DNA from: a virus
Reading direction: 5' to 3' (one strand)
Length of the DNA stretch: 64,000 nt
Virus record (IMG/VR): IMGVR_UViG_3300045988_144993
Shown piece by piece: positions 1 through 64,000 of this stretch. The notes below the pieces were generated by a model. The model was not told the origin of the DNA. It did not search any database and was given only the letters and a program-made list of their open reading frames with translations. Within the stretch, counting starts at the first letter, position 1, and each line of letters starts with the position of its first letter. The position numbers were made by a program, and so were the translations under genes.

Positions 1-69
1 CAATGTAATTGATTAACCGAACAGCCGAAGCCCGGCGGTTACAATACCGGGCAGAAAGGATGGCAGACA

Positions 70-663
70 ATGACACAAAAGGAATTAAAGGCGGCATATA
101 CCGAGGAATTAAAAAAAGCGTGGGATGATGACAAAATGGTTAAATATTGTAGCAAATCAACCGCTTTTGTCATTGAACACAACGGCGCACTATACGGAAT
201 TGAAAAGCCGAAAATTGAAACAAGTTTTTGCTTCGGTTATGGTATAAATGGAATCGCTGACACCGAGCAGGAGCGGACGGCGGAAGCAATGGCAGAAACA
301 GCGAGGAAAAGCAAAGAATATTTTATAAATCAAAATTTGGAAAATCTCAACCGTGGGATTAAATCCCTTCGGAAAATTCTTGACGATATGGGCAAAAACT
401 GGGCTGAAGGAAGTCATCCCCGATATATGATTGAAACGGGCGAGCATTACAGCGGACAAAAAGAGGATTGCAGACTCCGTTATTATTCAATCGTTGACAC
501 GTTCAACAGAACAACGGGCGAAATTTGCAACGATACCGAGCTTATTAAAAAATTGATTGCCGGATATGAGGAAGTCAAAACGGAATTTATAAAACGACTC
601 AATGCCTATTTAAAACGTTATGGAATGTCAAAGGTTAAAACCTGGTCATATTTGAGCGATTAA
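70..663 (+). CDS. hypothetical protein (197 aa)
   Basis: Long ORF with an ATG start; no recognisable motifs. Confidence 0.55.
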   Translation: MTQKELKAAYTEELKKAWDDDKMVKYCSKSTAFVIEHNGALYGIEKPKIETSFCFGYGINGIADTEQERTAEAMAETARKSKEYFINQNLENLNRGIKSLRKILDDMGKNWAEGSHPRYMIETGEHYSGQKEDCRLRYYSIVDTFNRTTGEICNDTELIKKLIAGYEEVKTEFIKRLNAYLKRYGMSKVKTWSYLSD

Positions 664-731
664 GGTTGAAAACCTTTTGAAACGTCATCCCGAATGGCAT
701 TTCAGTATTAAAAATTAAGGAGGAAAACACA

Positions 732-1082
732 ATGAAAAAATATATTAAAGTAAAGGAAAATCCGGCAAAAGTTACACACTTGAAAATTGAATTGTATTAC
801 GACCTGGGCGGTATGAATTACTTTACGGGCAGGGCGGAAAATCGAGGCTATTATCTGTCGGTATCACCGGTTACAAGAGGAACAAGTGCCGGCGGTTTTT
901 CATCGGAAAGTTACACAGCGTTTACCGGAATTAAGCAGAATATTAAGCAGGTAACAAGGAAAAGTGCAAAGGCAGAAGCCGAAGCCGAAAAGCTGGCAGC
1001 CGATGCAATGGATAACTTGATTGATTATGTATGCAGGAAAAACGGGCTTGAAATTGCAGAGCCGGAAACAATACCGGCATAA
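732..1082 (+). CDS. hypothetical protein
   Basis: ORF preceded by the ribosome-binding site AAGGAGG. Confidence 0.6.
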   Translation: MKKYIKVKENPAKVTHLKIELYYDLGGMNYFTGRAENRGYYLSVSPVTRGTSAGGFSSESYTAFTGIKQNIKQVTRKSAKAEAEAEKLAADAMDNLIDYVCRKNGLEIAEPETIPA

Positions 1083-1093
1083 AGGAGGATAAA

Positions 1094-1456
1094 TTGATGG
1101 CAGGAAAATTTGAATTGTTTTGTGGTTGCCTTGGAAATGGTACAACGGTATGCAACAAGGCAGTAACGGAAAACGGAGACTATAAAAAAATCGCCCATAT
1201 TTCAGAAGGTGGAAACATACGGCTATATGTTGCCGAGTCATACATTCCAGCCGCCGAGATGGAAAAAATCAAAGCGATGGCGAACGGAGACAAAGCGGAA
1301 TTTATGAAACGTTTTGAAACTCTACCAGAGGTCGAGCAGTACGGAAAAATCCTTGACCGAGTACAGCATCAGAAATTTATGGAATTTGTCGGAGATAAAA
1401 GACCGTTAGCGGAAAAACTTCCGTCAATGCGTGAATACTTTTATACCATAGCATAA
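1094..1456 (+). CDS. hypothetical protein
   Basis: ORF with ribosome-binding site AAAGGAGG 6 nt upstream. Confidence 0.6.
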   Translation: MMAGKFELFCGCLGNGTTVCNKAVTENGDYKKIAHISEGGNIRLYVAESYIPAAEMEKIKAMANGDKAEFMKRFETLPEVEQYGKILDRVQHQKFMEFVGDKRPLAEKLPSMREYFYTIA

Positions 1457-1544
1457 ACGAAAGGAGAAAGCCGAAACGGGCAGAAAAAGCCCGTAGCAGT
1501 GAGATGGGCGCCCACTACCTGACGAGGCAGCCCAAAAATGAATA

Positions 1545-1970
1545 ATGGGAGGAAAATTCAAAATGACAATAGAAAAGTTATGGAAATCCGCTTGTTGCGG
1601 AGAAAATGACAAGCTCAAAGAATATTATGAGAACGGTGGAAAAATCAACAGGAGATACAGAGCCTTCGGAATGACTCACAGCCTGATAGCAGGAGCTTAT
1701 CGCAACGGAAATCTTGACACGGTGGATTTACTCTATAAATACGGAGAACGCCCGGAAGGTCACGAAATGGACGAAATAGGCTATATTCCGGGCTATGCAA
1801 TACTTATCATAAGAACGGACGGAAAAAGGCAATATGTGCCGTTTGCAAGCAAGGAAAACGCATATACAATATATCGCAGCCTTCAGCGTGTAGCAGTTGA
1901 CACAACGGAAAATATTGAATCTCTGGCTGTTCAATGTGATAATGTTATAATGGAAAAAATCAACTATTAG
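1545..1970 (+). CDS. hypothetical protein
   Basis: ORF with ribosome-binding site GGGAGGAAAA. Confidence 0.55.
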   Translation: MGGKFKMTIEKLWKSACCGENDKLKEYYENGGKINRRYRAFGMTHSLIAGAYRNGNLDTVDLLYKYGERPEGHEMDEIGYIPGYAILIIRTDGKRQYVPFASKENAYTIYRSLQRVAVDTTENIESLAVQCDNVIMEKINY

Positions 1971-2000
1971 AAAAATTTTTGAGAAATTTCAAAAAAACAC

Positions 2001-2029
2001 TTGACAATAGGATAAACCTATGTTATAAT
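2001..2029 (+). promoter_or_regulatory. sigma-A-type promoter: TTGACA-N17-TGtTATAAT
   Basis: -35 TTGACA at 2001-2006 and extended -10 TATAAT at 2024-2029. The same architecture recurs at 11 other sites. Confidence 0.6.
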
Positions 2030-2062
2030 GAATACAGAAAACAAGGAAAGGAATGGCGCAAT

Positions 2063-2419
2063 ATGAAAGAAAAAGTTACAGCAAAAGATAAACAAATGCT
2101 GGCACATCTTGTACCATATGGAGAATTTGCGGATATTTATTTATGCTTTATATATTATAAAAACAAAGATAAATATATGGATTCTGTATTCAATAAGGTT
2201 AAAATGTGGGTAGAGGAAAACGGCGGTAGAATAGAAAAAATACAAGGCAAGGCAGCACCATCCTTTGATAATCCTACATTCGGAAAGAATAAAAAATATA
2301 TACAACGTGATTACGATAAAATAATTGACGGAGAGCGGAAAGGATATAAAGTTAAAATTGTTTTTCCTACATTTAATAATCGTGATATGAAAAATATTAT
2401 GTCAACAATTTATCATTAA
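2063..2419 (+). CDS. hypothetical protein
   Basis: The tracked ORF 1979-2419 begins inside the promoter. I trimmed the start to the ATG at 2063, which follows a ribosome-binding site. Confidence 0.5.
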   Translation: MKEKVTAKDKQMLAHLVPYGEFADIYLCFIYYKNKDKYMDSVFNKVKMWVEENGGRIEKIQGKAAPSFDNPTFGKNKKYIQRDYDKIIDGERKGYKVKIVFPTFNNRDMKNIMSTIYH

Positions 2420-2478
2420 GTAAAAATTTAATCATTAAAAACAATATTGAGAAACACAAATATTAAGGAGGAAAACTT

Positions 2479-2937
2479 ATGTCAACACCGAATTTTAGAG
2501 ATATGGAATACAATATGCCGATGGTATGCGGAGCATTAAACGATGACGAAACCGAATGCTATATTGAATTTGAAACGGCTGAACAATTAGCAGAGGAATT
2601 TTCAAATAGTTTAACATTTCACGATATAACAATCGAAAGCGGTTATTACTATGGATTCCAATTCTGGGTAGAGGAAAAGTTCAGTAAATATTTTGACCTT
2701 GACAAATCATCGGAATACTGCATTGACAATGACGATGCACATTATTATTTTGATATGTTCAGAAGTCAAGCGTTAAGAGCAGCCGATGCAGAGAAAAGGA
2801 AAATCGCAAAGTGGCTGGAAAAATTGCAGGAAAACGGTTTTGAAATTCTTGTATGCACGGCAAAATTCACCAACGGCGAGGCTATTTATTCAAGAGCTAC
2901 ACCGAGAACAAAACTTATTGCGGCAGCAATAGCATAA
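2479..2937 (+). CDS. hypothetical protein
   Basis: ORF with ribosome-binding site TAAGGAGG. Confidence 0.6.
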   Translation: MSTPNFRDMEYNMPMVCGALNDDETECYIEFETAEQLAEEFSNSLTFHDITIESGYYYGFQFWVEEKFSKYFDLDKSSEYCIDNDDAHYYFDMFRSQALRAADAEKRKIAKWLEKLQENGFEILVCTAKFTNGEAIYSRATPRTKLIAAAIA

Positions 2938-2998
2938 ACAAGTTATTAACCGTCACAGACGGAAAAATAAATTTTTTTGCAAAGGAAGGTAAAACATT

Positions 2999-3199
2999 AT
3001 GAAAATCTTTTTAATTGTGCTGGCTTGTCTTTATGTGGCTTTTAACTGCGTGACGGCAAAGCTCATCGGAACAGAGGAAATGAAACAGAGATTCATTGAC
3101 GGACAGTGTATAGTTGGTAAAATCGCTGCAAACATTTTCTATTCACCGGCGTGGTTGCTGAAGGGTGTTAAATTCCTGGCAGTCAAGTTTATCAAATAA
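2999..3199 (+). CDS. small hydrophobic protein (66 aa)
   Basis: ORF with ribosome-binding site AAGGAAGG and a hydrophobic N-terminus. Confidence 0.4.
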   Translation: MKIFLIVLACLYVAFNCVTAKLIGTEEMKQRFIDGQCIVGKIAANIFYSPAWLLKGVKFLAVKFIK

Positions 3200-3273
3200 G
3201 ATACATAATGAGGTGTGAGCCGTGCCAGGCGGTGCGGCTACACCGAAAACCTACACAAGAAAGGAAAATTATA

Positions 3274-3648
3274 ATGATATTAAAGGTAAATGATACAGAA
3301 AAATTCAACATTTCAATGACACTACACATTGATGACAAAGCAGAGGAAATCACGGTGCATATTAAGCACTGGGATAAACAGACCGGAGTTATAAACGGAT
3401 ATGATTATCCGGCAGCGGAATATTCAAAAGCCCTTGCAAAATTCAATGAGCTTGAAAATATTAAAATTGCAGGTAAAACAATGTTAAAAGCAACAAACAT
3501 ATTATGGGATGTCGATTATGATGATGACGGAGAATTGCCGACAGAAATTGATATACCTGAAGGAATGACAGACGAGGACGAAATATCTGATTATCTATCG
3601 GAAGTAACAGGATATTGCCACCAGGGCTATGTATTGGAGGGAAAATAA
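3274..3648 (+). CDS. hypothetical protein
   Basis: Start trimmed to the ATG after ribosome-binding site AAGGAAAA (MILKVND...). Confidence 0.5.
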   Translation: MILKVNDTEKFNISMTLHIDDKAEEITVHIKHWDKQTGVINGYDYPAAEYSKALAKFNELENIKIAGKTMLKATNILWDVDYDDDGELPTEIDIPEGMTDEDEISDYLSEVTGYCHQGYVLEGK

Positions 3649-3649
3649 A

Positions 3650-3973
3650 ATGTTACAACCTGGAGTATATAAAGCAGATAAAGGCGGATGGGATGGCTAT
3701 GAATTAACCGTTGATATTAAAGAAACGGAAAAGTCTTTGATTTTGAAAATCATTGATTATAAATTTAGATATTCACCGGCACAAATTGATATGCTATTCA
3801 AAAAAGATTTTGACCATATGAGTTATGAGGAACAGCAAAATATTAAAAATGGAAAATATCGTGCAGTTATCAAAAAACAAGGTGAAGGTCACGCTTTGAG
3901 GTTATGGGGTGATAATTCATTTACTTTATATCCATACCAGTCTGGTATTCCTTTTTACTTTGTAAAGCAGTAA
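3650..3973 (+). CDS. hypothetical protein
   Basis: Start trimmed to the ATG after ribosome-binding site GGAGGGAAAA. Confidence 0.5.
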   Translation: MLQPGVYKADKGGWDGYELTVDIKETEKSLILKIIDYKFRYSPAQIDMLFKKDFDHMSYEEQQNIKNGKYRAVIKKQGEGHALRLWGDNSFTLYPYQSGIPFYFVKQ

Positions 3974-4088
3974 ATAAAACTAACATTTCATTGATATTAA
4001 GGAGGAAAATATTTTGAAAAATCCGAGATTATTAAGTAGTAAAAACATTACGATTTTTGTCTTGACCGAGAATTTGAGGATTAAGTTA

Positions 4089-4117
4089 TTGACAATAGTA
4101 TAAACCTATGTTATAAT
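4089..4117 (+). promoter_or_regulatory. sigma-A-type promoter: TTGACA-N17-TGtTATAAT
   Basis: -35 TTGACA at 4089-4094 and -10 TATAAT at 4112-4117. The -10 box and the nucleotides around it are almost identical to the promoter at 2001. Confidence 0.55.
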
Positions 4118-4437
4118 ATATAAGAGGTGATATGATATGCCGAGAAACAAATTATAATCGGAACATATGACAGACCAGATGATAGGTAAATTAAAAAGAG
4201 AATGCCGGAAAATTCTCCGACATTACAGGTAGGAGCGTGATACAGTGTATCTATTAGTTACAATATTGATATTGCTTGTATGGGCTATATATAGCATTAT
4301 AAAGGCAGCACAGCCGGCTAATCCTCCTATTGAGGATATGGAACAACACCTAAAATATATTCAGAGCTTACCAAATCAAAAGGCAAGGAAAAAATATCTT
4401 AAAAAATTAAAAAAATTAAAATAAGAAGGAGCTTTAT

Positions 4438-4668
4438 ATGCCAAAGAGCAGTCAGAAAAAACTTGATTATAACAAAGAATATAACAGAAAAAACGGCTAT
4501 GCAAATCAGGCACGATACCACAAAACACATCCCAGCAAGACATATGGCTTGCGAGTGTTCTCGCACGAGACGGATATTATTGAGCAGCTTGAAAGTCAAA
4601 AAAATAAATCCGGTTATCTTAAAGAGTTAATCAGAGCAGACATTAAAAGACAAAAAGAACATAATTAA
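4438..4668 (+). CDS. small basic protein (76 aa)
   Basis: ORF with ribosome-binding site AGAAGGAG. Confidence 0.5.
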   Translation: MPKSSQKKLDYNKEYNRKNGYANQARYHKTHPSKTYGLRVFSHETDIIEQLESQKNKSGYLKELIRADIKRQKEHN

Positions 4669-4703
4669 AGAAAATTCCTGGCAACAGGATTTTTCTTAAA
4701 AAG

Positions 4704-4779
4704 TTAGAAATAATTTTGAGAAAAACGCTTGACAAATGGTTAAACCTATGTTACAATGTGTATAGTAAATGATTTACTA
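4704..4779 (+). promoter_or_regulatory. promoter with conserved upstream element and palindromic operator
   Basis: Upstream element TTAGAAATAATTTTGAGAAA at 4704-4723. -35 TTGACA at 4729-4734 and extended -10 TACAAT at 4752-4757. A perfect 17-bp palindrome, TAGTAAATGATTTACTA, lies at 4763-4779. Confidence 0.6.
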
Positions 4780-4807
4780 CACCACAAAGAATAGGAGTAA
4801 AAACAAA

Positions 4808-5020
4808 ATGAAAGTTACAAAGATTTATGTAGTCAGAGTACAGGCACGAGATGAATGGGGTTCAAGAAATTTAGACGAAGCATTTTTCAAACTTGAAAAG
4901 GCACAGAAGTTTATTGAAAGTCGCGGCGACAATCCAAAGCAGTTTAGCCCATATTATTATGAATCATCAGAATATAGATATTATATTGATAAATTAAGCA
5001 TACACGGTAAAAGGAGATAA
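4808..5020 (+). CDS. hypothetical protein
   Basis: The tracked ORF starts inside the operator. I trimmed the start to the ATG at 4808, which follows ribosome-binding site AATAGGAG. Confidence 0.5.
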   Translation: MKVTKIYVVRVQARDEWGSRNLDEAFFKLEKAQKFIESRGDNPKQFSPYYYESSEYRYYIDKLSIHGKRR

Positions 5021-5025
5021 ACACA

Positions 5026-5532
5026 ATGAGAGATTTAACAGCGTATGCAATAGAATGTATGACAGAGCTTGATAATATCGGAATTGAGTATGGAAATATT
5101 ATTGAGTTCACAGTAAATACAAGAGCAAAGAAAAGATGGGGGCAATGCAAGGCTGTTCCAGGCGGATATTCGATAAACATTAGTAATGTATTGCTTGATG
5201 AGAGAAACGATGTAAAAGGACTCAAGGAGACAATTCATCACGAGTTGCTGCATAGTTGCAAAGGCTGTATGAATCACGGCAATAACTGGAAGCGATTAGC
5301 ACAAAAAGTTAATAGAGCTTATGGTTATAATATTAAAAGGACAAATTCAGCAACCGACAAGGGTGTGCTTGAAGAAACAAGACCTCCTGTGAAACAAAGA
5401 GAAATCAATCATAAGGTTGTATGTCTTGACTGCGGACATATCTACACAAGAACAAAGATGAGCAAATTGATAACTAATACAGACCGTTACCGTTGCGGAT
5501 GCTGCGGCGGAAAGTTAAAACTTGAATATTAA
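5026..5532 (+). CDS. SprT-like zinc metalloprotease
   Basis: HELLH zinc-binding motif (IHHELLHSC). C-terminal zinc ribbon with the cysteine pattern CLDCG...CGCCGG. Confidence 0.6.
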   Translation: MRDLTAYAIECMTELDNIGIEYGNIIEFTVNTRAKKRWGQCKAVPGGYSINISNVLLDERNDVKGLKETIHHELLHSCKGCMNHGNNWKRLAQKVNRAYGYNIKRTNSATDKGVLEETRPPVKQREINHKVVCLDCGHIYTRTKMSKLITNTDRYRCGCCGGKLKLEY

Positions 5533-5571
5533 AAATAAGCAAGAGCAACGCAAAAATGGAGGTTATTTGAT

Positions 5572-5844
5572 ATGGTAAAATATACATTCAGAAACAAAAA
5601 ATATGAAGCCACTGGTAAAGCAGAAAAGTTATTTGAAAAATGGGCAACCATCGGAACATCCGATGAATTAAAAAGAAACAAATTAACATTGTGTCAATAT
5701 CATTCTTTGCCTGGTATGTTACACGAGATAGCCCAATCAGGAAAGACACGAACCTGTAGCTTTGATATTGCAGAATGGTTTATAAAGCGTGGTTGCAAAG
5801 TAACACTGGATGAACACAATATCAATTTTGAAATCACGATATAA
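5572..5844 (+). CDS. hypothetical protein
   Basis: ORF with ribosome-binding site GGAGG. Confidence 0.5.
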   Translation: MVKYTFRNKKYEATGKAEKLFEKWATIGTSDELKRNKLTLCQYHSLPGMLHEIAQSGKTRTCSFDIAEWFIKRGCKVTLDEHNINFEITI

Positions 5845-5857
5845 GGAGATATATAAA

Positions 5858-6274
5858 ATGATTAAGATTGAAGCATTAAAAAACTACACCATTCCCTATT
5901 GTGGAAATAAAAGAATCCAGCCTTATGGTGATTTGGTTATCTCTGATGGTGAGTGCCGAAAGACCTGCAAAATTCAGGATGACGGAGCAAAGCAGTATAT
6001 CACCTTTAACCGCAAGAGATATTATGTTCGCAATGCTGGCACTCTTTATAGTCCGAAGTTCGTGATTATTGGCAGTATCGAAGATGCTGCTTCGGTATTG
6101 AGACTATGTAACTACAAGGTTGAAATCCAGAGCGACACGGCACTGATGGTCTACTACAAGGACAACGGCAACGACCACACACAAGTCTTCATATGCGATG
6201 AAAGCAGAGACGGCTACTATATGATAGAGGGCAGAGTTCAGAATCTTGCCGACTGGATTAAGAGAGGTATCTAA
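5858..6274 (+). CDS. hypothetical protein
   Basis: Start trimmed to the ATG after ribosome-binding site AAGGAGATAT. Confidence 0.5.
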   Translation: MIKIEALKNYTIPYCGNKRIQPYGDLVISDGECRKTCKIQDDGAKQYITFNRKRYYVRNAGTLYSPKFVIIGSIEDAASVLRLCNYKVEIQSDTALMVYYKDNGNDHTQVFICDESRDGYYMIEGRVQNLADWIKRGI

Positions 6275-6276
6275 CA

Positions 6277-6495
6277 ATGTATATGCTACTTCAAGTAGAT
6301 AAAGAGGAAAACGGAGTTGTTGAAGGAACACATATGCAATGGTGCTGTGCTTGTTCTCTCGAAGAAGCAGCGACACGAGCAAGAGAAACAGAAAAAGCAA
6401 ATGGAAATCATATAACCGTTGCGGTGATTGATGAATTATATGACTCATACACAACCGGCAGACAGTTCAAAGAGAAGAAAAGACTTGATAAGTAA
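6277..6495 (+). CDS. hypothetical protein
   Basis: Start codon overlaps the upstream stop codon. Confidence 0.45.
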   Translation: MYMLLQVDKEENGVVEGTHMQWCCACSLEEAATRARETEKANGNHITVAVIDELYDSYTTGRQFKEKKRLDK

Positions 6496-6546
6496 GAGAG
6501 GAAATTGTTATGAAAATTAAAACTTGGATTAAGTGGCACGAAAGTT

Positions 6547-6768
6547 ATGTACCGGCACGTTGCCGACGGTCTGGGTCATAACCACGGCGGCACTGGAATG
6601 TTCTGCTCATACAATTACAATCCGAACATCTGCAAGGAAAGTTACTTTTCCGCATTGCAAGGAGAGCAGGCTGTCGCATATGTAAACAAGGTAGCCGCAG
6701 GTTGTGGCGATACAAATGATGTTGGAAAATTTAAGCCGTTTATCGTATGTCATAATGATAAGCGGTAA
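6547..6768 (+). CDS. hypothetical protein
   Basis: No ribosome-binding site. A 23-codon ORF at 6510, which does have a ribosome-binding site, overlaps it in another frame, so this may be a frameshifted gene. Confidence 0.3.
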   Translation: MYRHVADGLGHNHGGTGMFCSYNYNPNICKESYFSALQGEQAVAYVNKVAAGCGDTNDVGKFKPFIVCHNDKR

Positions 6769-6786
6769 AGTTGAAAATCTTATTGA

Positions 6787-7818
6787 TTGGATAAAAAGAG
6801 GATGAACAAAATGGAAAAATGCACATTAAGTAAATTTGAAAATATTGAAATTAAAAACGATACAAGAATTGCAAAAGATGACCTTGCATTTTGTGAATCT
6901 AACCAAAGATTATATCTTAAAGTTCTCAAAAATTATCAAAATATTTATGGCGACTTGCTAAAGGTACTGCAAAAAGAACAATCACAATTTGAAAAAATTG
7001 AGATGGAGAATACTTTTACTAAAAACGGATATTCTTATAAAAAATACGATTATCATTTTTTATCAATAAATAAAGAAGATTTTGCAGAAATAATATCCGG
7101 AGTTCACAAAATTTTTATCACAACTATTGTTGATTATTTTATTGAAAAATACGGCGTAGAATTAAATGTAAAATCTGTTGACGAAATACTCGGAATTGAA
7201 AAGCCAAAGCAAGTTGATGGTAATTATTGGGGCTATCGCAACCTAACCAATGAAGAAATTGATAAAATCAAAGAAAGAAACAGAGAATATGAAAAATCTC
7301 TGGATAAATACAGAGATAAAGTTATTACAGCAAAAATTGATTTTAATACTATCATTGATGATATTTTCGTCCAATTAGACGGATATTCTTTTGTTGACAA
7401 AGTTAAGAAAGAAATCATTGATTCTTGCAAGTCTGCTTGTTTTAATCAATATAGAAAATATGGTTATGCTGAATTAAAAAAGAATAAAATTTCAATCGAA
7501 ACAGGTTTTGATAGTTATTTTAGCAGTATATGGAAAAAATATGAAGCAAGCACAGATAATTCAGCATTTAGGGCAATAATGAGAGCCTTATCATTCTTTG
7601 ATAGCGGAGAAAATAACATTTCCATTTATGATAGCTGGTATTACTCATTCATTTATTACAATAAACAAGAAACAGATGGTATTTACGGCTTGCATTCCGC
7701 ATACGGAAATAAGGTTGAATCATTCAAATTTTATAAAAACGGAAAGTGGGAAGTAAAGTTTATTTCAGAGGAAGAAGCACAGAAATTCTTCGATATGTAC
7801 TGCAAATTGGAGGCTTAA
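6787..7818 (+). CDS. hypothetical protein, paralog of 7823-8593
   Basis: Its C-terminus resembles that of the next ORF (..KNG.W.VKF.S.E.A..F...Y). Confidence 0.6.
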   Translation: MDKKRMNKMEKCTLSKFENIEIKNDTRIAKDDLAFCESNQRLYLKVLKNYQNIYGDLLKVLQKEQSQFEKIEMENTFTKNGYSYKKYDYHFLSINKEDFAEIISGVHKIFITTIVDYFIEKYGVELNVKSVDEILGIEKPKQVDGNYWGYRNLTNEEIDKIKERNREYEKSLDKYRDKVITAKIDFNTIIDDIFVQLDGYSFVDKVKKEIIDSCKSACFNQYRKYGYAELKKNKISIETGFDSYFSSIWKKYEASTDNSAFRAIMRALSFFDSGENNISIYDSWYYSFIYYNKQETDGIYGLHSAYGNKVESFKFYKNGKWEVKFISEEEAQKFFDMYCKLEA

Positions 7819-7822
7819 TAAT

Positions 7823-8593
7823 ATGAATTTATTAGATAAATTTACAGATATAAAAGTAGATAATTCAAAGAGATTACCGGCGGAAGATATGGAACATTGT
7901 AAGATTGAAGAAGAAATGTTTTTGAATGCGTACAACGCATATTCAACGGCTTATAACAGTGTCAAAAATGCTTTTGATAGGCAAAATCAATTTGATGGCG
8001 GAAAATATAGCGGCTTTATCTGGGAATATTGCGATTGTGGAATAAATGATTTAAGAAATAAACTAATATCTTTGAAGTCATCCTTTATAAGTAAAATTGT
8101 CGGATATTTTAATCGAAAATATCACTTGAATTTGTCCTGCAATAACAAATTTGATGGAACTACATATCATAAAGATTTAAGTTTAGATGTTATCACAATA
8201 GAGGAAGTTTTGGATGAATATATTTTCGGAAGATTAGAAGGATTGACATTTACAGAATGTGCAATTAAACAAGCTATGGAGAAGAACGACATCAAACGGC
8301 AAGAATGGAATAAATGGTGTGAAAAATGGAATTATTCAGTTAAAGGAAGAGCTATTAAATTCCAATACTCAATCACAGACCAAAAACCGCTTCTTTACTT
8401 CTACGATAACAACGAAACAGAAGTATGTTCGACATTAAAACATAATAAGATAGATTCTATTCAAGAATTTAAGAATGGAAGTGTATCAGTTAAGTTTTTG
8501 TCTGCTGAATTTGCATTAGAATTTGCAAAGAAATATCTTGGATATATTGAAATGACCGATGAAGAAATAGAAAAACTGAAAGCGGGAAATTAA
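7823..8593 (+). CDS. hypothetical protein, paralog of 6787-7818
   Basis: Shares the C-terminal motif of the upstream ORF. Lies directly before the methyltransferase-helicase gene. Confidence 0.6.
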   Translation: MNLLDKFTDIKVDNSKRLPAEDMEHCKIEEEMFLNAYNAYSTAYNSVKNAFDRQNQFDGGKYSGFIWEYCDCGINDLRNKLISLKSSFISKIVGYFNRKYHLNLSCNNKFDGTTYHKDLSLDVITIEEVLDEYIFGRLEGLTFTECAIKQAMEKNDIKRQEWNKWCEKWNYSVKGRAIKFQYSITDQKPLLYFYDNNETEVCSTLKHNKIDSIQEFKNGSVSVKFLSAEFALEFAKKYLGYIEMTDEEIEKLKAGN

Positions 8594-8594
8594 A

Positions 8595-11500
8595 ATGAAA
8601 TATATTGTTGAAAATTTGATAATTCCACAAGATAAACGGGCAGAGATTAACAACAAAATTCTTTATTTGATTGACAACGGAATAGCGGAAGAAAACGGAA
8701 TAACTGCAACTGACATAGCAAGCTCATACACCGGAAACGGTGGATTAAGTGGAGAAAAATTTTCAAACTATGAAAATTATTATGATTATTCAGAAGCCAA
8801 AAAAGAATTTGAACAAGGACAGTTTTTTACACCGTATGCCATTACCGATTTTGTAATACAATGTTTGAAACCGGACAAATTCGATATAATTATGGATTTA
8901 ACTTGTGGTCACGGAGCTTTTGCCAATTCTGTTCCCCAGGAAAGTAATTTCTTTGGTTGTGAAATTGATATGAAATCTTATAAGGTTGCAAAATATTTAT
9001 ACCCAAAAGCAAATATCCGGTGTTCAGATATAAGAGTATATAATCCTGAAATAAGAGCAGATGTTATTGTCGGAAATCCACCATTTAATTTGAAGTGGCA
9101 AATTGGAGATACGACTTATGTATCACAACTATACTACACAATTAAAGCATCGGAGAATATTAAACCGGGTGGTTTAATGGCTCTGGTAGTTCCATCAAGT
9201 TTTCTGGCGGATGATTTTTCCGATAGAGGAATGATAGAAGAAGTTTCAAAAGAATGGAATCTATTATGTCAGTTTGACATTCCTTCAGATACATTCAAAA
9301 ATCTCGGCGTTACTAATTTTTCTACTAAAATTATGTTTTTCCAAAAGAAAAGCGAACATATTTTAGATGTAAAATTTAGCACGAAAAAAATTGCAATTGA
9401 TTGTCTTAATATAGAATCTTCAAATTTCATTTATGAAAATTATATAAAGCCTGTAATCACTTTAAGAAATAAGTTGAAAAATCAGTTGTTTTTTGAAAAT
9501 TTACACGATGGCAAGACTCAAGAACAAAAACAATTTGAATATAAAGTTAAAAAAATGATGTTTGATATTAAGAGAAATCCTGCTTTACAGGATAAATATG
9601 CAAAATGCAGCGAGTATCTTTACAAATACCAAACACAGAAAATGCCAGAAGGAATGAAGTATGAAGAATGGGAAAAGAGGAAAATCACGCCTAATAAGGT
9701 ACTTGCCTATTTAAGAAAAGTTATCAAATCTGAACATAAAGTTGAAATTGATAAGATTGAATTAGTAAAAACTGATTATGGCTTAAAGTTAAAACCATAT
9801 AGCCGTAAAATGAAAATCTTATTGAATAAACAATATGGAGATTTTGGAAAATTTGTATCTATTAACGATATTGTTTCAGGTCAATGTTCATATCAATTTG
9901 AAAACAAAAAGTATGAAAAACTTATTGATAAGAAAATTAAAGATTTTCAAAGTAATGAAGTATCATTTAAGGATATGAAACAAGATTCTAATATAATGAA
10001 ATTTCTTGATAATTTTTCTATCCACGATTATAACAAAAATGAAACTTATAAGTTGACGGAAAAGCAAAAAGAAGATATAAATAAACTTTTGCAGAAAAGA
10101 TATGTTTTCTTGCAGTGGGAACAGGGTAGCGGAAAAACTTTTGCCGGCATAGCTCAAATGGATTATAGATTCCAACACAACAATATTAGAAATGCTTTTG
10201 TAATCTCTACTGCTATCGCGATAAATAACAACTGGCAAGATTGCCTTGAGGCTTACCATTATGACTATATAAGAATCAATAGTTATTCGGATATTCAGAA
10301 GATTAAAAAAGGACAAATTGTTTTAATTACTCTTGATATACTCAATACTTTACAAAAACATATTAAGAAATTTGTTAAAATGCAATCTCAAAAAGTTATG
10401 CTTGTAATGGATGAAAGTGATAGCATATCAAATCAAAATAGCAAGAGAACAAAAGCAGTATTAAGTTGTTTTAGAAAAATTAAATACAAAGTATGTATGA
10501 CCGGAACAAGCACACGAAACAATATTTGTGAAATTTACCCTCAACTTGAATTGCTTTACAATAATAGCGTTAATATGTTGTGTGAATGTGAAACTGTTTA
10601 TGTTGTGGATAAAAATAAGGATTCTGAAACCAAAGGCAAAATTATTTCCGATTTTAATAAACAATATAATAATCCATTCCCAGCATATAAGAAAGGATAT
10701 TCATTATTCAGCAAATGTTTTCTGCCAGATAAAATCACTGTATTTGGAGTTGTTAAAAAAACACAAGATATATATAATTCAGAAGCATTGAAAAAATTGC
10801 TTGACAAAACGATAATCACAAGGAAATTTGAAGAAGTCACAGGCAAGAAAATTTACGAAATCAAAAATGTCACTTGTAAATTCACACCGGAAGAAGAAGC
10901 ACTATATTCAATAGCAATAGAGGAATTTTATAAAATGCAATATCTATTTAAGACAACAGGAAACAGCAGAAAAGATGCTATGTTGAGAATCTTAAATCAA
11001 TTAACTCTTTTGCTTAAAATATGTGCTTGTCCTCACACATTCAAAGAATATTCTTCAACTGAATTGTCGAGTAAATATAAAAAAGTATTTGAGATGATTG
11101 AAAAGTGGAATAATGAAAGAATTGTAATAGGTGTTCGCCACGTTGACAATGTTTATTCTTATGCCACGGCAATTAAGGAATTATATCCGAATAGACCATT
11201 GTTTGTTATTACCGGAAATAACACAACATTAAAGAAAAGAATATCAATTTGTAATGAACTGAAAAAAACAAGAAATGGTATTTTAATTTGCACACAGCAA
11301 TCATTATCGTGCAGTATGAATATTGACTTTGTAAATAAGTGTATTATTCCAGAATTGCATTGGAATAATGCAAGTATGAGTCAGTTTTATTTTCGATTTA
11401 TCAGATTCACTTCTACGGAATGGAAGGAAATATATTTTGTAACTTATGAAAACAGTATAGAAGGAAATCTGTTAAAAATGATTCTGTGTAAAGAAAAATT

Positions 11501-11657
11501 GAACCTTTTTATGAAAGATGAAAAAGTCGAAGATGATGACCTATATAGTAAGTTTGGAATTAACGAAATGATGCTAAAGGCGTTAATGACAAAGGGAAAG
11601 GACGAGAAAGGCAATATTAAAATCTTATGGGGTCATCAAAAAATCACAAACGATTAG
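8595..11657 (+). CDS. N6-adenine DNA methyltransferase fused to an SNF2/DEAD-like helicase (DarB-like)
   Basis: N-terminal methyltransferase motif I (IMDLTCGHGAF) and motif IV (VGNPPF). Helicase motif I (GSGKT), motif II (DESD), motif III (TGT) and a C-terminal Q..R block. Confidence 0.75.
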   Translation: MKYIVENLIIPQDKRAEINNKILYLIDNGIAEENGITATDIASSYTGNGGLSGEKFSNYENYYDYSEAKKEFEQGQFFTPYAITDFVIQCLKPDKFDIIMDLTCGHGAFANSVPQESNFFGCEIDMKSYKVAKYLYPKANIRCSDIRVYNPEIRADVIVGNPPFNLKWQIGDTTYVSQLYYTIKASENIKPGGLMALVVPSSFLADDFSDRGMIEEVSKEWNLLCQFDIPSDTFKNLGVTNFSTKIMFFQKKSEHILDVKFSTKKIAIDCLNIESSNFIYENYIKPVITLRNKLKNQLFFENLHDGKTQEQKQFEYKVKKMMFDIKRNPALQDKYAKCSEYLYKYQTQKMPEGMKYEEWEKRKITPNKVLAYLRKVIKSEHKVEIDKIELVKTDYGLKLKPYSRKMKILLNKQYGDFGKFVSINDIVSGQCSYQFENKKYEKLIDKKIKDFQSNEVSFKDMKQDSNIMKFLDNFSIHDYNKNETYKLTEKQKEDINKLLQKRYVFLQWEQGSGKTFAGIAQMDYRFQHNNIRNAFVISTAIAINNNWQDCLEAYHYDYIRINSYSDIQKIKKGQIVLITLDILNTLQKHIKKFVKMQSQKVMLVMDESDSISNQNSKRTKAVLSCFRKIKYKVCMTGTSTRNNICEIYPQLELLYNNSVNMLCECETVYVVDKNKDSETKGKIISDFNKQYNNPFPAYKKGYSLFSKCFLPDKITVFGVVKKTQDIYNSEALKKLLDKTIITRKFEEVTGKKIYEIKNVTCKFTPEEEALYSIAIEEFYKMQYLFKTTGNSRKDAMLRILNQLTLLLKICACPHTFKEYSSTELSSKYKKVFEMIEKWNNERIVIGVRHVDNVYSYATAIKELYPNRPLFVITGNNTTLKKRISICNELKKTRNGILICTQQSLSCSMNIDFVNKCIIPELHWNNASMSQFYFRFIRFTSTEWKEIYFVTYENSIEGNLLKMILCKEKLNLFMKDEKVEDDDLYSKFGINEMMLKALMTKGKDEKGNIKILWGHQKITND

Positions 11658-11685
11658 CTAAAAGTAAAAAGAGAGGTATAAATAA

Positions 11686-12300
11686 ATGAAAGATAATAAA
11701 TTTACAAAAAGAATGAGTGACAAAGGGAAATTGACTTGGCAATATTTCACTATGGCAGCAATTACATTTGTTATAATTCTTGCCGTTGTTATGGGAATAT
11801 TCTTTATCTGTTCACATTCAAAAGTAGTGGCAATGACACCAGACAATATAAATGTGTCATTGATTGAGCAGAAAGGCACACCTACGGCGCAAACTATGCT
11901 TATGAATATAAATACAAGCAAAGAGCCTGAAAATGCAACACGGGGCAATACAGAGGGCAATATGTCTGAATATATAAATCTTGGAGAATTTCGTTTGGCG
12001 GTGTATTGCTCGTGTTCAGTTTGTTGTGAACAGTATGCAAGTAACAGACCGATAGACAAAGACGGTAATGAAATTGTATATACTGCATCAGGAAAAATTG
12101 CAAAATCAGATTAAACTATTGCAGCAGACCCTTCGGTTCTTCCATATGGTACTATTGTTTACATAAACGGTCACAAATATGAGGCACAGGATTGTGGTGG
12201 AGCAATTAAAGGAAACAGTATTGATATATACTTTGATAATCACGAAGATGCTCGTAAATTTGGTGTGCAATATGCTAATGTATTCACAGAAAGAAATTGA
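11686..12300 (+). pseudogene. 3D-domain (MltA/YocH-like) protein with an in-frame TAA
   Basis: An N-terminal transmembrane segment followed by a 3D domain (TASGKIAKSD[TAA]TIAADPSVLPYGT...GGAIKGN.IDIY). The TAA sits where a sense codon is expected, at about 12112-12114. Confidence 0.5.
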
Positions 12301-12366
12301 CAAAAGAATATTACATAGTATAATAGTAAATAGATTACCATACTATTATATGTTGGAGGAGTTTGA

Positions 12367-12666
12367 ATGAAATATAGCAAACAGTTTGCAGCACAAGTTT
12401 TACAATTCAACTCACAATGGGAAAATACAAACCAATCTGTTATTGCCGATAATGTAGAAAAATATCTCTATGCTAAATATCCTGAATGCAAAGAATCATA
12501 TAATGTAAAAATGGATAAGCTAATAGATATTACCAAAAGCAAAAAGGATTCAATTTATTCTTGGCTTAATAGAAGCCGTGAAAATGTAAAAGTTCCATTG
12601 CTAAAATTATGTATGCTTGCTGTTGCATTTGATGTTAATGTGAACAATTTTCTTGAAGTTGACTAA
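12367..12666 (+). CDS. hypothetical protein
   Basis: ORF with ribosome-binding site GGAGGAG. Confidence 0.55.
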   Translation: MKYSKQFAAQVLQFNSQWENTNQSVIADNVEKYLYAKYPECKESYNVKMDKLIDITKSKKDSIYSWLNRSRENVKVPLLKLCMLAVAFDVNVNNFLEVD

Positions 12667-12696
12667 AAATAATTTTGAGAAATTGCAAAATTGTTA

Positions 12697-12725
12697 TTGA
12701 CAAATCAAAAATTATGTTATATAAT
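12697..12725 (+). promoter_or_regulatory. sigma-A-type promoter with upstream element, followed by a structured ~170-nt leader
   Basis: TTGACA-N17-TATAAT. The next 170 nt (12730-12898) hold no ORF and contain a 9-bp-stem hairpin at 12810-12842. Confidence 0.5.
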
Positions 12726-12898
12726 AAAAATACCCTATTAAGAGTGTGTGAGGGAGCAAGCCCTATGACCGCACAGCAACCTGCCAACAGGTAAGGTGCT
12801 AATGCTTGACCGATAGGAAAATTGATTATCAAATCCTATCGGTGACGATGGGATTTTCTTATACGCTCTAATAATTAAATTAGAGAGGAAAAATTACT

Positions 12899-13222
12899 AT
12901 GAACAGAACAATTAAAGAACTTGTAAAAAAGAATGGCAGAGTATATGTTTATCTCGGAGATTCGGAAACTGGGAATCAGTTTATGAAACAGGCTGAATCT
13001 GAAGGATTTACATTTACAGACGGAGCAAAACCCACTGAAAGATGTTATGCCGAGATTATGGCGGTAAACCGTGATATTACAATTAACTTTGTCGGAATGA
13101 ACGGAAGAATTGCATTCGGCAGTGGAGTAGAGACCGTCAATGGTCAGAAACTCCTTCGAGTGGATTTTGCAAAGTATGCAAACGGAGAATCTGACTATCT
13201 ATACCGCAAGTCTCAAAATTAA
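12899..13222 (+). CDS. hypothetical protein
   Basis: ORF with ribosome-binding site GAGAGGAAAA. Confidence 0.55.
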   Translation: MNRTIKELVKKNGRVYVYLGDSETGNQFMKQAESEGFTFTDGAKPTERCYAEIMAVNRDITINFVGMNGRIAFGSGVETVNGQKLLRVDFAKYANGESDYLYRKSQN

Positions 13223-13254
13223 AACCTATCCTATTGACACAAGGAGATAAGAAT

Positions 13255-13587
13255 ATGGAAGAAACTAAATTGAGAATTTGGTGGATGCCTCAACTCGGCG
13301 CAAACTGCACTTTTTATATCCCTGTTAAGAGTGTAGAGGAATCAAAGAAATTCTTGGATGTTCTTGCTGCATATGACCAGTTCCAGTATCAGAACAGAAT
13401 CAAGTCTGATTTCTGCAATACCGGTGGTCTACAAATGTGGAATGAAGAAGAAAAGGATTGGATTGATTGGTCTGACAGTGAAGGCGTTTATGATGATGTC
13501 GATGAATACTGTGAGACTATCGACACCAACGGAGAGTTAGCGGAATTTACAAAGGCAATCTTCGAGCAAGTAAGGTTCGATAATTAA
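13255..13587 (+). CDS. hypothetical protein
   Basis: Start trimmed to the ATG after ribosome-binding site AAGGAGAT. Confidence 0.55.
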   Translation: MEETKLRIWWMPQLGANCTFYIPVKSVEESKKFLDVLAAYDQFQYQNRIKSDFCNTGGLQMWNEEEKDWIDWSDSEGVYDDVDEYCETIDTNGELAEFTKAIFEQVRFDN

Positions 13588-13688
13588 CAATAAAAACGAC
13601 ATTTTATTAACATTTATACACTATATATTGTGTCTGCTGCAAAATTAAACCACAATATATTGTGTAAATATAACAAGGAGATGGAAAA

Positions 13689-13967
13689 ATGGGAATGAAA
13701 TTTGAAGTTGTAGCAAGAGTAACTTATACCGTACATCTTTCTGACGAGGATGTAAAAAAGGTAAAGAAATATCTGAAAAACAATGAAGAAAATCTTCCAT
13801 CTTTTTCCGATGAGGAAAATTTGTGTTATGCGGTGAGAACACTGTATGAGCAAGGAGAAATCTCCTTGTATGATGATGACAAAGCAACCGAGTCGGATTT
13901 TTCAACCGAAGAATTTAATTGGAGTGAATTTGAAGATAAAACGGTTGAACAAATTCTTGGCAAATAA
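13689..13967 (+). CDS. hypothetical acidic protein
   Basis: ORF with ribosome-binding site AAGGAGAT. Confidence 0.5.
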   Translation: MGMKFEVVARVTYTVHLSDEDVKKVKKYLKNNEENLPSFSDEENLCYAVRTLYEQGEISLYDDDKATESDFSTEEFNWSEFEDKTVEQILGK

Positions 13968-13979
13968 GGAGTATAAGGT

Positions 13980-14501
13980 ATGAAGTTTAAAGACATTCCG
14001 AGATTCACAAGACCCGGCTCATATCAAGTAAATATGCCACTTGACCGCTTTGCAAAATGGGTCAATGAAAATGTAGAAGAATGTGGTCTTGAACTCAATC
14101 CAGATTTTCAGAGAGGTCACGTTTGGACGGAGAAACAGCAGATTGCATATATTGAATTTCTGCTCCGCCGTGGCAAGTCCGGCAGAGTCATCTATTTCAA
14201 CTGTCCTACTTGGAGTCACGGCGGCAGAGATGGTTGGTTCGTGTGTGTCGATGGTCTGCAAAGAACCACAGCCATTATGCGATTTATCAACAATGAAATC
14301 CCTGCCTTCGGATGCTACTACAAGGATTTTGAAGATAGACTTCCGATGGAGATTGATGTCCTTGTGAATATCAACGAACTACAAACCAGAGAAGAAGTTC
14401 TGAAATGGTATATTGAGATGAACGAGGGTGGTACTCCACATTCAGAGGAAGAAATCAACAAAGTAAAAATATTGCTTAAAGAGATAAGTGCAGAGATATG
14501 A
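13980..14501 (+). CDS. DUF262/ParB-like nuclease domain protein
   Basis: FQRGHVW...DGLQRT motifs. This domain is the N-terminal part of GmrSD-type restriction enzymes; here it stands alone at 173 aa. Confidence 0.5.
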   Translation: MKFKDIPRFTRPGSYQVNMPLDRFAKWVNENVEECGLELNPDFQRGHVWTEKQQIAYIEFLLRRGKSGRVIYFNCPTWSHGGRDGWFVCVDGLQRTTAIMRFINNEIPAFGCYYKDFEDRLPMEIDVLVNINELQTREEVLKWYIEMNEGGTPHSEEEINKVKILLKEISAEI

Positions 14502-14875
14502 ATTCTGCTAAAATTTGGTTGGATAAACTGGCGGCGGTTCAGTAAAGACAATTCCTAATTTCATCAATTCAATAATAGTATTATTCAAATAAAGATAAAC
14601 CTATTTGTTTATTATTACTATTCGATTAACCATAGAGAAGCAAATGGGTTTATCGCATACAATTTCTTATTTATATATAATATAATAATGTACATAAGAA
14701 TCGTATTAAATAAGGAATTGTATGTAAATCAATACTATTCTTAATTTCTATAAGAATAATGAATAGTATAAAAAGTAATACTATACATAAAGGTATATTA
14801 TTCTGTATGGAAATTCTGCATACAAAATCGGCGGAGATTTTTTCACAGAATTAGAAATAATTTTGAGAAAAATGC

Positions 14876-14926
14876 TTGACAAATATAAAAGCGTTTGCTA
14901 TAATGATTATAGTAAATGAATTACTA
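14876..14926 (+). promoter_or_regulatory. promoter with upstream element and palindromic operator
   Basis: Upstream element TTAGAAATAATTTTGAGAAA at 14851. TTGACA at 14876 and extended -10 TATAAT at 14899. Palindrome TAGTAAATGAATTACTA at 14910-14926. Confidence 0.55.
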
Positions 14927-14969
14927 CAACACAAAAACACGAAACACATACAGAAAGAGGTATTTATTA

Positions 14970-16804
14970 TGGCAACTATTACAATGAATAACGAAAAGAA
15001 CGGAATTGAAATCAGATTTGACGGTAAGCCTGAAAGTTCAATTATTGTAGCACTTAAAGAGAATGGTTTCCGTTGGAGTGGAAAGCAGAAAATGTGGTAT
15101 GCAAAGCAGAGTGCAGATAGAATTTTATTTGCTGAAAGTCTCGGAGAATTTTCTTCTCCTATTAAAAACAAGGCTGAGCAACACGAAAAATACAACTTGT
15201 GGGAAATGACAAGAACGGATGGAATTGAGGATAATTACAGTAAATATCATATCTATAGCACCAAAGAAATCGCAGCTATAATCAGAAAAAATTTAAGAGC
15301 GAGATTTCCTATGTGTAAATGGTCAATAACAAGTGATTATAATAGCATTTGCATTGACCTGCTGGCTTCCCCATTTTGTTCTGAAAGCGATGAAATTAAA
15401 GCCATTATACATTATGCTTATAAGTTTGCAGAGAGTTATAACTATGACAATAGTGATTCGATGACGGACTACTTTGATGTCAATTTCTATGGCGTATATG
15501 AAAGTAGCATTTTAAGTCATCATTATGAGCAGAAGGAAATGACTGACGATGATAAAGAAATGTGCAAAGTGTTTCAGCAGAACAAGGTAGATTTTGAAGC
15601 AGCCGAAGAAATCCGCAAGCAGAAAGAGTTTGAGGAACAGATGAAGCAGAGAGAAATCGAAGAAGCCGAAGCTAAAAAGCGTGCTGAAATCCGCAAAGCA
15701 AATGAAAAGATTATCGAAGATAACCACACAGTTAAAAAAGTTAATTATACTATCGTGAATGCCATTCTAAAGGCTAACAAAGATGACAACCTTGACCACA
15801 CTGAAATTTATGACGAAAAACAGTGCAGAGAAACTTGTCAGGTTTCCAGAGAAGTACATTTTACCACAGAGGTCTATGTACTTTTTGAAAAACAGTTGAT
15901 GAGCGATTATTCATTCTTTGATGGAATGGGCGGAAGCCGTACAGATGACCGTAGAATCCAATCATCAATAGACTATGATATGATGACCGAAGAAGAAAAG
16001 GAAACTGTCGAGTGGTACAATATTGATTGCGTTGCTATATATTGTGATGGTGAGCTGAAACTTATCGTTGACCCACAGGGTTACAATTATGCAAGATATG
16101 TATATGTTTACGATGAGCAGAGCCAAAAGGTTGATACTTACCATTCAGATTATGGTATTAGTGAAGAAGAACATCAGCATAATATTGAACTTGCAGAAAC
16201 TATTGAAGATGTCAGCACCGAGATTATCAGTCAAAATGAAATCAAAAAGACCTGGCAGAATGAAGATTTTGATTTATATAAGGCTTGTATGAAAGAATGG
16301 ATTTATGCAAATAAATTCAAGTTGAATGCCGGCATTGTCAGGGCAATTACAATTCCCGAACTTAAAACGGTTATGTATAAGGTTCTTACAGAAGTTGACA
16401 GCATAGCGGAACAATTCAAAAATACAAATCTTGAGGCAGGACAGAGAATCACAATCGTAAAGTATAGCGACTTTGGTATGATGTCGGTATCAAAAGTAAC
16501 ATTTCATAGTTACGAAATCGGACAATACGCACAGTATGATAATTCTGTGAAAATGACATTCAAGCCGCATAGAAAGAAAGGTCTTTATTATAAGTGGTTT
16601 TATGGAGATGTTATCATCTACAATGGATGGTATGACCTTCCTGATACAGTTCTGTTTGATATATCATACAAAGAACATTGTATTACACAAAAATCTAAAT
16701 GGGTATCATTTGATAGAAAGCAGTATGATGCTATACTTGAATACTTTGCGGAACAAGGATTGAAACCGATTATCAATACTTATAAACCACAATTTAGAAA
16801 GTGA
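14970..16804 (+). CDS. hypothetical protein (612 aa) with a K/E-rich coiled-coil segment
   Basis: Start trimmed to the ATG after ribosome-binding site AAAGAGG. Confidence 0.55.
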
Positions 16805-16815
16805 GGTTATTATAA

Positions 16816-17646
16816 ATGGAAGTAATCGGCAGACCAAGACGAATTAACAATATAGGTGAAGTATCACAAGAGGAAGCGGAAATCTATACCCGAAATTCCG
16901 AGTTAAACATCAATAGACAGGAAATTCCTATTGGTACAGTTGTTTACTATATTAAAAAACACGGTCACGAATGGAGAGTTGATTTTGGAACAGTAGAAGA
17001 ACATTATACAAGCGAGATTTGTATTCAACTTTATGATTTTGCAGATACAAGGCTTATCAATGGTGTACCATCTAATGAATTTGTAACACCAACGAAATGG
17101 AAGAAGTTACCAAAAGGATGGAGTTATAATACAAAACTCTTTGAATGCAGTGATATAGAATTACCTGCGATTGCTAAAACTCTAAGTCTATCCAAAACAG
17201 ATGATATTTTAACGGCAATCAAAGAAGGAATATTAGTAAAGGTTCAGAATATTGATTATTGCCATTTTTGTACAGAGATAGATTCTAAAAAGGGATGGAG
17301 AATCATTCGTCAATATCCTATGACGGAACATCATCCAGAGTACAAGAGTTTTATACCTTGTGAGCTTTTCAGGACTTATGAGGAAGCACAGAAAATGATT
17401 GACATTCATCAAGCTGAACTTAAAAGACAGGCAAATTTGTCAGACCTTGAATGGTCTATTGAACAGATTGATAAAGTTATAGACCGTTGGGCTATAACAT
17501 ATGATATTTCAACAGAGGAAAAGGCAAAATGCAGAGAACGAATAATGTGCATTGATAAACTTGAAAATGTTGAAACAAAGGTGTCCGGTGGAATGGTTCA
17601 GTGGAAATATGAGGATAAGAAACGATGGATGACGGTTGAGTATTAA
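16816..17646 (+). CDS. hypothetical protein
   Basis: ORF with ribosome-binding site GTGAGG. Confidence 0.55.
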   Translation: MEVIGRPRRINNIGEVSQEEAEIYTRNSELNINRQEIPIGTVVYYIKKHGHEWRVDFGTVEEHYTSEICIQLYDFADTRLINGVPSNEFVTPTKWKKLPKGWSYNTKLFECSDIELPAIAKTLSLSKTDDILTAIKEGILVKVQNIDYCHFCTEIDSKKGWRIIRQYPMTEHHPEYKSFIPCELFRTYEEAQKMIDIHQAELKRQANLSDLEWSIEQIDKVIDRWAITYDISTEEKAKCRERIMCIDKLENVETKVSGGMVQWKYEDKKRWMTVEY

Positions 17647-18154
17647 GACTATGGATAGAAAAGCTACAACAATAAAAATATCAAAGGCACTTGAAAAGCA
17701 TATAAATCCAAGATATGATACAAGAATATATATGTCAAAAGAGGTTACTTTTGATTATGGAAGTTTGCATCCAATAAGAGTTGATTATATGCTTTTTAAA
17801 CCGTTAAATAACACTATTTCAGGCATTGAAAAAGGAGATTTTTATTGTTATGAAATAAAATCGTGTGTAGATGATTTTCATTCAAAGAACGGTCATAATT
17901 TCATTGGCGATTTTAATTATTATGTTATGACATCAGGTACATACGACAAAATAAAAGATGAAATCAAATACAATGCTTATGTAGGTGTGTATGTTCTTGA
18001 TGATAGTGGAATGCTAACGATTATCAAGAAAGCCAAAAGAACAAATAGGAAATATCCATTGACTGAAACATTATTGATGATGTTTCGTTCGGCTAATAGA
18101 GAATTTATAAAATCATTAAAAGAACAGGAGAGCAAATCAGATGGCACAGTTTAA
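17636..18154 (+). CDS. hypothetical protein
   Basis: ORF overlapping the upstream stop codon. Confidence 0.5.
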   Translation: MSIKTMDRKATTIKISKALEKHINPRYDTRIYMSKEVTFDYGSLHPIRVDYMLFKPLNNTISGIEKGDFYCYEIKSCVDDFHSKNGHNFIGDFNYYVMTSGTYDKIKDEIKYNAYVGVYVLDDSGMLTIIKKAKRTNRKYPLTETLLMMFRSANREFIKSLKEQESKSDGTV

Positions 18155-18422
18155 CAATAATTACGAGGATTTCATTCAGAAAGTTATTACAGCTGAAACT
18201 TCTGCACTTAATAGTGAGAAAGGTCAGAAATTTTTACAGAAACTCTATGATGAAGCAAAAACACAGAATCCTGATATTACAGCGGAAGAATGGAGCAAAA
18301 TCAAAAAGCAGTTTATGGTTTCAATATTTCACGAAATACTGAAGGAAAATCCTAATTTTATGTCACAGTTCATTGGACTTGTTAAAGAAGAAATTGCAGA
18401 GGAGACGAAAGATGAGAATTAA
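18141..18422 (+). CDS. hypothetical protein
   Basis: ORF with ribosome-binding site AGGAGAG. Confidence 0.5.
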   Translation: MAQFNNNYEDFIQKVITAETSALNSEKGQKFLQKLYDEAKTQNPDITAEEWSKIKKQFMVSIFHEILKENPNFMSQFIGLVKEEIAEETKDEN

Positions 18423-18627
18423 AGAAATCATTTCACAGCATCGCAGGGATTTTAAGGCTATATTTGAGTGTGAACACTGCGGACATACCGAAACAAAAAG
18501 CGGATATGATGATGCAAACTATCATCAGAATGTTATACCTACAATGAAATGTTCTAAATGCGGCAAGGTTGCAGGTGAAAATTACAGACCTTTGACAACG
18601 AAATATCCGGAAGGTATGCAAGTATAA
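18412..18627 (+). CDS. small zinc-ribbon protein
   Basis: Two CxxC pairs (CEHCG...CSKCG). Confidence 0.45.
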   Translation: MRIKEIISQHRRDFKAIFECEHCGHTETKSGYDDANYHQNVIPTMKCSKCGKVAGENYRPLTTKYPEGMQV

Positions 18628-18873
18628 TGGAGGAATTATGACTTGGTGGCAAATTATACTATTAGTAATTTTAATCATTGTTGCCTTATTTAGTATTTGT
18701 TTTATAGTTATTTGGATTTATGGAACTATAATGCAGCATAAATACATTGATAAGTTTAAGAGTGATGACCCAAATTACAATACACATTAGAAATTATAAA
18801 TACATAATTGGAAGGATTGTTAATAGTGATTGATTGTACGAAAACTACAAACTACTTCAACGAAAAGTTGAGG

Positions 18874-19653
18874 ATGACGAAAAGAACAAGAGACGGGGTA
18901 TGTCACATTAAATGTGAGGACTGCCCTTTAGGTAGTATGAATAATGGCATAAATGTTCTGTGTGCAGACTTTGAAACGATTTATCCTAAAAAAGCAGTCG
19001 AAGCTATTCAGAAATGGAGTGACGAACATCACACTTTGCTTAGTGATGATGGAACACCCGAAGCCGCCGAGGTTACCGATAAGGAATTGGAGCTTATCAA
19101 TGCGTATTCACGCAGAAAGCTGACAAAGGACGAGGTATATGTTTTCGGTGTGGTTTTGTGCGACAACGATATTGACCGTGACAACGAGCGTTTTACCGTG
19201 GAGTCGCTTTTTGAACTTGAAAAACTTTTTGTAGGCAAGACGGGTATTTTTGACCACTCGCCGACAGCCAAAACCCAGACGGCAAGAATTTTTGCCTGTT
19301 CGGTTGAAAGCGTTGACGGCAAAAAAACGGCAACGGGCGATGATTATTTCAGACTTACCGCAAGGGCATATATTCCGAAAGCCAAGGGTAACGATGAGAT
19401 TATTCAGGCGATTGACAGCGGTATTTTAAAGGAAGTAGGCATAGGCTGTGCCGCAGATGAAGTAAAATGCAGTGTTTGCGGCGAAAGCCTTAATCATTGC
19501 TCGCACATAAAAGGCGAAACCTACGGCGGCAGAAAGTGTTACGGCGAGCTTTGCGGTATTTGTGACGTTTACGAATGGAGTTTTGTTGCCGTTCCTGTAC
19601 AAAGAAGTGCAGGAGTTATTAAAAGTTTTAAGGGAAAGGAAATGAGAGTTTAA
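18874..19653 (+). CDS. hypothetical protein with a weak HK97 prohead-protease-like pattern
   Basis: Pattern VFGVVL..D...E.F...SL....F.DH...GIL.EVGIGC. The assignment is weak. Confidence 0.35.
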   Translation: MTKRTRDGVCHIKCEDCPLGSMNNGINVLCADFETIYPKKAVEAIQKWSDEHHTLLSDDGTPEAAEVTDKELELINAYSRRKLTKDEVYVFGVVLCDNDIDRDNERFTVESLFELEKLFVGKTGIFDHSPTAKTQTARIFACSVESVDGKKTATGDDYFRLTARAYIPKAKGNDEIIQAIDSGILKEVGIGCAADEVKCSVCGESLNHCSHIKGETYGGRKCYGELCGICDVYEWSFVAVPVQRSAGVIKSFKGKEMRV

Positions 19654-19783
19654 ATGAGAGTCTATCAGTGTGATAGTTGTAACAAAGTTATCTCAAATCC
19701 GCACAATGTTAAAATGAAGGAATTTTATGTAGGGATTGATACTTAATACTTTACTCGGATTAAAATTATTGGAGGAAAATCAA

Positions 19784-20116
19784 ATGAAAATTAAAGCAGG
19801 TCAAGAGGAAAATTATAATCAGTTTGTTACAGTAAACAGTAAAGACCCTTATTCAAATGTAGTTGTGCAGTATGCAGAAAGATGGGCAAATCTTATGGAA
19901 TCCAGAATTGCTTCGGGGGATAAAATTGTTGATATAGCAGATAGTACATCTCGTGAAGCAGACACAGAGGGTATTACTGGTTTTATGTATGGTTGTGCTG
20001 TTAATGCTTTGTCTCAACTTTGGGAATACGGAGAGGAATTAAGGAAATGGCACAACAAAGAATATAACTATGAAGGCGATGGGGTAGTCAATCCAGCTAT
20101 TCTCACTATAGGATAA
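19784..20116 (+). CDS. hypothetical protein
   Basis: ORF with ribosome-binding site GGAGGAAAA. Confidence 0.5.
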   Translation: MKIKAGQEENYNQFVTVNSKDPYSNVVVQYAERWANLMESRIASGDKIVDIADSTSREADTEGITGFMYGCAVNALSQLWEYGEELRKWHNKEYNYEGDGVVNPAILTIG

Positions 20117-20130
20117 AAGAGGTAATCATA

Positions 20131-20883
20131 ATGACTGAAAATATAACGGTTGAAGAAAACAAAATGTCTCCGCAGGAGTATTTTGATATTGTAAAAGAGA
20201 GGAAAAGGAAAATTACCGATGAACAATTAAAATCGGTATATGATAATTGTCTTGAACTTCTTAATAAATATAATATAACAGGTCAGCAGGGAGGTATGGA
20301 AAAACTCTTATTTCATCTTAATTGCATTGAGAAAGAAAGAGAGATTGTTTCAATGGGTATTGATACATTTGTATATCGTGATGATATTGAGTTCTATATC
20401 AATGAAGTTGCCTCTGATGTTGTCAAAATTATTGATATTCAAAGTTATGAGAGAGAAATTCCTGATGAGATTGTTGAAATTATTTCGCAGGTGAAAGATA
20501 AATTCGACCAGCTTTATATAGTGTTTACTGATTATACTGGCAGGATTGAACGAAAGGTAACAGAAGAACGTAGAAGAAAAGACCCTATTTTATTTGGAAC
20601 ATTTCAGAATGCCGAAACGAGAAGTGTTATTGACCGTTTTTATTATCTTGGTGATTGGGTTGATGAATATTGCGACCTTACACTTGATAAGATGGTCAAT
20701 GAGACTGAACGAGTAGGTAAGAGAAACATTGTTCATACTATTAAAACACCAACAGATATTGAAGAATTAAAAGCACAGTTGAACAGCATTAAAAAAGTCA
20801 ATTCAAGATTTGTTGTTGAGGAACAGAAAAAGAAAAGTTTCTTTGCAAGCATTAAGAACTTTCTTGATAGGAAAAAGAAATGA
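20131..20883 (+). CDS. hypothetical protein
   Basis: ORF with ribosome-binding site AAGAGG. Confidence 0.55.
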   Translation: MTENITVEENKMSPQEYFDIVKERKRKITDEQLKSVYDNCLELLNKYNITGQQGGMEKLLFHLNCIEKEREIVSMGIDTFVYRDDIEFYINEVASDVVKIIDIQSYEREIPDEIVEIISQVKDKFDQLYIVFTDYTGRIERKVTEERRRKDPILFGTFQNAETRSVIDRFYYLGDWVDEYCDLTLDKMVNETERVGKRNIVHTIKTPTDIEELKAQLNSIKKVNSRFVVEEQKKKSFFASIKNFLDRKKK

Positions 20884-21248
20884 TGAAATCAAATATAGAC
20901 TTAACATCAAATGAGATGTTTAGTCGGGAATCTGTGTCGCTTCAATTTAACTTTATAATAAAACATATATATGGTTTACCGTGGGATATGTCAAAAGTGG
21001 CTATTGCCAAAAACGACAGTGATTTAATTCCGAAATTCGAGGGTATCAGAACAGGAGATAAAAGATGTAGAGAACTAAAAGAATTGTGCGAAAGAGAAAG
21101 CACCGGAGATTATTGTGATTGCTGTGGTTCTTATCTTAAAACAATTCCGTGGGATAGAACTTATGGATTGTGTAAGAAGTGTATGGCACATTACGCTAAA
21201 GAGGATTGGGCAAAAGAAGATTTACCCTGGGTAAGCCACAAGAAATGA
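20880..21248 (+). CDS. hypothetical cysteine-rich protein
   Basis: CDCCG...CKKCM motif. Confidence 0.5.
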   Translation: MMKSNIDLTSNEMFSRESVSLQFNFIIKHIYGLPWDMSKVAIAKNDSDLIPKFEGIRTGDKRCRELKELCERESTGDYCDCCGSYLKTIPWDRTYGLCKKCMAHYAKEDWAKEDLPWVSHKK

Positions 21249-21316
21249 GAGGACAGATGGAAACAAATCCGTTATTTTGGGATTAAAAATAATATTGAGA
21301 AAATTCAAAAATATTA

Positions 21317-21367
21317 TTGACATTCTGGCATACATATGATATACTATCCATAGTAAATGATTTACTA
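21317..21367 (+). promoter_or_regulatory. integrase promoter with palindromic operator
   Basis: TTGACA at 21317 and extended -10 TATACT at 21340. Palindrome TAGTAAATGATTTACTA at 21351-21367, identical to the one at 4763. Confidence 0.6.
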
Positions 21368-21386
21368 CACAGGAGGTAGTGAAATA

Positions 21387-22340
21387 ATGAATACAAACAC
21401 AGTAAAAATCACACCATTATTCCAGAAAGTCGGAATTGATATTATTGAATTTCCTCAACAGGATAAAGCAACGAAATTAAAGAAAGATGGAACACCAAAA
21501 AATATTGTGTGCAACAAAAAGAAAGGCAAGAAATCAGAAGTTTATGCTATTGAAATTCCTGATATTAAGAAGTTAATAGATTTCTTTTATCAAAATGAAA
21601 TGTGGCAACATTATTTGATTTTCGTTTTGTCCTGTAATATGGCTCGCCGTATTGGTGATACACTTACTTTGACTTGGGAGCATTTCTTTAATCCGACAAC
21701 TGGTGCGATGAGAAATGACTTGCTTGAAATCGTAGAGGACAAGACCGACAAGCTCGCAAATCCTCATATCAATTCAGCTTGTAAAAAAGCAATTCTGCTT
21801 TATATTGAAAAAACAGGTATCAATCCTGCCGAAAACAATTATAAGAATTATGTTTTTGTGCAGACCAGCGGAAACTATAAAGGTAGAGTTATTACTGATG
21901 ATGGCTACCGTAAAGGCTTGAAAAAGGCTGCTGTTCAAGTTGGTATTGAGTATAACATTGGAACTCATAGTCCTCGTAAAACTTTTGGTATGATTAGTAG
22001 GATGTTGCATCCAAATGATTATGATAGTATGGAACTCCTTCAGACTATCTATAATCATAGCGATACCAAAACAACAAACCACTATATCGGATTAACAAAG
22101 AAGAAGATTGACACCTACTATGATGATATGGGTTCATTTTTTGATGATTATGTCACAGGTGATAAAACATATATGGAAGTTGCAGAGCAGCCCGTAGTAA
22201 GTATTGATACTAATTCTTTGAGAGATATTATCAAAGAGGCATATAAAGCCGGAGCAGAAAATGCAGATAACACCGACCCTGTTATTCACATTGATGCAAT
22301 CAACAAAATTATCGGTATGATTGAAGGAGTGGCAAAGTAA
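21387..22340 (+). CDS. int: tyrosine site-specific recombinase (phage integrase)
   Basis: ARRIGDTLTLTW (catalytic Arg I), HSPRKTF (HxxR box) and NHYIG (catalytic Tyr). Confidence 0.8.
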   Translation: MNTNTVKITPLFQKVGIDIIEFPQQDKATKLKKDGTPKNIVCNKKKGKKSEVYAIEIPDIKKLIDFFYQNEMWQHYLIFVLSCNMARRIGDTLTLTWEHFFNPTTGAMRNDLLEIVEDKTDKLANPHINSACKKAILLYIEKTGINPAENNYKNYVFVQTSGNYKGRVITDDGYRKGLKKAAVQVGIEYNIGTHSPRKTFGMISRMLHPNDYDSMELLQTIYNHSDTKTTNHYIGLTKKKIDTYYDDMGSFFDDYVTGDKTYMEVAEQPVVSIDTNSLRDIIKEAYKAGAENADNTDPVIHIDAINKIIGMIEGVAK

Positions 22341-22546
22341 TGGATAAAAATGATTATGAAAATCACGAAGTTAAAGCCCAAATTAGAGAATATCTCGGAT
22401 GTATATGTAATGCTTGCCCGGAACTCCGCATAGGGCAAATAATGGTTAATGCAGCAGCAAAGGGTGGATGGACTCAAGGAGATATATTCTATTGTTCTGA
22501 TGAAATTCTATTAAAGGGTTTGGAAATTTTATGGGATGAGGTGTAA
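22340..22546 (+). CDS. hypothetical protein
   Basis: Its start overlaps the integrase stop (TAATG). Confidence 0.5.
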   Translation: MDKNDYENHEVKAQIREYLGCICNACPELRIGQIMVNAAAKGGWTQGDIFYCSDEILLKGLEILWDEV

Positions 22547-22548
22547 AT

Positions 22549-22953
22549 ATGATTTATATTCTTATTCATAAGACTGTGAATAATGAAATATCAAGACATT
22601 TCGCAGTTAATAAAGAAGCTCAAAACCTTATGTGGAATGAATACGATGAAGTTCGTAAAAATTCTATTGATAAGGTATCTGGCAATCGTGGTGGTGATTG
22701 GTGTGAGATTATATATTCCGATAAGTCAAAGGAAACTTGGAGCATATACCCTGTTGACATTCCAAAGACAGAGGAAATCTGTGTAACTTATAAGACAAGA
22801 ACAGACATTGTATATTTCATCACTAAAAAAGAACTTACCGTTGATAATTTCTTCATATATCAATATGATATAAACAAAAGTGAAACAATTAAACTTGGTA
22901 AAAGTAATAATCCCATTTTACTGGAGCAGAAGTATATAAAAAATATTTCTTAA
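22549..22953 (+). CDS. hypothetical protein
   Basis: ORF. Confidence 0.5.
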   Translation: MIYILIHKTVNNEISRHFAVNKEAQNLMWNEYDEVRKNSIDKVSGNRGGDWCEIIYSDKSKETWSIYPVDIPKTEEICVTYKTRTDIVYFITKKELTVDNFFIYQYDINKSETIKLGKSNNPILLEQKYIKNIS

Positions 22954-22979
22954 TTTTAGAAATAATATTGAGAAAACTA

Positions 22980-23030
22980 TTGACAAACAACACACCTTAT
23001 GTTACAATCATTATAGTAACAGATTTACTA
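22980..23030 (+). promoter_or_regulatory. promoter with upstream element and palindromic operator, upstream of the mazF-like gene
   Basis: Upstream element TTAGAAATAATATTGAGAAA at 22956. TTGACA at 22980 and extended -10 TACAAT at 23003. Palindrome TAGTAACAGATTTACTA at 23014-23030. Confidence 0.55.
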
Positions 23031-23157
23031 TAATTTATGGGCTGGAAGGAGCATTAAAAGATAGGAATTATAAGTCCACACATAATTACACACATATTAT
23101 AATAAAGTTAATCCAGCCTATGAAGTTACATATTAAAGCCATAAGGTGGTATGGATT

Positions 23158-23541
23158 ATGCTTAATAAGACTAACTTAAATGAATACCCACGCTGCGGCG
23201 AAATTTGGATGTGCTATCTGACTTCTAAAGATGGTAGTATTCAGAGTGGATATAGACCTGTTTTTATTCTCTCTAATGACAAAAACAATACATATAGCAC
23301 TACACTTAACATAATTCCGTTGACTTCTAAAATGAATAAAAGAAAGTTGCCGGTACACGTTGAGTTGTGGAGTTATCAAAAGTATGGACTCAAGACACCG
23401 AGTACATTGCTTGTAGAACAGATTACAACAATTACTATTGAATGTCTTGATAAATGTATTGGAAAAGTAAGCGATAAAGAAACATTATGTAATATTAGTA
23501 ATGCTATCGCTATTCAATTTCCTGTGCTGGTAACAGTTTAA
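23158..23541 (+). CDS. MazF/PemK-family endoribonuclease toxin
   Basis: GEIW...RPVFILSND...IIPLTS...LLVEQITTI. No antitoxin ORF is apparent nearby. Confidence 0.7.
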   Translation: MLNKTNLNEYPRCGEIWMCYLTSKDGSIQSGYRPVFILSNDKNNTYSTTLNIIPLTSKMNKRKLPVHVELWSYQKYGLKTPSTLLVEQITTITIECLDKCIGKVSDKETLCNISNAIAIQFPVLVTV

Positions 23542-23559
23542 AAACACTATTGAAAAGTC

Positions 23560-23588
23560 TTGACAGATAACTCTTAACTTGCTATAAT
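23560..23588 (+). promoter_or_regulatory. sigma-A-type promoter: TTGACA-N17-TGcTATAAT
   Basis: Sequence match to the shared promoter architecture. Confidence 0.55.
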
Positions 23589-23620
23589 TAAATTGTCATA
23601 ATATTAAGAGGTGTGTAATT

Positions 23621-24610
23621 ATGGGCAAAATTTCTACTAAACAGTTAATAAGCAGATACTTCAAAAGCATTGAAGGAACTCCGGCAGAAAAGCAAAGAGC
23701 AATTATTGATAAGACTGAATTATATGATTATGAGGAAAAAATCGGCAAAGAACTTATTGATATGGATGTTGATGATTTGTTTGGATTGATTAACGAGCTT
23801 AACAATAAGAAAAATGGTAAGGATATACCTTTTATGACGGCTCATTATTCATTCGACCATTTAACCGTATTATTGCGAGCAATCTTCAACTTCTACATTG
23901 ATACGGTTGAGCCTATCAAGAATCCTTTATATGATAAAAGAATGAAAGGCAAAGAAGCAACTAAAAGATTGGCACAAGGCAAAGAAACTCTTCGTTTTGA
24001 TTATGTTCAAAGTATTATAAATAAAGTTCATAATGATACAACCGAAGATAGAGCAGACTATGTTGAACTTATAATGTTGCTGTATTATTCAGGATTTGAA
24101 AATGCCGAAGAAATTGCTACATTCAAAGGTAGTGCAATCAATCATAGAAACAGGACTGTTGCAATGACAGGCAGAACAGTTCAGCTTACAGATAGATGCT
24201 ATGAATTATTACAAAAATTTGAAGGCATTGATGAATTAGTCGAATGGAGAACATACTACTTAACAACATATAGAGGCGGATATTTTAAGTTTATTGTTCA
24301 AGAAAAACAACTTGCCGAATTTGACGATAGAGATATAAGGTCTATATGTAATATGATTAACAGACAGATTTCTGTATATGTTAATCAGCCATATAATACC
24401 AAAATTAACTTTAGCATTCTCTATTGGCTCGGTTTTTATGATTCAATCGTTAAAAAGTACGGCGAAGAAGAAACTAATAGAATGTTGCTTTCATTCCGTA
24501 ATTCAGATGATGTAACAAAATTGATGAATTGCGCCAGAGATTATGGAGTAAAGGTTGATAATATTTCACACCTTAAAAGATTTTTAAGACCTTTTGTAAA
24601 AGTTGATTAA
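23621..24610 (+). CDS. hypothetical protein, possibly a degenerate integrase-like fold
   Basis: The segment LLYYSGFENAEEI..INHRNRTV resembles the core of a recombinase, but the catalytic residues are not evident. Confidence 0.4.
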   Translation: MGKISTKQLISRYFKSIEGTPAEKQRAIIDKTELYDYEEKIGKELIDMDVDDLFGLINELNNKKNGKDIPFMTAHYSFDHLTVLLRAIFNFYIDTVEPIKNPLYDKRMKGKEATKRLAQGKETLRFDYVQSIINKVHNDTTEDRADYVELIMLLYYSGFENAEEIATFKGSAINHRNRTVAMTGRTVQLTDRCYELLQKFEGIDELVEWRTYYLTTYRGGYFKFIVQEKQLAEFDDRDIRSICNMINRQISVYVNQPYNTKINFSILYWLGFYDSIVKKYGEEETNRMLLSFRNSDDVTKLMNCARDYGVKVDNISHLKRFLRPFVKVD

Positions 24611-24707
24611 CAGGAAATATAGGCTGTTTCGGCAGCCTATATAAAAATCCTTTTAGAAATAATATTGAGAAACACTAAATACAATATCAAGAAAGCAGGA
24701 GATTAAA

Positions 24708-25352
24708 ATGGGTGTTTATGTCTTAACAGATGGGCAAGGAAACTATATCCGAAAAGACAATTTAACAGGAAGATATGTACCTGTCCGAAGTTTTAAACAG
24801 GCACAACAATGGGATAGCCAAGTAAAAGCTCATTCTGTTTTGAATAACTCATTAGCAAAGTCAATTAGAAATAATTATGCCGTGCAACTTATTGACACAG
24901 AAAACATTATCGAGAAAGACGATATGAGTAAACAAAAGGAACTTTGTTTTCGTGCCATTGATGATGGCAATATTGATGATTGGCGTGAAAAAGTTAATAC
25001 AATTATGAATGTATTATCTGGTTCTGATACAAGGAAAGATGAACTCGTAGCCAAGTTAAGTGAAATCGACAAAGAAATTGTTGATATTCAACATTACATA
25101 GAATTTGGAAAATTCAACTGCTATCAAGGGTGGATGTGTTTCAAAATGTTGCAAAATACTTTGCAGCAGAGAAGAAAATATAAAAATGAAATTGCAGTAT
25201 TAAATTTGATAAAGCAATGTAAATTTGATAAATCGTCTCTCGAGGCTCTGTCAACTACAATAGCAGATATTCAAAATAAATGTTATAGACCAAGAGCATT
25301 CCCGGAATTGTTCAGAGGGAACGAAAGAAATCAGAATGAAAAAGAAAATTAA
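24708..25352 (+). CDS. hypothetical protein
   Basis: ORF with ribosome-binding site AGGAGAT. Confidence 0.55.
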   Translation: MGVYVLTDGQGNYIRKDNLTGRYVPVRSFKQAQQWDSQVKAHSVLNNSLAKSIRNNYAVQLIDTENIIEKDDMSKQKELCFRAIDDGNIDDWREKVNTIMNVLSGSDTRKDELVAKLSEIDKEIVDIQHYIEFGKFNCYQGWMCFKMLQNTLQQRRKYKNEIAVLNLIKQCKFDKSSLEALSTTIADIQNKCYRPRAFPELFRGNERNQNEKEN

Positions 25353-25483
25353 GTTATGGCTTTACTATAATAAACCGAGAATTTATAATCTTCCACAGGT
25401 TGTTTACATAGTGTGGAGAAATAAAGAATACATAATTGAAAAATATAATACAAATCGATTTAGGTTTTAATTGGAGTATAAAT

Positions 25484-26080
25484 ATGGCAACAGAAAGAAA
25501 ATACTCAACAGGAGATAGGGTTAAAGTAACAAGTGGCTGTTTAACTTCTGGCAAAATTGGAACTGTAACTGGTTATTGTAACTGTTATAACAATGTGGTA
25601 GTAGTCCATCTCGACTGTGGATATTCGAGAAATTATAATGAACTTTCATTAACGTTAATAGAAAAATATAAAGGAGAACAGATTATGGCACTCACAGGAA
25701 ATTTCAAAATTGCAACAGTTAATTTTATTCAGGGTTATAACACAAATAGGAAATATGGCTTTGCATTATTTGATGATGAAATCAAGGAAGGTGACATTGT
25801 TCTGTGTGATTCTGACAATGGTTATAATATAGCAAAGGTTGTCGGAATTATGACACAGGAAGAATATGGCAAATTAGTAACAAAAGAAATTGTTTGCAAA
25901 TGTGATTTTGCACCTTTTGAAAAGAGAAAGGCAATCAGGAAGCAAAAAGTGGAAATTAAGAAGAAACTTGATAAAGCCGTAAAGGAAAATCAGGATTTAA
26001 TTCTTTATAAGACTATCGCACAGAATAATCCTGATGTTGCAGCACTTCTTGCCGAATATGAAGCTCTTACTTCGGAATAA
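25484..26080 (+). CDS. hypothetical protein
   Basis: Start trimmed to the ATG after ribosome-binding site TGGAGTA. Confidence 0.5.
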   Translation: MATERKYSTGDRVKVTSGCLTSGKIGTVTGYCNCYNNVVVVHLDCGYSRNYNELSLTLIEKYKGEQIMALTGNFKIATVNFIQGYNTNRKYGFALFDDEIKEGDIVLCDSDNGYNIAKVVGIMTQEEYGKLVTKEIVCKCDFAPFEKRKAIRKQKVEIKKKLDKAVKENQDLILYKTIAQNNPDVAALLAEYEALTSE

Positions 26081-26174
26081 TGTGAATAAAACCCGTCTTT
26101 TATTGTCATAATTACTACAATATATAGTAATTATGTAAAAAGTTAAACACTATATATAGAAAGAGAACGATAAA

Positions 26175-26555
26175 ATGTTATATGAAGAAATGCGATTGCG
26201 AAAGACTGGCGAAACTGTAAGAGTATATGCTATTGCCCCTTCGGAAAATATAGCAACTATATTCTCTACTTCTCAATATACTAAAACAAATAATGGATGG
26301 CAGAAAATTAAGCTATCCCAGTTAGTTCCGATGGATTTTCCTATTAACAATAAAGATTATATTTCTAAAACAAAGAAGAACAAAGCGAAAGATAGAATGA
26401 AATTGATTGAAGCTACTTGGCAAACCAGTGACGGAAATCTTTGGAATCATTCTGACATTGATTCAGCAGTGGAACACGAACTTTTTCTTATGAGTTTAGA
26501 GGAAGTTTGTCTTTACTCCGATGGCAATAAGGAAAATATAGGAGGTCAAATATGA
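26175..26555 (+). CDS. hypothetical protein
   Basis: ORF with ribosome-binding site AAGAGAA. Confidence 0.5.
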   Translation: MLYEEMRLRKTGETVRVYAIAPSENIATIFSTSQYTKTNNGWQKIKLSQLVPMDFPINNKDYISKTKKNKAKDRMKLIEATWQTSDGNLWNHSDIDSAVEHELFLMSLEEVCLYSDGNKENIGGQI

Positions 26556-27616
26556 TTAAGTTTATTGATAAAAAGAATAGATTTGTTGAAATGTTTGACA
26601 AGAATACAGGTTTTTATGTTAGAAGTGGAGTTATGGGAGAATATGGAAAAGATACCGGTGTTGACCCATTTATGAGATGCTTTCCAGCACTTATTGATGT
26701 TGGTATTATGAATAAATGTGTTTGCGCTCATAAGTGTAATGTTGACTGTTATCAGAGAGCCATCGACCGTCACGGAGATAATATGTCTCTTGAAGATTAT
26801 AAGTCAATCCTTGAACAGTGTAAAGGCAAAACATTTCAGTATGCTTTGGGTGGAGCAGGAGACCCTGATACACACGAAAATTTCAAGGAAATTCTTGAAT
26901 TATCAAAAGAGTATGGTATCATACCAAACTTCACAACATCAGGAATTATGATGACAGAAGAAAAAGCAAAACTTTGTAAAGAATATTGTGGAGCAGTTGC
27001 CGTATCAGAACATTTTGCTGATTATACAAGAAAAGCTATTGATATGCTTTTGTCTGCCGGAGTAAAGACAAATATTCATTATGTTCTTGGTTCTGATTCT
27101 ATCGACTATGCTATTGAGCGGTTGAAGAACGGTGGGTTTGATAAAAGGATAAATGCTGTTGTATTTCTTCTTTACAAGCCCATTGGTCTCGGAAGAAAAG
27201 AAAATATTTTAACAATGGATAATCCAAAAGTCAAAGAATTTTTTGAATTAGTTGATACAGGTAATTATCCTCATAAGATAGGCTTTGATTCTTGCTCGTG
27301 TGGTGGAATTGTAAACTTTTCACAGCATATTGATATGAACAGTATCGACTTCTGTGAGGGTGGCAGGTATTCAATGTATATTGATTCCGATATGAATGCT
27401 ATGCCTTGTTCATTTGGTAATCAGGATAGTAAGTATTTCGTGAGTCTGCGTAAATATTCTATTGAAGAAGCGTGGGAGAGTGAAATATTTAATCAATTCA
27501 GAAATTCTCTCAATCATTCTTGCCCTAACTGTAAAGATAGAGCAATGTGTGGCGGTGGTTGCCCCATTTGTCGAGATATTGTTTTATGTGACAGAAAGGA
27601 AAAACATTTACTATAA
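26552..27616 (+). CDS. radical SAM enzyme with a C-terminal SPASM domain
   Basis: N-terminal cysteine cluster CVCAHKCNVDC, which is not the canonical spacing. GGAGDP SAM-binding motif. C-terminal SPASM-type cluster CPNCKDRAMCGGGCPIC. Confidence 0.65.
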   Translation: MIKFIDKKNRFVEMFDKNTGFYVRSGVMGEYGKDTGVDPFMRCFPALIDVGIMNKCVCAHKCNVDCYQRAIDRHGDNMSLEDYKSILEQCKGKTFQYALGGAGDPDTHENFKEILELSKEYGIIPNFTTSGIMMTEEKAKLCKEYCGAVAVSEHFADYTRKAIDMLLSAGVKTNIHYVLGSDSIDYAIERLKNGGFDKRINAVVFLLYKPIGLGRKENILTMDNPKVKEFFELVDTGNYPHKIGFDSCSCGGIVNFSQHIDMNSIDFCEGGRYSMYIDSDMNAMPCSFGNQDSKYFVSLRKYSIEEAWESEIFNQFRNSLNHSCPNCKDRAMCGGGCPICRDIVLCDRKEKHLL

Positions 27617-28044
27617 TGAAAATTAGAACAGATTTTGTAACAAACAGTTCAAGTAGTAGTTATGTTATTGCTTATAAAAAAATACCAGAGATTGATGAAG
27701 AAACCTTAAAACGCTATCCATTTTTGAAAGCATATCAGAGGGCTATTGACGGTATTATTACCTGTGAAAGTAATGATACCTCTGCTGCGACTGTAATTAA
27801 AACCAAAGAAGAATATGATAAGTATTTTGTTGAGAGATATGGTTGGAAAAGGGAATTTACCCTTGAAGATATTTTTAAAGATGATGAATACGCAAAAGAA
27901 ATTTATGATAAAGTTTTAGAATATTTTAATAAGGGATATGCTATTTTATGTAAAAACATCGACCATAATGATGATGGGTTAATGTCTCTTATTGATGCCA
28001 TTGCAAAAGATAATGAAGATTTCATTATATTAGAGGATGAATAG
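27616..28044 (+). CDS. paralog A of a three-gene family with N-terminus MKxRxDFVTNSSSSS
   Basis: N-terminus MKIRTDFVTNSSSSSYVIAY. The rest of the protein is acidic and diverged from its paralogs. Confidence 0.6.
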   Translation: MKIRTDFVTNSSSSSYVIAYKKIPEIDEETLKRYPFLKAYQRAIDGIITCESNDTSAATVIKTKEEYDKYFVERYGWKREFTLEDIFKDDEYAKEIYDKVLEYFNKGYAILCKNIDHNDDGLMSLIDAIAKDNEDFIILEDE

Positions 28045-28046
28045 TT

Positions 28047-28517
28047 ATGAAAGTAAGAAATGATTTTGTTACTAACAGTAGTAGCAGTAGTTTTATTCTT
28101 GGTTTTACTTCAAAAGACAAGATTGAAGAAGAATTATTAGAGGGTACTGCATCTGATTTGTTAAAAGATGTGGTATTAAAAGATGTTCTTGAGACTGAAC
28201 AATTTGACGAAAAAGAGGTCGAAAATAGAATAAGAGAAGAAATGAAATATACTGCTATTTGGCGTATTAAAGAATTATATATGAGAAGAACTGGATGTTC
28301 ACTTCAAGATGCAAGCGACTATGTAAATACCGATGATGGTAAAAAGGAAGTCGAACAGTATATTGATAATATCGTCAATGATGCAGCTCAAAAGATTTTT
28401 GAAAATGAAAAATGTGTATTTGTTGAAATATCTTATTCTGATGATTATAACTTTGAATTAGAAAATTACATTATGCCCTTTATTCCTGCGAACATTATTA
28501 CATTTAATCATCATTAA
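28047..28517 (+). CDS. paralog B of the same family
   Basis: N-terminus MKVRNDFVTNSSSSSFILGF. Confidence 0.6.
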   Translation: MKVRNDFVTNSSSSSFILGFTSKDKIEEELLEGTASDLLKDVVLKDVLETEQFDEKEVENRIREEMKYTAIWRIKELYMRRTGCSLQDASDYVNTDDGKKEVEQYIDNIVNDAAQKIFENEKCVFVEISYSDDYNFELENYIMPFIPANIITFNHH

Positions 28518-28528
28518 GGAGACAATAG

Positions 28529-29095
28529 ATGAAATATAGAAAAGATTTTGTAACGAACAGTAGTAGTTCGAGTTACATATGTGAAATATGTGGAAATTGT
28601 GAAAGCGGATATGATGTTGGGTTAAGTGAATTCGGAATGAGTGAATGTGTGAATGGTCATATATTTTGTGATGAACATAAACTCTCTATCACTGAAACAA
28701 AAGAGGATTTAATTAAATCAATTCTTGAAAATGAATATAATCATTCAACAGAAGAAGAACTCAATGATATGGATATTGAAGAATTATTCAATAAAAAATA
28801 TGATGGTGGTCATTATGAAATACCTGAATATATGTGTCCTATATGTCAATTCATTGAGTATAGTGAATCCGACCTTGCACAATATCTCTTAAAAGCATAT
28901 CAAGTATCGAGAGATACTGTATTTGCCGAGGTTAAGAAATTCAACAAGAGAAGAAAGAAGTTATATGACAGCGAATACATTACCTATGTTTGTCAACAGT
29001 ATAATCTCATTCCGGCTGAAATTGTTTCAAGTTGGAAAGAGAAATTTGGAACATACGATAATTTCATAACATATCTGAATTCTCACGAAAATTAG
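28529..29095 (+). CDS. paralog C of the same family
   Basis: N-terminus MKYRKDFVTNSSSSSYICEICGNC, with additional Cys pairs. Confidence 0.6.
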   Translation: MKYRKDFVTNSSSSSYICEICGNCESGYDVGLSEFGMSECVNGHIFCDEHKLSITETKEDLIKSILENEYNHSTEEELNDMDIEELFNKKYDGGHYEIPEYMCPICQFIEYSESDLAQYLLKAYQVSRDTVFAEVKKFNKRRKKLYDSEYITYVCQQYNLIPAEIVSSWKEKFGTYDNFITYLNSHEN

Positions 29096-29124
29096 AAATA
29101 ATTTTGACTTTTTTCAAAAATGTT

Positions 29125-29154
29125 ATTGACAAATGGAGATATGTATGCTATTAT
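29125..29154 (+). promoter_or_regulatory. sigma-A-type promoter with partial upstream element
   Basis: TTGACA at 29125, 18-nt spacer, TATTAT at 29149. Upstream element TTAGAAATAATTTTGA at 29095. Confidence 0.45.
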
Positions 29155-29206
29155 ATGAGTACAATAAAAACCGTATTGAGAAATACGCAAAAGAGAGGTT
29201 AATAAA

Positions 29207-29815
29207 ATGAAAGTTAATATTACAAACAACATTTCTAATGTAAATGTTACAGTCAATCAGAATGATGATGGCTCACTTGCTATTCTTTTTTTTGAAAAGA
29301 CAGGCAAAAAGCTCGGTGATTTTAAGCCCGGTGAAACTGTAAAGCTCGGCAAACGTGAATATATTATTCTTGGTCACGGAGCAGAAACAACGGCAGTTGT
29401 GACAAAAGATATTTCAAAGGAAATGGAGTTCGGCAAGAGCTGGGATTATTCAAAAAGTTATGTTCGTGATTACTGTAATGGAGATTTCTATAATGAACTT
29501 GCAGAAGTAGTCGGCAAGAACAATATTGTTCCTCACAGAGTAAACCTCACCTGTGACGATGGCTCAAACAAAGGTGTAACTTGTAAGGATAATGTTTCTA
29601 TTCTCACAACTGAAAATTATCGCCGTTATCGTGAATATCTCCCTGCACTCGGCAAACCTTGTTGGACTGCAACAGGTGTTACTACACTTGATAAGGATTA
29701 TGCTCGTTTCGTTTGCTATGTCTATTCCGGCGGCGTTCTTGGCTGGCGTGGTTGTGACTTTGCCTGTGGTGTGCGCCCGTTTTGTATCTTGAATTCTTCA
29801 ATTCTTGTATCTTGA
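29207..29815 (+). CDS. hypothetical protein, paralog of 62546-63187
   Basis: Shares the blocks LKPGE..KLG, GKNNI and C.D.VS.LT, and a C-terminal W.GC...CGVRPF motif, with the distal paralog. Confidence 0.6.
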   Translation: MKVNITNNISNVNVTVNQNDDGSLAILFFEKTGKKLGDFKPGETVKLGKREYIILGHGAETTAVVTKDISKEMEFGKSWDYSKSYVRDYCNGDFYNELAEVVGKNNIVPHRVNLTCDDGSNKGVTCKDNVSILTTENYRRYREYLPALGKPCWTATGVTTLDKDYARFVCYVYSGGVLGWRGCDFACGVRPFCILNSSILVS

Positions 29816-29935
29816 ATTGACTTCAAATGAGTGAAGAAACTAAATTTCTAATAGGCGAAAAAGCGGAAATACTATATACAGAGGTTTTTGACTTGACAAC
29901 AAATAGACAACATTATCCTGTTAAGTTTCGCAGAC

Positions 29936-30703
29936 TTGCCGACAAATAACAAGAATATGCACTCTAATGATAAAGAGTATCTAAAAGAATGTCTTATTAA
30001 AACCAAAGAGTATTTAGCTAACTTAAAATTAACGCTTAATAACAAGACTGAAATTGTTCCTATGAGTAAAGGCATTAGATTTCTTGGCTTTCATACATAT
30101 TTGACCGAGCAAGGTAATGTTATAAGAAAACTAAATGGAGATAACAAAAGGCAAGTTAAAAAGCGTTTAAGAAAGTACGCAAAGTTAGTAGCACAAGGAA
30201 GAATGAAGCGAGAAAAGTTCAATGAGATTTACTGTTCTTGGCGGAATCACGCATCTCACGGTAACTGTTTCAAGTTGATTTATGAAATGGATTTGTTTGT
30301 GGAAAATTTATTTAATGAAGAAAAACCTGAAATAAGGGTTATTATTGCCGGTAGTAGAGACTTTAATAACTACGAACTATTGGAAAAGTACCTTAATAAA
30401 TTCGTCAAAGAACACCCTAATAATAAGATAGCTATTATAAGCGGTGCTGCTCGTGGTACAGACCAACTCGGAGAAAGATATGCCAGAGAAAAGTGCATAT
30501 TATTAAAGAGGTTTCCGGCAAATTGGGAACAATTCGGTAAAAGGGCAGGTTATATTAGAAACATTCAAATGCTCGACTATATAGATGCATCTACCTGCGA
30601 TTCATATGTGTTTGCATTTTGGGATGGAAAGAGTAAAGGAACAAAACAAATGATTGATAGTGCTAAAAAACGAAATATACCGTATCAAATTGTAGCATTT
30701 TAA
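29936..30703 (+). CDS. fusion of a reverse-transcriptase fragment (post-YADD, thumb-like) with a DUF2493/SLOG-like domain
   Basis: N-terminal ~120 aa (..GIRFLGFHTY...YCSWRNHASHG) resemble the motif 6-7/thumb region of group-II-intron or retron reverse transcriptases; the fingers and palm are missing. The C-terminus (IIAGSRDF..ISGAARGTD..FWDGKSKGT) matches the SLOG fold. The tracked ORF uses a TTG start. Confidence 0.5.
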   Translation: MPTNNKNMHSNDKEYLKECLIKTKEYLANLKLTLNNKTEIVPMSKGIRFLGFHTYLTEQGNVIRKLNGDNKRQVKKRLRKYAKLVAQGRMKREKFNEIYCSWRNHASHGNCFKLIYEMDLFVENLFNEEKPEIRVIIAGSRDFNNYELLEKYLNKFVKEHPNNKIAIISGAARGTDQLGERYAREKCILLKRFPANWEQFGKRAGYIRNIQMLDYIDASTCDSYVFAFWDGKSKGTKQMIDSAKKRNIPYQIVAF

Positions 30704-30738
30704 TCTTAAAAAAAATAAAAATAATTTCGCAAAACCTC

Positions 30739-30767
30739 TTGACAAACATCTAAATATATGATATAGT
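30739..30767 (+). promoter_or_regulatory. sigma-A-type promoter: TTGACA-N17-TGaTATAGT
   Basis: Sequence match. It would drive the ~380-nt ORF-free segment before the flotillin gene. Confidence 0.5.
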
Positions 30768-31138
30768 ATAGAAGTAATCAAGAGTGCTGACCTAAAAGGT
30801 TGGCAATTCTAAATGTATTAAGAAATAATATTGAGCAACGCAAAATTAAATAAACAACAATCGAGTAGTGAACAGCAAAGCCTTACGAGGATATGCCACA
30901 ATGTACGAACCATTCAGAAAGACCGTACAATCACTGAATGGGTGGCAGGAATTAGAACTAATGGTGTAACGGTAGCATAGCGGCGGTGAAGTCGCGGCTC
31001 TGGTTCGACTCCAGAATGTTCGACCAAAAAGAAAGTTCCTTAAAAGTATCGGCGTTTGAAAAAGCAATGTAAAAATAGAAAGTAATTAAGAGAGATAATT
31101 GTTGGTACGTTGTGCGCAGACTAATCCAGCCATTGCTC

Positions 31139-31170
31139 CCATAGGTGCGAGACCTATGGCTCGATTTTTA
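31139..31170 (+). terminator. intrinsic-terminator-like hairpin
   Basis: CCATAGG-tgcgaga-CCTATGG (7-bp stem) followed by CTCGATTTTTA. Confidence 0.45.
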
Positions 31171-31210
31171 GATATAAAGAGAAATATAAAGAAATAAGAG
31201 GGAGTTAAAT

Positions 31211-32815
31211 ATGACATCATTTCTCATTCCTGTCGGAATTGCAATCGCAGCAATTATTGTAGTTGTCATATTCTGTTGCTTAATTTATAAAGTTGCAGGT
31301 ATTGACAAAGCGCTCATCGTAACAGGTGGCAAAGAACCTAAAATTAAGGTATCTGGTGGTTCTTTTGTAATCCCGATTTTCCGAAAGGCTCAATATTTTG
31401 ACCTTTGTATGTTGACTGTTACAGCAGACAGAGATGAAGTAAAGACCAAAACATCTGTGCCTATTGTAATTGATTGGACTGCACAGATTAGACCTGACAC
31501 CGATAATATGGATAATTTGAAGAAAGCAATTATCTCATTCAAAGAACGAGGTCAAGACGGAATTATAAACGATGTAAAATTGACATTAACAGGTGCGGTT
31601 CGTGATATTGTGGCATCAATGACACCGGAAGAAGTTCTTCGTGACAAAGTTGCTTTTGCCGATAATGTTAAAAAAATTGTTTCTGATGAAATGGTAAATA
31701 TGGGTATGGAACTTGTATCACTCAACATTCAGGACATTACAGACAATAACGGCTACTATGACAATATTGCTGCTCTTGATATGGAAGATAAGCGCCGTGA
31801 AGCAGAGAACAAAAAGGCGGTAGTTGACCAGGCAGTTCGTACACAAAAAGCAGAATCCGAAAAGGTTGCTTCCCAGAATGAACTTGACTCCAAACTTGCT
31901 GTTGCTGCTAAACAAAGAGATAACAACTTGAAGATTGCAGAATTTAAAGCAGAAACAGATAAGGCAGATGCCGATGCCGCAATCGCAGGTGAATTGCAGA
32001 GAACGATTAGGCAGCAGGAAATTGCTCAACAGCAAGGTTGTATCAAGGTTGTTGAGCAAGAACAGGCTAATCTTGCGGCAATGAAAGAAAAAGAAGTAAT
32101 TGCTACAAGAGCCGAGGCTGAAAAGCAAAAGAGACAAATTGAAGCCGAAGCCGATGCAAATGTCCGTAAGGTAAGTGCAGATGCTACCGTTGAGGTTGCA
32201 GAGAAAGAAGCAAGTGCTACCAAGATTACAGCAGAAGCTACCGCAGAGAAAACTCGTAAAGAGGGTACTGCTGTTGCAGATGTTACTAAACAGAAAGGTA
32301 TTGCAGAAGCAGAGGTTATTCGCCAGAGAGGTCTTGCCGAGGCGGAAGTTGAGAAACAGAAGTTAATGGCACAGGCAGAAGGCGAAAGAGCATTAGCAGA
32401 AGCCCGTGCATCCAACGAAAAGGTCAACTTTGAGATTGAGAAGTTGAAGATTGAGAACGAAGCAAAGATTACTATTGCTACAAAGACAGCCGAGATTATG
32501 GCTAACATCGGTCAGAACGCAGAGTTCGTAAATATCGGTGGTGGCAATACTTCCAGCGGAACAGGAAATGTTCTTATCGACACTCTGGCAAGTGTTCCTG
32601 CCCTTATGAAGAAGTTGAATACAGAGAATCAGGCACTCAACGGGCAGTCATTTAATGATGAAATTCGTGGCTTGGTTTCAAGCATTGCCGAACCCGTAAA
32701 GGGTTTACTTGCAACAACTACTAACACAACTGTTAATGGTGTTAAAGATGAAAATGTAAATTCTGACGGCGTAAAGGTTTTACCCGAAACATCTGTTGAA
32801 GCTGGAACAGAGTAA
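31211..32815 (+). CDS. flotillin/SPFH (band 7) family protein
   Basis: N-terminal transmembrane segment, an SPFH domain, and a long Ala/Glu-rich coiled coil with A-E-A-E repeats. Confidence 0.7.
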   Translation: MTSFLIPVGIAIAAIIVVVIFCCLIYKVAGIDKALIVTGGKEPKIKVSGGSFVIPIFRKAQYFDLCMLTVTADRDEVKTKTSVPIVIDWTAQIRPDTDNMDNLKKAIISFKERGQDGIINDVKLTLTGAVRDIVASMTPEEVLRDKVAFADNVKKIVSDEMVNMGMELVSLNIQDITDNNGYYDNIAALDMEDKRREAENKKAVVDQAVRTQKAESEKVASQNELDSKLAVAAKQRDNNLKIAEFKAETDKADADAAIAGELQRTIRQQEIAQQQGCIKVVEQEQANLAAMKEKEVIATRAEAEKQKRQIEAEADANVRKVSADATVEVAEKEASATKITAEATAEKTRKEGTAVADVTKQKGIAEAEVIRQRGLAEAEVEKQKLMAQAEGERALAEARASNEKVNFEIEKLKIENEAKITIATKTAEIMANIGQNAEFVNIGGGNTSSGTGNVLIDTLASVPALMKKLNTENQALNGQSFNDEIRGLVSSIAEPVKGLLATTTNTTVNGVKDENVNSDGVKVLPETSVEAGTE

Positions 32816-32963
32816 TACATAATTTCATCGGTTATTAAGGTGCTACGAAGTATGTGCGATATATATAAGCCCAATTTGATGTTGGGGTTCGTTTCGGGTA
32901 TCGTATATAAGGCAGAAGCAGTAGTAAATGGAATTTGATAAACAGCCTTATAAATAACCACTT

Positions 32964-33038
32964 GCGAATATAGTGTAAAGGTTAGCACGCAAGTTTTCCA
33001 AACTTGAAGTGAGAGTTCAATTCTCTCTATTCGCTCCA
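32964..33038 (+). tRNA. tRNA-Gly(TCC)
   Basis: Acceptor stem GCGAATA/TATTCGC. Anticodon stem CAAGT/ACTTG with loop TTTCCAA. T-arm GAGAG-TTCAATT-CTCTC. CCA is encoded. Confidence 0.75.
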
Positions 33039-33043
33039 TATAT

Positions 33044-33119
33044 TGGGGTGTCGCCAAGCGGTAAGGCACAGGACTTTGACTCCTGCATTTCGTTGGTTCG
33101 AGTCCAACCACCCCAGCCA
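33044..33119 (+). tRNA. tRNA-Gln(TTG)
   Basis: Acceptor stem TGGGGTG/CACCCCA. Anticodon loop CTTTGAC. T-loop GGTTCGAGTCC. CCA is encoded. Confidence 0.75.
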
Positions 33120-33122
33120 TAT

Positions 33123-33213
33123 GGCGAGGTAATCCTAATGGTAAGGAAGCAGTTTGCTAAACTGTTAGTAGCCGGAAAACGGTGTGTGAGTTCGAGTCTC
33201 ACCCTCGCCGCCA
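33123..33213 (+). tRNA. tRNA-Ser(GCT)
   Basis: Acceptor stem GGCGAGG/CCTCGCC. Anticodon loop TTGCTAA. Long variable arm. CCA is encoded. Confidence 0.7.
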
Positions 33214-33327
33214 GTAATCTAATCGCAATTATTAGATACCTAAAATAAAGCGAATAAATAAGGGGTTGAGTGGTACGATACAAACTCTATGCCTTGCAGA
33301 GTTTATACCACAAGCAAGGTAATATAT

Positions 33328-33403
33328 AGGAGGGTAGTTTAATGGAGAACTCCGGTCTCCAAAACCGATGTAGATGAGGGTTCAAATCCTTCCTCTCCTG
33401 CCA
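33328..33403 (+). tRNA. tRNA-Trp(CCA)
   Basis: Acceptor stem AGGAGGG/CTCTCCT with one G-U pair. Anticodon loop CTCCAAA. T-loop GGTTCAAATCC. Confidence 0.6.
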
Positions 33404-33791
33404 GGTAAGTGAGAGATAAATATGCGATTAAAAGGTACAGCCTTTGTATTGGACGAGAAAGGTTTTCTTATTCATAGTTACGAGTCTCAATGCCGAAGTA
33501 CAAGGTGCATATACTCGCAGGTCGAGGGTTGGAGCAACGACTCGAAATAAAGTCTCCAAAATGTTTCCCGATGTTCAGTACACAATCGGCATAGAGGCAA
33601 AGGGTTAAAGGTGTTCGTATAATGACCAGAGATGGAAATTGCCAGAAGTCTGAAAAACCTAATTCTCGTAAGTCTATGAAGAAAGGAATAGCCTTTATTA
33701 GTGGGTGCGATAATGACGATTATCTAAAGGACACTAATTAGCGGTAGAATTTAAGTGTTGCAACACGAAAGACGTAGAGCCGCCAAAACAC

Positions 33792-33866
33792 GCATATGTA
33801 GCCAAATGGTTAAGGCAGCGGACTGCAACTCCGTCATTGCTGGTTCAATTCCAGCCATATGCTCCA
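33792..33866 (+). tRNA. tRNA-Cys(GCA)
   Basis: Acceptor stem GCATATG/CATATGC. Anticodon loop CTGCAAC. T-loop GGTTCAATTCC. Confidence 0.75.
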
Positions 33867-33872
33867 ATATAT

Positions 33873-33948
33873 GTGGTTGTTAGTGTAACGGTAAGCACGG
33901 CAGTTTGTGACACTGCAAGAAAAGGTTCAATTCCTTTACTTCCACCCA
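33873..33948 (+). tRNA. tRNA-His(GTG) with encoded G-1 and C73
   Basis: Anticodon stem GCAGT/ACTGC with loop TTGTGAC. T-arm AAAGG-TTCAATT-CCTTT. The acceptor stem (TGGTTGT/ACTTCCA) has two adjacent U-U mismatches at pairs 4:69 and 5:68. Confidence 0.6.
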
Positions 33949-33956
33949 ATATATAT

Positions 33957-34032
33957 GTGCCAGTAGCTCAATCGGTAGAGCAATCGACTTTTAATCGGTA
34001 GGTCGGAGGTTCGATTCCTCTCTGGCACACCA
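33957..34032 (+). tRNA. tRNA-Lys(TTT)
   Basis: Acceptor stem GTGCCAG/CTGGCAC. Anticodon loop CTTTTAA. T-loop GGTTCGATTCC. Confidence 0.75.
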
Positions 34033-34034
34033 TT

Positions 34035-34169
34035 GATGGCTGAAAATACTCATCCTTCTAAATCTTTTGCCTGTTAAGCAAGAGGTTGTCGGTTCGAGTC
34101 CGGCACTACCCCGTGGGTAGTTAGCTCAATCGGATAGAGCGCTTACAAGAATAGAGTATAAAATTTCCA
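34035..34169 (+). repeat. repeat unit U0 (long class) carrying a permuted tRNA-Asn-like domain
   Basis: Conserved blocks GATGGCTG and TCATCCTTCTA (34050-34060), and AAATTTCCA (34161-34169). Confidence 0.6.
34066..34146 (+). ncRNA. circularly permuted tRNA-like domain (Asn-GTT-like)
   Basis: Gene order: anticodon stem-loop TTTGC-CTGTTAA-GCAAG, then variable region, then T-arm GTCGG-TTCGAGT-CCGGC, then acceptor 3' strand ACTACCC plus C, then GT, then acceptor 5' strand GGGTAGT, then D-arm GCTC..GAGC, then anticodon-stem 5' strand. The two acceptor strands are perfectly complementary. Confidence 0.5.
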
Positions 34170-34275
34170 TCAAATTTCCCTTAACGGCTATATTGAAACT
34201 TCCTTCTATTAAAGAAATTGGGTTCTAAATAGTTTCAATGATTACCGACAAATTAAAACAAAGGAGATTATTACA

Positions 34276-36540
34276 ATGAAGAATTTCAAATTAACAGAAC
34301 TTGATAAGATTTTGTTACGCCGTAAGCATTCAGTGATGTTTGAACCTGCTAATATGACTTATGAGCAGAGCAAGACAGAAAAAGCACTCGTTGTTTCCGG
34401 CTTGAAAAATGTTCAGGCTCTTGGATTTACATTTTCAAAGGAACTTATTGAAAAAGCATTTCATTTTACAAGAGATGAGTTTACTGCTTTCTATGGTTTT
34501 CTTATTCCTGCACTTAAAGAACTTGTTGGTGCGGATGTTACATATAATCCAATGTACCCGAACTTTCCACAGCAGGTTGCAGAAGCAAGTGACATTGAGT
34601 TATTCATCAATGCAATCGTTCATTACTGGTCATTTGGCACATTGATTCCCGAATACGAAAAAAATGAGCGTTTACCGCTTATTGATGACAATAAAATGGC
34701 TGTTTTATCAGTAGGAAGTCACGATGATTTGATGACTATTTTCACAAATCTTGTTGAGAGCAAGACATCAATCTCGGAGCAGGACAAAGAGGACATTGAA
34801 ACTATCATTCTTGCTTGTCCTGATTATACTACATATCTTCCTGATACAATCCCTCTTAAAGAGAATGTTGCGTTCGTTGGAAAACTCATTATTGAAAAAG
34901 CACCAATCAAAAGCGCCGATTCAATAGGCAAATACTTCAAGACCGCAACGGATGTTTTACGACTTGTAACAGCACTTTCCGATGGCGACATTAGCCTTGC
35001 TTCAAAAACCAAGTACAGAAATCTTCGTAGGGTTGAACGCCGTATGATTATGGACTTGCTTACTGGTTGTGGTAACATAACAGAGGATTTATTCCGTTAT
35101 CAGTATGAATGGATTAGAGTTGCAGAAATTCTTCATCCGTTTGAATATAAAAAAGCAAAGTATAGCAATGTCAACGCTGCATTCAATACTTTAAGAAACG
35201 AGAAAAAACCTCTTATGTTTGCAGGAAAGGTTCAGGCAGCAATTACCGCAAAAGATATGCGTGAAGCTGCCACCTTGTTAAAAGCAAGACCCGGAGAGTT
35301 CGCAAGGCAACTTGACAAACTGATTCGTGATGCAGATAATCCGAATTATATTGTCAACTGTTTTAAGGAAGTTGCAACAGAAATCTCAACTCCTGTACTC
35401 CTTCAGGTAAGACAGCATTTCATAGGAAGAATGGAGAATGATAATCAGCCTGTAAGAGTATTCTTTCCTAAAGGAAACCTTGCAAAAGCTATGGTTATCA
35501 GAAATGAACTTCCTAAAATCAATAGTAATGTATGTAAAAATGTTGCAAGGATTTGCCGTGAGGCTTTAATTGAACAGTACAAGGAAAAAGATTTTCTCGG
35601 AAAGGTTTATATTGATGAGGATTTCAAAAACTACCTTGTTCCGTTTAGTCAGAGAAGTGCAAGTAAGGCTGTTAAGACCATTGTTCGTGGTAGCAAATTG
35701 CCCATTAAGGAAGATGCTGCGGCTGTTCGTGGTTTTATCTGGTGGACTAATACCGATAAGACGAGAAATAGTTGGGATGCCGGCAATTATTGCAAAGGCA
35801 GGGTTGATATTGACCTTTCTGCAACCATCTATGATGAAAATTGGCAGTATGTTGACCGTGTATCATACACACAACTTCGCTCTGCAAAGTACAGAGCATA
35901 TCATTCGGGTGATATTACCAATGGCGGAAATGTTAATGGCGATGGTGTAGCAGAGTTCATTGATGTAGAGATTGATGCGGTGGCTAAAAATGCCGGTAGA
36001 TACATTGCATTTCAGGTTTATAGTTTTACACGACAGCATTTTTCTACGCTTCCTAATTGCCGTTTCGGATGGATGGAAAGAGAAGATGTAAATAGCGGTG
36101 AGATATTCGAGCCGCAAACAGTTGAAATGAAGATTGACTTAACTGCTGACAGCACTGTTGCTATACCCGTTATATTCGATTGCGTTGAGCGTAAATTCAT
36201 TTGGTGTGATATGAACCTTCAAAATGCAAGTTCGAGGTTTTATGGAAATAATCTTGAAAGTAATTTACACGGTGTAACCGCAACTTGCTATGGCTTAACA
36301 CATCTTAATAAGGCAAATATTTATGACCTCATAATGATGAATGCTATTGCAAGAGGTAGTATTGTCACAGATAGAAATGAAGCAGACATCATTTTCAGCA
36401 ATGATACAACAGTACCTTATGAAATTGTAAATGAGCTTGACGAGGTTACGGGTACTACAAAACCTGTTGTAAAGGAAAAGCCGGAAGTTCCGATTATCAC
36501 GGCTTTCGATACTGATTACTTTATGGGTCAGTTATTATAA
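34276..36540 (+). CDS. large protein with a C-terminal TerD-like domain
   Basis: From about residue 470 the pattern DIDLSATIYDENWQ...YHSGDITNGG..GDGVAEFIDVEID...IAFQVYSF matches the TerD/TerZ fold. The N-terminal ~460 aa are unassigned. Confidence 0.55.
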   Translation: MKNFKLTELDKILLRRKHSVMFEPANMTYEQSKTEKALVVSGLKNVQALGFTFSKELIEKAFHFTRDEFTAFYGFLIPALKELVGADVTYNPMYPNFPQQVAEASDIELFINAIVHYWSFGTLIPEYEKNERLPLIDDNKMAVLSVGSHDDLMTIFTNLVESKTSISEQDKEDIETIILACPDYTTYLPDTIPLKENVAFVGKLIIEKAPIKSADSIGKYFKTATDVLRLVTALSDGDISLASKTKYRNLRRVERRMIMDLLTGCGNITEDLFRYQYEWIRVAEILHPFEYKKAKYSNVNAAFNTLRNEKKPLMFAGKVQAAITAKDMREAATLLKARPGEFARQLDKLIRDADNPNYIVNCFKEVATEISTPVLLQVRQHFIGRMENDNQPVRVFFPKGNLAKAMVIRNELPKINSNVCKNVARICREALIEQYKEKDFLGKVYIDEDFKNYLVPFSQRSASKAVKTIVRGSKLPIKEDAAAVRGFIWWTNTDKTRNSWDAGNYCKGRVDIDLSATIYDENWQYVDRVSYTQLRSAKYRAYHSGDITNGGNVNGDGVAEFIDVEIDAVAKNAGRYIAFQVYSFTRQHFSTLPNCRFGWMEREDVNSGEIFEPQTVEMKIDLTADSTVAIPVIFDCVERKFIWCDMNLQNASSRFYGNNLESNLHGVTATCYGLTHLNKANIYDLIMMNAIARGSIVTDRNEADIIFSNDTTVPYEIVNELDEVTGTTKPVVKEKPEVPIITAFDTDYFMGQLL

Positions 36541-36548
36541 AAGTATTT

Positions 36549-36650
36549 TGTGGCTATGGGCTTTCTTCCTTCTACAAGAAAATAATTTCGGTGGTTAAGC
36601 CACCTACATAATGATGATAAGATAGAAAGTTCGATTTCCACTATTCATAA
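36549..36650 (+). repeat. repeat unit U1 (degenerate)
   Basis: TGTGGCT, then TCTTCCTTCTA, then ATTTCCA. Internal hairpin GGTGG-TTAAG-CCACC. Confidence 0.45.
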
Positions 36651-36652
36651 TT

Positions 36653-36726
36653 TGTGGCTGTAATGCTCATCCTTCTACATAATATCAAGAACTGCAAATT
36701 CTTCTAAAAAGAGCATTAAATTTCCA
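36653..36726 (+). repeat. repeat unit U2 (short class, 74 nt)
   Basis: TGTGGCTG at 36653, TCATCCTTCTA at 36667, AAATTTCCA at 36718. Anticodon-arm-like hairpin AAGAA-CTGCAAA-TTCTT at 36687-36703. Confidence 0.55.
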
Positions 36727-36745
36727 CACCTCTTTCTAAATATTA

Positions 36746-36822
36746 TGTGGCTATTGTTTTTCATCCTTCTACGCCAATAGGCACTTGATTTGGGATTAAG
36801 ATTTCAGAGAAACAAATTTCCA
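36746..36822 (+). repeat. repeat unit U3 (short class, 77 nt)
   Basis: TGTGGCT at 36746, TCATCCTTCTA at 36761, AAATTTCCA at 36814. Hairpin CTTGA-TTTGGGA-TTAAG at 36784-36800. Confidence 0.55.
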
Positions 36823-36834
36823 TAATACAAAATA

Positions 36835-36983
36835 TGTGGCTGACCAACATCATCCTTCTATATATCAGGGAACTATATGTCGTGGGTTCGATTCCCACCA
36901 TTCCATCGAAGATGGAATGTAGCACAGTTGGTAGTGCAATAGTATTATTAGATGTTAAAATTACCGCATCGAATAAATTTCAA
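36835..36983 (+). repeat. repeat unit U4 (long class) carrying a permuted tRNA-like domain
   Basis: TGTGGCTG at 36835, TCATCCTTCTA at 36850, AAATTTCAA at 36975. Confidence 0.6.
36872..36943 (+). ncRNA. circularly permuted tRNA-like domain
   Basis: ACTAT, variable region, T-arm GTGGG-TTCGATT-CCCAC, acceptor 3' strand CATTCCA, loop TCGAAGA, acceptor 5' strand TGGAATG, D-arm TA-GCAC-AGTTGGTA-GTGC, then ATAGT. Both the acceptor stem (7 bp) and the anticodon stem (5 bp) pair perfectly. The would-be anticodon loop is not canonical. Confidence 0.5.
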
Positions 36984-37012
36984 ATAATTAGAAATAATAT
37001 TGAGAAAAACAC

Positions 37013-37041
37013 TTGACAAATAGTAAAATGTGTGCTATAAT
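37013..37041 (+). promoter_or_regulatory. sigma-A-type promoter with upstream element, inside the repeat region
   Basis: Upstream element TTAGAAATAATATTGAGAAA at 36988. TTGACA at 37013 and extended -10 TATAAT at 37036. Confidence 0.55.
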
Positions 37042-37064
37042 ATCTAATGTAAGTTAAATAAATA

Positions 37065-37142
37065 TTCGGCTGTTGAGGTTCATCCTTCTACCTATTAGGA
37101 ATAGACTTTTAATCTATATATTATAAGAGCCTCAAATTTCTG
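37065..37142 (+). repeat. repeat unit U5 (short class)
   Basis: TTCGGCTG, TCATCCTTCTA at 37080, AAATTTCTG at 37134. Hairpin ATAGA-CTTTTAA-TCTAT at 37101-37117. Confidence 0.5.
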
Positions 37143-37151
37143 AATATAAGC

Positions 37152-37289
37152 TGGCTGAAAGGTTTCATCCTTCTTCAAATACATAATATCAAGCTGCTAA
37201 TCGTGGGTTCGATTCCCACCTATCTACATTGTTGGTAGTCGCCAAGAGGTAAGGCAGCAGCCCTAAAATCAAAGAGACCGAAATTTCCA
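37152..37289 (+). repeat. repeat unit U6 (long class) carrying a permuted tRNA-like domain
   Basis: TGGCTG at 37152, TCATCCTTCTT at 37165, AAATTTCCA at 37281. Confidence 0.55.
37193..37261 (+). ncRNA. circularly permuted tRNA-like domain (Gln/Glu-type D-arm)
   Basis: GCTGC, variable region, T-arm GTGGG-TTCGATT-CCCAC, CTATCTA, then TTGGTAG, D-arm TCGCCAAGAGGTAAGGCA, then GCAGC. The anticodon stem pairs perfectly. The acceptor stem pairs only 5 of 7, with one wobble. Confidence 0.4.
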
Positions 37290-37481
37290 GCATTAAGAAA
37301 CATTATTGAGCAAAACAAAATACGATAACTACAAAACCTAATCAGAATTTTTCACCTCTTTCTTTCCTTTCTATGTTTTTGTGTATTTCATAAGATAAAT
37401 TAAGAGTATTTTTTTGTCTGATTAAAACCTGTTTAACAGGGGGCAAAGTTAGATAGATAAAGGTCTTTGCCATATACATAT

Positions 37482-37559
37482 GCGCCGATAGTTCAGTTGG
37501 AACAGAATGCTTGACTACGAATCAAGAGGTCGCAGGTTCGAGTCCTGCTCGGCGTGCCA
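37482..37559 (+). tRNA. tRNA-Arg(ACG)
   Basis: Acceptor stem GCGCCGA/TCGGCGT. Anticodon stem CTTGA/TCAAG with loop CTACGAA. T-arm GCAGG-TTCGAGT-CCTGC. CCA is encoded. Confidence 0.7.
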
Positions 37560-37577
37560 AGAGTGAAAATTTAATAT

Positions 37578-37663
37578 GCTGGTATGATGGAATTGGCAGA
37601 CATAGCGGACTTAAAATCCGTTGGCTGCAAGCCGTGTCGGTTCGAGTCCGACTACCAGTACCA
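37578..37663 (+). tRNA. tRNA-Leu(TAA)
   Basis: Acceptor stem GCTGGTA/TACCAGT. Anticodon loop CTTAAAA. Long variable arm. T-arm GTCGG-TTCGAGT-CCGAC. Confidence 0.7.
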
Positions 37664-37713
37664 CTTTTCATTAAGTTTCACCTCTATTGACAGCCGGGAA
37701 AGACCGGCAATAT

Positions 37714-37803
37714 GGCGAGTTGGCAGAGTCCGGCTTATTGCACCTGTCTCGAAAACAGGCGGCGGTGATGAGCCGCCCGTGGGTTCAAATCCTACACTCG
37801 CCG
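37714..37803 (+). tRNA. tRNA-Ser(CGA)
   Basis: Acceptor stem GGCGAGT/ACTCGCC. Anticodon stem CCTGT/ACAGG with loop CTCGAAA. Long variable arm. T-arm GTGGG-TTCAAAT-CCTAC. CCA is not encoded. Confidence 0.65.
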
Positions 37804-38422
37804 TCAACATCCTGTTAGCGCAACAGGTTGGTTGAGAACCGACTCTCACGACCAATACCAAAAGCATAAAAGCCTCTTAACAATGCTCACTATTATGAAA
37901 AAGTTGGTTATTAAAATATTGCTGTCGCCGCGAATATAGGTGGGGTAAACATACTTTCATATGCAAATCGCAAAATCCTCATTAGCGAACTCCGTGGAAG
38001 CTGCTCCTATGGCTGATGGCTTCTGACAGCAACTATATAAATGAGAAGAAAGAAACTCTCTGTTTAGGGTGAAATGATATATCTCTAATCGGTGCTGACA
38101 CCTATCAGACATTTATATGGCGTTACACCCTCTACCGATACGATAAATCGGGGTAACACAATGGTGAGGGAATTATAAATACGAGAGTGCAGGAATAATG
38201 AGTAGTCATTCAAAGGAATTACAGTAAATGATTGTGCATTTATAACGAACTGCAAGAGTGAATGTATGAACAATGAATGACGGTGACTAAATATCAGTTA
38301 GCAATGGCAATATGAGGCGAGGATGTGGTGTGGCTATGCAAACCAACTCACAGTGTTTCGGCATAGAGTAGTTAAACTGTTGCTAACTGGTATTGAAATC
38401 ACTTTAGAAAGGAGAGAACAAA

Positions 38423-38692
38423 ATGTTTCATAATGTAATAATCGGAAGTCCGATTGTAGAACCTAAAACATTGATTGCTCTTGATGATGTAGATTGGGAA
38501 ACCAATGAAAAAGAAAAGACATTATTTACCGATACAAGATTTCTTCCGGCAATTATGAAAGAAGCCGGAATAGTGAAATCAATCGGAGAAGTTAGAAAGA
38601 ATAAGCCCGAACTTGTTTTTACTCTTAATGAACTTGATTGTTTATGGATTAAATGGGGCAAGAAGTTTCTTTATATTGTAGTCGGTAATTGA
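38423..38692 (+). CDS. hypothetical protein
   Basis: ORF with ribosome-binding site AAAGGAGAG. Confidence 0.55.
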   Translation: MFHNVIIGSPIVEPKTLIALDDVDWETNEKEKTLFTDTRFLPAIMKEAGIVKSIGEVRKNKPELVFTLNELDCLWIKWGKKFLYIVVGN

Positions 38693-38920
38693 TTGGAAAT
38701 TTATTATGAATAAAGATAAATTTGCGGAATTGATAAATGAAATATTTATAAGCGGCGTTGCTTATGGTATGGCTTATCAAACAAAAAGTGATGCAGAGAA
38801 ATATCATATTATTGATGAAAAAACAGATAAAATTTTATTTAGTGATTTTTAGTTAATGATTTGGCTATTTCTTTTTATCCAAGTGTGATTATTCCATCTG
38901 CTTTGAAAAATAAATGAATT

Positions 38921-39003
38921 GCTGGTGTGGTGGAATGGCAGACACGGCAGACTCAAAATCTGTTGCTATAAGCGTGCGAGTTCAAATCTCGCCACCAGCA
39001 CCA
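38921..39003 (+). tRNA. tRNA-Leu(CAA)
   Basis: Acceptor stem GCTGGTG/CACCAGC. Anticodon stem GCAGA/TCTGT with loop CTCAAAA. Long variable arm. T-arm GCGAG-TTCAAAT-CTCGC. CCA is encoded. Confidence 0.65.
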
Positions 39004-39005
39004 AA

Positions 39006-39099
39006 GGTTCATTGGTCAAGTGGTTAAGACACTGGCGGAGGTATGTAGTGTAAATCAGGCACACTGCCGGAGACATAGGTTCAAATCCTATATGAGCCA
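39006..39099 (+). ncRNA. tRNA-like element (94 nt) with a 29-nt anticodon-loop region
   Basis: Acceptor stem GGTTCAT/ATGAGCC. D-arm GTC..GAC. T-arm ATAGG-TTCAAAT-CCTAT. The only consistent anticodon stem is CTGGC/GCCGG, which encloses 29 nt. No anticodon can be assigned and no CCA is present. Confidence 0.35.
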
Positions 39100-39155
39100 T
39101 AGATAATCCTATTTCGTTGTTAAGTGTGGCTGACACTTTCAAAAACAGCCAATAT

Positions 39156-39231
39156 TGCAGGATAGAGAAGTGGTTATCTCGTCAGCCTCATAAGCTGAAA
39201 ATCGTGGGTTCAAATCCCACTCCTGCAACCA
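39156..39231 (+). tRNA. tRNA-Met(CAT), elongator or Ile2-like
   Basis: Acceptor stem TGCAGGA/TCCTGCA. Anticodon stem TCAGC/GCTGA with loop CTCATAA. T-arm GTGGG-TTCAAAT-CCCAC. CCA is encoded. A TGTGGCTG motif lies in the 5' leader at about 39128. Confidence 0.7.
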
Positions 39232-39254
39232 CAAAAAAATAATAATAAGGAGTT

Positions 39255-39641
39255 ATGATTATGGCTAATGTAAAAACTTGTCCTATGTGCGGACAGAGAA
39301 TTGCTACATACAAACACAAACTAAATAAGGTTCTTATTTCTGCTTTGTTCAAATTAAGAGACCACGGCGGAAAAGGTAAGATTGATAATCTTGGTCTTAC
39401 TCATAGTGAATTTGCAAATATGCAGAAACTTCGCTATTTTGGCTTGGTTGATAAAGAGGGTTGTGTTTATATCCTTAACGAACTTGGTAGAAAGTTTCTT
39501 GAAAATAAGGCAAAAGTTCCTGCCGAGGTTTATACAAAGCACGGGCAGCTAATAGGAACTTCCAATATGGTTTATGCAAATCAAGTAGATGCTTATGTTC
39601 AAGTAAAAGAAGAATGGAAAGAGCAATCAGCTATGGCATAA
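39255..39641 (+). CDS. hypothetical protein with an N-terminal zinc ribbon
   Basis: CPMCGQ motif. Ribosome-binding site AAGGAG. Confidence 0.55.
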   Translation: MIMANVKTCPMCGQRIATYKHKLNKVLISALFKLRDHGGKGKIDNLGLTHSEFANMQKLRYFGLVDKEGCVYILNELGRKFLENKAKVPAEVYTKHGQLIGTSNMVYANQVDAYVQVKEEWKEQSAMA

Positions 39642-39667
39642 TATAATTCAAAAAAGAGGATGAGAGT

Positions 39668-40519
39668 ATGAAATACAGTGCATTTGATAAAAGAATGAAA
39701 AAGTATGAATTTGTGTCGAGACACTATTTGACAACTCGAACCCCAGTTATTATACGAATTGACGGTAAAGCATTTCATACATTCACAAGAGGTTTTCAAA
39801 AACCTTTTGATGATGTGCTTTCTAAAACTATGCAGGAGACAATGAAGTATCTTTGTGAGAATATTCAGGGTTGCGTTCTTGGATATACACAATCCGATGA
39901 GATTACTCTTGTTCTTGTTGATTACAGAAATATAGATACTTCTGCTTGGTTTGATTATAATATCCAAAAATGTGCGAGCGTTGCAGCCAGTATGGCAACA
40001 ATGGCTTTTAATAAATTTTTCAATAAAAGAGCCAATGATTATATAAATTCGGTTTTAGAACTTCAAGATATAGATATTCCACCTGAATCAGAATATATTG
40101 AGGTACTTAATAGAGCAATAGATAAAGGGGCAATGTTTGATGCCCGTGTATTTAATATTCCAAAAGATGAGGTTTGCAATAATTTGCTTTGGAGACAGAA
40201 TGATGCAACCAGAAATTCTATTCAGATGGTTGGTAGAACATATTTTTCTCATAAGCAGTTAGATAAAAAATCTATAAGCGATATTCAGGATATGCTTATG
40301 CTCGAAAAAGGCGTCAACTGGAATAATTGTCCTACGAAATACAAGAGAGGTAGTTGTTGTATTCGTAAGATTGATGAAACAACAGCGAGAAGTAAATGGA
40401 TTATTGATAATGAAATTCCTATTTTTAAGGAAGATGGTCGAAAGTATGTCAATGATTTAATATACTTGGGAGGGCAATATGAGTTATCGCAGAAGTCAGG
40501 AAAGAAATCACAGACTTAA
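39668..40519 (+). CDS. Thg1-like protein (tRNA-His guanylyltransferase / 3'-5' nucleotidyltransferase family)
   Basis: KKYEFV...VIIRIDGKAFHTFT..QKPFDD...GYTQSDEITLVL...LLWRQNDATRN. Confidence 0.75.
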   Translation: MKYSAFDKRMKKYEFVSRHYLTTRTPVIIRIDGKAFHTFTRGFQKPFDDVLSKTMQETMKYLCENIQGCVLGYTQSDEITLVLVDYRNIDTSAWFDYNIQKCASVAASMATMAFNKFFNKRANDYINSVLELQDIDIPPESEYIEVLNRAIDKGAMFDARVFNIPKDEVCNNLLWRQNDATRNSIQMVGRTYFSHKQLDKKSISDIQDMLMLEKGVNWNNCPTKYKRGSCCIRKIDETTARSKWIIDNEIPIFKEDGRKYVNDLIYLGGQYELSQKSGKKSQT

Positions 40520-40727
40520 AAAACTTTATAATGAAACCAAGAATTCATATGGTGCTGGTGCTTGGTATGACGAGAAAAAAAGAAGATATATAAAATATTC
40601 TTGTGGTGGCAGGAAATATAAAAAGTATCTTAAAAAAATATCAAGCAAGAAAGCACGCAAATATAAAGGCGATATGAGACATTGTGATTATAAGAGAATT
40701 TTTGATTATTGGTGGGAGCTATTTTAA
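40479..40727 (+). CDS. small, highly basic protein
   Basis: ORF overlapping the 3' end of the Thg1-like gene. It may not be expressed. Confidence 0.3.
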   Translation: MSYRRSQERNHRLKKLYNETKNSYGAGAWYDEKKRRYIKYSCGGRKYKKYLKKISSKKARKYKGDMRHCDYKRIFDYWWELF

Positions 40728-41155
40728 TGAGAAGATTATTCATAATGCGAAAAGATTTGAATATGTCTCCCGGCAAACTTGCAGCCCAAGTATCTCATTG
40801 TGCCGAAGCATATTGGACTCGTGGATTAAGGAATTATGCAAAACCTTTGGATGATTATGCCGGATATGAAATTAAAGGAATAATTGATAAAGAAATATTT
40901 GAACAATATCTAAATGGTTCATTTACAAAAACCATTTGTGAAGCAAGGAATAAAAATCATTTACTTAAAGCGGTCAAGATTGCACAAGAACTTGGGTTGA
41001 TAGAGAATGTTCATTATGGTTTAATTTATGATGCTTGTTTTACCGAGCTTACACCAGAAGAAGAAAACGGAACAACACTAACTGGAATTTGGTTTTGTCC
41101 TCTTAAAGATGATATGGCTCATTACATAAGTAAAAAATATCAATTATATCATTGA
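40727..41155 (+). CDS. PTH2-family peptidyl-tRNA hydrolase
   Basis: MRKDLNMSPGKLAAQVSH and DAC.TEL...GTTLTGIWFCP motifs. Confidence 0.75.
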   Translation: MRRLFIMRKDLNMSPGKLAAQVSHCAEAYWTRGLRNYAKPLDDYAGYEIKGIIDKEIFEQYLNGSFTKTICEARNKNHLLKAVKIAQELGLIENVHYGLIYDACFTELTPEEENGTTLTGIWFCPLKDDMAHYISKKYQLYH

Positions 41156-41189
41156 CAATATATTGTAAATGATAATTGGAGATTTATCA

Positions 41190-42029
41190 ATGAATATTTA
41201 TACTACATATTTTGCAAATATTCGCCATTTGCCAGAAAGTATTATACCAGTTTCAATAGCTGGAAAACCGCCCGAAAAATGGGATGAAATTGAGTATAAG
41301 AAATTAGCACCTAAATGGAGTTTCTTTTCCGAGTGGAAAAAAACTAAAAATAACGATTATTATATTGAACATTTTTATGATGAAGTATTAAGTAGTCTTA
41401 CTCCACAAAATGTAATTGATGAACTAAATAAAATTAGTTCTAATAATGATAACAAAGATATTGCCCTTGTGTGTTACGAAATTCCAAGAGATTTTTGCCA
41501 CAGACATATTGTTTCCGGTTGGTTAAATCGTAATGGATATTGTGTAAAAGAATATATTGATATGAATTCTATAAAAGATACAGATGACGGAATTACACAT
41601 ATCAATATTTATAGTAAAGGCAAAACTGATTTAGGAAAAATGCTAAGTAACTTTTATAAGTTTCCTATACATACAGATGACGGTGATTTTCTATCAGTTG
41701 AGGGATATTGGTATTGGTTATCTATTGATGATTCGGTGAGAGAAAGAGAAGAATTACGTTATTTATATGGATTTAATGCTAAAAGCAGAGGTAAAGAAAT
41801 CTTAAAAGAAACAAATGATGGTAAAAGTAGTAGATTTGAGCCTGACTTTGAAAATAAGATTCTAAAAGCTATTTGGTATAAATTAAGAAGAAATGCAAAT
41901 CTATTAACACCTGAATATCGGAGATTACCAATAGTTCATTATTATTGTTATGGTGGAAAGGTTGTTGATGTTACAAGTAAATATCAATGGTTAATAGACG
42001 GAATTACTAAAATGAGAGATTACTTATAA
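41190..42029 (+). CDS. DUF488-like domain protein with a C-terminal extension
   Basis: NIYTTYFAN...LVCYE..RDFCHRHIV. Confidence 0.45.
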   Translation: MNIYTTYFANIRHLPESIIPVSIAGKPPEKWDEIEYKKLAPKWSFFSEWKKTKNNDYYIEHFYDEVLSSLTPQNVIDELNKISSNNDNKDIALVCYEIPRDFCHRHIVSGWLNRNGYCVKEYIDMNSIKDTDDGITHINIYSKGKTDLGKMLSNFYKFPIHTDDGDFLSVEGYWYWLSIDDSVREREELRYLYGFNAKSRGKEILKETNDGKSSRFEPDFENKILKAIWYKLRRNANLLTPEYRRLPIVHYYCYGGKVVDVTSKYQWLIDGITKMRDYL

Positions 42030-42075
42030 ATCATTATTAAAATGACAGTTTTATTATTAAAAAGGAGATTAAATT

Positions 42076-42726
42076 ATGGCAGCATATAAAAAGAGAACAG
42101 AAGGCAATGTTTCAAATGAGAAATTTGCAGAAATTGAATGTGAAATTGAATGTAATATTGCATCAGCAGAAAATGTCAATAATCCAATTTTTACCTTTGG
42201 TAAAGTTCAAGATGGCGCAAAGACTTATATTGATAAGAATTACAGCAAAGGCATTCGTATTATTTATAACGGTATGTGGGGAATGGGTACTGCAACTGGT
42301 GTAATTATTCCTCACATCAAAGATGTTCAGGTTATCAAAGATAGAGTTGTCATTGTAAGTTTTGCTGATGACTCGCAAGAAAAAGCTGTGCTTGATAGTG
42401 CCGATACTTTCTCTTTGGAGCAGGGCATTTCGATTTGCATTACAAAGAAAATGCTTTCAATGGGGACAAACGGAAACGGAAGTTCGGCATATAACAAACT
42501 TATTAACCATTGCTTGAAAGTGTATGAGAACAGCCGAAAGACCGAAGAAAAAGCAAAAGCAGAAGAACAGGCTGTAAAAGAAAAGAAAAAGAAAGCAGCA
42601 GATAAGGCAAGAGCAAAGAGAATTAAGAAAGCCAACAAGAATCGTGAAAGAGAGATTGAAATTCAAAAAGAAGCATATCTCCGTGCAATGAGAGAATTCG
42701 GCGGCAATTCTGCTGTTAATGAATAA
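42076..42726 (+). CDS. hypothetical protein with a Lys-rich C-terminal tail
   Basis: ORF with ribosome-binding site AAAGGAGAT. Confidence 0.55.
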   Translation: MAAYKKRTEGNVSNEKFAEIECEIECNIASAENVNNPIFTFGKVQDGAKTYIDKNYSKGIRIIYNGMWGMGTATGVIIPHIKDVQVIKDRVVIVSFADDSQEKAVLDSADTFSLEQGISICITKKMLSMGTNGNGSSAYNKLINHCLKVYENSRKTEEKAKAEEQAVKEKKKKAADKARAKRIKKANKNREREIEIQKEAYLRAMREFGGNSAVNE

Positions 42727-42783
42727 TTAAGCATAGGGAGTGTGAAATATCACTCCCTTTAATTTATGAGGTAATAGCAAATA

Positions 42784-43554
42784 ATGATTTATATAACAGG
42801 CGATACTCACGCAAATTTCAATAGATTTTCTACAAAGAATTTTCCTGAACAAAAGGAAATGACTAAAGATGATTCTGTGATAATTTGTGGTGATTTTGGT
42901 GGAATTTGGAATTATCTTTATTCCGACAAAACAGAAACATATTGGTTAAAATGGCTTGAAGATAAACCATTTACGATATTATTTGTTGATGGAAACCACG
43001 AAAATTTTGATAGATTGAGTAAAGAATTTAAGGTTGTTAATTATCACGGCGGTAAAGCTCATAGAATACGCAGCAATATCTATCATCTTATGAGAGGTTA
43101 TGTATTTGAATTTGAAGGAAAGAAGTTCTTTACTTTTGGCGGAGCAAGTAGTCACGATATTCAAGACGGTATATTACAAATTGAAGATTATTCAACATTG
43201 AGTGATTTGGTTAAGGATTATAATAAAAGAACCAGAGCAGGGCAAATGTTGAGAATTGACCACATATCTTGGTGGAAAAAGGAACTTCCATCGTACTATG
43301 AAATGCAGAGAGGCAGACGGGAATTAGAAAAGGTAAATTATGAAGTCGATTATGTAATTACTCATTGTGCGCCTCAAGATATTGTTTCATATATTTCTCA
43401 CGGATATTACAAACCTGATATTTTAACAATGTATCTTGGTGAAATAGCTCGTGAACTTAAATTTACAAAGTGGTATTTTGGTCATTATCATAATGAACAA
43501 GCTATTATGGATAAATTTATTCTTCACTATGATAAGATTGAGAGGATTATTTAA
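42784..43554 (+). CDS. calcineurin-like metallophosphoesterase
   Basis: GDTHAN, GDFGG, GNHEN and GHYH motifs. Confidence 0.65.
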   Translation: MIYITGDTHANFNRFSTKNFPEQKEMTKDDSVIICGDFGGIWNYLYSDKTETYWLKWLEDKPFTILFVDGNHENFDRLSKEFKVVNYHGGKAHRIRSNIYHLMRGYVFEFEGKKFFTFGGASSHDIQDGILQIEDYSTLSDLVKDYNKRTRAGQMLRIDHISWWKKELPSYYEMQRGRRELEKVNYEVDYVITHCAPQDIVSYISHGYYKPDILTMYLGEIARELKFTKWYFGHYHNEQAIMDKFILHYDKIERII

Positions 43555-43627
43555 TATGAAAAAGATTGTGTCAATGGGTTTAGTTATTACAATGACTTGT
43601 TTATGCTTTGGAGGGAATATATACTAA

Positions 43628-43994
43628 ATGACCGACATTGATTTTTATGTTCAATTTAGATTAGAGATTGAACGAATGTATGCTCCTTATGTTCTAAATG
43701 AGTGTGAAACTATAAGAATTGAAGATGAAAAAAACAAAAATAGGCATATTACTTATCAAGGATAGATATGTTGTAGGTCTGTATATTTTACCTGAATATA
43801 GACGGAAAGGCTATGGAAGAAAAGCAATTTTAGATTATGTATCAAAATATGGTATGTTAAAGGACTTAACTATATTAAACTCAAACGAAACCGCCAAGTC
43901 TTTTTGGAATAACTTATTTGAGTTAGAAGTAATTAAAGAAAATTCCATAGATACCTATTATTCAATAAAATCATTAAAATATAAAGAGGTATAA
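43628..43994 (+). pseudogene. GNAT acetyltransferase split by a frameshift in an A-rich run
   Basis: Frame A (43628-43765) encodes MTDIDFYVQF...RHITYQG. Frame B (43719-43994) carries the GNAT motif LPEYRRKGYGRKAI. The shift lies in GAAAAAAACAAAAAT. Confidence 0.5.
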
Positions 43995-43995
43995 A

Positions 43996-44160
43996 ATGAA
44001 AGTATTTTATCATTCAGACAATGATGTTGAATATAGAGTTAATGGGATAGAAACCTATAATAAATATAAAGACCGAGTAGGTGAAACTGTAAACGCTACT
44101 ATTGAAAAGAATAGTTATGATGATGGAACAGTTAAATATTCGGTTACTGCGTTGGAGTAA
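43996..44160 (+). CDS. 54-aa ORF whose first 31 nt duplicate the start of the DHH gene
   Basis: The sequence ATGAAAGTATTTTATCATTCAGACAATGATG at 43996 is identical to the start at 44466. Confidence 0.3.
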   Translation: MKVFYHSDNDVEYRVNGIETYNKYKDRVGETVNATIEKNSYDDGTVKYSVTALE

Positions 44161-44165
44161 CTAAT

Positions 44166-44456
44166 ATGAAAATTGCAAGGGCAGCTATTAAGTTTTTTGA
44201 ATTAGATAACCCGAATAAAGAAAGAATTTATTTTGGTTGGAATCACGCAGAAATTTTTCAAAATATGAAAAATGATGGAATTATATATGATAGAACAAAT
44301 TATGAAATGGGTTTCATAACCAATGAAAGACCAATTCATTTTGTTAATAGAACAGAAGCGGCTAAAATTGCTTTTGAATCAGGACAGACTAAAGAATTAC
44401 ATAATGAATTGTTTTCCGAAGATTTTTGGAAAAACGGTCAATTTGATTATAGTTAG
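44166..44456 (+). CDS. hypothetical protein
   Basis: ORF. Confidence 0.5.
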   Translation: MKIARAAIKFFELDNPNKERIYFGWNHAEIFQNMKNDGIIYDRTNYEMGFITNERPIHFVNRTEAAKIAFESGQTKELHNELFSEDFWKNGQFDYS

Positions 44457-44465
44457 GAGTGTTTT

Positions 44466-45347
44466 ATGAAAGTATTTTATCATTCAGACAATGATGGTAA
44501 ATGTGCTGGTTATTGGGTAAAAACCTTAAATAAATTAACTGACAACTTTACCGATGAATATATCAAAATAAATTATGGGATAGAATTCCCATTTGACTCT
44601 ATTGGAAAGAATGAAATTGTATATATTGTAGATTATTCTATTTCTCCGGAAGAAATGGATAAGTTACTTGAAATTACGAGTAATGTCATTTGGATTGACC
44701 ATCATAAATCAGCAATTGAAAAATATAAGAATTATGATAAAGAAGTTAAAGGGTTAAGGTATGACGGTATTGCTGGTTGTATGCTTACTTATTGTTATCT
44801 TTCATTTCTTACTGATGAAACTAAAGAATTTACACCTGAAATGGTTGTGTCAGCTCCGATGTTTACAAAGTTAATTGCGGATTATGATGTTTGGACTTTT
44901 GAGTTTGGAGATAAGACAAGAAGATTTCAAAAAGGCTTTGAATTATATCCACACGAACCAGAGGATAAAATCTGGGATAATTTATGGAGCAATATATTCT
45001 GTGAATCAGATGAAATGAATCGGATTATAGAAGCAGGGAAGATAATTATTGAATATAGAAAATGTATGATGGCAGAGTATTGTGAAAATAAGGGATTTGA
45101 AGCAATTCTTGAAGATTACAAATGTTTTGCTATCAATATGGCTATGGTTAGCAGTGATGATTTTGTCATTGATAATATAAACGATTATGATATTCTAATT
45201 GGATTCTCATATGATGGAGATAATTGGAATTATTCATTGCGTTCCACAAAGGTTGACTGTGCAGTGCTTGCTATGAAATATGGTGGTGGCGGTCATAAGG
45301 GTGCAGCAGGATTTAGTAGCCCTGACTTTGTGTTAAGAAAATTGTAA
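44466..45347 (+). CDS. DHH/DHHA1 phosphoesterase (NrnA-like nanoRNase/pAp phosphatase)
   Basis: HSDNDG, IDHH and C-terminal GGGHKGAAGF motifs. Confidence 0.6.
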   Translation: MKVFYHSDNDGKCAGYWVKTLNKLTDNFTDEYIKINYGIEFPFDSIGKNEIVYIVDYSISPEEMDKLLEITSNVIWIDHHKSAIEKYKNYDKEVKGLRYDGIAGCMLTYCYLSFLTDETKEFTPEMVVSAPMFTKLIADYDVWTFEFGDKTRRFQKGFELYPHEPEDKIWDNLWSNIFCESDEMNRIIEAGKIIIEYRKCMMAEYCENKGFEAILEDYKCFAINMAMVSSDDFVIDNINDYDILIGFSYDGDNWNYSLRSTKVDCAVLAMKYGGGGHKGAAGFSSPDFVLRKL

Positions 45348-45360
45348 AGGAGGATTACCT

Positions 45361-45636
45361 ATGGATTCGGCAAAGTTTGAAGTTCTTTGTAAGCAAATCG
45401 TAATGGATTACGCAAATAAGCATTTAGACAAGAGTGATAATGCTGAAATTACAGAAAATGATGTTTATGTTGTATGGTCTTGTAAGACTCTGCAAAATAA
45501 CAAAGCCCTATTAAGCACTACACTCCTTGATGGAATGTATTACGAGCTTACATATAACGGCGACAAAAATGAAATATATTTTGATGCCTACAAAAAGTTT
45601 GAAAACCAATGTGTTCAGATTGTTGAAAAGGTGTAA
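45361..45636 (+). CDS. hypothetical protein
   Basis: ORF with ribosome-binding site AAGGAGGA. Confidence 0.5.
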   Translation: MDSAKFEVLCKQIVMDYANKHLDKSDNAEITENDVYVVWSCKTLQNNKALLSTTLLDGMYYELTYNGDKNEIYFDAYKKFENQCVQIVEKV

Positions 45637-45638
45637 AA

Positions 45639-45920
45639 ATGGCTAACAGCAATTTAGAAGTAGAAGTAACCTGCGGATTAAATATTGATGCTGAAAGTGC
45701 AGATTTTGCACTTAAAGCGGTAAATATTTACTGCAATAAAAATGGTTACAGAATTAAAGAAAACTCACTGCCTGATAGATTAGGCAGTCAAATGGTGTTT
45801 GTACCACAAGAAGAAGGATGTATTGATTGTTCGGGCTATAGAGAAAATGTCTTATATACAAAGTCAGGCAAAGAAAAGATTGCTTATTTTTGCCCGACTT
45901 GTGGTAGAAAACTCCAGTAA
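45639..45920 (+). CDS. hypothetical zinc-ribbon protein
   Basis: CPTCG motif. Confidence 0.5.
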   Translation: MANSNLEVEVTCGLNIDAESADFALKAVNIYCNKNGYRIKENSLPDRLGSQMVFVPQEEGCIDCSGYRENVLYTKSGKEKIAYFCPTCGRKLQ

Positions 45921-45940
45921 ATTTTACAAAGGAGGTAGGT

Positions 45941-46561
45941 TTGAGAGTAGCGAAAATCAAAGGATTGATTTGTTTAGTTGCTGTGCTGGCTGTTATCAGC
46001 ACAACAGTAATTATAGCAACAGATTCAGAGATTGAACAAAGCGAAAACCAATCCAAAGAAAGTACAGTAATTGTAACTACTCAATTAGTTACAACTACTA
46101 AAAAGGTCGAGGAAACCACAGAAGAAATAACAGAAGTAACAACGGAGCAGGTAACAGAAAAACCGACAGAAGTTACAACGGTTAAACCTACTACAACAGT
46201 TAAGCCGACAACAAAACCTGTGGAAACTACGAAACCAAAAGAAACAGAAACACAAATAGAAAAATCAGAAACAAGTGAGGCTTTATATTCAGCTTCAAAA
46301 TTTATGAATATGGGTGTCATTTATTGGAATGGATGGAGATGGACTTGGTATAGCGAAAGAGTTCTCCCTGGCAGTGGTTTGAATATTCCAGGCAGACACG
46401 CAGATTCAAGTGGTTACATTTGCGATGGGAATGATTATATTTGTTTATCTTCTTCGTCTTTAAGCAAAGGTACAGTGATAGCCACGCCATTTGGTAAGAG
46501 TGGTAAAGTATATGATACCGGTTGTGCAAGTGATACCATAGATATTTATGTAAATTGGTAA
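45941..46561 (+). CDS. secreted or membrane-anchored 3D-domain protein (cell-wall binding/lytic)
   Basis: TTG start after ribosome-binding site AAAGGAGG. Signal/transmembrane segment, Thr/Glu-rich linker, then a 3D domain (GRHADSSGYICDG...GTVIATPFGKSGKVYDTG..IDIY). Confidence 0.6.
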   Translation: MRVAKIKGLICLVAVLAVISTTVIIATDSEIEQSENQSKESTVIVTTQLVTTTKKVEETTEEITEVTTEQVTEKPTEVTTVKPTTTVKPTTKPVETTKPKETETQIEKSETSEALYSASKFMNMGVIYWNGWRWTWYSERVLPGSGLNIPGRHADSSGYICDGNDYICLSSSSLSKGTVIATPFGKSGKVYDTGCASDTIDIYVNW

Positions 46562-46753
46562 AATAAAGAATGATGACATAATAGGAGGTCGGTTAAATGT
46601 TTTGGTAGGATTTGGAATAGGTGTAATGATTGGAGCAATACTTGGAATTATGTGCATAGCTTTAGTTATAGCTAATCATAGAAGTGAGAAAGATAATAAA
46701 GAACAAGCAATGTATTTTACTATGCAAAAAGATAGGAATGAGTTTTAACATAT

Positions 46754-47797
46754 ATGTTAAAAATGACACAAGAAGAAACACAAAAAGTTCTTGATGAGAG
46801 AAATGGAAATTTTCAAATCATTTCTTATAATGGAATGAGAAATAACAGTGAGGTTATATGTTTACATTGTGGTTCACAATTTAGCACTTCCATAGATAGT
46901 TTATTGAGAAAAACAGGAACTTCGTTTGGATGTAGTTATTGCAATTTTCAAAGAATAAAAGATAAGTTGCAAAACAATTCACTTGAATTTATTTCAAGGA
47001 ATAAAGATAAAATAAATGTTAAATGTAAAAACTGTAATCATATTATAGCAAATAGAACTTCTATTCTTACAAATCCTAAATACTTATGCAAATATTGTTC
47101 ATCGGATGCAAGATTAAGTAAAATAATTAACAATCCAAAACTTTATTCTATTTCAACTATAAACCACGCAATTATTGACTGGAATATCCGATGTTTGATT
47201 GAAACTCATTCTTTAGAATGGTATTACATACTTGGGCTTCTTATATCTGATGGGTCTTTTGATAACATAAATAATAGAATTGTGTTAGCATTAAAAAAGT
47301 CAGACAAAGATTGTATAAATAAAATTGCTAATATTATTGGTTGTAAAGTAACTGAAACCAGTAAAACTATTGGAATTGATTTTTGTTGTGGCACTATCAA
47401 ATCTATAATTAAAAAATATTCAATATCCAATGCTAAAACTTATAATCCTTGTGATATTTCATCCTTAAATGATAAAGAGTTAATTGCTTTTATTATTGGT
47501 TTTATTGATGGAGATGGTAATATTGGTTATCGAAGTGATACAAAATCTCCAAGAATTACAATAAAGCTACATAATAGTTGGTGTCGTAATCTTAAATATA
47601 TTTCTGATGGTTTATATAAATATTTCGGTATTATTAAATCTCCTAATCCGGTTTTAGTTAAGCAAGATAATAAAATATATGCTACTATAACTTTTGGAAA
47701 TAAAACTGTTTTAAGAGGTTTATATGATTTTATTAAAATAAATTCTATTCCTGCAATGAAAAGAAAATGGAATAGGTTGGAGGTGTTGAATATATGA
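46754..47797 (+). CDS. LAGLIDADG homing endonuclease with N-terminal zinc fingers
   Basis: Two LAGLIDADG motifs (LGLLISDGSF and IIGFIDGDGNI). CxxC pairs at the N-terminus. Confidence 0.7.
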   Translation: MLKMTQEETQKVLDERNGNFQIISYNGMRNNSEVICLHCGSQFSTSIDSLLRKTGTSFGCSYCNFQRIKDKLQNNSLEFISRNKDKINVKCKNCNHIIANRTSILTNPKYLCKYCSSDARLSKIINNPKLYSISTINHAIIDWNIRCLIETHSLEWYYILGLLISDGSFDNINNRIVLALKKSDKDCINKIANIIGCKVTETSKTIGIDFCCGTIKSIIKKYSISNAKTYNPCDISSLNDKELIAFIIGFIDGDGNIGYRSDTKSPRITIKLHNSWCRNLKYISDGLYKYFGIIKSPNPVLVKQDNKIYATITFGNKTVLRGLYDFIKINSIPAMKRKWNRLEVLNI

Positions 47798-47802
47798 GTC
47801 AG

Positions 47803-48372
47803 ATGTATTTTATAGCTGACCTGCATTAGCATTTCAATCACGAAAATTGTCTCTCGTTTGACAATAGACCATTTAAGACGATTGAAGAACACGATACTGA
47901 ACTTATAAGACGATGGAACAAAATTGTCGGATTTGATGATGATGTATGGATTCTCGGAGATATTAGTTGGGGTAACGCAACAAAGACTATTGGGGTATTC
48001 AGTCAATTAAATGGAAACAAACATCTTTGCATAGGAAACCACGATAGAAAACTACTTAAAAGCAAGAATATTAGAGACTTGTTCATTGAAATCGTTGATT
48101 ACAAAGAAATCAAAATTAACGGCAATGACATTATTTTATCCCACTACCCTATACCTTGTTTTAACCGACACTATTATGGTGCTTACCATTTTTACGGACA
48201 CGTTCATAATTCATTTGAGTGGAATATGATGCAGAGAGTTAAATATGAAATGGTTGCTCTCTACGACAAGCCCTGCAATATGTTTAATGTTGGTTGTATG
48301 ATTCCTTATATGAATTATACACCGAGAACATTTGAAGAAATAATTCATAGTGAGGATAAAGAAAATGTATGA
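47803..48372 (+). pseudogene. metallophosphoesterase with an in-frame TAG
   Basis: MYFIADLH[TAG]HFNHEN...GDISWG..GNHD.. continues in frame into the tracked ORF 48079-48372 (SHYP...GHVHN). The TAG at about 47836-47838 sits where the conserved DxH.GH motif expects a sense codon. Confidence 0.5.
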
Positions 48373-48625
48373 TAGATGTGTGAGTTGCGGAGCTTATGTT
48401 CCCGAAGGTAGAATGGTTTGTCCGAGTTGTGAGGCAAAGGCTAAAGAGCAAACTATTAAAATAAAGAAAATGCCTTTATGGAGAAAGATTATTGCTTTCT
48501 TTATGGGTATTATAATGTGTTTTACATTTGCCGCTTGCTCCAATATTTTCATTAAGAACAATGCTATATTGGCATTTAGTGTTTCAGAACAATATGATGG
48601 CTGTGTTTATACAATAGCGGCATAA
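48350..48625 (+). CDS. zinc-ribbon membrane protein
   Basis: CVSCG..CPSC motif plus a transmembrane segment. Confidence 0.5.
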   Translation: MRIKKMYDRCVSCGAYVPEGRMVCPSCEAKAKEQTIKIKKMPLWRKIIAFFMGIIMCFTFAACSNIFIKNNAILAFSVSEQYDGCVYTIAA

Positions 48626-48642
48626 ATATAAGGAGATAAAAT

Positions 48643-49230
48643 ATGAGCAAACCATATGATGTAGGTGCTATTTGTGGCAGATTTCAAACTTTTCATATCG
48701 GTCACGAATCACTTGTTGATACAGCGTTAAAACTGTGTGATAGGGTGTTAATTTTGGTCGGTTCTTCGCAGGAATGTGGAACAGAAAGAAATCCACTAAA
48801 CATTGACACAAGAATAAGAATGTTGAGAGCTATTTACGGTGATGATGACTCAATTATTATTAAGGGTATTTCTGATTTAACAGATGAAAATGATATTAGA
48901 CCTGAATGGGGTCGATACTTACTTGATAATATTGACCGTTATATTTATAAGACACCTGAACTTATGATATACGGTAATGATGAAAGCCGGTCTCGATGGT
49001 TTGACCCAGATGATATTAAGGATGTTACAGAAATTATTGTAAGCCGTGGAAAAATACCTATTTCGGCTACACAAGTAAGAGCCTTAATGGTTGCCGATAA
49101 TCGCAGAGAATGGCAAAAATGGGTTAATCCAAAATTACACAAGATGTATGACGAAATTCGGAGAGAGTTAATGAGTGTTCCATTTTATGCTTCGGAAGAA
49201 TACATTGAGTCTATAAAAGAGGTGATATAA
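48643..49230 (+). CDS. nicotinamide-mononucleotide adenylyltransferase-like nucleotidyltransferase
   Basis: ICGRFQTFHIGH (the GRFQPFHxGH signature) and ISATQVR motifs. Confidence 0.65.
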   Translation: MSKPYDVGAICGRFQTFHIGHESLVDTALKLCDRVLILVGSSQECGTERNPLNIDTRIRMLRAIYGDDDSIIIKGISDLTDENDIRPEWGRYLLDNIDRYIYKTPELMIYGNDESRSRWFDPDDIKDVTEIIVSRGKIPISATQVRALMVADNRREWQKWVNPKLHKMYDEIRRELMSVPFYASEEYIESIKEVI

Positions 49231-49467
49231 ATGGATAGATTAACTTATAAATCACTTATGGGAGATTATGGTTCTGCAAAAGCATTTGAAGATGAATATT
49301 CGGAAAGATGTGCATTGAGAAATGCCCTCGGAAAGTATGAAGATTTAGGTTATACGCCAGGTGAATTAAAAAACATAATCAAACAGAGTCAGTGTGACAT
49401 TGCACAACATATTGAAAACTGCGAAGATTGCGGTTTCTGTAATAAAGGAGAACAGAATAATGAGTGA
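49231..49467 (+). CDS. hypothetical protein
   Basis: ORF. Confidence 0.45.
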   Translation: MDRLTYKSLMGDYGSAKAFEDEYSERCALRNALGKYEDLGYTPGELKNIIKQSQCDIAQHIENCEDCGFCNKGEQNNE

Positions 49468-50197
49468 ATTTGTAAAACCTAAAACAGAATATGTTGCAGA
49501 CAAGGATTATGTTGAGAAACTTGTTAATGTTCATTTAAAAAAGGACTTACACGGAGATGAGGAAATTTGCCAAGTTTGTCACGGCACAGGGCTTGTTATT
49601 CGTGAAAATCCTTATGGATTAAGAGATGACCCTGACAAAAGCAGAATGTTTCCTTACTCTCATCAGACTTTGGATTTTTGCCCACATTGTTTTAATGGTA
49701 TTATCCACCGTTGTAATCTTTGCGGCGGTATCATTCAACGTGGATATACAAGACATAATTGCGAACAACAAAGGGAGTTAGAAAGCAAGCAATTAGATGA
49801 ACGGAGAGCCAAAGCATTAAATGATGCAGAACTTGTACCACCCGAAATAATTAAAAATATGGAATATTTCTTTTCTGACGAGTATGGAAGAAATGACGGT
49901 TTCTTTATGGATTGGGATGATTTTTTTGAGTATTGGGCAGAAGAACACGAACCTTCAGATATAAGACCTGAATTTGTATGGTCAACCGAGCCTGTTAAAA
50001 TTAACATTGATGCACAAGGAATAGTTGAAAATGCAACAGAGAATTTGTATGAGGATGCATTCTATGATATTCCAAGCAAAAAAATCATTGAATTACAGGA
50101 TTACCTTAATAAATGGTGTAAAGAATGTGGTGTAGGTATAACATATTTTAAGGGTAAATATAAGGTAAGGATTCCGTGGGAGGATTACGATGAGTAA
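49460..50197 (+). CDS. hypothetical Cys-rich protein
   Basis: Start trimmed to the ATG after ribosome-binding site AAAGGAGAA. CQVCHG and CPHC motifs. Confidence 0.5.
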   Translation: MSEFVKPKTEYVADKDYVEKLVNVHLKKDLHGDEEICQVCHGTGLVIRENPYGLRDDPDKSRMFPYSHQTLDFCPHCFNGIIHRCNLCGGIIQRGYTRHNCEQQRELESKQLDERRAKALNDAELVPPEIIKNMEYFFSDEYGRNDGFFMDWDDFFEYWAEEHEPSDIRPEFVWSTEPVKINIDAQGIVENATENLYEDAFYDIPSKKIIELQDYLNKWCKECGVGITYFKGKYKVRIPWEDYDE

Positions 50198-50471
50198 AGT
50201 TATTACCAGAAAAAGATACATAATCGTCCGTAATGGTACATATATAATGTGTGGACTTGCGAGGAAATATTATTTCAAACCTATTGATGATATAGGTGAT
50301 ATACAGATTAAGACTTATTCAAGCGAGAAAAAGGCTATTGCTGGTTTTGAAAGAAGTTGGCATCGTAAAATAGGTGATGAATACCAAGTTGTTGAGGTTG
50401 AGGAAGTTATTAAGGTAAAAGATGATTTATATTCGGGGGAACCGATAGCGGTGAGCAATGGGAACAATTAA
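50190..50471 (+). CDS. hypothetical protein
   Basis: ORF. Confidence 0.45.
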   Translation: MSKVITRKRYIIVRNGTYIMCGLARKYYFKPIDDIGDIQIKTYSSEKKAIAGFERSWHRKIGDEYQVVEVEEVIKVKDDLYSGEPIAVSNGNN

Positions 50472-50495
50472 CACTGAATATTTGAGGATATAATA

Positions 50496-52445
50496 ATGAA
50501 TGAAAATAGAGTAGAGGAAGTTAAATCCCTCGTCAAAAAGTTAAATAAGTACAGAGATGAATACTATAACAATAATAATAGTATCATTTCTGACAGAGAG
50601 TATGATGAACTCTTTGATAAACTAATTGTTTTAGAACGAGAGACAGGATGTATATTCTCAAATTCACCGACACAATCTGTTGGTTATATGAGCTTGAGTC
50701 AGTTACAGAAAGTCAAACATAGCCATCCTTTATTATCTCTTGGTAAGACAACAGATATTGATGAGTTTATTAAGTATTTCGGCAACAAAGATTTTCTTAT
50801 TATGGCAAAACTTGATGGGCTTACTTGCTCCTTGACATATGACAATGGCAAACTCATAAGAGCCGAAAGTCGTGGTGACGGTGAAACCGGAGAAGATATT
50901 ACCCACAATGCAAAAGTATTTTCTAATCTTCCAACAGAAATTCCGTTTAAGGGTAAACTCGAAATTGATGGCGAGTGTATTATTACTTATGATGAATTTG
51001 AACGTATCAAAGCAAGAGAAAATACAAAATATAAAAATCCACGAAATCTTGTAAGTGGTTCAGTACGTCAGTTGAATAGTGAAATTGCTGCAAAACGGAA
51101 TATCAAGTTTATAGCTTGGAGGCTTCACGAAGCAGAAAATGTTGGTATTCAGTATCATTCTGAAGGTTTTGATTTTCTATCAAATCTTGGTTTTGATGTA
51201 GTACCTTATTATACCAATAGTATTAAAACTATTGAATGGATTAAAGATGAATGCGAAACCAAACAGATTCCGATTGATGGAATAGTAGGAATGTTTGATG
51301 ATATTGAGTATGGAAATTCTCTTGGTAGAACAGGACATCACCCAAGACATTCTCTTGCATATAAATTCTATCAAGAGGAAAACGAAACGGTTTTGCTTAA
51401 CATTGAGTGGTCAACGAGCAGAACTGGTCTTGTAAATCCTGTTGCAATTTTTGAGCCTGTCGAGATTGATGGAACTACTGTATCTCGTGCTACTCTTAAC
51501 AATGTAAGTATTATCAAAGAGCTTGAACTTGGTATTGGTGACATTGTAACCGTTGTTAAAGCAAATCAGATTATCCCGAAAATCACACAAAATCTTACAA
51601 GAAGTAATACATACCAAATACCTTCAGTATGCCCGTCTTGTGAAAATCCTGTGACGATAAAGAATGATAATGGTAGAGAAATGCTTTACTGCACAAACAG
51701 ACATTGTAAAGCAATTCTTCACGATAAAATTTCAAACTTTGCTACAAGGGAAGCAATGAATATTGTAGGCATATCAGAAGAAAGGTTACGCTCCCTTATG
51801 GATATGGGTTATATTACAAGTTTTGAGAGCCTTTATCACCTTAAAGATTATCGTAATGAAATTGCAAAAGCAAAAGGTTTTGGTGAATCAAGCATTGATA
51901 AGATTATCAATGCTATTGAAGTTAGTAAAAAATGTCAGTTAATCAATATTATTATTGCTATTGGTATTCCGGGAATTGGTAAATCAGCAGCAAGAACGAT
52001 AGCTGAATATTGTGAAGAAACAGGAGCAGAAAATACATTTCAAGAGTTTATCAATTTTGCAATGTCAGGATTTGATTGGAGCGTATTGCAGGAAATCGGA
52101 CAGACAACAAGTGATAATATCAATTCATATGTTGCAGATAATTATGAAGATATTCAACCTCTTGTTAATATTCTTCACATTAAAAAACCACAAAAATCCG
52201 ATTTAAGCCAAAGATACAAAGGCAAAACATTTTGTATTACAGGAAAATTAGTTGAATTTGACAACCGTAATGCTCTTGTGTATGATATTGAAGCAAAAGG
52301 TGGAACGGTAGTTTCTTCCGTGACTTCTAAAACACAATATTTAATTACAAATGATAAGACTTCTGGCAGCTCTAAAAATAAAGCTGCTGAGAAGTATGGA
52401 ACAAAGATTATTTCTGAACTTGAATATATAATGGGAAATTTCTAA
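50496..52445 (+). CDS. ligA: NAD-dependent DNA ligase
   Basis: KLDGL adenylation motif, an OB fold, zinc-finger cysteines, helix-hairpin-helix region and a C-terminal BRCT domain. Confidence 0.85.
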   Translation: MNENRVEEVKSLVKKLNKYRDEYYNNNNSIISDREYDELFDKLIVLERETGCIFSNSPTQSVGYMSLSQLQKVKHSHPLLSLGKTTDIDEFIKYFGNKDFLIMAKLDGLTCSLTYDNGKLIRAESRGDGETGEDITHNAKVFSNLPTEIPFKGKLEIDGECIITYDEFERIKARENTKYKNPRNLVSGSVRQLNSEIAAKRNIKFIAWRLHEAENVGIQYHSEGFDFLSNLGFDVVPYYTNSIKTIEWIKDECETKQIPIDGIVGMFDDIEYGNSLGRTGHHPRHSLAYKFYQEENETVLLNIEWSTSRTGLVNPVAIFEPVEIDGTTVSRATLNNVSIIKELELGIGDIVTVVKANQIIPKITQNLTRSNTYQIPSVCPSCENPVTIKNDNGREMLYCTNRHCKAILHDKISNFATREAMNIVGISEERLRSLMDMGYITSFESLYHLKDYRNEIAKAKGFGESSIDKIINAIEVSKKCQLINIIIAIGIPGIGKSAARTIAEYCEETGAENTFQEFINFAMSGFDWSVLQEIGQTTSDNINSYVADNYEDIQPLVNILHIKKPQKSDLSQRYKGKTFCITGKLVEFDNRNALVYDIEAKGGTVVSSVTSKTQYLITNDKTSGSSKNKAAEKYGTKIISELEYIMGNF

Positions 52446-52473
52446 AAATAAGAAATAATTTTGAGAAAAACGA

Positions 52474-52502
52474 TTGACATACATTAAATCCTATGATATA
52501 CT
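52474..52502 (+). promoter_or_regulatory. sigma-A-type promoter with upstream element
   Basis: Upstream element AGAAATAATTTTGAGAAA at 52449. TTGACA at 52474 and extended -10 TATACT at 52497. Confidence 0.55.
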
Positions 52503-52530
52503 TTAGATAAAGTTGAAAAGAGGTGAAAAT

Positions 52531-52803
52531 ATGAAAGCAAAAATTGAGCTATCAAATATTACTGCCGTTAAAAAGTTTACCGATATAGTAAGCACAATTG
52601 ATTGTGATGTGCGACTCATAGGTAAAGATGAAAATGGAAATGATTGGGATATATCCGCAAAGTCATTACTTTGTTCTTTGATTATGGCACAGAGAGAACA
52701 GTCTGAAAGAGAGCATACTGCTCACGAAGTAGATTGGAATACAATATGGTGTGTTTGCGAAAAGGATATTTATTCGGCAATTAGCGAATTTGTTGTTACT
52801 TAA
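52531..52803 (+). CDS. hypothetical protein
   Basis: Start trimmed to the ATG after ribosome-binding site AAAGAGGTGAAAA. Confidence 0.5.
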   Translation: MKAKIELSNITAVKKFTDIVSTIDCDVRLIGKDENGNDWDISAKSLLCSLIMAQREQSEREHTAHEVDWNTIWCVCEKDIYSAISEFVVT

Positions 52804-53119
52804 AAACATTATCGAGCAACACAAAAACAATACATAAAATATCATTTTTATTACTCATAATGTACCTTAAACTCCCTATATTGCTATTTTTTATGATAAC
52901 TATAATTGTAATATTAGAGCAGACCAAACAACGATTGGAACAATAACTTCAACGATAGGTCATAGTGCTTTAAGGAATTCATATAAATTGATAGAAATGC
53001 AATAATTTTTTATTATTAAGAAATAATATTGAGAAATACATAAAAGGAGAACTTATGGATTTATTGGCAATGAGTAATTATATAATTTGCAAACCATATT
53101 CTTTTCCAAAGGAAGGATA

Positions 53120-53272
53120 ATGAAAATGAAATGTAAATATGAACAAAAAGCAAATCTTGGTGAGAAATATATCAAGTGTGGACGTGACGGTTCAATCCGT
53201 CATTATCCCTGCCATTGTAATAAACACCAGCCGACATTGTGGGAAAAGCTCAAAACGAAGTTTGGCTTGTGA
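53120..53272 (+). CDS. small Cys/His-rich protein
   Basis: ORF with ribosome-binding site AAGGAAGGA. Confidence 0.35.
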   Translation: MKMKCKYEQKANLGEKYIKCGRDGSIRHYPCHCNKHQPTLWEKLKTKFGL

Positions 53273-53284
53273 TGAGGGTATAAA

Positions 53285-53821
53285 ATGATTGTAAACAGAG
53301 TATGGGCTATGCCTAACTGCAAAACATTTAGTATTCCTCCAATAAAAGAACTTGTGGTGAGATACACCGCCAGGGGGGATAAAAACAAAGTAATTGTTGA
53401 CCCATTTGCAAATGGTTGTCATATAGGAACGATTACTAATGACTTAAATCCAAAATTTGATACTACATATCATTTAGATGCTTTAGACTTTTTGAAGTTG
53501 ATAGAAAGTGAATCTGCTGATGTGGTTTTATATGACCCACCATATTCGCTTCGTCAAGTAAAAGAATGCTATGAGGGTGTTGGTATCAAAGTAACCGCAG
53601 AACATACAAAAGCATCTTGGAGAGCAAAACATCTTGATGAGATTGCTCGTATTCTTAAACCGAATGGAGTTTGTCTTTCTTTTGGTTGGAATACAAATGG
53701 TGTTGGCAAGAAAAGAGGATTTGAAATAATTGAAATTCTTGTTGTTGCCCACGGCGGCAGCAAGAATGACACATTATGTACTGTTGAAAAGAAGGTTACA
53801 TATGATTCAGATTCGACATAG
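53285..53821 (+). CDS. DNA methyltransferase (amino-MTase, motif I then motif IV)
   Basis: IVDPFANG (motif I) and LYDPPY (motif IV). Confidence 0.6.
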   Translation: MIVNRVWAMPNCKTFSIPPIKELVVRYTARGDKNKVIVDPFANGCHIGTITNDLNPKFDTTYHLDALDFLKLIESESADVVLYDPPYSLRQVKECYEGVGIKVTAEHTKASWRAKHLDEIARILKPNGVCLSFGWNTNGVGKKRGFEIIEILVVAHGGSKNDTLCTVEKKVTYDSDST

Positions 53822-54137
53822 AGGACAATTATTAAAACATAATGAGCTTAACGAGATTGCGAATAATTACATATTAACAAAACACGCAAAAGAAATGATT
53901 GACAAAAGATGCCCCAACCTAAATATAAAACATTCAATTAAACATCCTATTTTGGCTTATTTTAATACAGATGGTAGTGTGAATATTGCAATAAATGGTT
54001 TTGAGTATTTAGTAGTATCACTTGATAGATTCCCGTATAAAATTATTACATTCAAAGAGAAATCACACAATGGTATAAATATTTATTTCAAAAGATATTT
54101 AGCTCAAATGGGATATTGCAGAAAATTATTTCAGTAA
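53802..54137 (+). CDS. hypothetical protein
   Basis: The tracked ORF starts inside the methyltransferase gene. I trimmed the start to the ATG at 53802. Confidence 0.4.
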   Translation: MIQIRHRGQLLKHNELNEIANNYILTKHAKEMIDKRCPNLNIKHSIKHPILAYFNTDGSVNIAINGFEYLVVSLDRFPYKIITFKEKSHNGINIYFKRYLAQMGYCRKLFQ

Positions 54138-54212
54138 GAGGTTTTTGAAATGAAATATCAGATGATGACATTAACGACCATTCACAAAATTGGTTGTCTA
54201 ATGATTACATAA

Positions 54213-55148
54213 ATGGAGTCATTATTACAAACTATGAAACGCTGGATTTTAACAATAGAGGAATTTAATGCAAAACCTTTAATTTATGCTGAAACTGCTG
54301 AAAAAGCAAGACAGGTTTTTAGCTCTGAAAATGTTACAGATATTCAACCATATACAGATATGTCCTATCTTGATACTATTCAAGAGTTAAAAAGCAAATC
54401 TGAACTTTTAGTAATACACAAAATTCCTCAAAATAGAACAAGAGAATGGTATAAGTATCAATTACAAGATGGTATGTTACGATTTAGGCTATATAAAGAC
54501 AATGCTGATGATTTGTATTATGACATTGTTGAATATCAGTTTATGTCAAACGATAGTTTAGTTTATCCTATAACATTTACTTATTCTAATCCTGCCGAAG
54601 TTTACGAATTATTTTTTACAGCACCGCTTTTTTGCGAAGTGGTTTCATATAGATTTTACGGTCAGCTAAAATTATCAAAACCAGCAGAATTAAAAGGAGT
54701 AAAGCAAAGTTTTTCAGCGGATTGGATTCTAAACAAGTGCAAGTGTCAATGTGTTGTAAAAGGTGATGACCTTTGGATTAAACACAGGGATTTCTTTTCA
54801 CCCTTACATAGACCATCTGACCCAAGTGACAATGGAACACCCTTGGTATATCGTGCCAAAAAGTATTTTGGCATTGATTTAAGTAACAAAGAAAAGTTTT
54901 GTTATTCAGATTGTTGGGGCGAAATCATATTACGAAATGAAGCGTGGATTGTATTCCGAAATTTAGGTCAGGTAATACGCCGAGATAGACAACCACCAAT
55001 TCAAAATATGATTAAAGCATTTTCAAATAGTGATTTTTGTATTAAACACTCAATATCACAATACGATTTGAGCAATGGTGATTGGGAAAGATTTTTTGAA
55101 AATGTATGTTGTAATTATAAAAAGTATGTCAAACAAGGAGATACATAA
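54213..55148 (+). CDS. hypothetical protein
   Basis: ORF. Confidence 0.55.
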   Translation: MESLLQTMKRWILTIEEFNAKPLIYAETAEKARQVFSSENVTDIQPYTDMSYLDTIQELKSKSELLVIHKIPQNRTREWYKYQLQDGMLRFRLYKDNADDLYYDIVEYQFMSNDSLVYPITFTYSNPAEVYELFFTAPLFCEVVSYRFYGQLKLSKPAELKGVKQSFSADWILNKCKCQCVVKGDDLWIKHRDFFSPLHRPSDPSDNGTPLVYRAKKYFGIDLSNKEKFCYSDCWGEIILRNEAWIVFRNLGQVIRRDRQPPIQNMIKAFSNSDFCIKHSISQYDLSNGDWERFFENVCCNYKKYVKQGDT

Positions 55149-55304
55149 ATGAATAATCAACTTATCGAAGAAAATCTGTTAGGTGTTTAACTAATAACAG
55201 GAACAAATTATAAACGAATAAGCGATGTTTGTAATAATAAATATGAGCGTAAAGCGCAGGTGGATATACTTGGCGCTTCGTTGAAAATGAAAGGAGTTGA
55301 TTAT

Positions 55305-56361
55305 ATGTCTTTCTATTACAGCAATGAAATTGTTTTTAGAGGACATCCCTGACAAAGTTTGCGACCAAATAAGTGATGCACTTCTTGATGCTTTTTTGAA
55401 GCAGGATAAACATAGCAGATGCGGCATTGAAACTGTCGGCGGCAAAGGAAAAATATTCGTAACAGGTGAAGTAACTTCAAGAGCATTAGTCAATGTAACA
55501 AACATTGTTAAAGAAGCTCTTCGTGATGTTGGATATGACCCAAATAAATATGAAGTTATTGATAACATCGGTAAACAGTCACCTGATATTGCGCAGGGCG
55601 TTGATGCTGGAGGTGCTGGAGACCAAGGAATGATGTTCGGGTATGCGTGCAGAGATACAGTGGATTACATTCCTACGGCAATGGCTATCCTTCAAGATTT
55701 ATCGGCATTCTATGATAGACTTGTCAAAATTGATGACAGATTTCTCCCTGATGGCAAGGCACAGATAACAGGGTTCTATGATGAAAATAACAAATTGGAG
55801 TATATAAAGGATTTTATTATCTCATATCAGAACAAAGAAACAAATCGAGCAGAGACAGATAAAATTCTTACTGACTACTGTGAGACACTTTGTTCAAATT
55901 ATGGAATTGCAATCAGAGAGTTTCACATCAATCTGACGGGTAAATTCTTAATCGGTGGTTTTGATGGAGATGCAGGTCTAACCGGCAGAAAAATTGTAGT
56001 TGACAATTATCAATCTTTTGCAAATGTCGGAGGTGGTGCATTCTCTGGTAAAGACCCAACAAAAGTTGACCGTTCGGCAGCGTATAAGGCAAGACAGCTT
56101 GCAATCGAATGTCTTGATACATTACCCGATGTCAACTGGTGCGAAATTCAGATTTCTTATGCAATAGGTATGGATAAGCCTCTTGGAATTTATGCAAAGA
56201 CAAACAAGGAAGTAATTGATATACCGGACTGTTTCTATGATGAATGCACACCAAAAAGGATTATCGAAGATTTGCATTTGATAGATGGAACATTTAAGTT
56301 TAATGATACTGCAAAGTTTGGTCACTTTGGTCATTCTGAATTTCCGTGGGAGTCAAGATAA
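55305..56361 (+). CDS. metK: S-adenosylmethionine synthetase with a 1-nt frameshift in the GHPDK motif
   Basis: The ATG at 55305 (ribosome-binding site AAAGGAG) gives MSFYYSNEIVFRGHP, then a stop. The +1 frame continues DKVCDQISDALLDA...GAGDQG...GGGAFSGKDPTKVDRSAAY. An extra T or C in GGACATCCC(T)GAC breaks the motif. Confidence 0.65.
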
Positions 56362-56762
56362 TGTCAATATTTGAACAATCGAAAATTCGAGGTTATAAAT
56401 TCCTCGATAGGTGCATTACCTTATCGAACTACATAATTACTTTTTATATTGAGGATATGGTTTCTGCTAAAACAATGCTTGACGAAATCATTGAATACTA
56501 TAAGAAGGTGACTTATGACTGTGAGATAAAATCTATTGCTGAAGGTGAGCAAATTAAGATTGAGTTTTTCAATGGTAGCATTATCAATCTAATAACCAAA
56601 GAGAATATGATTTCTGAAATTTGTTCACAAGTTATTTTTATGGATTCTCGAATAAGAGAAACATATATTCAAGAAGTTATTAAGCCGAAAATCGACCAAT
56701 ATGTTCTCGGAGATGGAAATGCAATGCTCAATCCAAAACCAATATACTTACAATTTGTATAA
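56361..56762 (+). CDS. hypothetical protein
   Basis: Its start overlaps the metK stop. Confidence 0.5.
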   Translation: MSIFEQSKIRGYKFLDRCITLSNYIITFYIEDMVSAKTMLDEIIEYYKKVTYDCEIKSIAEGEQIKIEFFNGSIINLITKENMISEICSQVIFMDSRIRETYIQEVIKPKIDQYVLGDGNAMLNPKPIYLQFV

Positions 56763-56778
56763 ATGAAAGGAAATTATT

Positions 56779-57366
56779 ATGAAAAAGAAAAGAATTGTTT
56801 CAATCTTAATGGTTGTTCTTGTTATGTTTTCTGTTTGCTGTTTATTTACTGGATGTGTAGATAACACAAGTGAATCAGAAAATACTAAAACAGCTATGAA
56901 AAGTTCTGGAGAAATTGTTGATAATCAACCTGCTCCAATAGATTTATCTTATTCTCTCGAAAGATACAATGTCATAAAAAGAGCCTATTGGGTAAATGGT
57001 CAAAGAGAAAAAGCAATGTCTTTACCCTGTGAAGTTGAAAAACCTCTTGGCTATATTGTTTTGTTCTCTGAAAATGGCTCTGTTGTTGGAAGATTTGTTG
57101 TTGATGGTAAAGTATCAAGTTTGAACAGTTACCTATTCCCTGCCGAATATCCACAGCATATCCATAATGAAGATGGAAATGGAAATTGTTATTATGACTT
57201 GGTTGAAATCGCAGGTATTGATGGATGTTATGGCGAAAATGTGCCGGGAATATTCTTCTTTACTACCGATGGAAAATATATTGAATGGACTGGAGATTTC
57301 TTATTTAGTGATATTCCATTTGAAGTTGATGACCCTGTTTTATCTATTGATGGAGGAAGTAAATAA
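56779..57366 (+). CDS. lipoprotein
   Basis: Signal peptide with lipobox LFTGC. Confidence 0.55.
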   Translation: MKKKRIVSILMVVLVMFSVCCLFTGCVDNTSESENTKTAMKSSGEIVDNQPAPIDLSYSLERYNVIKRAYWVNGQREKAMSLPCEVEKPLGYIVLFSENGSVVGRFVVDGKVSSLNSYLFPAEYPQHIHNEDGNGNCYYDLVEIAGIDGCYGENVPGIFFFTTDGKYIEWTGDFLFSDIPFEVDDPVLSIDGGSK

Positions 57367-57758
57367 TGCGTAAAACGGTAATTACAGTATTGATAGTTTT
57401 GGTTTGTATTCTTATTATCGGATTGCCTATATATTTTACTGCAACTCCAAGTGGTGTTTCAGCTTGGAATAATTGGTTTGGTACAGTTCAAAAAGCAGAT
57501 GATGATACCAACTATGAAACATTAAAAAGGGTTGAAGATACTTGTCGTTCTATGATTTCTTCTTATAATTCAGATAAACTCATTTATGAGCAATATAAAG
57601 ATTCTGATGATGAAGAAAAACAAAATTGGGCTGAACAAGCAAAGATGAGGGCTAATAAGACAGCAAATACATATAACAATTATATTCTTAAAAATGATTA
57701 TATATGGCAGAATAACATTCCTGCTGATATATATAGAGAATTGTCATACATTGATTAA
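57366..57758 (+). CDS. membrane protein
   Basis: N-terminal transmembrane segment. Confidence 0.5.
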   Translation: MRKTVITVLIVLVCILIIGLPIYFTATPSGVSAWNNWFGTVQKADDDTNYETLKRVEDTCRSMISSYNSDKLIYEQYKDSDDEEKQNWAEQAKMRANKTANTYNNYILKNDYIWQNNIPADIYRELSYID

Positions 57759-57776
57759 ACGCTGGGAGGATTAAAA

Positions 57777-58343
57777 ATGGCTAAAGAAAAAGGTAAATTT
57801 AGTTTGAAATTAACAGCAATTATTCTTGCTATTATTGTTGCTGTTTCGATGATGTTTGTATTCGGTTTCAATGGCGTTAAAAACAAAGCGATTTCTTACG
57901 AGGAACAAATCAGTACAGCGCAGTCTGACATTAAGGTTCAGGAAAAGCGCAGAGCAGACCTTATACCTAACCTTGTTGATTGTGTTAAACAGTATGATAA
58001 GCACGAATATGAAACCCTAATGGCTGTCGTTGAAGCAAGAGGCACATCGTCTGATAATTCTGTGAATGAGATTCAGACTATGATTAACGCAGTTGCAGAG
58101 GCTTATCCAGAATTAAAGAGCAATGAAAACTACAAAGAATTGATGTCGGAACTTACAACCACAGAAAATTTGATTGCAAATTATCGAAGTAATTTTAATA
58201 AGTTTGTTAAATCTTATAATCAGTATGTAAGGCAATTTCCGAACAGTAATATTCTTGATATGCTCGGCTATGAGGTAATTGAATATTCATACTTAAATTA
58301 TGATGTATCGGAAGATGCACCAACAAATCTTTTCGGAGATTAA
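57777..58343 (+). CDS. LemA-family protein
   Basis: N-terminal transmembrane segment plus LemA-like conserved blocks. Confidence 0.6.
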   Translation: MAKEKGKFSLKLTAIILAIIVAVSMMFVFGFNGVKNKAISYEEQISTAQSDIKVQEKRRADLIPNLVDCVKQYDKHEYETLMAVVEARGTSSDNSVNEIQTMINAVAEAYPELKSNENYKELMSELTTTENLIANYRSNFNKFVKSYNQYVRQFPNSNILDMLGYEVIEYSYLNYDVSEDAPTNLFGD

Positions 58344-58346
58344 CCT

Positions 58347-59117
58347 ATGGATAAGAGGTTAGTAACCAAGCGCGAAGTCCTTTTTAGTATTATCATTATT
58401 GCTGTAATGCTTGTGTTTGGTTTTATGATTTCATCCGGAATAAGTAATTCTTTAATGAATGATTATCAGGAATACAACACGGCATTGCAGATAGATAATA
58501 ACAAAGATGTATTTCAACACGGTATGAGAACAAACATAGGTAATGCTTTCGTATATGGTGAACTTAAAGCTGTTGATACAGTTTCTTATGATGAAATTGA
58601 AGGAGACTTCTCCTATATAAAGAAAGTCAAAGAGAAATATACAAGACACACAAGCACGGTAACAAAAACGAGAACAAACTCAAAAGGCAAAACCGAAACA
58701 TATACGGAAACAGAAGAATATTATACTTGGGATTATGTTAGCCAAGAATCAAAAAGCTCTACAAAGATTGATTTTATTGGTGTTGAGTTTCCTTATGATA
58801 CAATTCATTTACCAAGTGAAAGAGAAATAAAAACGATATATGTAGATGGTGATTGGTGGCATTCATCAGGAGATATAAGATATGTGTATTATGCTGCTCC
58901 TGCCGAATGTAAAGGAACACTATACGCTGTACTTAAAGATAATACAATTTCTAATGTTCACTTTTATTATGATAAGAATATTGAAGATACAATCGAAAAC
59001 CTTGAGTCCGAATGGCAGATAATGGCTTTTTGGATTTTTTGGATATTACTTATAGGTGGATTGGTAGTAGGTTTTTATGTCGTTGATAATAAGTGGCTTG
59101 AAGATAAAAAGAAATAA
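58347..59117 (+). CDS. membrane protein (partner of LemA)
   Basis: N- and C-terminal transmembrane segments. Confidence 0.5.
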   Translation: MDKRLVTKREVLFSIIIIAVMLVFGFMISSGISNSLMNDYQEYNTALQIDNNKDVFQHGMRTNIGNAFVYGELKAVDTVSYDEIEGDFSYIKKVKEKYTRHTSTVTKTRTNSKGKTETYTETEEYYTWDYVSQESKSSTKIDFIGVEFPYDTIHLPSEREIKTIYVDGDWWHSSGDIRYVYYAAPAECKGTLYAVLKDNTISNVHFYYDKNIEDTIENLESEWQIMAFWIFWILLIGGLVVGFYVVDNKWLEDKKK

Positions 59118-59134
59118 TTAAAGGAGATTAAGAA

Positions 59135-59731
59135 ATGAATATGTTCAATGGTATGTTTGGCAAAGTAGCCAACGGAATGTGCAGACTTTCAATGAACGGT
59201 GAGGTTGCCGTAAAGACAAGTGATGGTTATAAGACTTATAATATCAAGAAAAATAGACTTACAAATTGCAATAACTTCGTTTTCAATCTTGGTGAGGAAT
59301 TTTTCTTTGTAATTCCTACTAATAAAGTTGAAGCTGGCGACATTATTCTTGTATCAGGCAAGCCAAAGTGTGTTATTGCAGTAAATAATGATACAATTAA
59401 GGTCATTGATTATGAGGATTCAACTGTTAAGGACATTCTTCCAGAACGCCACGTTTTTATGGGTAATACATATTTTTACGGCAAGATTGTTTCAATGTTC
59501 GGAAACGACTTGATGAAGGGTAAAAAAGGTATGGGCAAAATGATGTCCTATATGATGATGTCTGAAATGATGAAGGGCAGCAATGGCGGAACAATGGGTG
59601 ATAATGGTATGGCTTCAATGCTTCCATTTATGTTGCTTGGTGGCGGAAATAGGTTTACCGATATATTTGATGGTATGTTCGATTCCGATAACAATGATGA
59701 AGAAGTAACAGAAGATAAGGAGGCAGAATAA
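59135..59731 (+). CDS. hypothetical Met/Gly-rich protein
   Basis: ORF with ribosome-binding site AAAGGAGAT. Confidence 0.5.
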   Translation: MNMFNGMFGKVANGMCRLSMNGEVAVKTSDGYKTYNIKKNRLTNCNNFVFNLGEEFFFVIPTNKVEAGDIILVSGKPKCVIAVNNDTIKVIDYEDSTVKDILPERHVFMGNTYFYGKIVSMFGNDLMKGKKGMGKMMSYMMMSEMMKGSNGGTMGDNGMASMLPFMLLGGGNRFTDIFDGMFDSDNNDEEVTEDKEAE

Positions 59732-60588
59732 TGGGTTGCGGAACTTGGACTACAAGTGATTATACAATTTACTCAAAATCTGTTGGTAGAACTGTTCTTG
59801 ATGACGGTAATTTAGATAAGAGTTATTCTGCACAGGATTTATTTAAGTCAAGATGTATTCAACCTGAATTAGACCCTTATAATGTAGTTCGTCAGTGTTG
59901 TGATTCAGACGAACATCCTAATACAATCCCAGTTATTCTTGCTCTTGATGTTACGGGTAGTATGGGTAGTGCTGCCGCAGAAGTCGCAAAGAAACTCAAT
60001 GAGGTTATGACAAGACTCTATGAGGAAGTAACTGACGTGGAATTCCTTGTTATGGGTATTGGCGATTTGGCTTATGATAATGCACCTATTCAGGCTTCAC
60101 AGTTTGAATCAGATGTTCGTATTGCCGAGCAGCTTGATAAAATTTATTTTGAAAGAGGTGGTGGCGGTAATTCATTTGAGTCATATACTGCTGCGTGGTA
60201 TTTTGGATTAAAACACACCGACCTCGATTGCTGGAAGCGTGGTAAGAAAGGCATTATCATTACAATGGGAGATGAATCATTAAATCCTTATCTTCCTGCA
60301 AATAGATTAAGTGCCGTAACCGGAGATTCATTGCAGACTGATGTTGAAACAGAAACACTTTATAAGGCGGCAAGTGAAAAATTTGATATTTACCACTTGG
60401 CTATTGATGATACTGCTACAAGTTATTCTTGGCATAAAGATGGTATTAACAATACTTATAGCAAGTATCTTGATAACAAACATTTCCTTACTGTTGGATT
60501 GAATAATATTGCAAGCACTATTGTTAATATTATAACCAATGCAAAAGATGAGGAAGTTGCAAATACAAATACTGAAATTTCTTGGTGA
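59731..60588 (+). CDS. vWA-domain protein
   Basis: MIDAS-type metal-binding motif LDVTGSMG. Confidence 0.6.
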   Translation: MGCGTWTTSDYTIYSKSVGRTVLDDGNLDKSYSAQDLFKSRCIQPELDPYNVVRQCCDSDEHPNTIPVILALDVTGSMGSAAAEVAKKLNEVMTRLYEEVTDVEFLVMGIGDLAYDNAPIQASQFESDVRIAEQLDKIYFERGGGGNSFESYTAAWYFGLKHTDLDCWKRGKKGIIITMGDESLNPYLPANRLSAVTGDSLQTDVETETLYKAASEKFDIYHLAIDDTATSYSWHKDGINNTYSKYLDNKHFLTVGLNNIASTIVNIITNAKDEEVANTNTEISW

Positions 60589-60594
60589 TAAATA

Positions 60595-61794
60595 ATGAGT
60601 AAAGTTAAGGTCAAAGTAGTAATAGGTAGTAATTATGGAGATGAAGGAAAAGGATTGGCAACACATTTTTTCTCTCAATCCGCGAAAAATAAGTGCTTAA
60701 ATGTTTTATTTAATGGAGGATGTCAACGAGGTCATACTGTCGAACTTAAAGATGGCACAAGGCATATTTTCCATCATTTTGGAAGTGGCACATTTGATAA
60801 TGCTCATACATACTTTGACCAAAACTTTATGGTTAATCCTGCAATCTTCATTCAAGAATATAATGAGCTTAAAAAATATGGCATCAAACCTATATGTATG
60901 ATTTCTCCTAAATGTAGAGTAAGCACTATGTATGATATGTTTATCAATCAAATTGTTGAAATACATAGAGAGAATAAAAGACACGGTTCTTGTGGTTATG
61001 GTATTTGGGAAACACAAAAAAGGTATGATGATGGTGTTTTTGCATTAGATTATAACCAACTATCTCATATGAACGATAAAGATGTTGTAGATTATCTACA
61101 TAATATAGCAAATGTTTATTTACCTAAAAAATTATTTGAATACGGAATAACAGAAATTCCACAAGAGTATCAAGAGTTGATAAAGTCTAAAGGGTTAATT
61201 GAACATTTCGTTAGTGATTTAAGAGAAATGCAATATATAACTTTTATGTGTGATTTCGATAGAATCCGAAATAAGTATAATACCATTATATTTGAGGGTG
61301 CGCAAGGTCTTGAACTTGATGAGAATAATCTAAAAGCATTGCCATACATCACAGCAAGTAATACTACTTCTTATACACCTATTCAAAGAGTTAATGATTT
61401 TGATTGCGATGTTGAAATTTGTTATATTACAAGGTCTTATTTTACCAGACACGGAGCAGGAACATTACCAACAGAATGTGATAAGTCGGATATAAATAAA
61501 GATATAACTGACCTTACAAACTGTTATAACGATTACCAGCAAACAATAAGGTATGGAATGTTTGATTATGATGAGTTTATCAATAGAGTGAAAGCTGATA
61601 TACAAAGAGCAAGAGAAAAAATCAGCGGAACAAAAACTTCTGTTATGATTACTCATTTGAATTATACGGATAATGAAATTGCAGGTAATTGTAAAATTCA
61701 AGATTTGTTAAAACATTTCGATAATATATATTTATCTAATACAAAATTTTCAGAAGATATAAAGAGAACCAACAAAGGAAGTACAATATATTGA
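60595..61794 (+). CDS. adenylosuccinate synthetase family protein (PurA/PurZ-like)
   Basis: GDEGKG, GGCQRGHT, FEGAQG, ASNTT and TRHGAGTLPTE motifs. Confidence 0.65.
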   Translation: MSKVKVKVVIGSNYGDEGKGLATHFFSQSAKNKCLNVLFNGGCQRGHTVELKDGTRHIFHHFGSGTFDNAHTYFDQNFMVNPAIFIQEYNELKKYGIKPICMISPKCRVSTMYDMFINQIVEIHRENKRHGSCGYGIWETQKRYDDGVFALDYNQLSHMNDKDVVDYLHNIANVYLPKKLFEYGITEIPQEYQELIKSKGLIEHFVSDLREMQYITFMCDFDRIRNKYNTIIFEGAQGLELDENNLKALPYITASNTTSYTPIQRVNDFDCDVEICYITRSYFTRHGAGTLPTECDKSDINKDITDLTNCYNDYQQTIRYGMFDYDEFINRVKADIQRAREKISGTKTSVMITHLNYTDNEIAGNCKIQDLLKHFDNIYLSNTKFSEDIKRTNKGSTIY

Positions 61795-61804
61795 TTAAAA
61801 TTAA

Positions 61805-62273
61805 CACCCCCTGCCAAATCTTATATGTGGAGAGTGTTTAACAGAATTAAGTAAAATACCAAACGAGAGCATTGATTTAATTGTAACAGACCCACCTTAT
61901 AAAATTACTTCTCGTGGGAACGCCGGAAATTCAGGTGGTATGTTACAAAAGAAAATCAATATGCAAGGTCAAGTATTTAAGCATAATAACATTGATTGTT
62001 CAGAATATGCATCGGAGTTTTATAGAATATTAAAAGATGGCAGTCATTAAATTAAAAGGTATTGACGGAAAGAATTTACACGATACTGAAAAGCCTGTTG
62101 AGTTGATGAAGATATTGATTAACAATTCTTCTCAACAAAACGGTATAGTATTAGACCTATTTATGGGTATAGGTAGTACAGGCATTGCTTGTAAAGAGCT
62201 TGACCGACAATTCATAGGTATAGAAATAGACCAACAATACTACAATATTGCACAGGAACGAATTAAAGGATAA
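61805..62273 (+). pseudogene. beta-class DNA methyltransferase, 5'-truncated and frameshifted
   Basis: The first frame encodes ..LICGECLTELSKIPNESIDLIVTDPPY..RILKDGSH then a stop at 62050, with no start codon. The second frame (62037-62273) holds TEKPVE...VLDLFMGIGSTG...FIGIE. Confidence 0.5.
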
Positions 62274-62274
62274 A

Positions 62275-62562
62275 ATGACTGAAACAAAGTTACCTTATAC
62301 ACATCTTCTTTATGTTAGAAAATATTCTATCATTACCAATGATTATGAACTTTTTATCGTTGGCGTTAATACTAAAGATATTTTCCATACTATGGGGGAA
62401 TATTTGTATCGAAGCGAAACGCAAGTCAAGAGAATAAACAAAGTAGAATGCACACAAGAAAAACTTGACTTTTGGGCAAAAGAAGGATATGAGATTTATG
62501 AATTTAAGGACAAGTACATTGTTAAGAATGAAAGGAAAGAAGAAAATGCAGATTACCATTGA
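62275..62562 (+). CDS. hypothetical protein
   Basis: Start trimmed to the ATG after ribosome-binding site AAAGGA. Confidence 0.45.
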   Translation: MTETKLPYTHLLYVRKYSIITNDYELFIVGVNTKDIFHTMGEYLYRSETQVKRINKVECTQEKLDFWAKEGYEIYEFKDKYIVKNERKEENADYH

Positions 62563-63187
62563 TAGTGCAAATGTAAAAAAAATTGAAAATGGAAAGGTTA
62601 CTATTGACCTTAATCCAGAGCAACTTGCAGCATTAACTTGTTCCAATAAAGTTGAATTATCAACACTAAAACCAGGAGATGAATTTAAGCTCGGAGATGA
62701 AGCATTCATTGTGATGGAACATACTGATAGAGGAACAAGAGTTATTTCAAAAGAGTTTGCTTATGAAGGAGTAAAATTCGGCAATAATTCAAATTGGAAT
62801 ACATCTCTTATTCGCAAAATGTTCAATAATGAGTATTTTGAGAAGATTGCAGCTATCATCGGAAAAAACAATATTATTTCTATGGATAGAGACCTCACTT
62901 CTCTCGATGGTTTGGATGATTACGGAACTTGTACCGATAAGGTAAGTCTTTTAACCGCTATGGAATATGCAAAGTATCATAAGATTCTTGGTTTGAAGTC
63001 TAACTATCCTAATTGGTGGTGGCTTATTACTCCTATATCCACCCCGAGTAATGGCTATGCTCTTGGCGTTTGCTATGTCGATTCCGACGGCATTATTCGC
63101 TGGAATGGCTGTGGCTATGCCTCCTGTGGTGTGCGCCCGTTTTTGAATCTTGAATCTTCTATCTCGGTTCTTTTGAATAAGGATTAA
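62546..63187 (+). CDS. hypothetical protein, paralog of 29207-29815
   Basis: Start trimmed to the ATG at about 62546. The C-terminus has the motif W.GCGYASCGVRPF. Confidence 0.55.
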   Translation: MQITIDSANVKKIENGKVTIDLNPEQLAALTCSNKVELSTLKPGDEFKLGDEAFIVMEHTDRGTRVISKEFAYEGVKFGNNSNWNTSLIRKMFNNEYFEKIAAIIGKNNIISMDRDLTSLDGLDDYGTCTDKVSLLTAMEYAKYHKILGLKSNYPNWWWLITPISTPSNGYALGVCYVDSDGIIRWNGCGYASCGVRPFLNLESSISVLLNKD

Positions 63188-63618
63188 CGACTATTTATCC
63201 ATTCACGGAATTGTGATAATACGATTGTTTCAAGACGAGAAGTTTGAAAAGCATTTCTTCTTGACAAGAGCATTTCAAAACGCTTAAATCGCTGATTTGC
63301 TAAATCAATAGGAAGCCCGGAGAGGCTACTCATCTCTTCCGCAGATTTAACACCTAATTCTTTGAAAATAATCATAGGCGCAAGAATTCTAATAGCAAGG
63401 TATCTTGGAAATTCAGGATTCGCCATTCCAAAGATTTTCAAGATACATTCGGCAACGGAAAGAGTATTATCATATAAAGATTTAGAATTGTCAATTAAGT
63501 GTTGTAAATCATAAAGAGTAGCAATAGCATTTATATCAACTGGCAGCCGTGAAATATTTGCATCAATGAGTAAATCCCACGCTAAATTTCGTATATGTTT
63601 ATATTCTTGTTCTGTCAT
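63184..63618 (-). CDS. hypothetical protein
   Basis: Minus-strand ORF downstream of the ImmA-like gene. Confidence 0.5.
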   Translation of the reverse strand: MTEQEYKHIRNLAWDLLIDANISRLPVDINAIATLYDLQHLIDNSKSLYDNTLSVAECILKIFGMANPEFPRYLAIRILAPMIIFKELGVKSAEEMSSLSGLPIDLANQRFKRFEMLLSRRNAFQTSRLETIVLSQFREWINSR

Positions 63619-63682
63619 AAAAAAAACACCTCATAGAGATTGTTCCCTATGAGATGTAAAATATAACGAATATATTATATTG

Positions 63683-64000
63683 TTAATAACTACCTTTTTG
63701 TTTATAAAGTTTAACAATATCATTTTCCCAGGCAGTTTTGCGATGGTATTGTTTCCATTTTAAGTATTTTTTATAACGATAAAGAGAGGCTTCTGTTGAC
63801 AATCCGAAAACATTTTGAACATCTAAAGGTGATTGAACATTTAGATATTCATAAAGAGGAAACGGAGATAATATTGTTGCGGCAAAATAATCAGCTTCAT
63901 TTTCAAATTCAGAATTTTCTGCGCACATAAAACTATTCTCCGATAATTTTGAATAAGCAGATGCAGAGTGGTGTTTGCAAAGAATATGCCCTATTTCGTG
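63683..64000 (-). CDS. ImmA/IrrE-family metallopeptidase (5' end beyond the window)
   Basis: The minus-strand translation continues past the ATG at 63928 up to position 64000, reading HEIGHILCKHH...EADYFAATILSPF. This has the HEXXH motif and the E..YFA block of the family. Confidence 0.55.
   Translation of the reverse strand, partial: HEIGHILCKHHSASAYSKLSENSFMCAENSEFENEADYFAATILSPFPLYEYLNVQSPLDVQNVFGLSTEASLYRYKKYLKWKQYHRKTAWENDIVKLYKQKGSY

Follow-up and report, generated by a model that had tools for sequence, protein, structure and literature searches.

The PurA-like protein of a phage gene pair on the window (the whole 64,000-nucleotide stretch of viral DNA analyzed here, IMG/VR record IMGVR_UViG_3300045988_144993) is neither PurA nor PurZ, and represents a third branch of their superfamily. 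Judged by alignment, it keeps all the PurA residues used for phosphorylating the 6-oxo group of a purine nucleotide and has lost those that bind aspartate and guanine. Its gene is found strictly adjacent to a vWA gene in hundreds of unrelated large phages, which points to a shared job for the two proteins. We see about an even chance that the protein is an active NTP-dependent ligase that, together with its vWA partner, would attach a 6-oxopurine nucleotide to some amine besides aspartate. The module is predicted neither to make Z-DNA precursors nor simply to boost AMP synthesis.

Gene organization of the locus

The first-pass annotation had described a PurA-like gene beside a vWA gene, and this arrangement was recovered as two ORFs on the + strand: a vWA-fold protein with MIDAS-like and N-terminal M-G-x-G-x-[WYF] motifs (59731-60588, 285 aa), followed by a PurA-superfamily (PF00709) ligase homolog of a distinct phage clade (60595-61794, 399 aa). 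An accessory protein of 198 aa (59135-59731, + strand) precedes them. The PurA-like gene, which lacks its own Shine-Dalgarno sequence, starts 6 nt past the vWA stop; the two genes are probably co-transcribed, and the PurA-like gene, translationally coupled behind the vWA gene, would make up with it the conserved core of a module found in phages. Searching the phage collection with the region at the DNA level returned no match, and none of the PADLOC models matched the vWA, PurA-like or 198-aa protein.

A third branch of the PurA superfamily

The PurA-like protein belongs to the superfamily by its Pfam score (PF00709, 116.1 bits vs. a cutoff of 27) and matches phrog_1211 (E 7e-55). It stays below both PurA equivalog cutoffs (TIGR00184, 103.1 vs. 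402; NF002223, 89.8 vs. 395.55), and the PurZ model NF038379 gives 35.2 bits vs. a cutoff of 300, with a match restricted to residues 6-95. A Foldseek search with the AF2 model (pLDDT 92.8) retrieved PurA structures (best E. coli 1cg3, E 5e-21, TM 0.70) in the order PurA > PurZ0 > PurZ, and a phmmer search of PDB sequences matched PurA entries and zero PurZ entries. The earlier identification of a PurA-superfamily homolog of phage origin adjoining a vWA protein is supported, and four of the motifs then named are indeed present (P-loop GDEGKG, 15-20; GHT, 46-48; FEGAQG, 233-238; SNTT, 255-258). The proposed TR.G.GP.PTE block occurs as TRHGAGTLPTE (284-294), one position off that pattern, and the description "full length" is accurate for the fold but not for the profile, since the Pfam match spans profile positions 1-305 (of 416) and the protein has no C-terminal guanine-binding loop.

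Within the superfamily, the window protein falls into one clade with proteins of Vibrio phage Va1 (gp039), Rhizobium phage RHph_Y65 (gp019) and the cluster C mycobacteriophages (Bxz1, Alice, MoMoMixon gp259), to which it is 26-36% identical. Like it, they carry the TRHG hallmark and a remodeled aspartate loop and are encoded directly downstream of a vWA gene. The third gene differs, being a Ser/Thr kinase in the mycobacteriophages and a Met/Gly-rich protein in the window. In PMC12884076 these phage proteins appear as "other PurA homologs" and receive no assignment.

The first-pass annotation had raised the reading that the protein is a PurZ; such an enzyme would convert dGMP, Asp and ATP to N6-succino-2-amino-dAMP in a phage whose adenine is replaced by 2-aminoadenine (a Z-genome). 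The protein is indeed a phage-encoded PF00709 homolog, the PHROG label of its family is a PurZ-type name, and it resembles PurZ and PurZ0 (6FM1, 7ODX, 7VF6) in its shortened C-terminus, in the N-Y of the NTP-base motif (H354-L-N356-Y357 in the window, F295-C-N297-Y298 in PurZ) and in having no Arg at the ribose 2'-OH: PurA uses R303 for contact with the 2'-OH of IMP, and this residue is missing here, as it effectively is in PurZ (PMC8342488). However, PurZ is recognized by a Ser (rarely Gly) replacing the catalytic Asp of the P-loop (S14 in phiVC8). All of 147 phage PurZ/PurZ0 sequences (100%) have the Ser (PMC12884076), and the S14D mutation of PurZ abolishes substrate selectivity. The window protein has Asp16 at this very position, as do 119/119 family members, and it lacks the aspartate-binding basic residues K267 and R269 that PurZ retains; the NF038379, phmmer and Foldseek results also argue against PurZ. 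The genomic association of PurZ with datZ, mazZ and usually dpoZ was likewise not seen: all phiVC8 ORFs, searched by tblastn (sensitive to phiVC8-like sequences only) against the window, itself part of a genome, and a 176-kb relative, MT835469.1, matched only a helicase and the PurA-like gene itself, with no homolog of DatZ, DpoZ or any other phiVC8 Z-phage gene. This agrees with the first-pass annotation, which had seen no DatZ or MazZ gene in the window and had rightly cautioned that a PurA homolog need not be PurZ. Overall, we regard a PurZ function as extremely improbable.

Active-site residues

Conservation was tabulated (E. coli PurA numbering unless stated) over 119 family members together with the Vibrio, Rhizobium and Mycobacterium phage homologs, and substrates were assigned by alignment to E. 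coli PurA. D13, K16, G40, H41 and Q224 are retained in 119/119 members and T239 in 118/119 (the catalytic residues being D16, K19, H47, Q237 and T253 in window numbering), and the G127/S128 loop is almost invariant. The family has also gained invariant residues of its own: Gln at N38 (119/119), His at V273 (119/119 as well as the three distant lineages; His286 in the window protein) and, for the majority of lineages, Cys at T129 (118/119; Vibrio phage Va1 has Thr). Inteins, which typically insert at functionally critical sites, lie inside GH|T of the family member L258 and, in the vWA protein of Mycobacterium phage Alice, immediately ahead of the MIDAS GDE, so that both sites are probably critical.

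The L-aspartate site of PurA (T300, T301, R303, R305), by contrast, is not found in the family. A counterpart of G302-R305 is absent from every member, and in place of T300 and T301 the family has Ser/Thr and Ile/Leu (an alternative register gives Asp and Tyr), this loop being aligned with gaps and in a register that varies by alignment. The former aspartate loop is lined instead by new invariant polar residues (T308, N309, N312 and Q315 in window numbering), and reads T308-N309...N312...Q315...R319 in the window protein. The residues that read guanine are lost as well, with K331 replaced by His (H354 in the window protein) and D333 by Asn (N356), the window THLNY standing in place of PurA TKLDV, and the S414-P417 loop (SxGP) gone; Arg143, which is supplied by the other subunit in PurA, has also been lost from the family. 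The first-pass annotation had expected key residues to discriminate PurZ from PurA: the catalytic ones match housekeeping PurA, and the aspartate and GTP-base sites do not.

These observations bear on the plainest explanation, namely that the protein is an ordinary adenylosuccinate synthetase, carried as an auxiliary metabolic gene that turns IMP, Asp and GTP into adenylosuccinate for more AMP, with the vWA gene an unrelated neighbor. What the protein has in common with PurA (EC 6.3.4.4; E. coli 1ade/1cg3) goes beyond the fold (TM 0.70) and includes the GDEGKG Asp and Lys, the GHT His, the FEGAQG Gln224 and T239, so that D13, K16, H41, Q224 and T239 are all conserved, and GenBank annotates the Mycobacterium phage homologs as "PurA-like". 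Yet it is only ~20-27% identical to PurA and shorter in its C-terminal part, and it falls 4-fold under both equivalog cutoffs. The window clade has lost R303, R305 and T300/T301 (the aspartate Arg/Thr cluster), K331/D333 (KxD), the S414-P417 loop (SxGP) and R143, and carries the exchanges at N38, V273 and T129. Moreover, purine synthesis would not account for its strict pairing with vWA, which holds at 235 testable loci and across four or more phage lineages unrelated to one another. Matches to true PurA do occur in phage records, but they align only as far as residue ~295 and come without a vWA gene. An ordinary PurA thus seems improbable to us.

Conserved pairing with a vWA protein

The vWA gene followed by the PurA-like gene was observed in 235/235 testable loci, comprising 80/80 gut-clade IMG/VR loci, 78/78 testable genome loci and 77/77 testable divergent environmental loci, and the pair is common to otherwise dissimilar genomes. 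In the phage database, vWA matches came from 220 records and clade-type PurA-like matches from essentially the same 220 (Mycobacterium, 202 vs. 203; Rhizobium, 10 and 10; Vibrio, 6 and 6). A stricter E-value cutoff did not cleanly separate the clades. Searches of the literature for a link between PurA-like and vWA proteins, or for a characterized function, found nothing relevant.

The vWA protein has a Rossmann-like vWA fold and a MIDAS-like motif (D73-V-T75-G-S77 ... GGGGN143-147 ... G180-D181-E182). Of the MIDAS consensus DxSxS ... T ... D, conservation covers D73-x-T75-x-S77 and D181, with three residues (D73, S77, D181) invariant over distant lineages; the sequence does not place the middle Thr ligand. 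An N-terminal Met-Gly was found in 119/122 vWA representatives of mutual identity <=50%. A search of PDB sequences with the vWA protein gave no match, and zero fusions were detected among 150 diverged vWA representatives (the longest of 409 aa); the long vWA proteins of Mycobacterium phages and the 800-aa PurA-like protein of L258, considered as fusions, proved to be intein insertions.

Further genes accompany the pair in a lineage-dependent manner. The 198-aa protein, which combines a small beta-rich N-terminal domain (MF.KV.G...VKT) with a Met/Gly-rich low-complexity tail, lies directly upstream of vWA throughout the gut-clade IMG/VR loci (80/80) and at 68/80 of the gut-clade genome loci, and proteins of like architecture and weak sequence similarity precede vWA in Rhizobium phage Y65 (gp016) and Vibrio phage Va1 (L001:4246-4959). 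We nonetheless downgraded it as a core third member, as some phages have its domain but not the pair, and the environmental flavors do without it. An upstream LemA and a phrog_3886 membrane protein were rejected as module members (~21-22/80 relatives, at variable distance). In environmental lineages the neighbors include a protein kinase (42/80 loci) and an R2K.2 ATP-grasp enzyme (26/80), R2K.2 enzymes being predicted to target proteins (PMC4431377); the neighbors in these other lineages are thus of protein-modifying types. That the third gene varies by lineage weakens any single pathway model.

Proposed function

If the protein is a ligase, it would still be NTP-dependent and probably ATP-using, its NTP-base HLNY resembling the FCNY of PurZ. 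It would activate an IMP-like ribo- or deoxynucleotide at C6 and pass this C6 to a non-aspartate amine. The vWA partner would itself be the acceptor, or else serve as an obligate scaffold or regulator. The near-invariant Gly at the vWA N-terminus would offer a free alpha-amine after removal of Met. It is tempting to go one step further and let this Gly alpha-amine replace aspartate, joining the protein to the IMP-like C6 as an N6-(protein)-adenylate, although we consider this specific version improbable. To our knowledge, a protein-nucleotide conjugate of this kind has not been described before, and we know of no vWA domain that acts as an acceptor of nucleotide adducts. Were it correct, the N6-(protein)-adenylate could act in host takeover or counter-defense, and the same vWA hub protein would be further modified by the kinases and R2K ATP-grasp ligases that sister lineages encode. 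More generally, host takeover or counter-defense, by way of a modified nucleotide or a nucleotide-tagged protein, are candidate roles for the module.

The conservation of the catalytic residues would also be compatible with a pure NTPase. In that case the pair might be a chaperone or remodeling system in which NTP hydrolysis drives vWA-mediated assembly or metal insertion and nothing is ligated. MIDAS vWA proteins are genetically coupled to P-loop NTPases in the MoxR-vWA, CobS/CobT and NorQ/NorD systems, MoxR-vWA pairs being known in jumbo phages (PMC7824862), and loss of the aspartate site fits a missing second half-reaction. The Met/Gly-rich neighbor may also recall, by loose analogy, the tails of chaperones. 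However, the window NTPase has a PurA fold and is not AAA+, and clustering or searching of 240 fetched loci showed no AAA+ protein belonging to the module. Furthermore, residues for the nucleotide substrate are invariant (Q224, T239) or nearly so (the G127/S128 loop), and the former aspartate loop has gained its own invariant polar residues (T308, N309, N312, Q315). We know of no chaperone with a PurA fold, and consider this pair unlikely to be one. The kinase adjacent to the pair in some lineages (the mycobacteriophages, 42/80 environmental loci) is reminiscent of TerY-type vWA-kinase modules; unlike the TerY-P triad, there is no PP2C phosphatase among the recurrent neighbors and no kinase in the window.

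Returning to the ligase reading, the kept catalytic machinery, the lost aspartate site and the obligate linkage to a vWA protein with a near-invariant N-terminal Gly together suggest a widespread phage module with probably new chemistry, for which Bxz1 or Alice on M. smegmatis and Vibrio phage Va1 offer tractable test systems. There is also a practical consequence for annotation. Phage PF00709 matches are now routinely taken as PurZ, and hence as a sign of Z-genomes, and PHROG gives this family a PurZ-type name. With all cluster C mycobacteriophages and thousands of metagenomic proteins in it, the vWA-paired clade misleads such inference systematically, as a false positive.

Downstream methyltransferase

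The first-pass annotation had seen a truncated methyltransferase abutting the 3' end of the PurA-like gene, and deduced from it the insertion of a cassette. The 5' end of the methyltransferase is not cut by the PurA-like gene: its N-terminal DPPY part lies at ~61,830-62,047 in another frame, and two near-identical loci (L010 and L011) carry a single intact methyltransferase ORF at the same position. The deduction was therefore wrong, and what distinguishes the window copy from those of L010 and L011 is an internal deletion of 253 bp.

A third PurA-superfamily clade in the phage genome

Both genes claimed in the first-pass annotation were found as same-strand ORFs at their expected positions, namely a vWA protein gene (59731-60588, + strand, 285 aa) and an adjacent PurA-like gene (60595-61794, + strand, 399 aa). 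The vWA gene has a strong Shine-Dalgarno and an ATG that overlaps the stop of an upstream 198-aa ORF (as TAATG), while the PurA-like gene starts 6 nt past the vWA stop with no Shine-Dalgarno of its own found, and no terminator-like site was found within 56000-63500. This arrangement suggests that the two genes are likely co-transcribed and translationally coupled.

The 399-aa protein carries the PurA sequence motifs initially attributed to it, and matches the Pfam Adenylsucc_synt profile at 116 bits, the match being confined to positions 1-305 of the 416 in the profile. A confident AF2 model (pLDDT 92.8) has PurA as best structural match (E. coli 1cg3, E-value 5e-21, TM 0.70), with PurZ0 and PurZ structures ranking below (2.5e-15, and 5e-14 or weaker, respectively). 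Scores were far below cutoff for both PurA equivalog models (103 vs. 402 and 90 vs. 396) and for the NCBIfam PurZ model (35 bits vs. 300). The protein belongs to a third PF00709 clade, neither PurZ nor housekeeping PurA. The “PurA-like” annotation of family members dates back to 2006 (PMC1475703), and a 2026 survey placed members of the clade among “other PurA homologs” (PMC12884076); no description of vWA coupling, a lost aspartate site or an N-terminal Gly motif was found in the papers searched.

PurZ is defined by a Ser replacing the P-loop Asp, a substitution shared by all 147 phage PurZ/PurZ0 sequences surveyed in PMC12884076. The phiVC8 PurZ P-loop reads GSTGKG; Asp stands at this position in the window protein and in each of the 119 relatives aligned with it. 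A tblastn search with all phiVC8 ORFs (DatZ and DpoZ included) returned nothing relevant from the window, in agreement with the reported absence of DatZ there, and nothing from MT835469.1, a 176-kb relative with the same module. Together with the low PurZ score, this argues against the Z-genome role first considered for the gene, which we now regard as extremely improbable. One likeness to PurZ lies in the NTP-base motif of the clade, HLNY, which resembles PurZ FCNY, where adenine is stacked by F295 and Y298: the phosphate donor may thus be ATP.

Conservation of ligand-binding residues

E. coli PurA ligand-binding residues (roles from established PurA literature and PMC8342488) were mapped onto 119 family members and the Vibrio, Rhizobium and Mycobacterium phage homologs. 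Residues of the phosphotransfer and purine site (D13, K16, G40, H41, Q224 and T239) are invariant in the family (T239 in 118/119). Around the IMP 5'-phosphate, N38 is Gln throughout, T129 is Cys in 118/119 family members and Thr in Vibrio phage Va1, and R143, contributed by the other subunit, is not conserved; at the IMP ribose, V273 is His (TRHG) in all four lineages. For the guanine of GTP, K331 and D333 are His and Asn, and the S414-P417 loop is absent. The aspartate-binding stretch (G302-R305) has no counterpart, and the loop in its place carries a distinct set of invariant residues (D306, T308, N309, N312, Q315 and R319); two alignments disagree on the register of this loop, with R303 and R305 lost in either. 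On this residue pattern, the clade is predicted to retain the phosphoryl-transfer machinery for a purine 6-oxo group, without an aspartate or guanine-specific site. An ordinary PurA serving to boost metabolism would be compatible with the invariant residues and the structural match, and much less so with the missing aspartate stretch and the equivalog scores, and seems quite unlikely.

Strict pairing with a vWA protein

The vWA protein matched 220 phage database records (202 Mycobacterium/Mycolicibacterium, 10 Rhizobium, 6 Vibrio and 2 others), and the PurA-like protein the same groups at 203, 10 and 6; the remaining PurA-like hits were ordinary PurA-type, without a vWA gene, and aligned only to residue ~295. 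The two homologs are adjacent in three distant cultured groups (Vibrio phage Va1, Rhizobium phage RHph_Y65 and cluster C mycobacteriophages), and the same-strand order of vWA then PurA-like gene was found in every locus with room for a second gene: 80/80 gut-clade IMG/VR loci, 78/78 genome loci, and 77/77 loci fetched by highly diverged vWA representatives, some on contigs of up to 365 kb. MT835469.1 has kept the module though it has few other genes in common with the window. The vWA family itself comprises 1707 clusters at 50% identity, and is single-domain in 150/150 listed. The linkage of the PurA-like clade to a vWA protein with a MIDAS-like motif is strict.

The vWA proteins share an N-terminal consensus (M-G-x-G-x-[WYF]-x4-[WYF]-x2-Y), with a Met-Gly start in 119 of 122 full-length representatives (two exceptions have an internal MG start), and the MIDAS-like D73-x-T-x-S77 and G-D181-E are kept in distant lineages. 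Intein insertion sites are typically functionally critical. The vWA homolog gp247 of Mycobacterium phage Alice (locus L174:3001-4785) contains a ~255-aa intein (Cys1 ... SSN/Cys+1) between KGY and IFIGDE, directly ahead of the Asp of the MIDAS-like motif, and an 800-aa environmental PurA-like homolog (locus L258:6936-9338) has an insertion that separates the catalytic His of the GHT motif from the Thr and resembles a large intein with a homing-endonuclease domain. In Mycobacterium phage Sauce, the vWA protein is 595 aa (BFVD) and, from length and gapped alignment alone, probably has the Alice intein type; the intein-bearing vWA protein may correspond to the “hypothetical protein, C1” given as an intein host in PMC5050341.

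A Met/Gly-rich protein is encoded upstream of the module in phages of the gut clade and of Vibrio and Rhizobium; in the window, this is the 198-aa protein at 59135-59731, whose Met/Gly-rich tail (MMSYMMMSEMMKG...LLGGG) is C-terminal. Mycobacteriophages and 42/80 environmental loci encode a kinase upstream, its N-terminus being DnaJ-like (HPD), and the environmental kinase is homologous to mycobacteriophage gp256. A 123-aa protein lies upstream in 30/80 environmental loci, and an R2K.2 ATP-grasp ligase (PF18299) downstream in 26/80; R2K.2 enzymes are predicted protein-targeting peptide ligases (PMC4431377). Flanking kinase or R2K.2 examples among the environmental IMG/VR loci include L179:4555-5442 and L183:7705-8547. 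The N-terminal domain of the 198-aa protein also occurs in gp39 of Bacillus phage G and inside “virion structural protein gp208” of Bacillus phage vB_BceM_WH1. Similarity to the counterparts from Va1 and Rhizobium phage is only weak, and the domain of those counterparts is found in Roseobacter, Ralstonia and Acinetobacter phages without the vWA/PurA-like pair.

Putative function

An NTPase-vWA chaperone pair working without ligation would be consistent with the lost aspartate site, fits less readily with the retained purine site, and appears unlikely. We propose instead, at about even confidence, that the PurA-like protein could be an active NTP-dependent ligase, which would join an IMP-like nucleotide to a non-aspartate amine with the vWA protein as functional partner. 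It is tempting to speculate that the vWA protein might itself be the acceptor, through its N-terminal glycine. Such a role would account for the missing carboxylate-binding arginines, the invariance of Gly2 and the clustered protein-modifying enzymes, although we consider it quite improbable. The remaining probability is assigned to functions outside those listed here.

Downstream methyltransferase and genome setting

Located 3' of the PurA-like gene, a beta-class N6/N4 DNA methyltransferase (61830-62273) is broken into an N-terminal part in frame 2 (...IDLIVTDPPYK...RILKDGSH, then stop) and the C-terminal motif-I part (ORF 62037-62273); it lacks an ATG start, and its reading frame opens just past the PurA-like stop. 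Its truncation had been read as a sign of cassette insertion. However, two IMG/VR loci 98-99% identical to the window here (L010 and L011) have the same methyltransferase as a single intact ORF in the same place, relative to which the window gene lacks 253 bp internally and is frameshifted. The split is a recent internal deletion and gives no support to an arrival of the PurA-like gene as a cassette.

The module sits in a large phage, with 13 tRNA genes in three clusters (32964-39231) and an integrase, NAD-dependent ligase and helicase (PHROG). Near-identical IMG/VR contigs exist, and related contigs fall in bins of, or are integrated into, Lachnospiraceae, Ruminococcus and other Clostridia. 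A related prophage (L098) lies within a 1.96-Mb contig of Mediterraneibacter hominis NSJ-55. A vWA protein 99% identical to that of the window (P0121) is reported by the database on 16 contigs; the longest of these spans 612 kb and may be bacterial with a prophage inside, or else a very large phage.

The window also encodes MetK (S-adenosylmethionine synthetase; 55297-56361, all three Pfam domains, TTG start as called), a gene found in only 2/80 related IMG/VR loci, and a LemA-family protein followed by a phrog_3886 membrane protein (57777-59117), a pair located upstream of the module at variable distance in about 21-22/80 related phages. A 1020-aa protein (8595-11657) matches phrog_24008 (helicase) end to end, and its N-terminus is similar to DNA methyltransferase and DarB-like antirestriction families.
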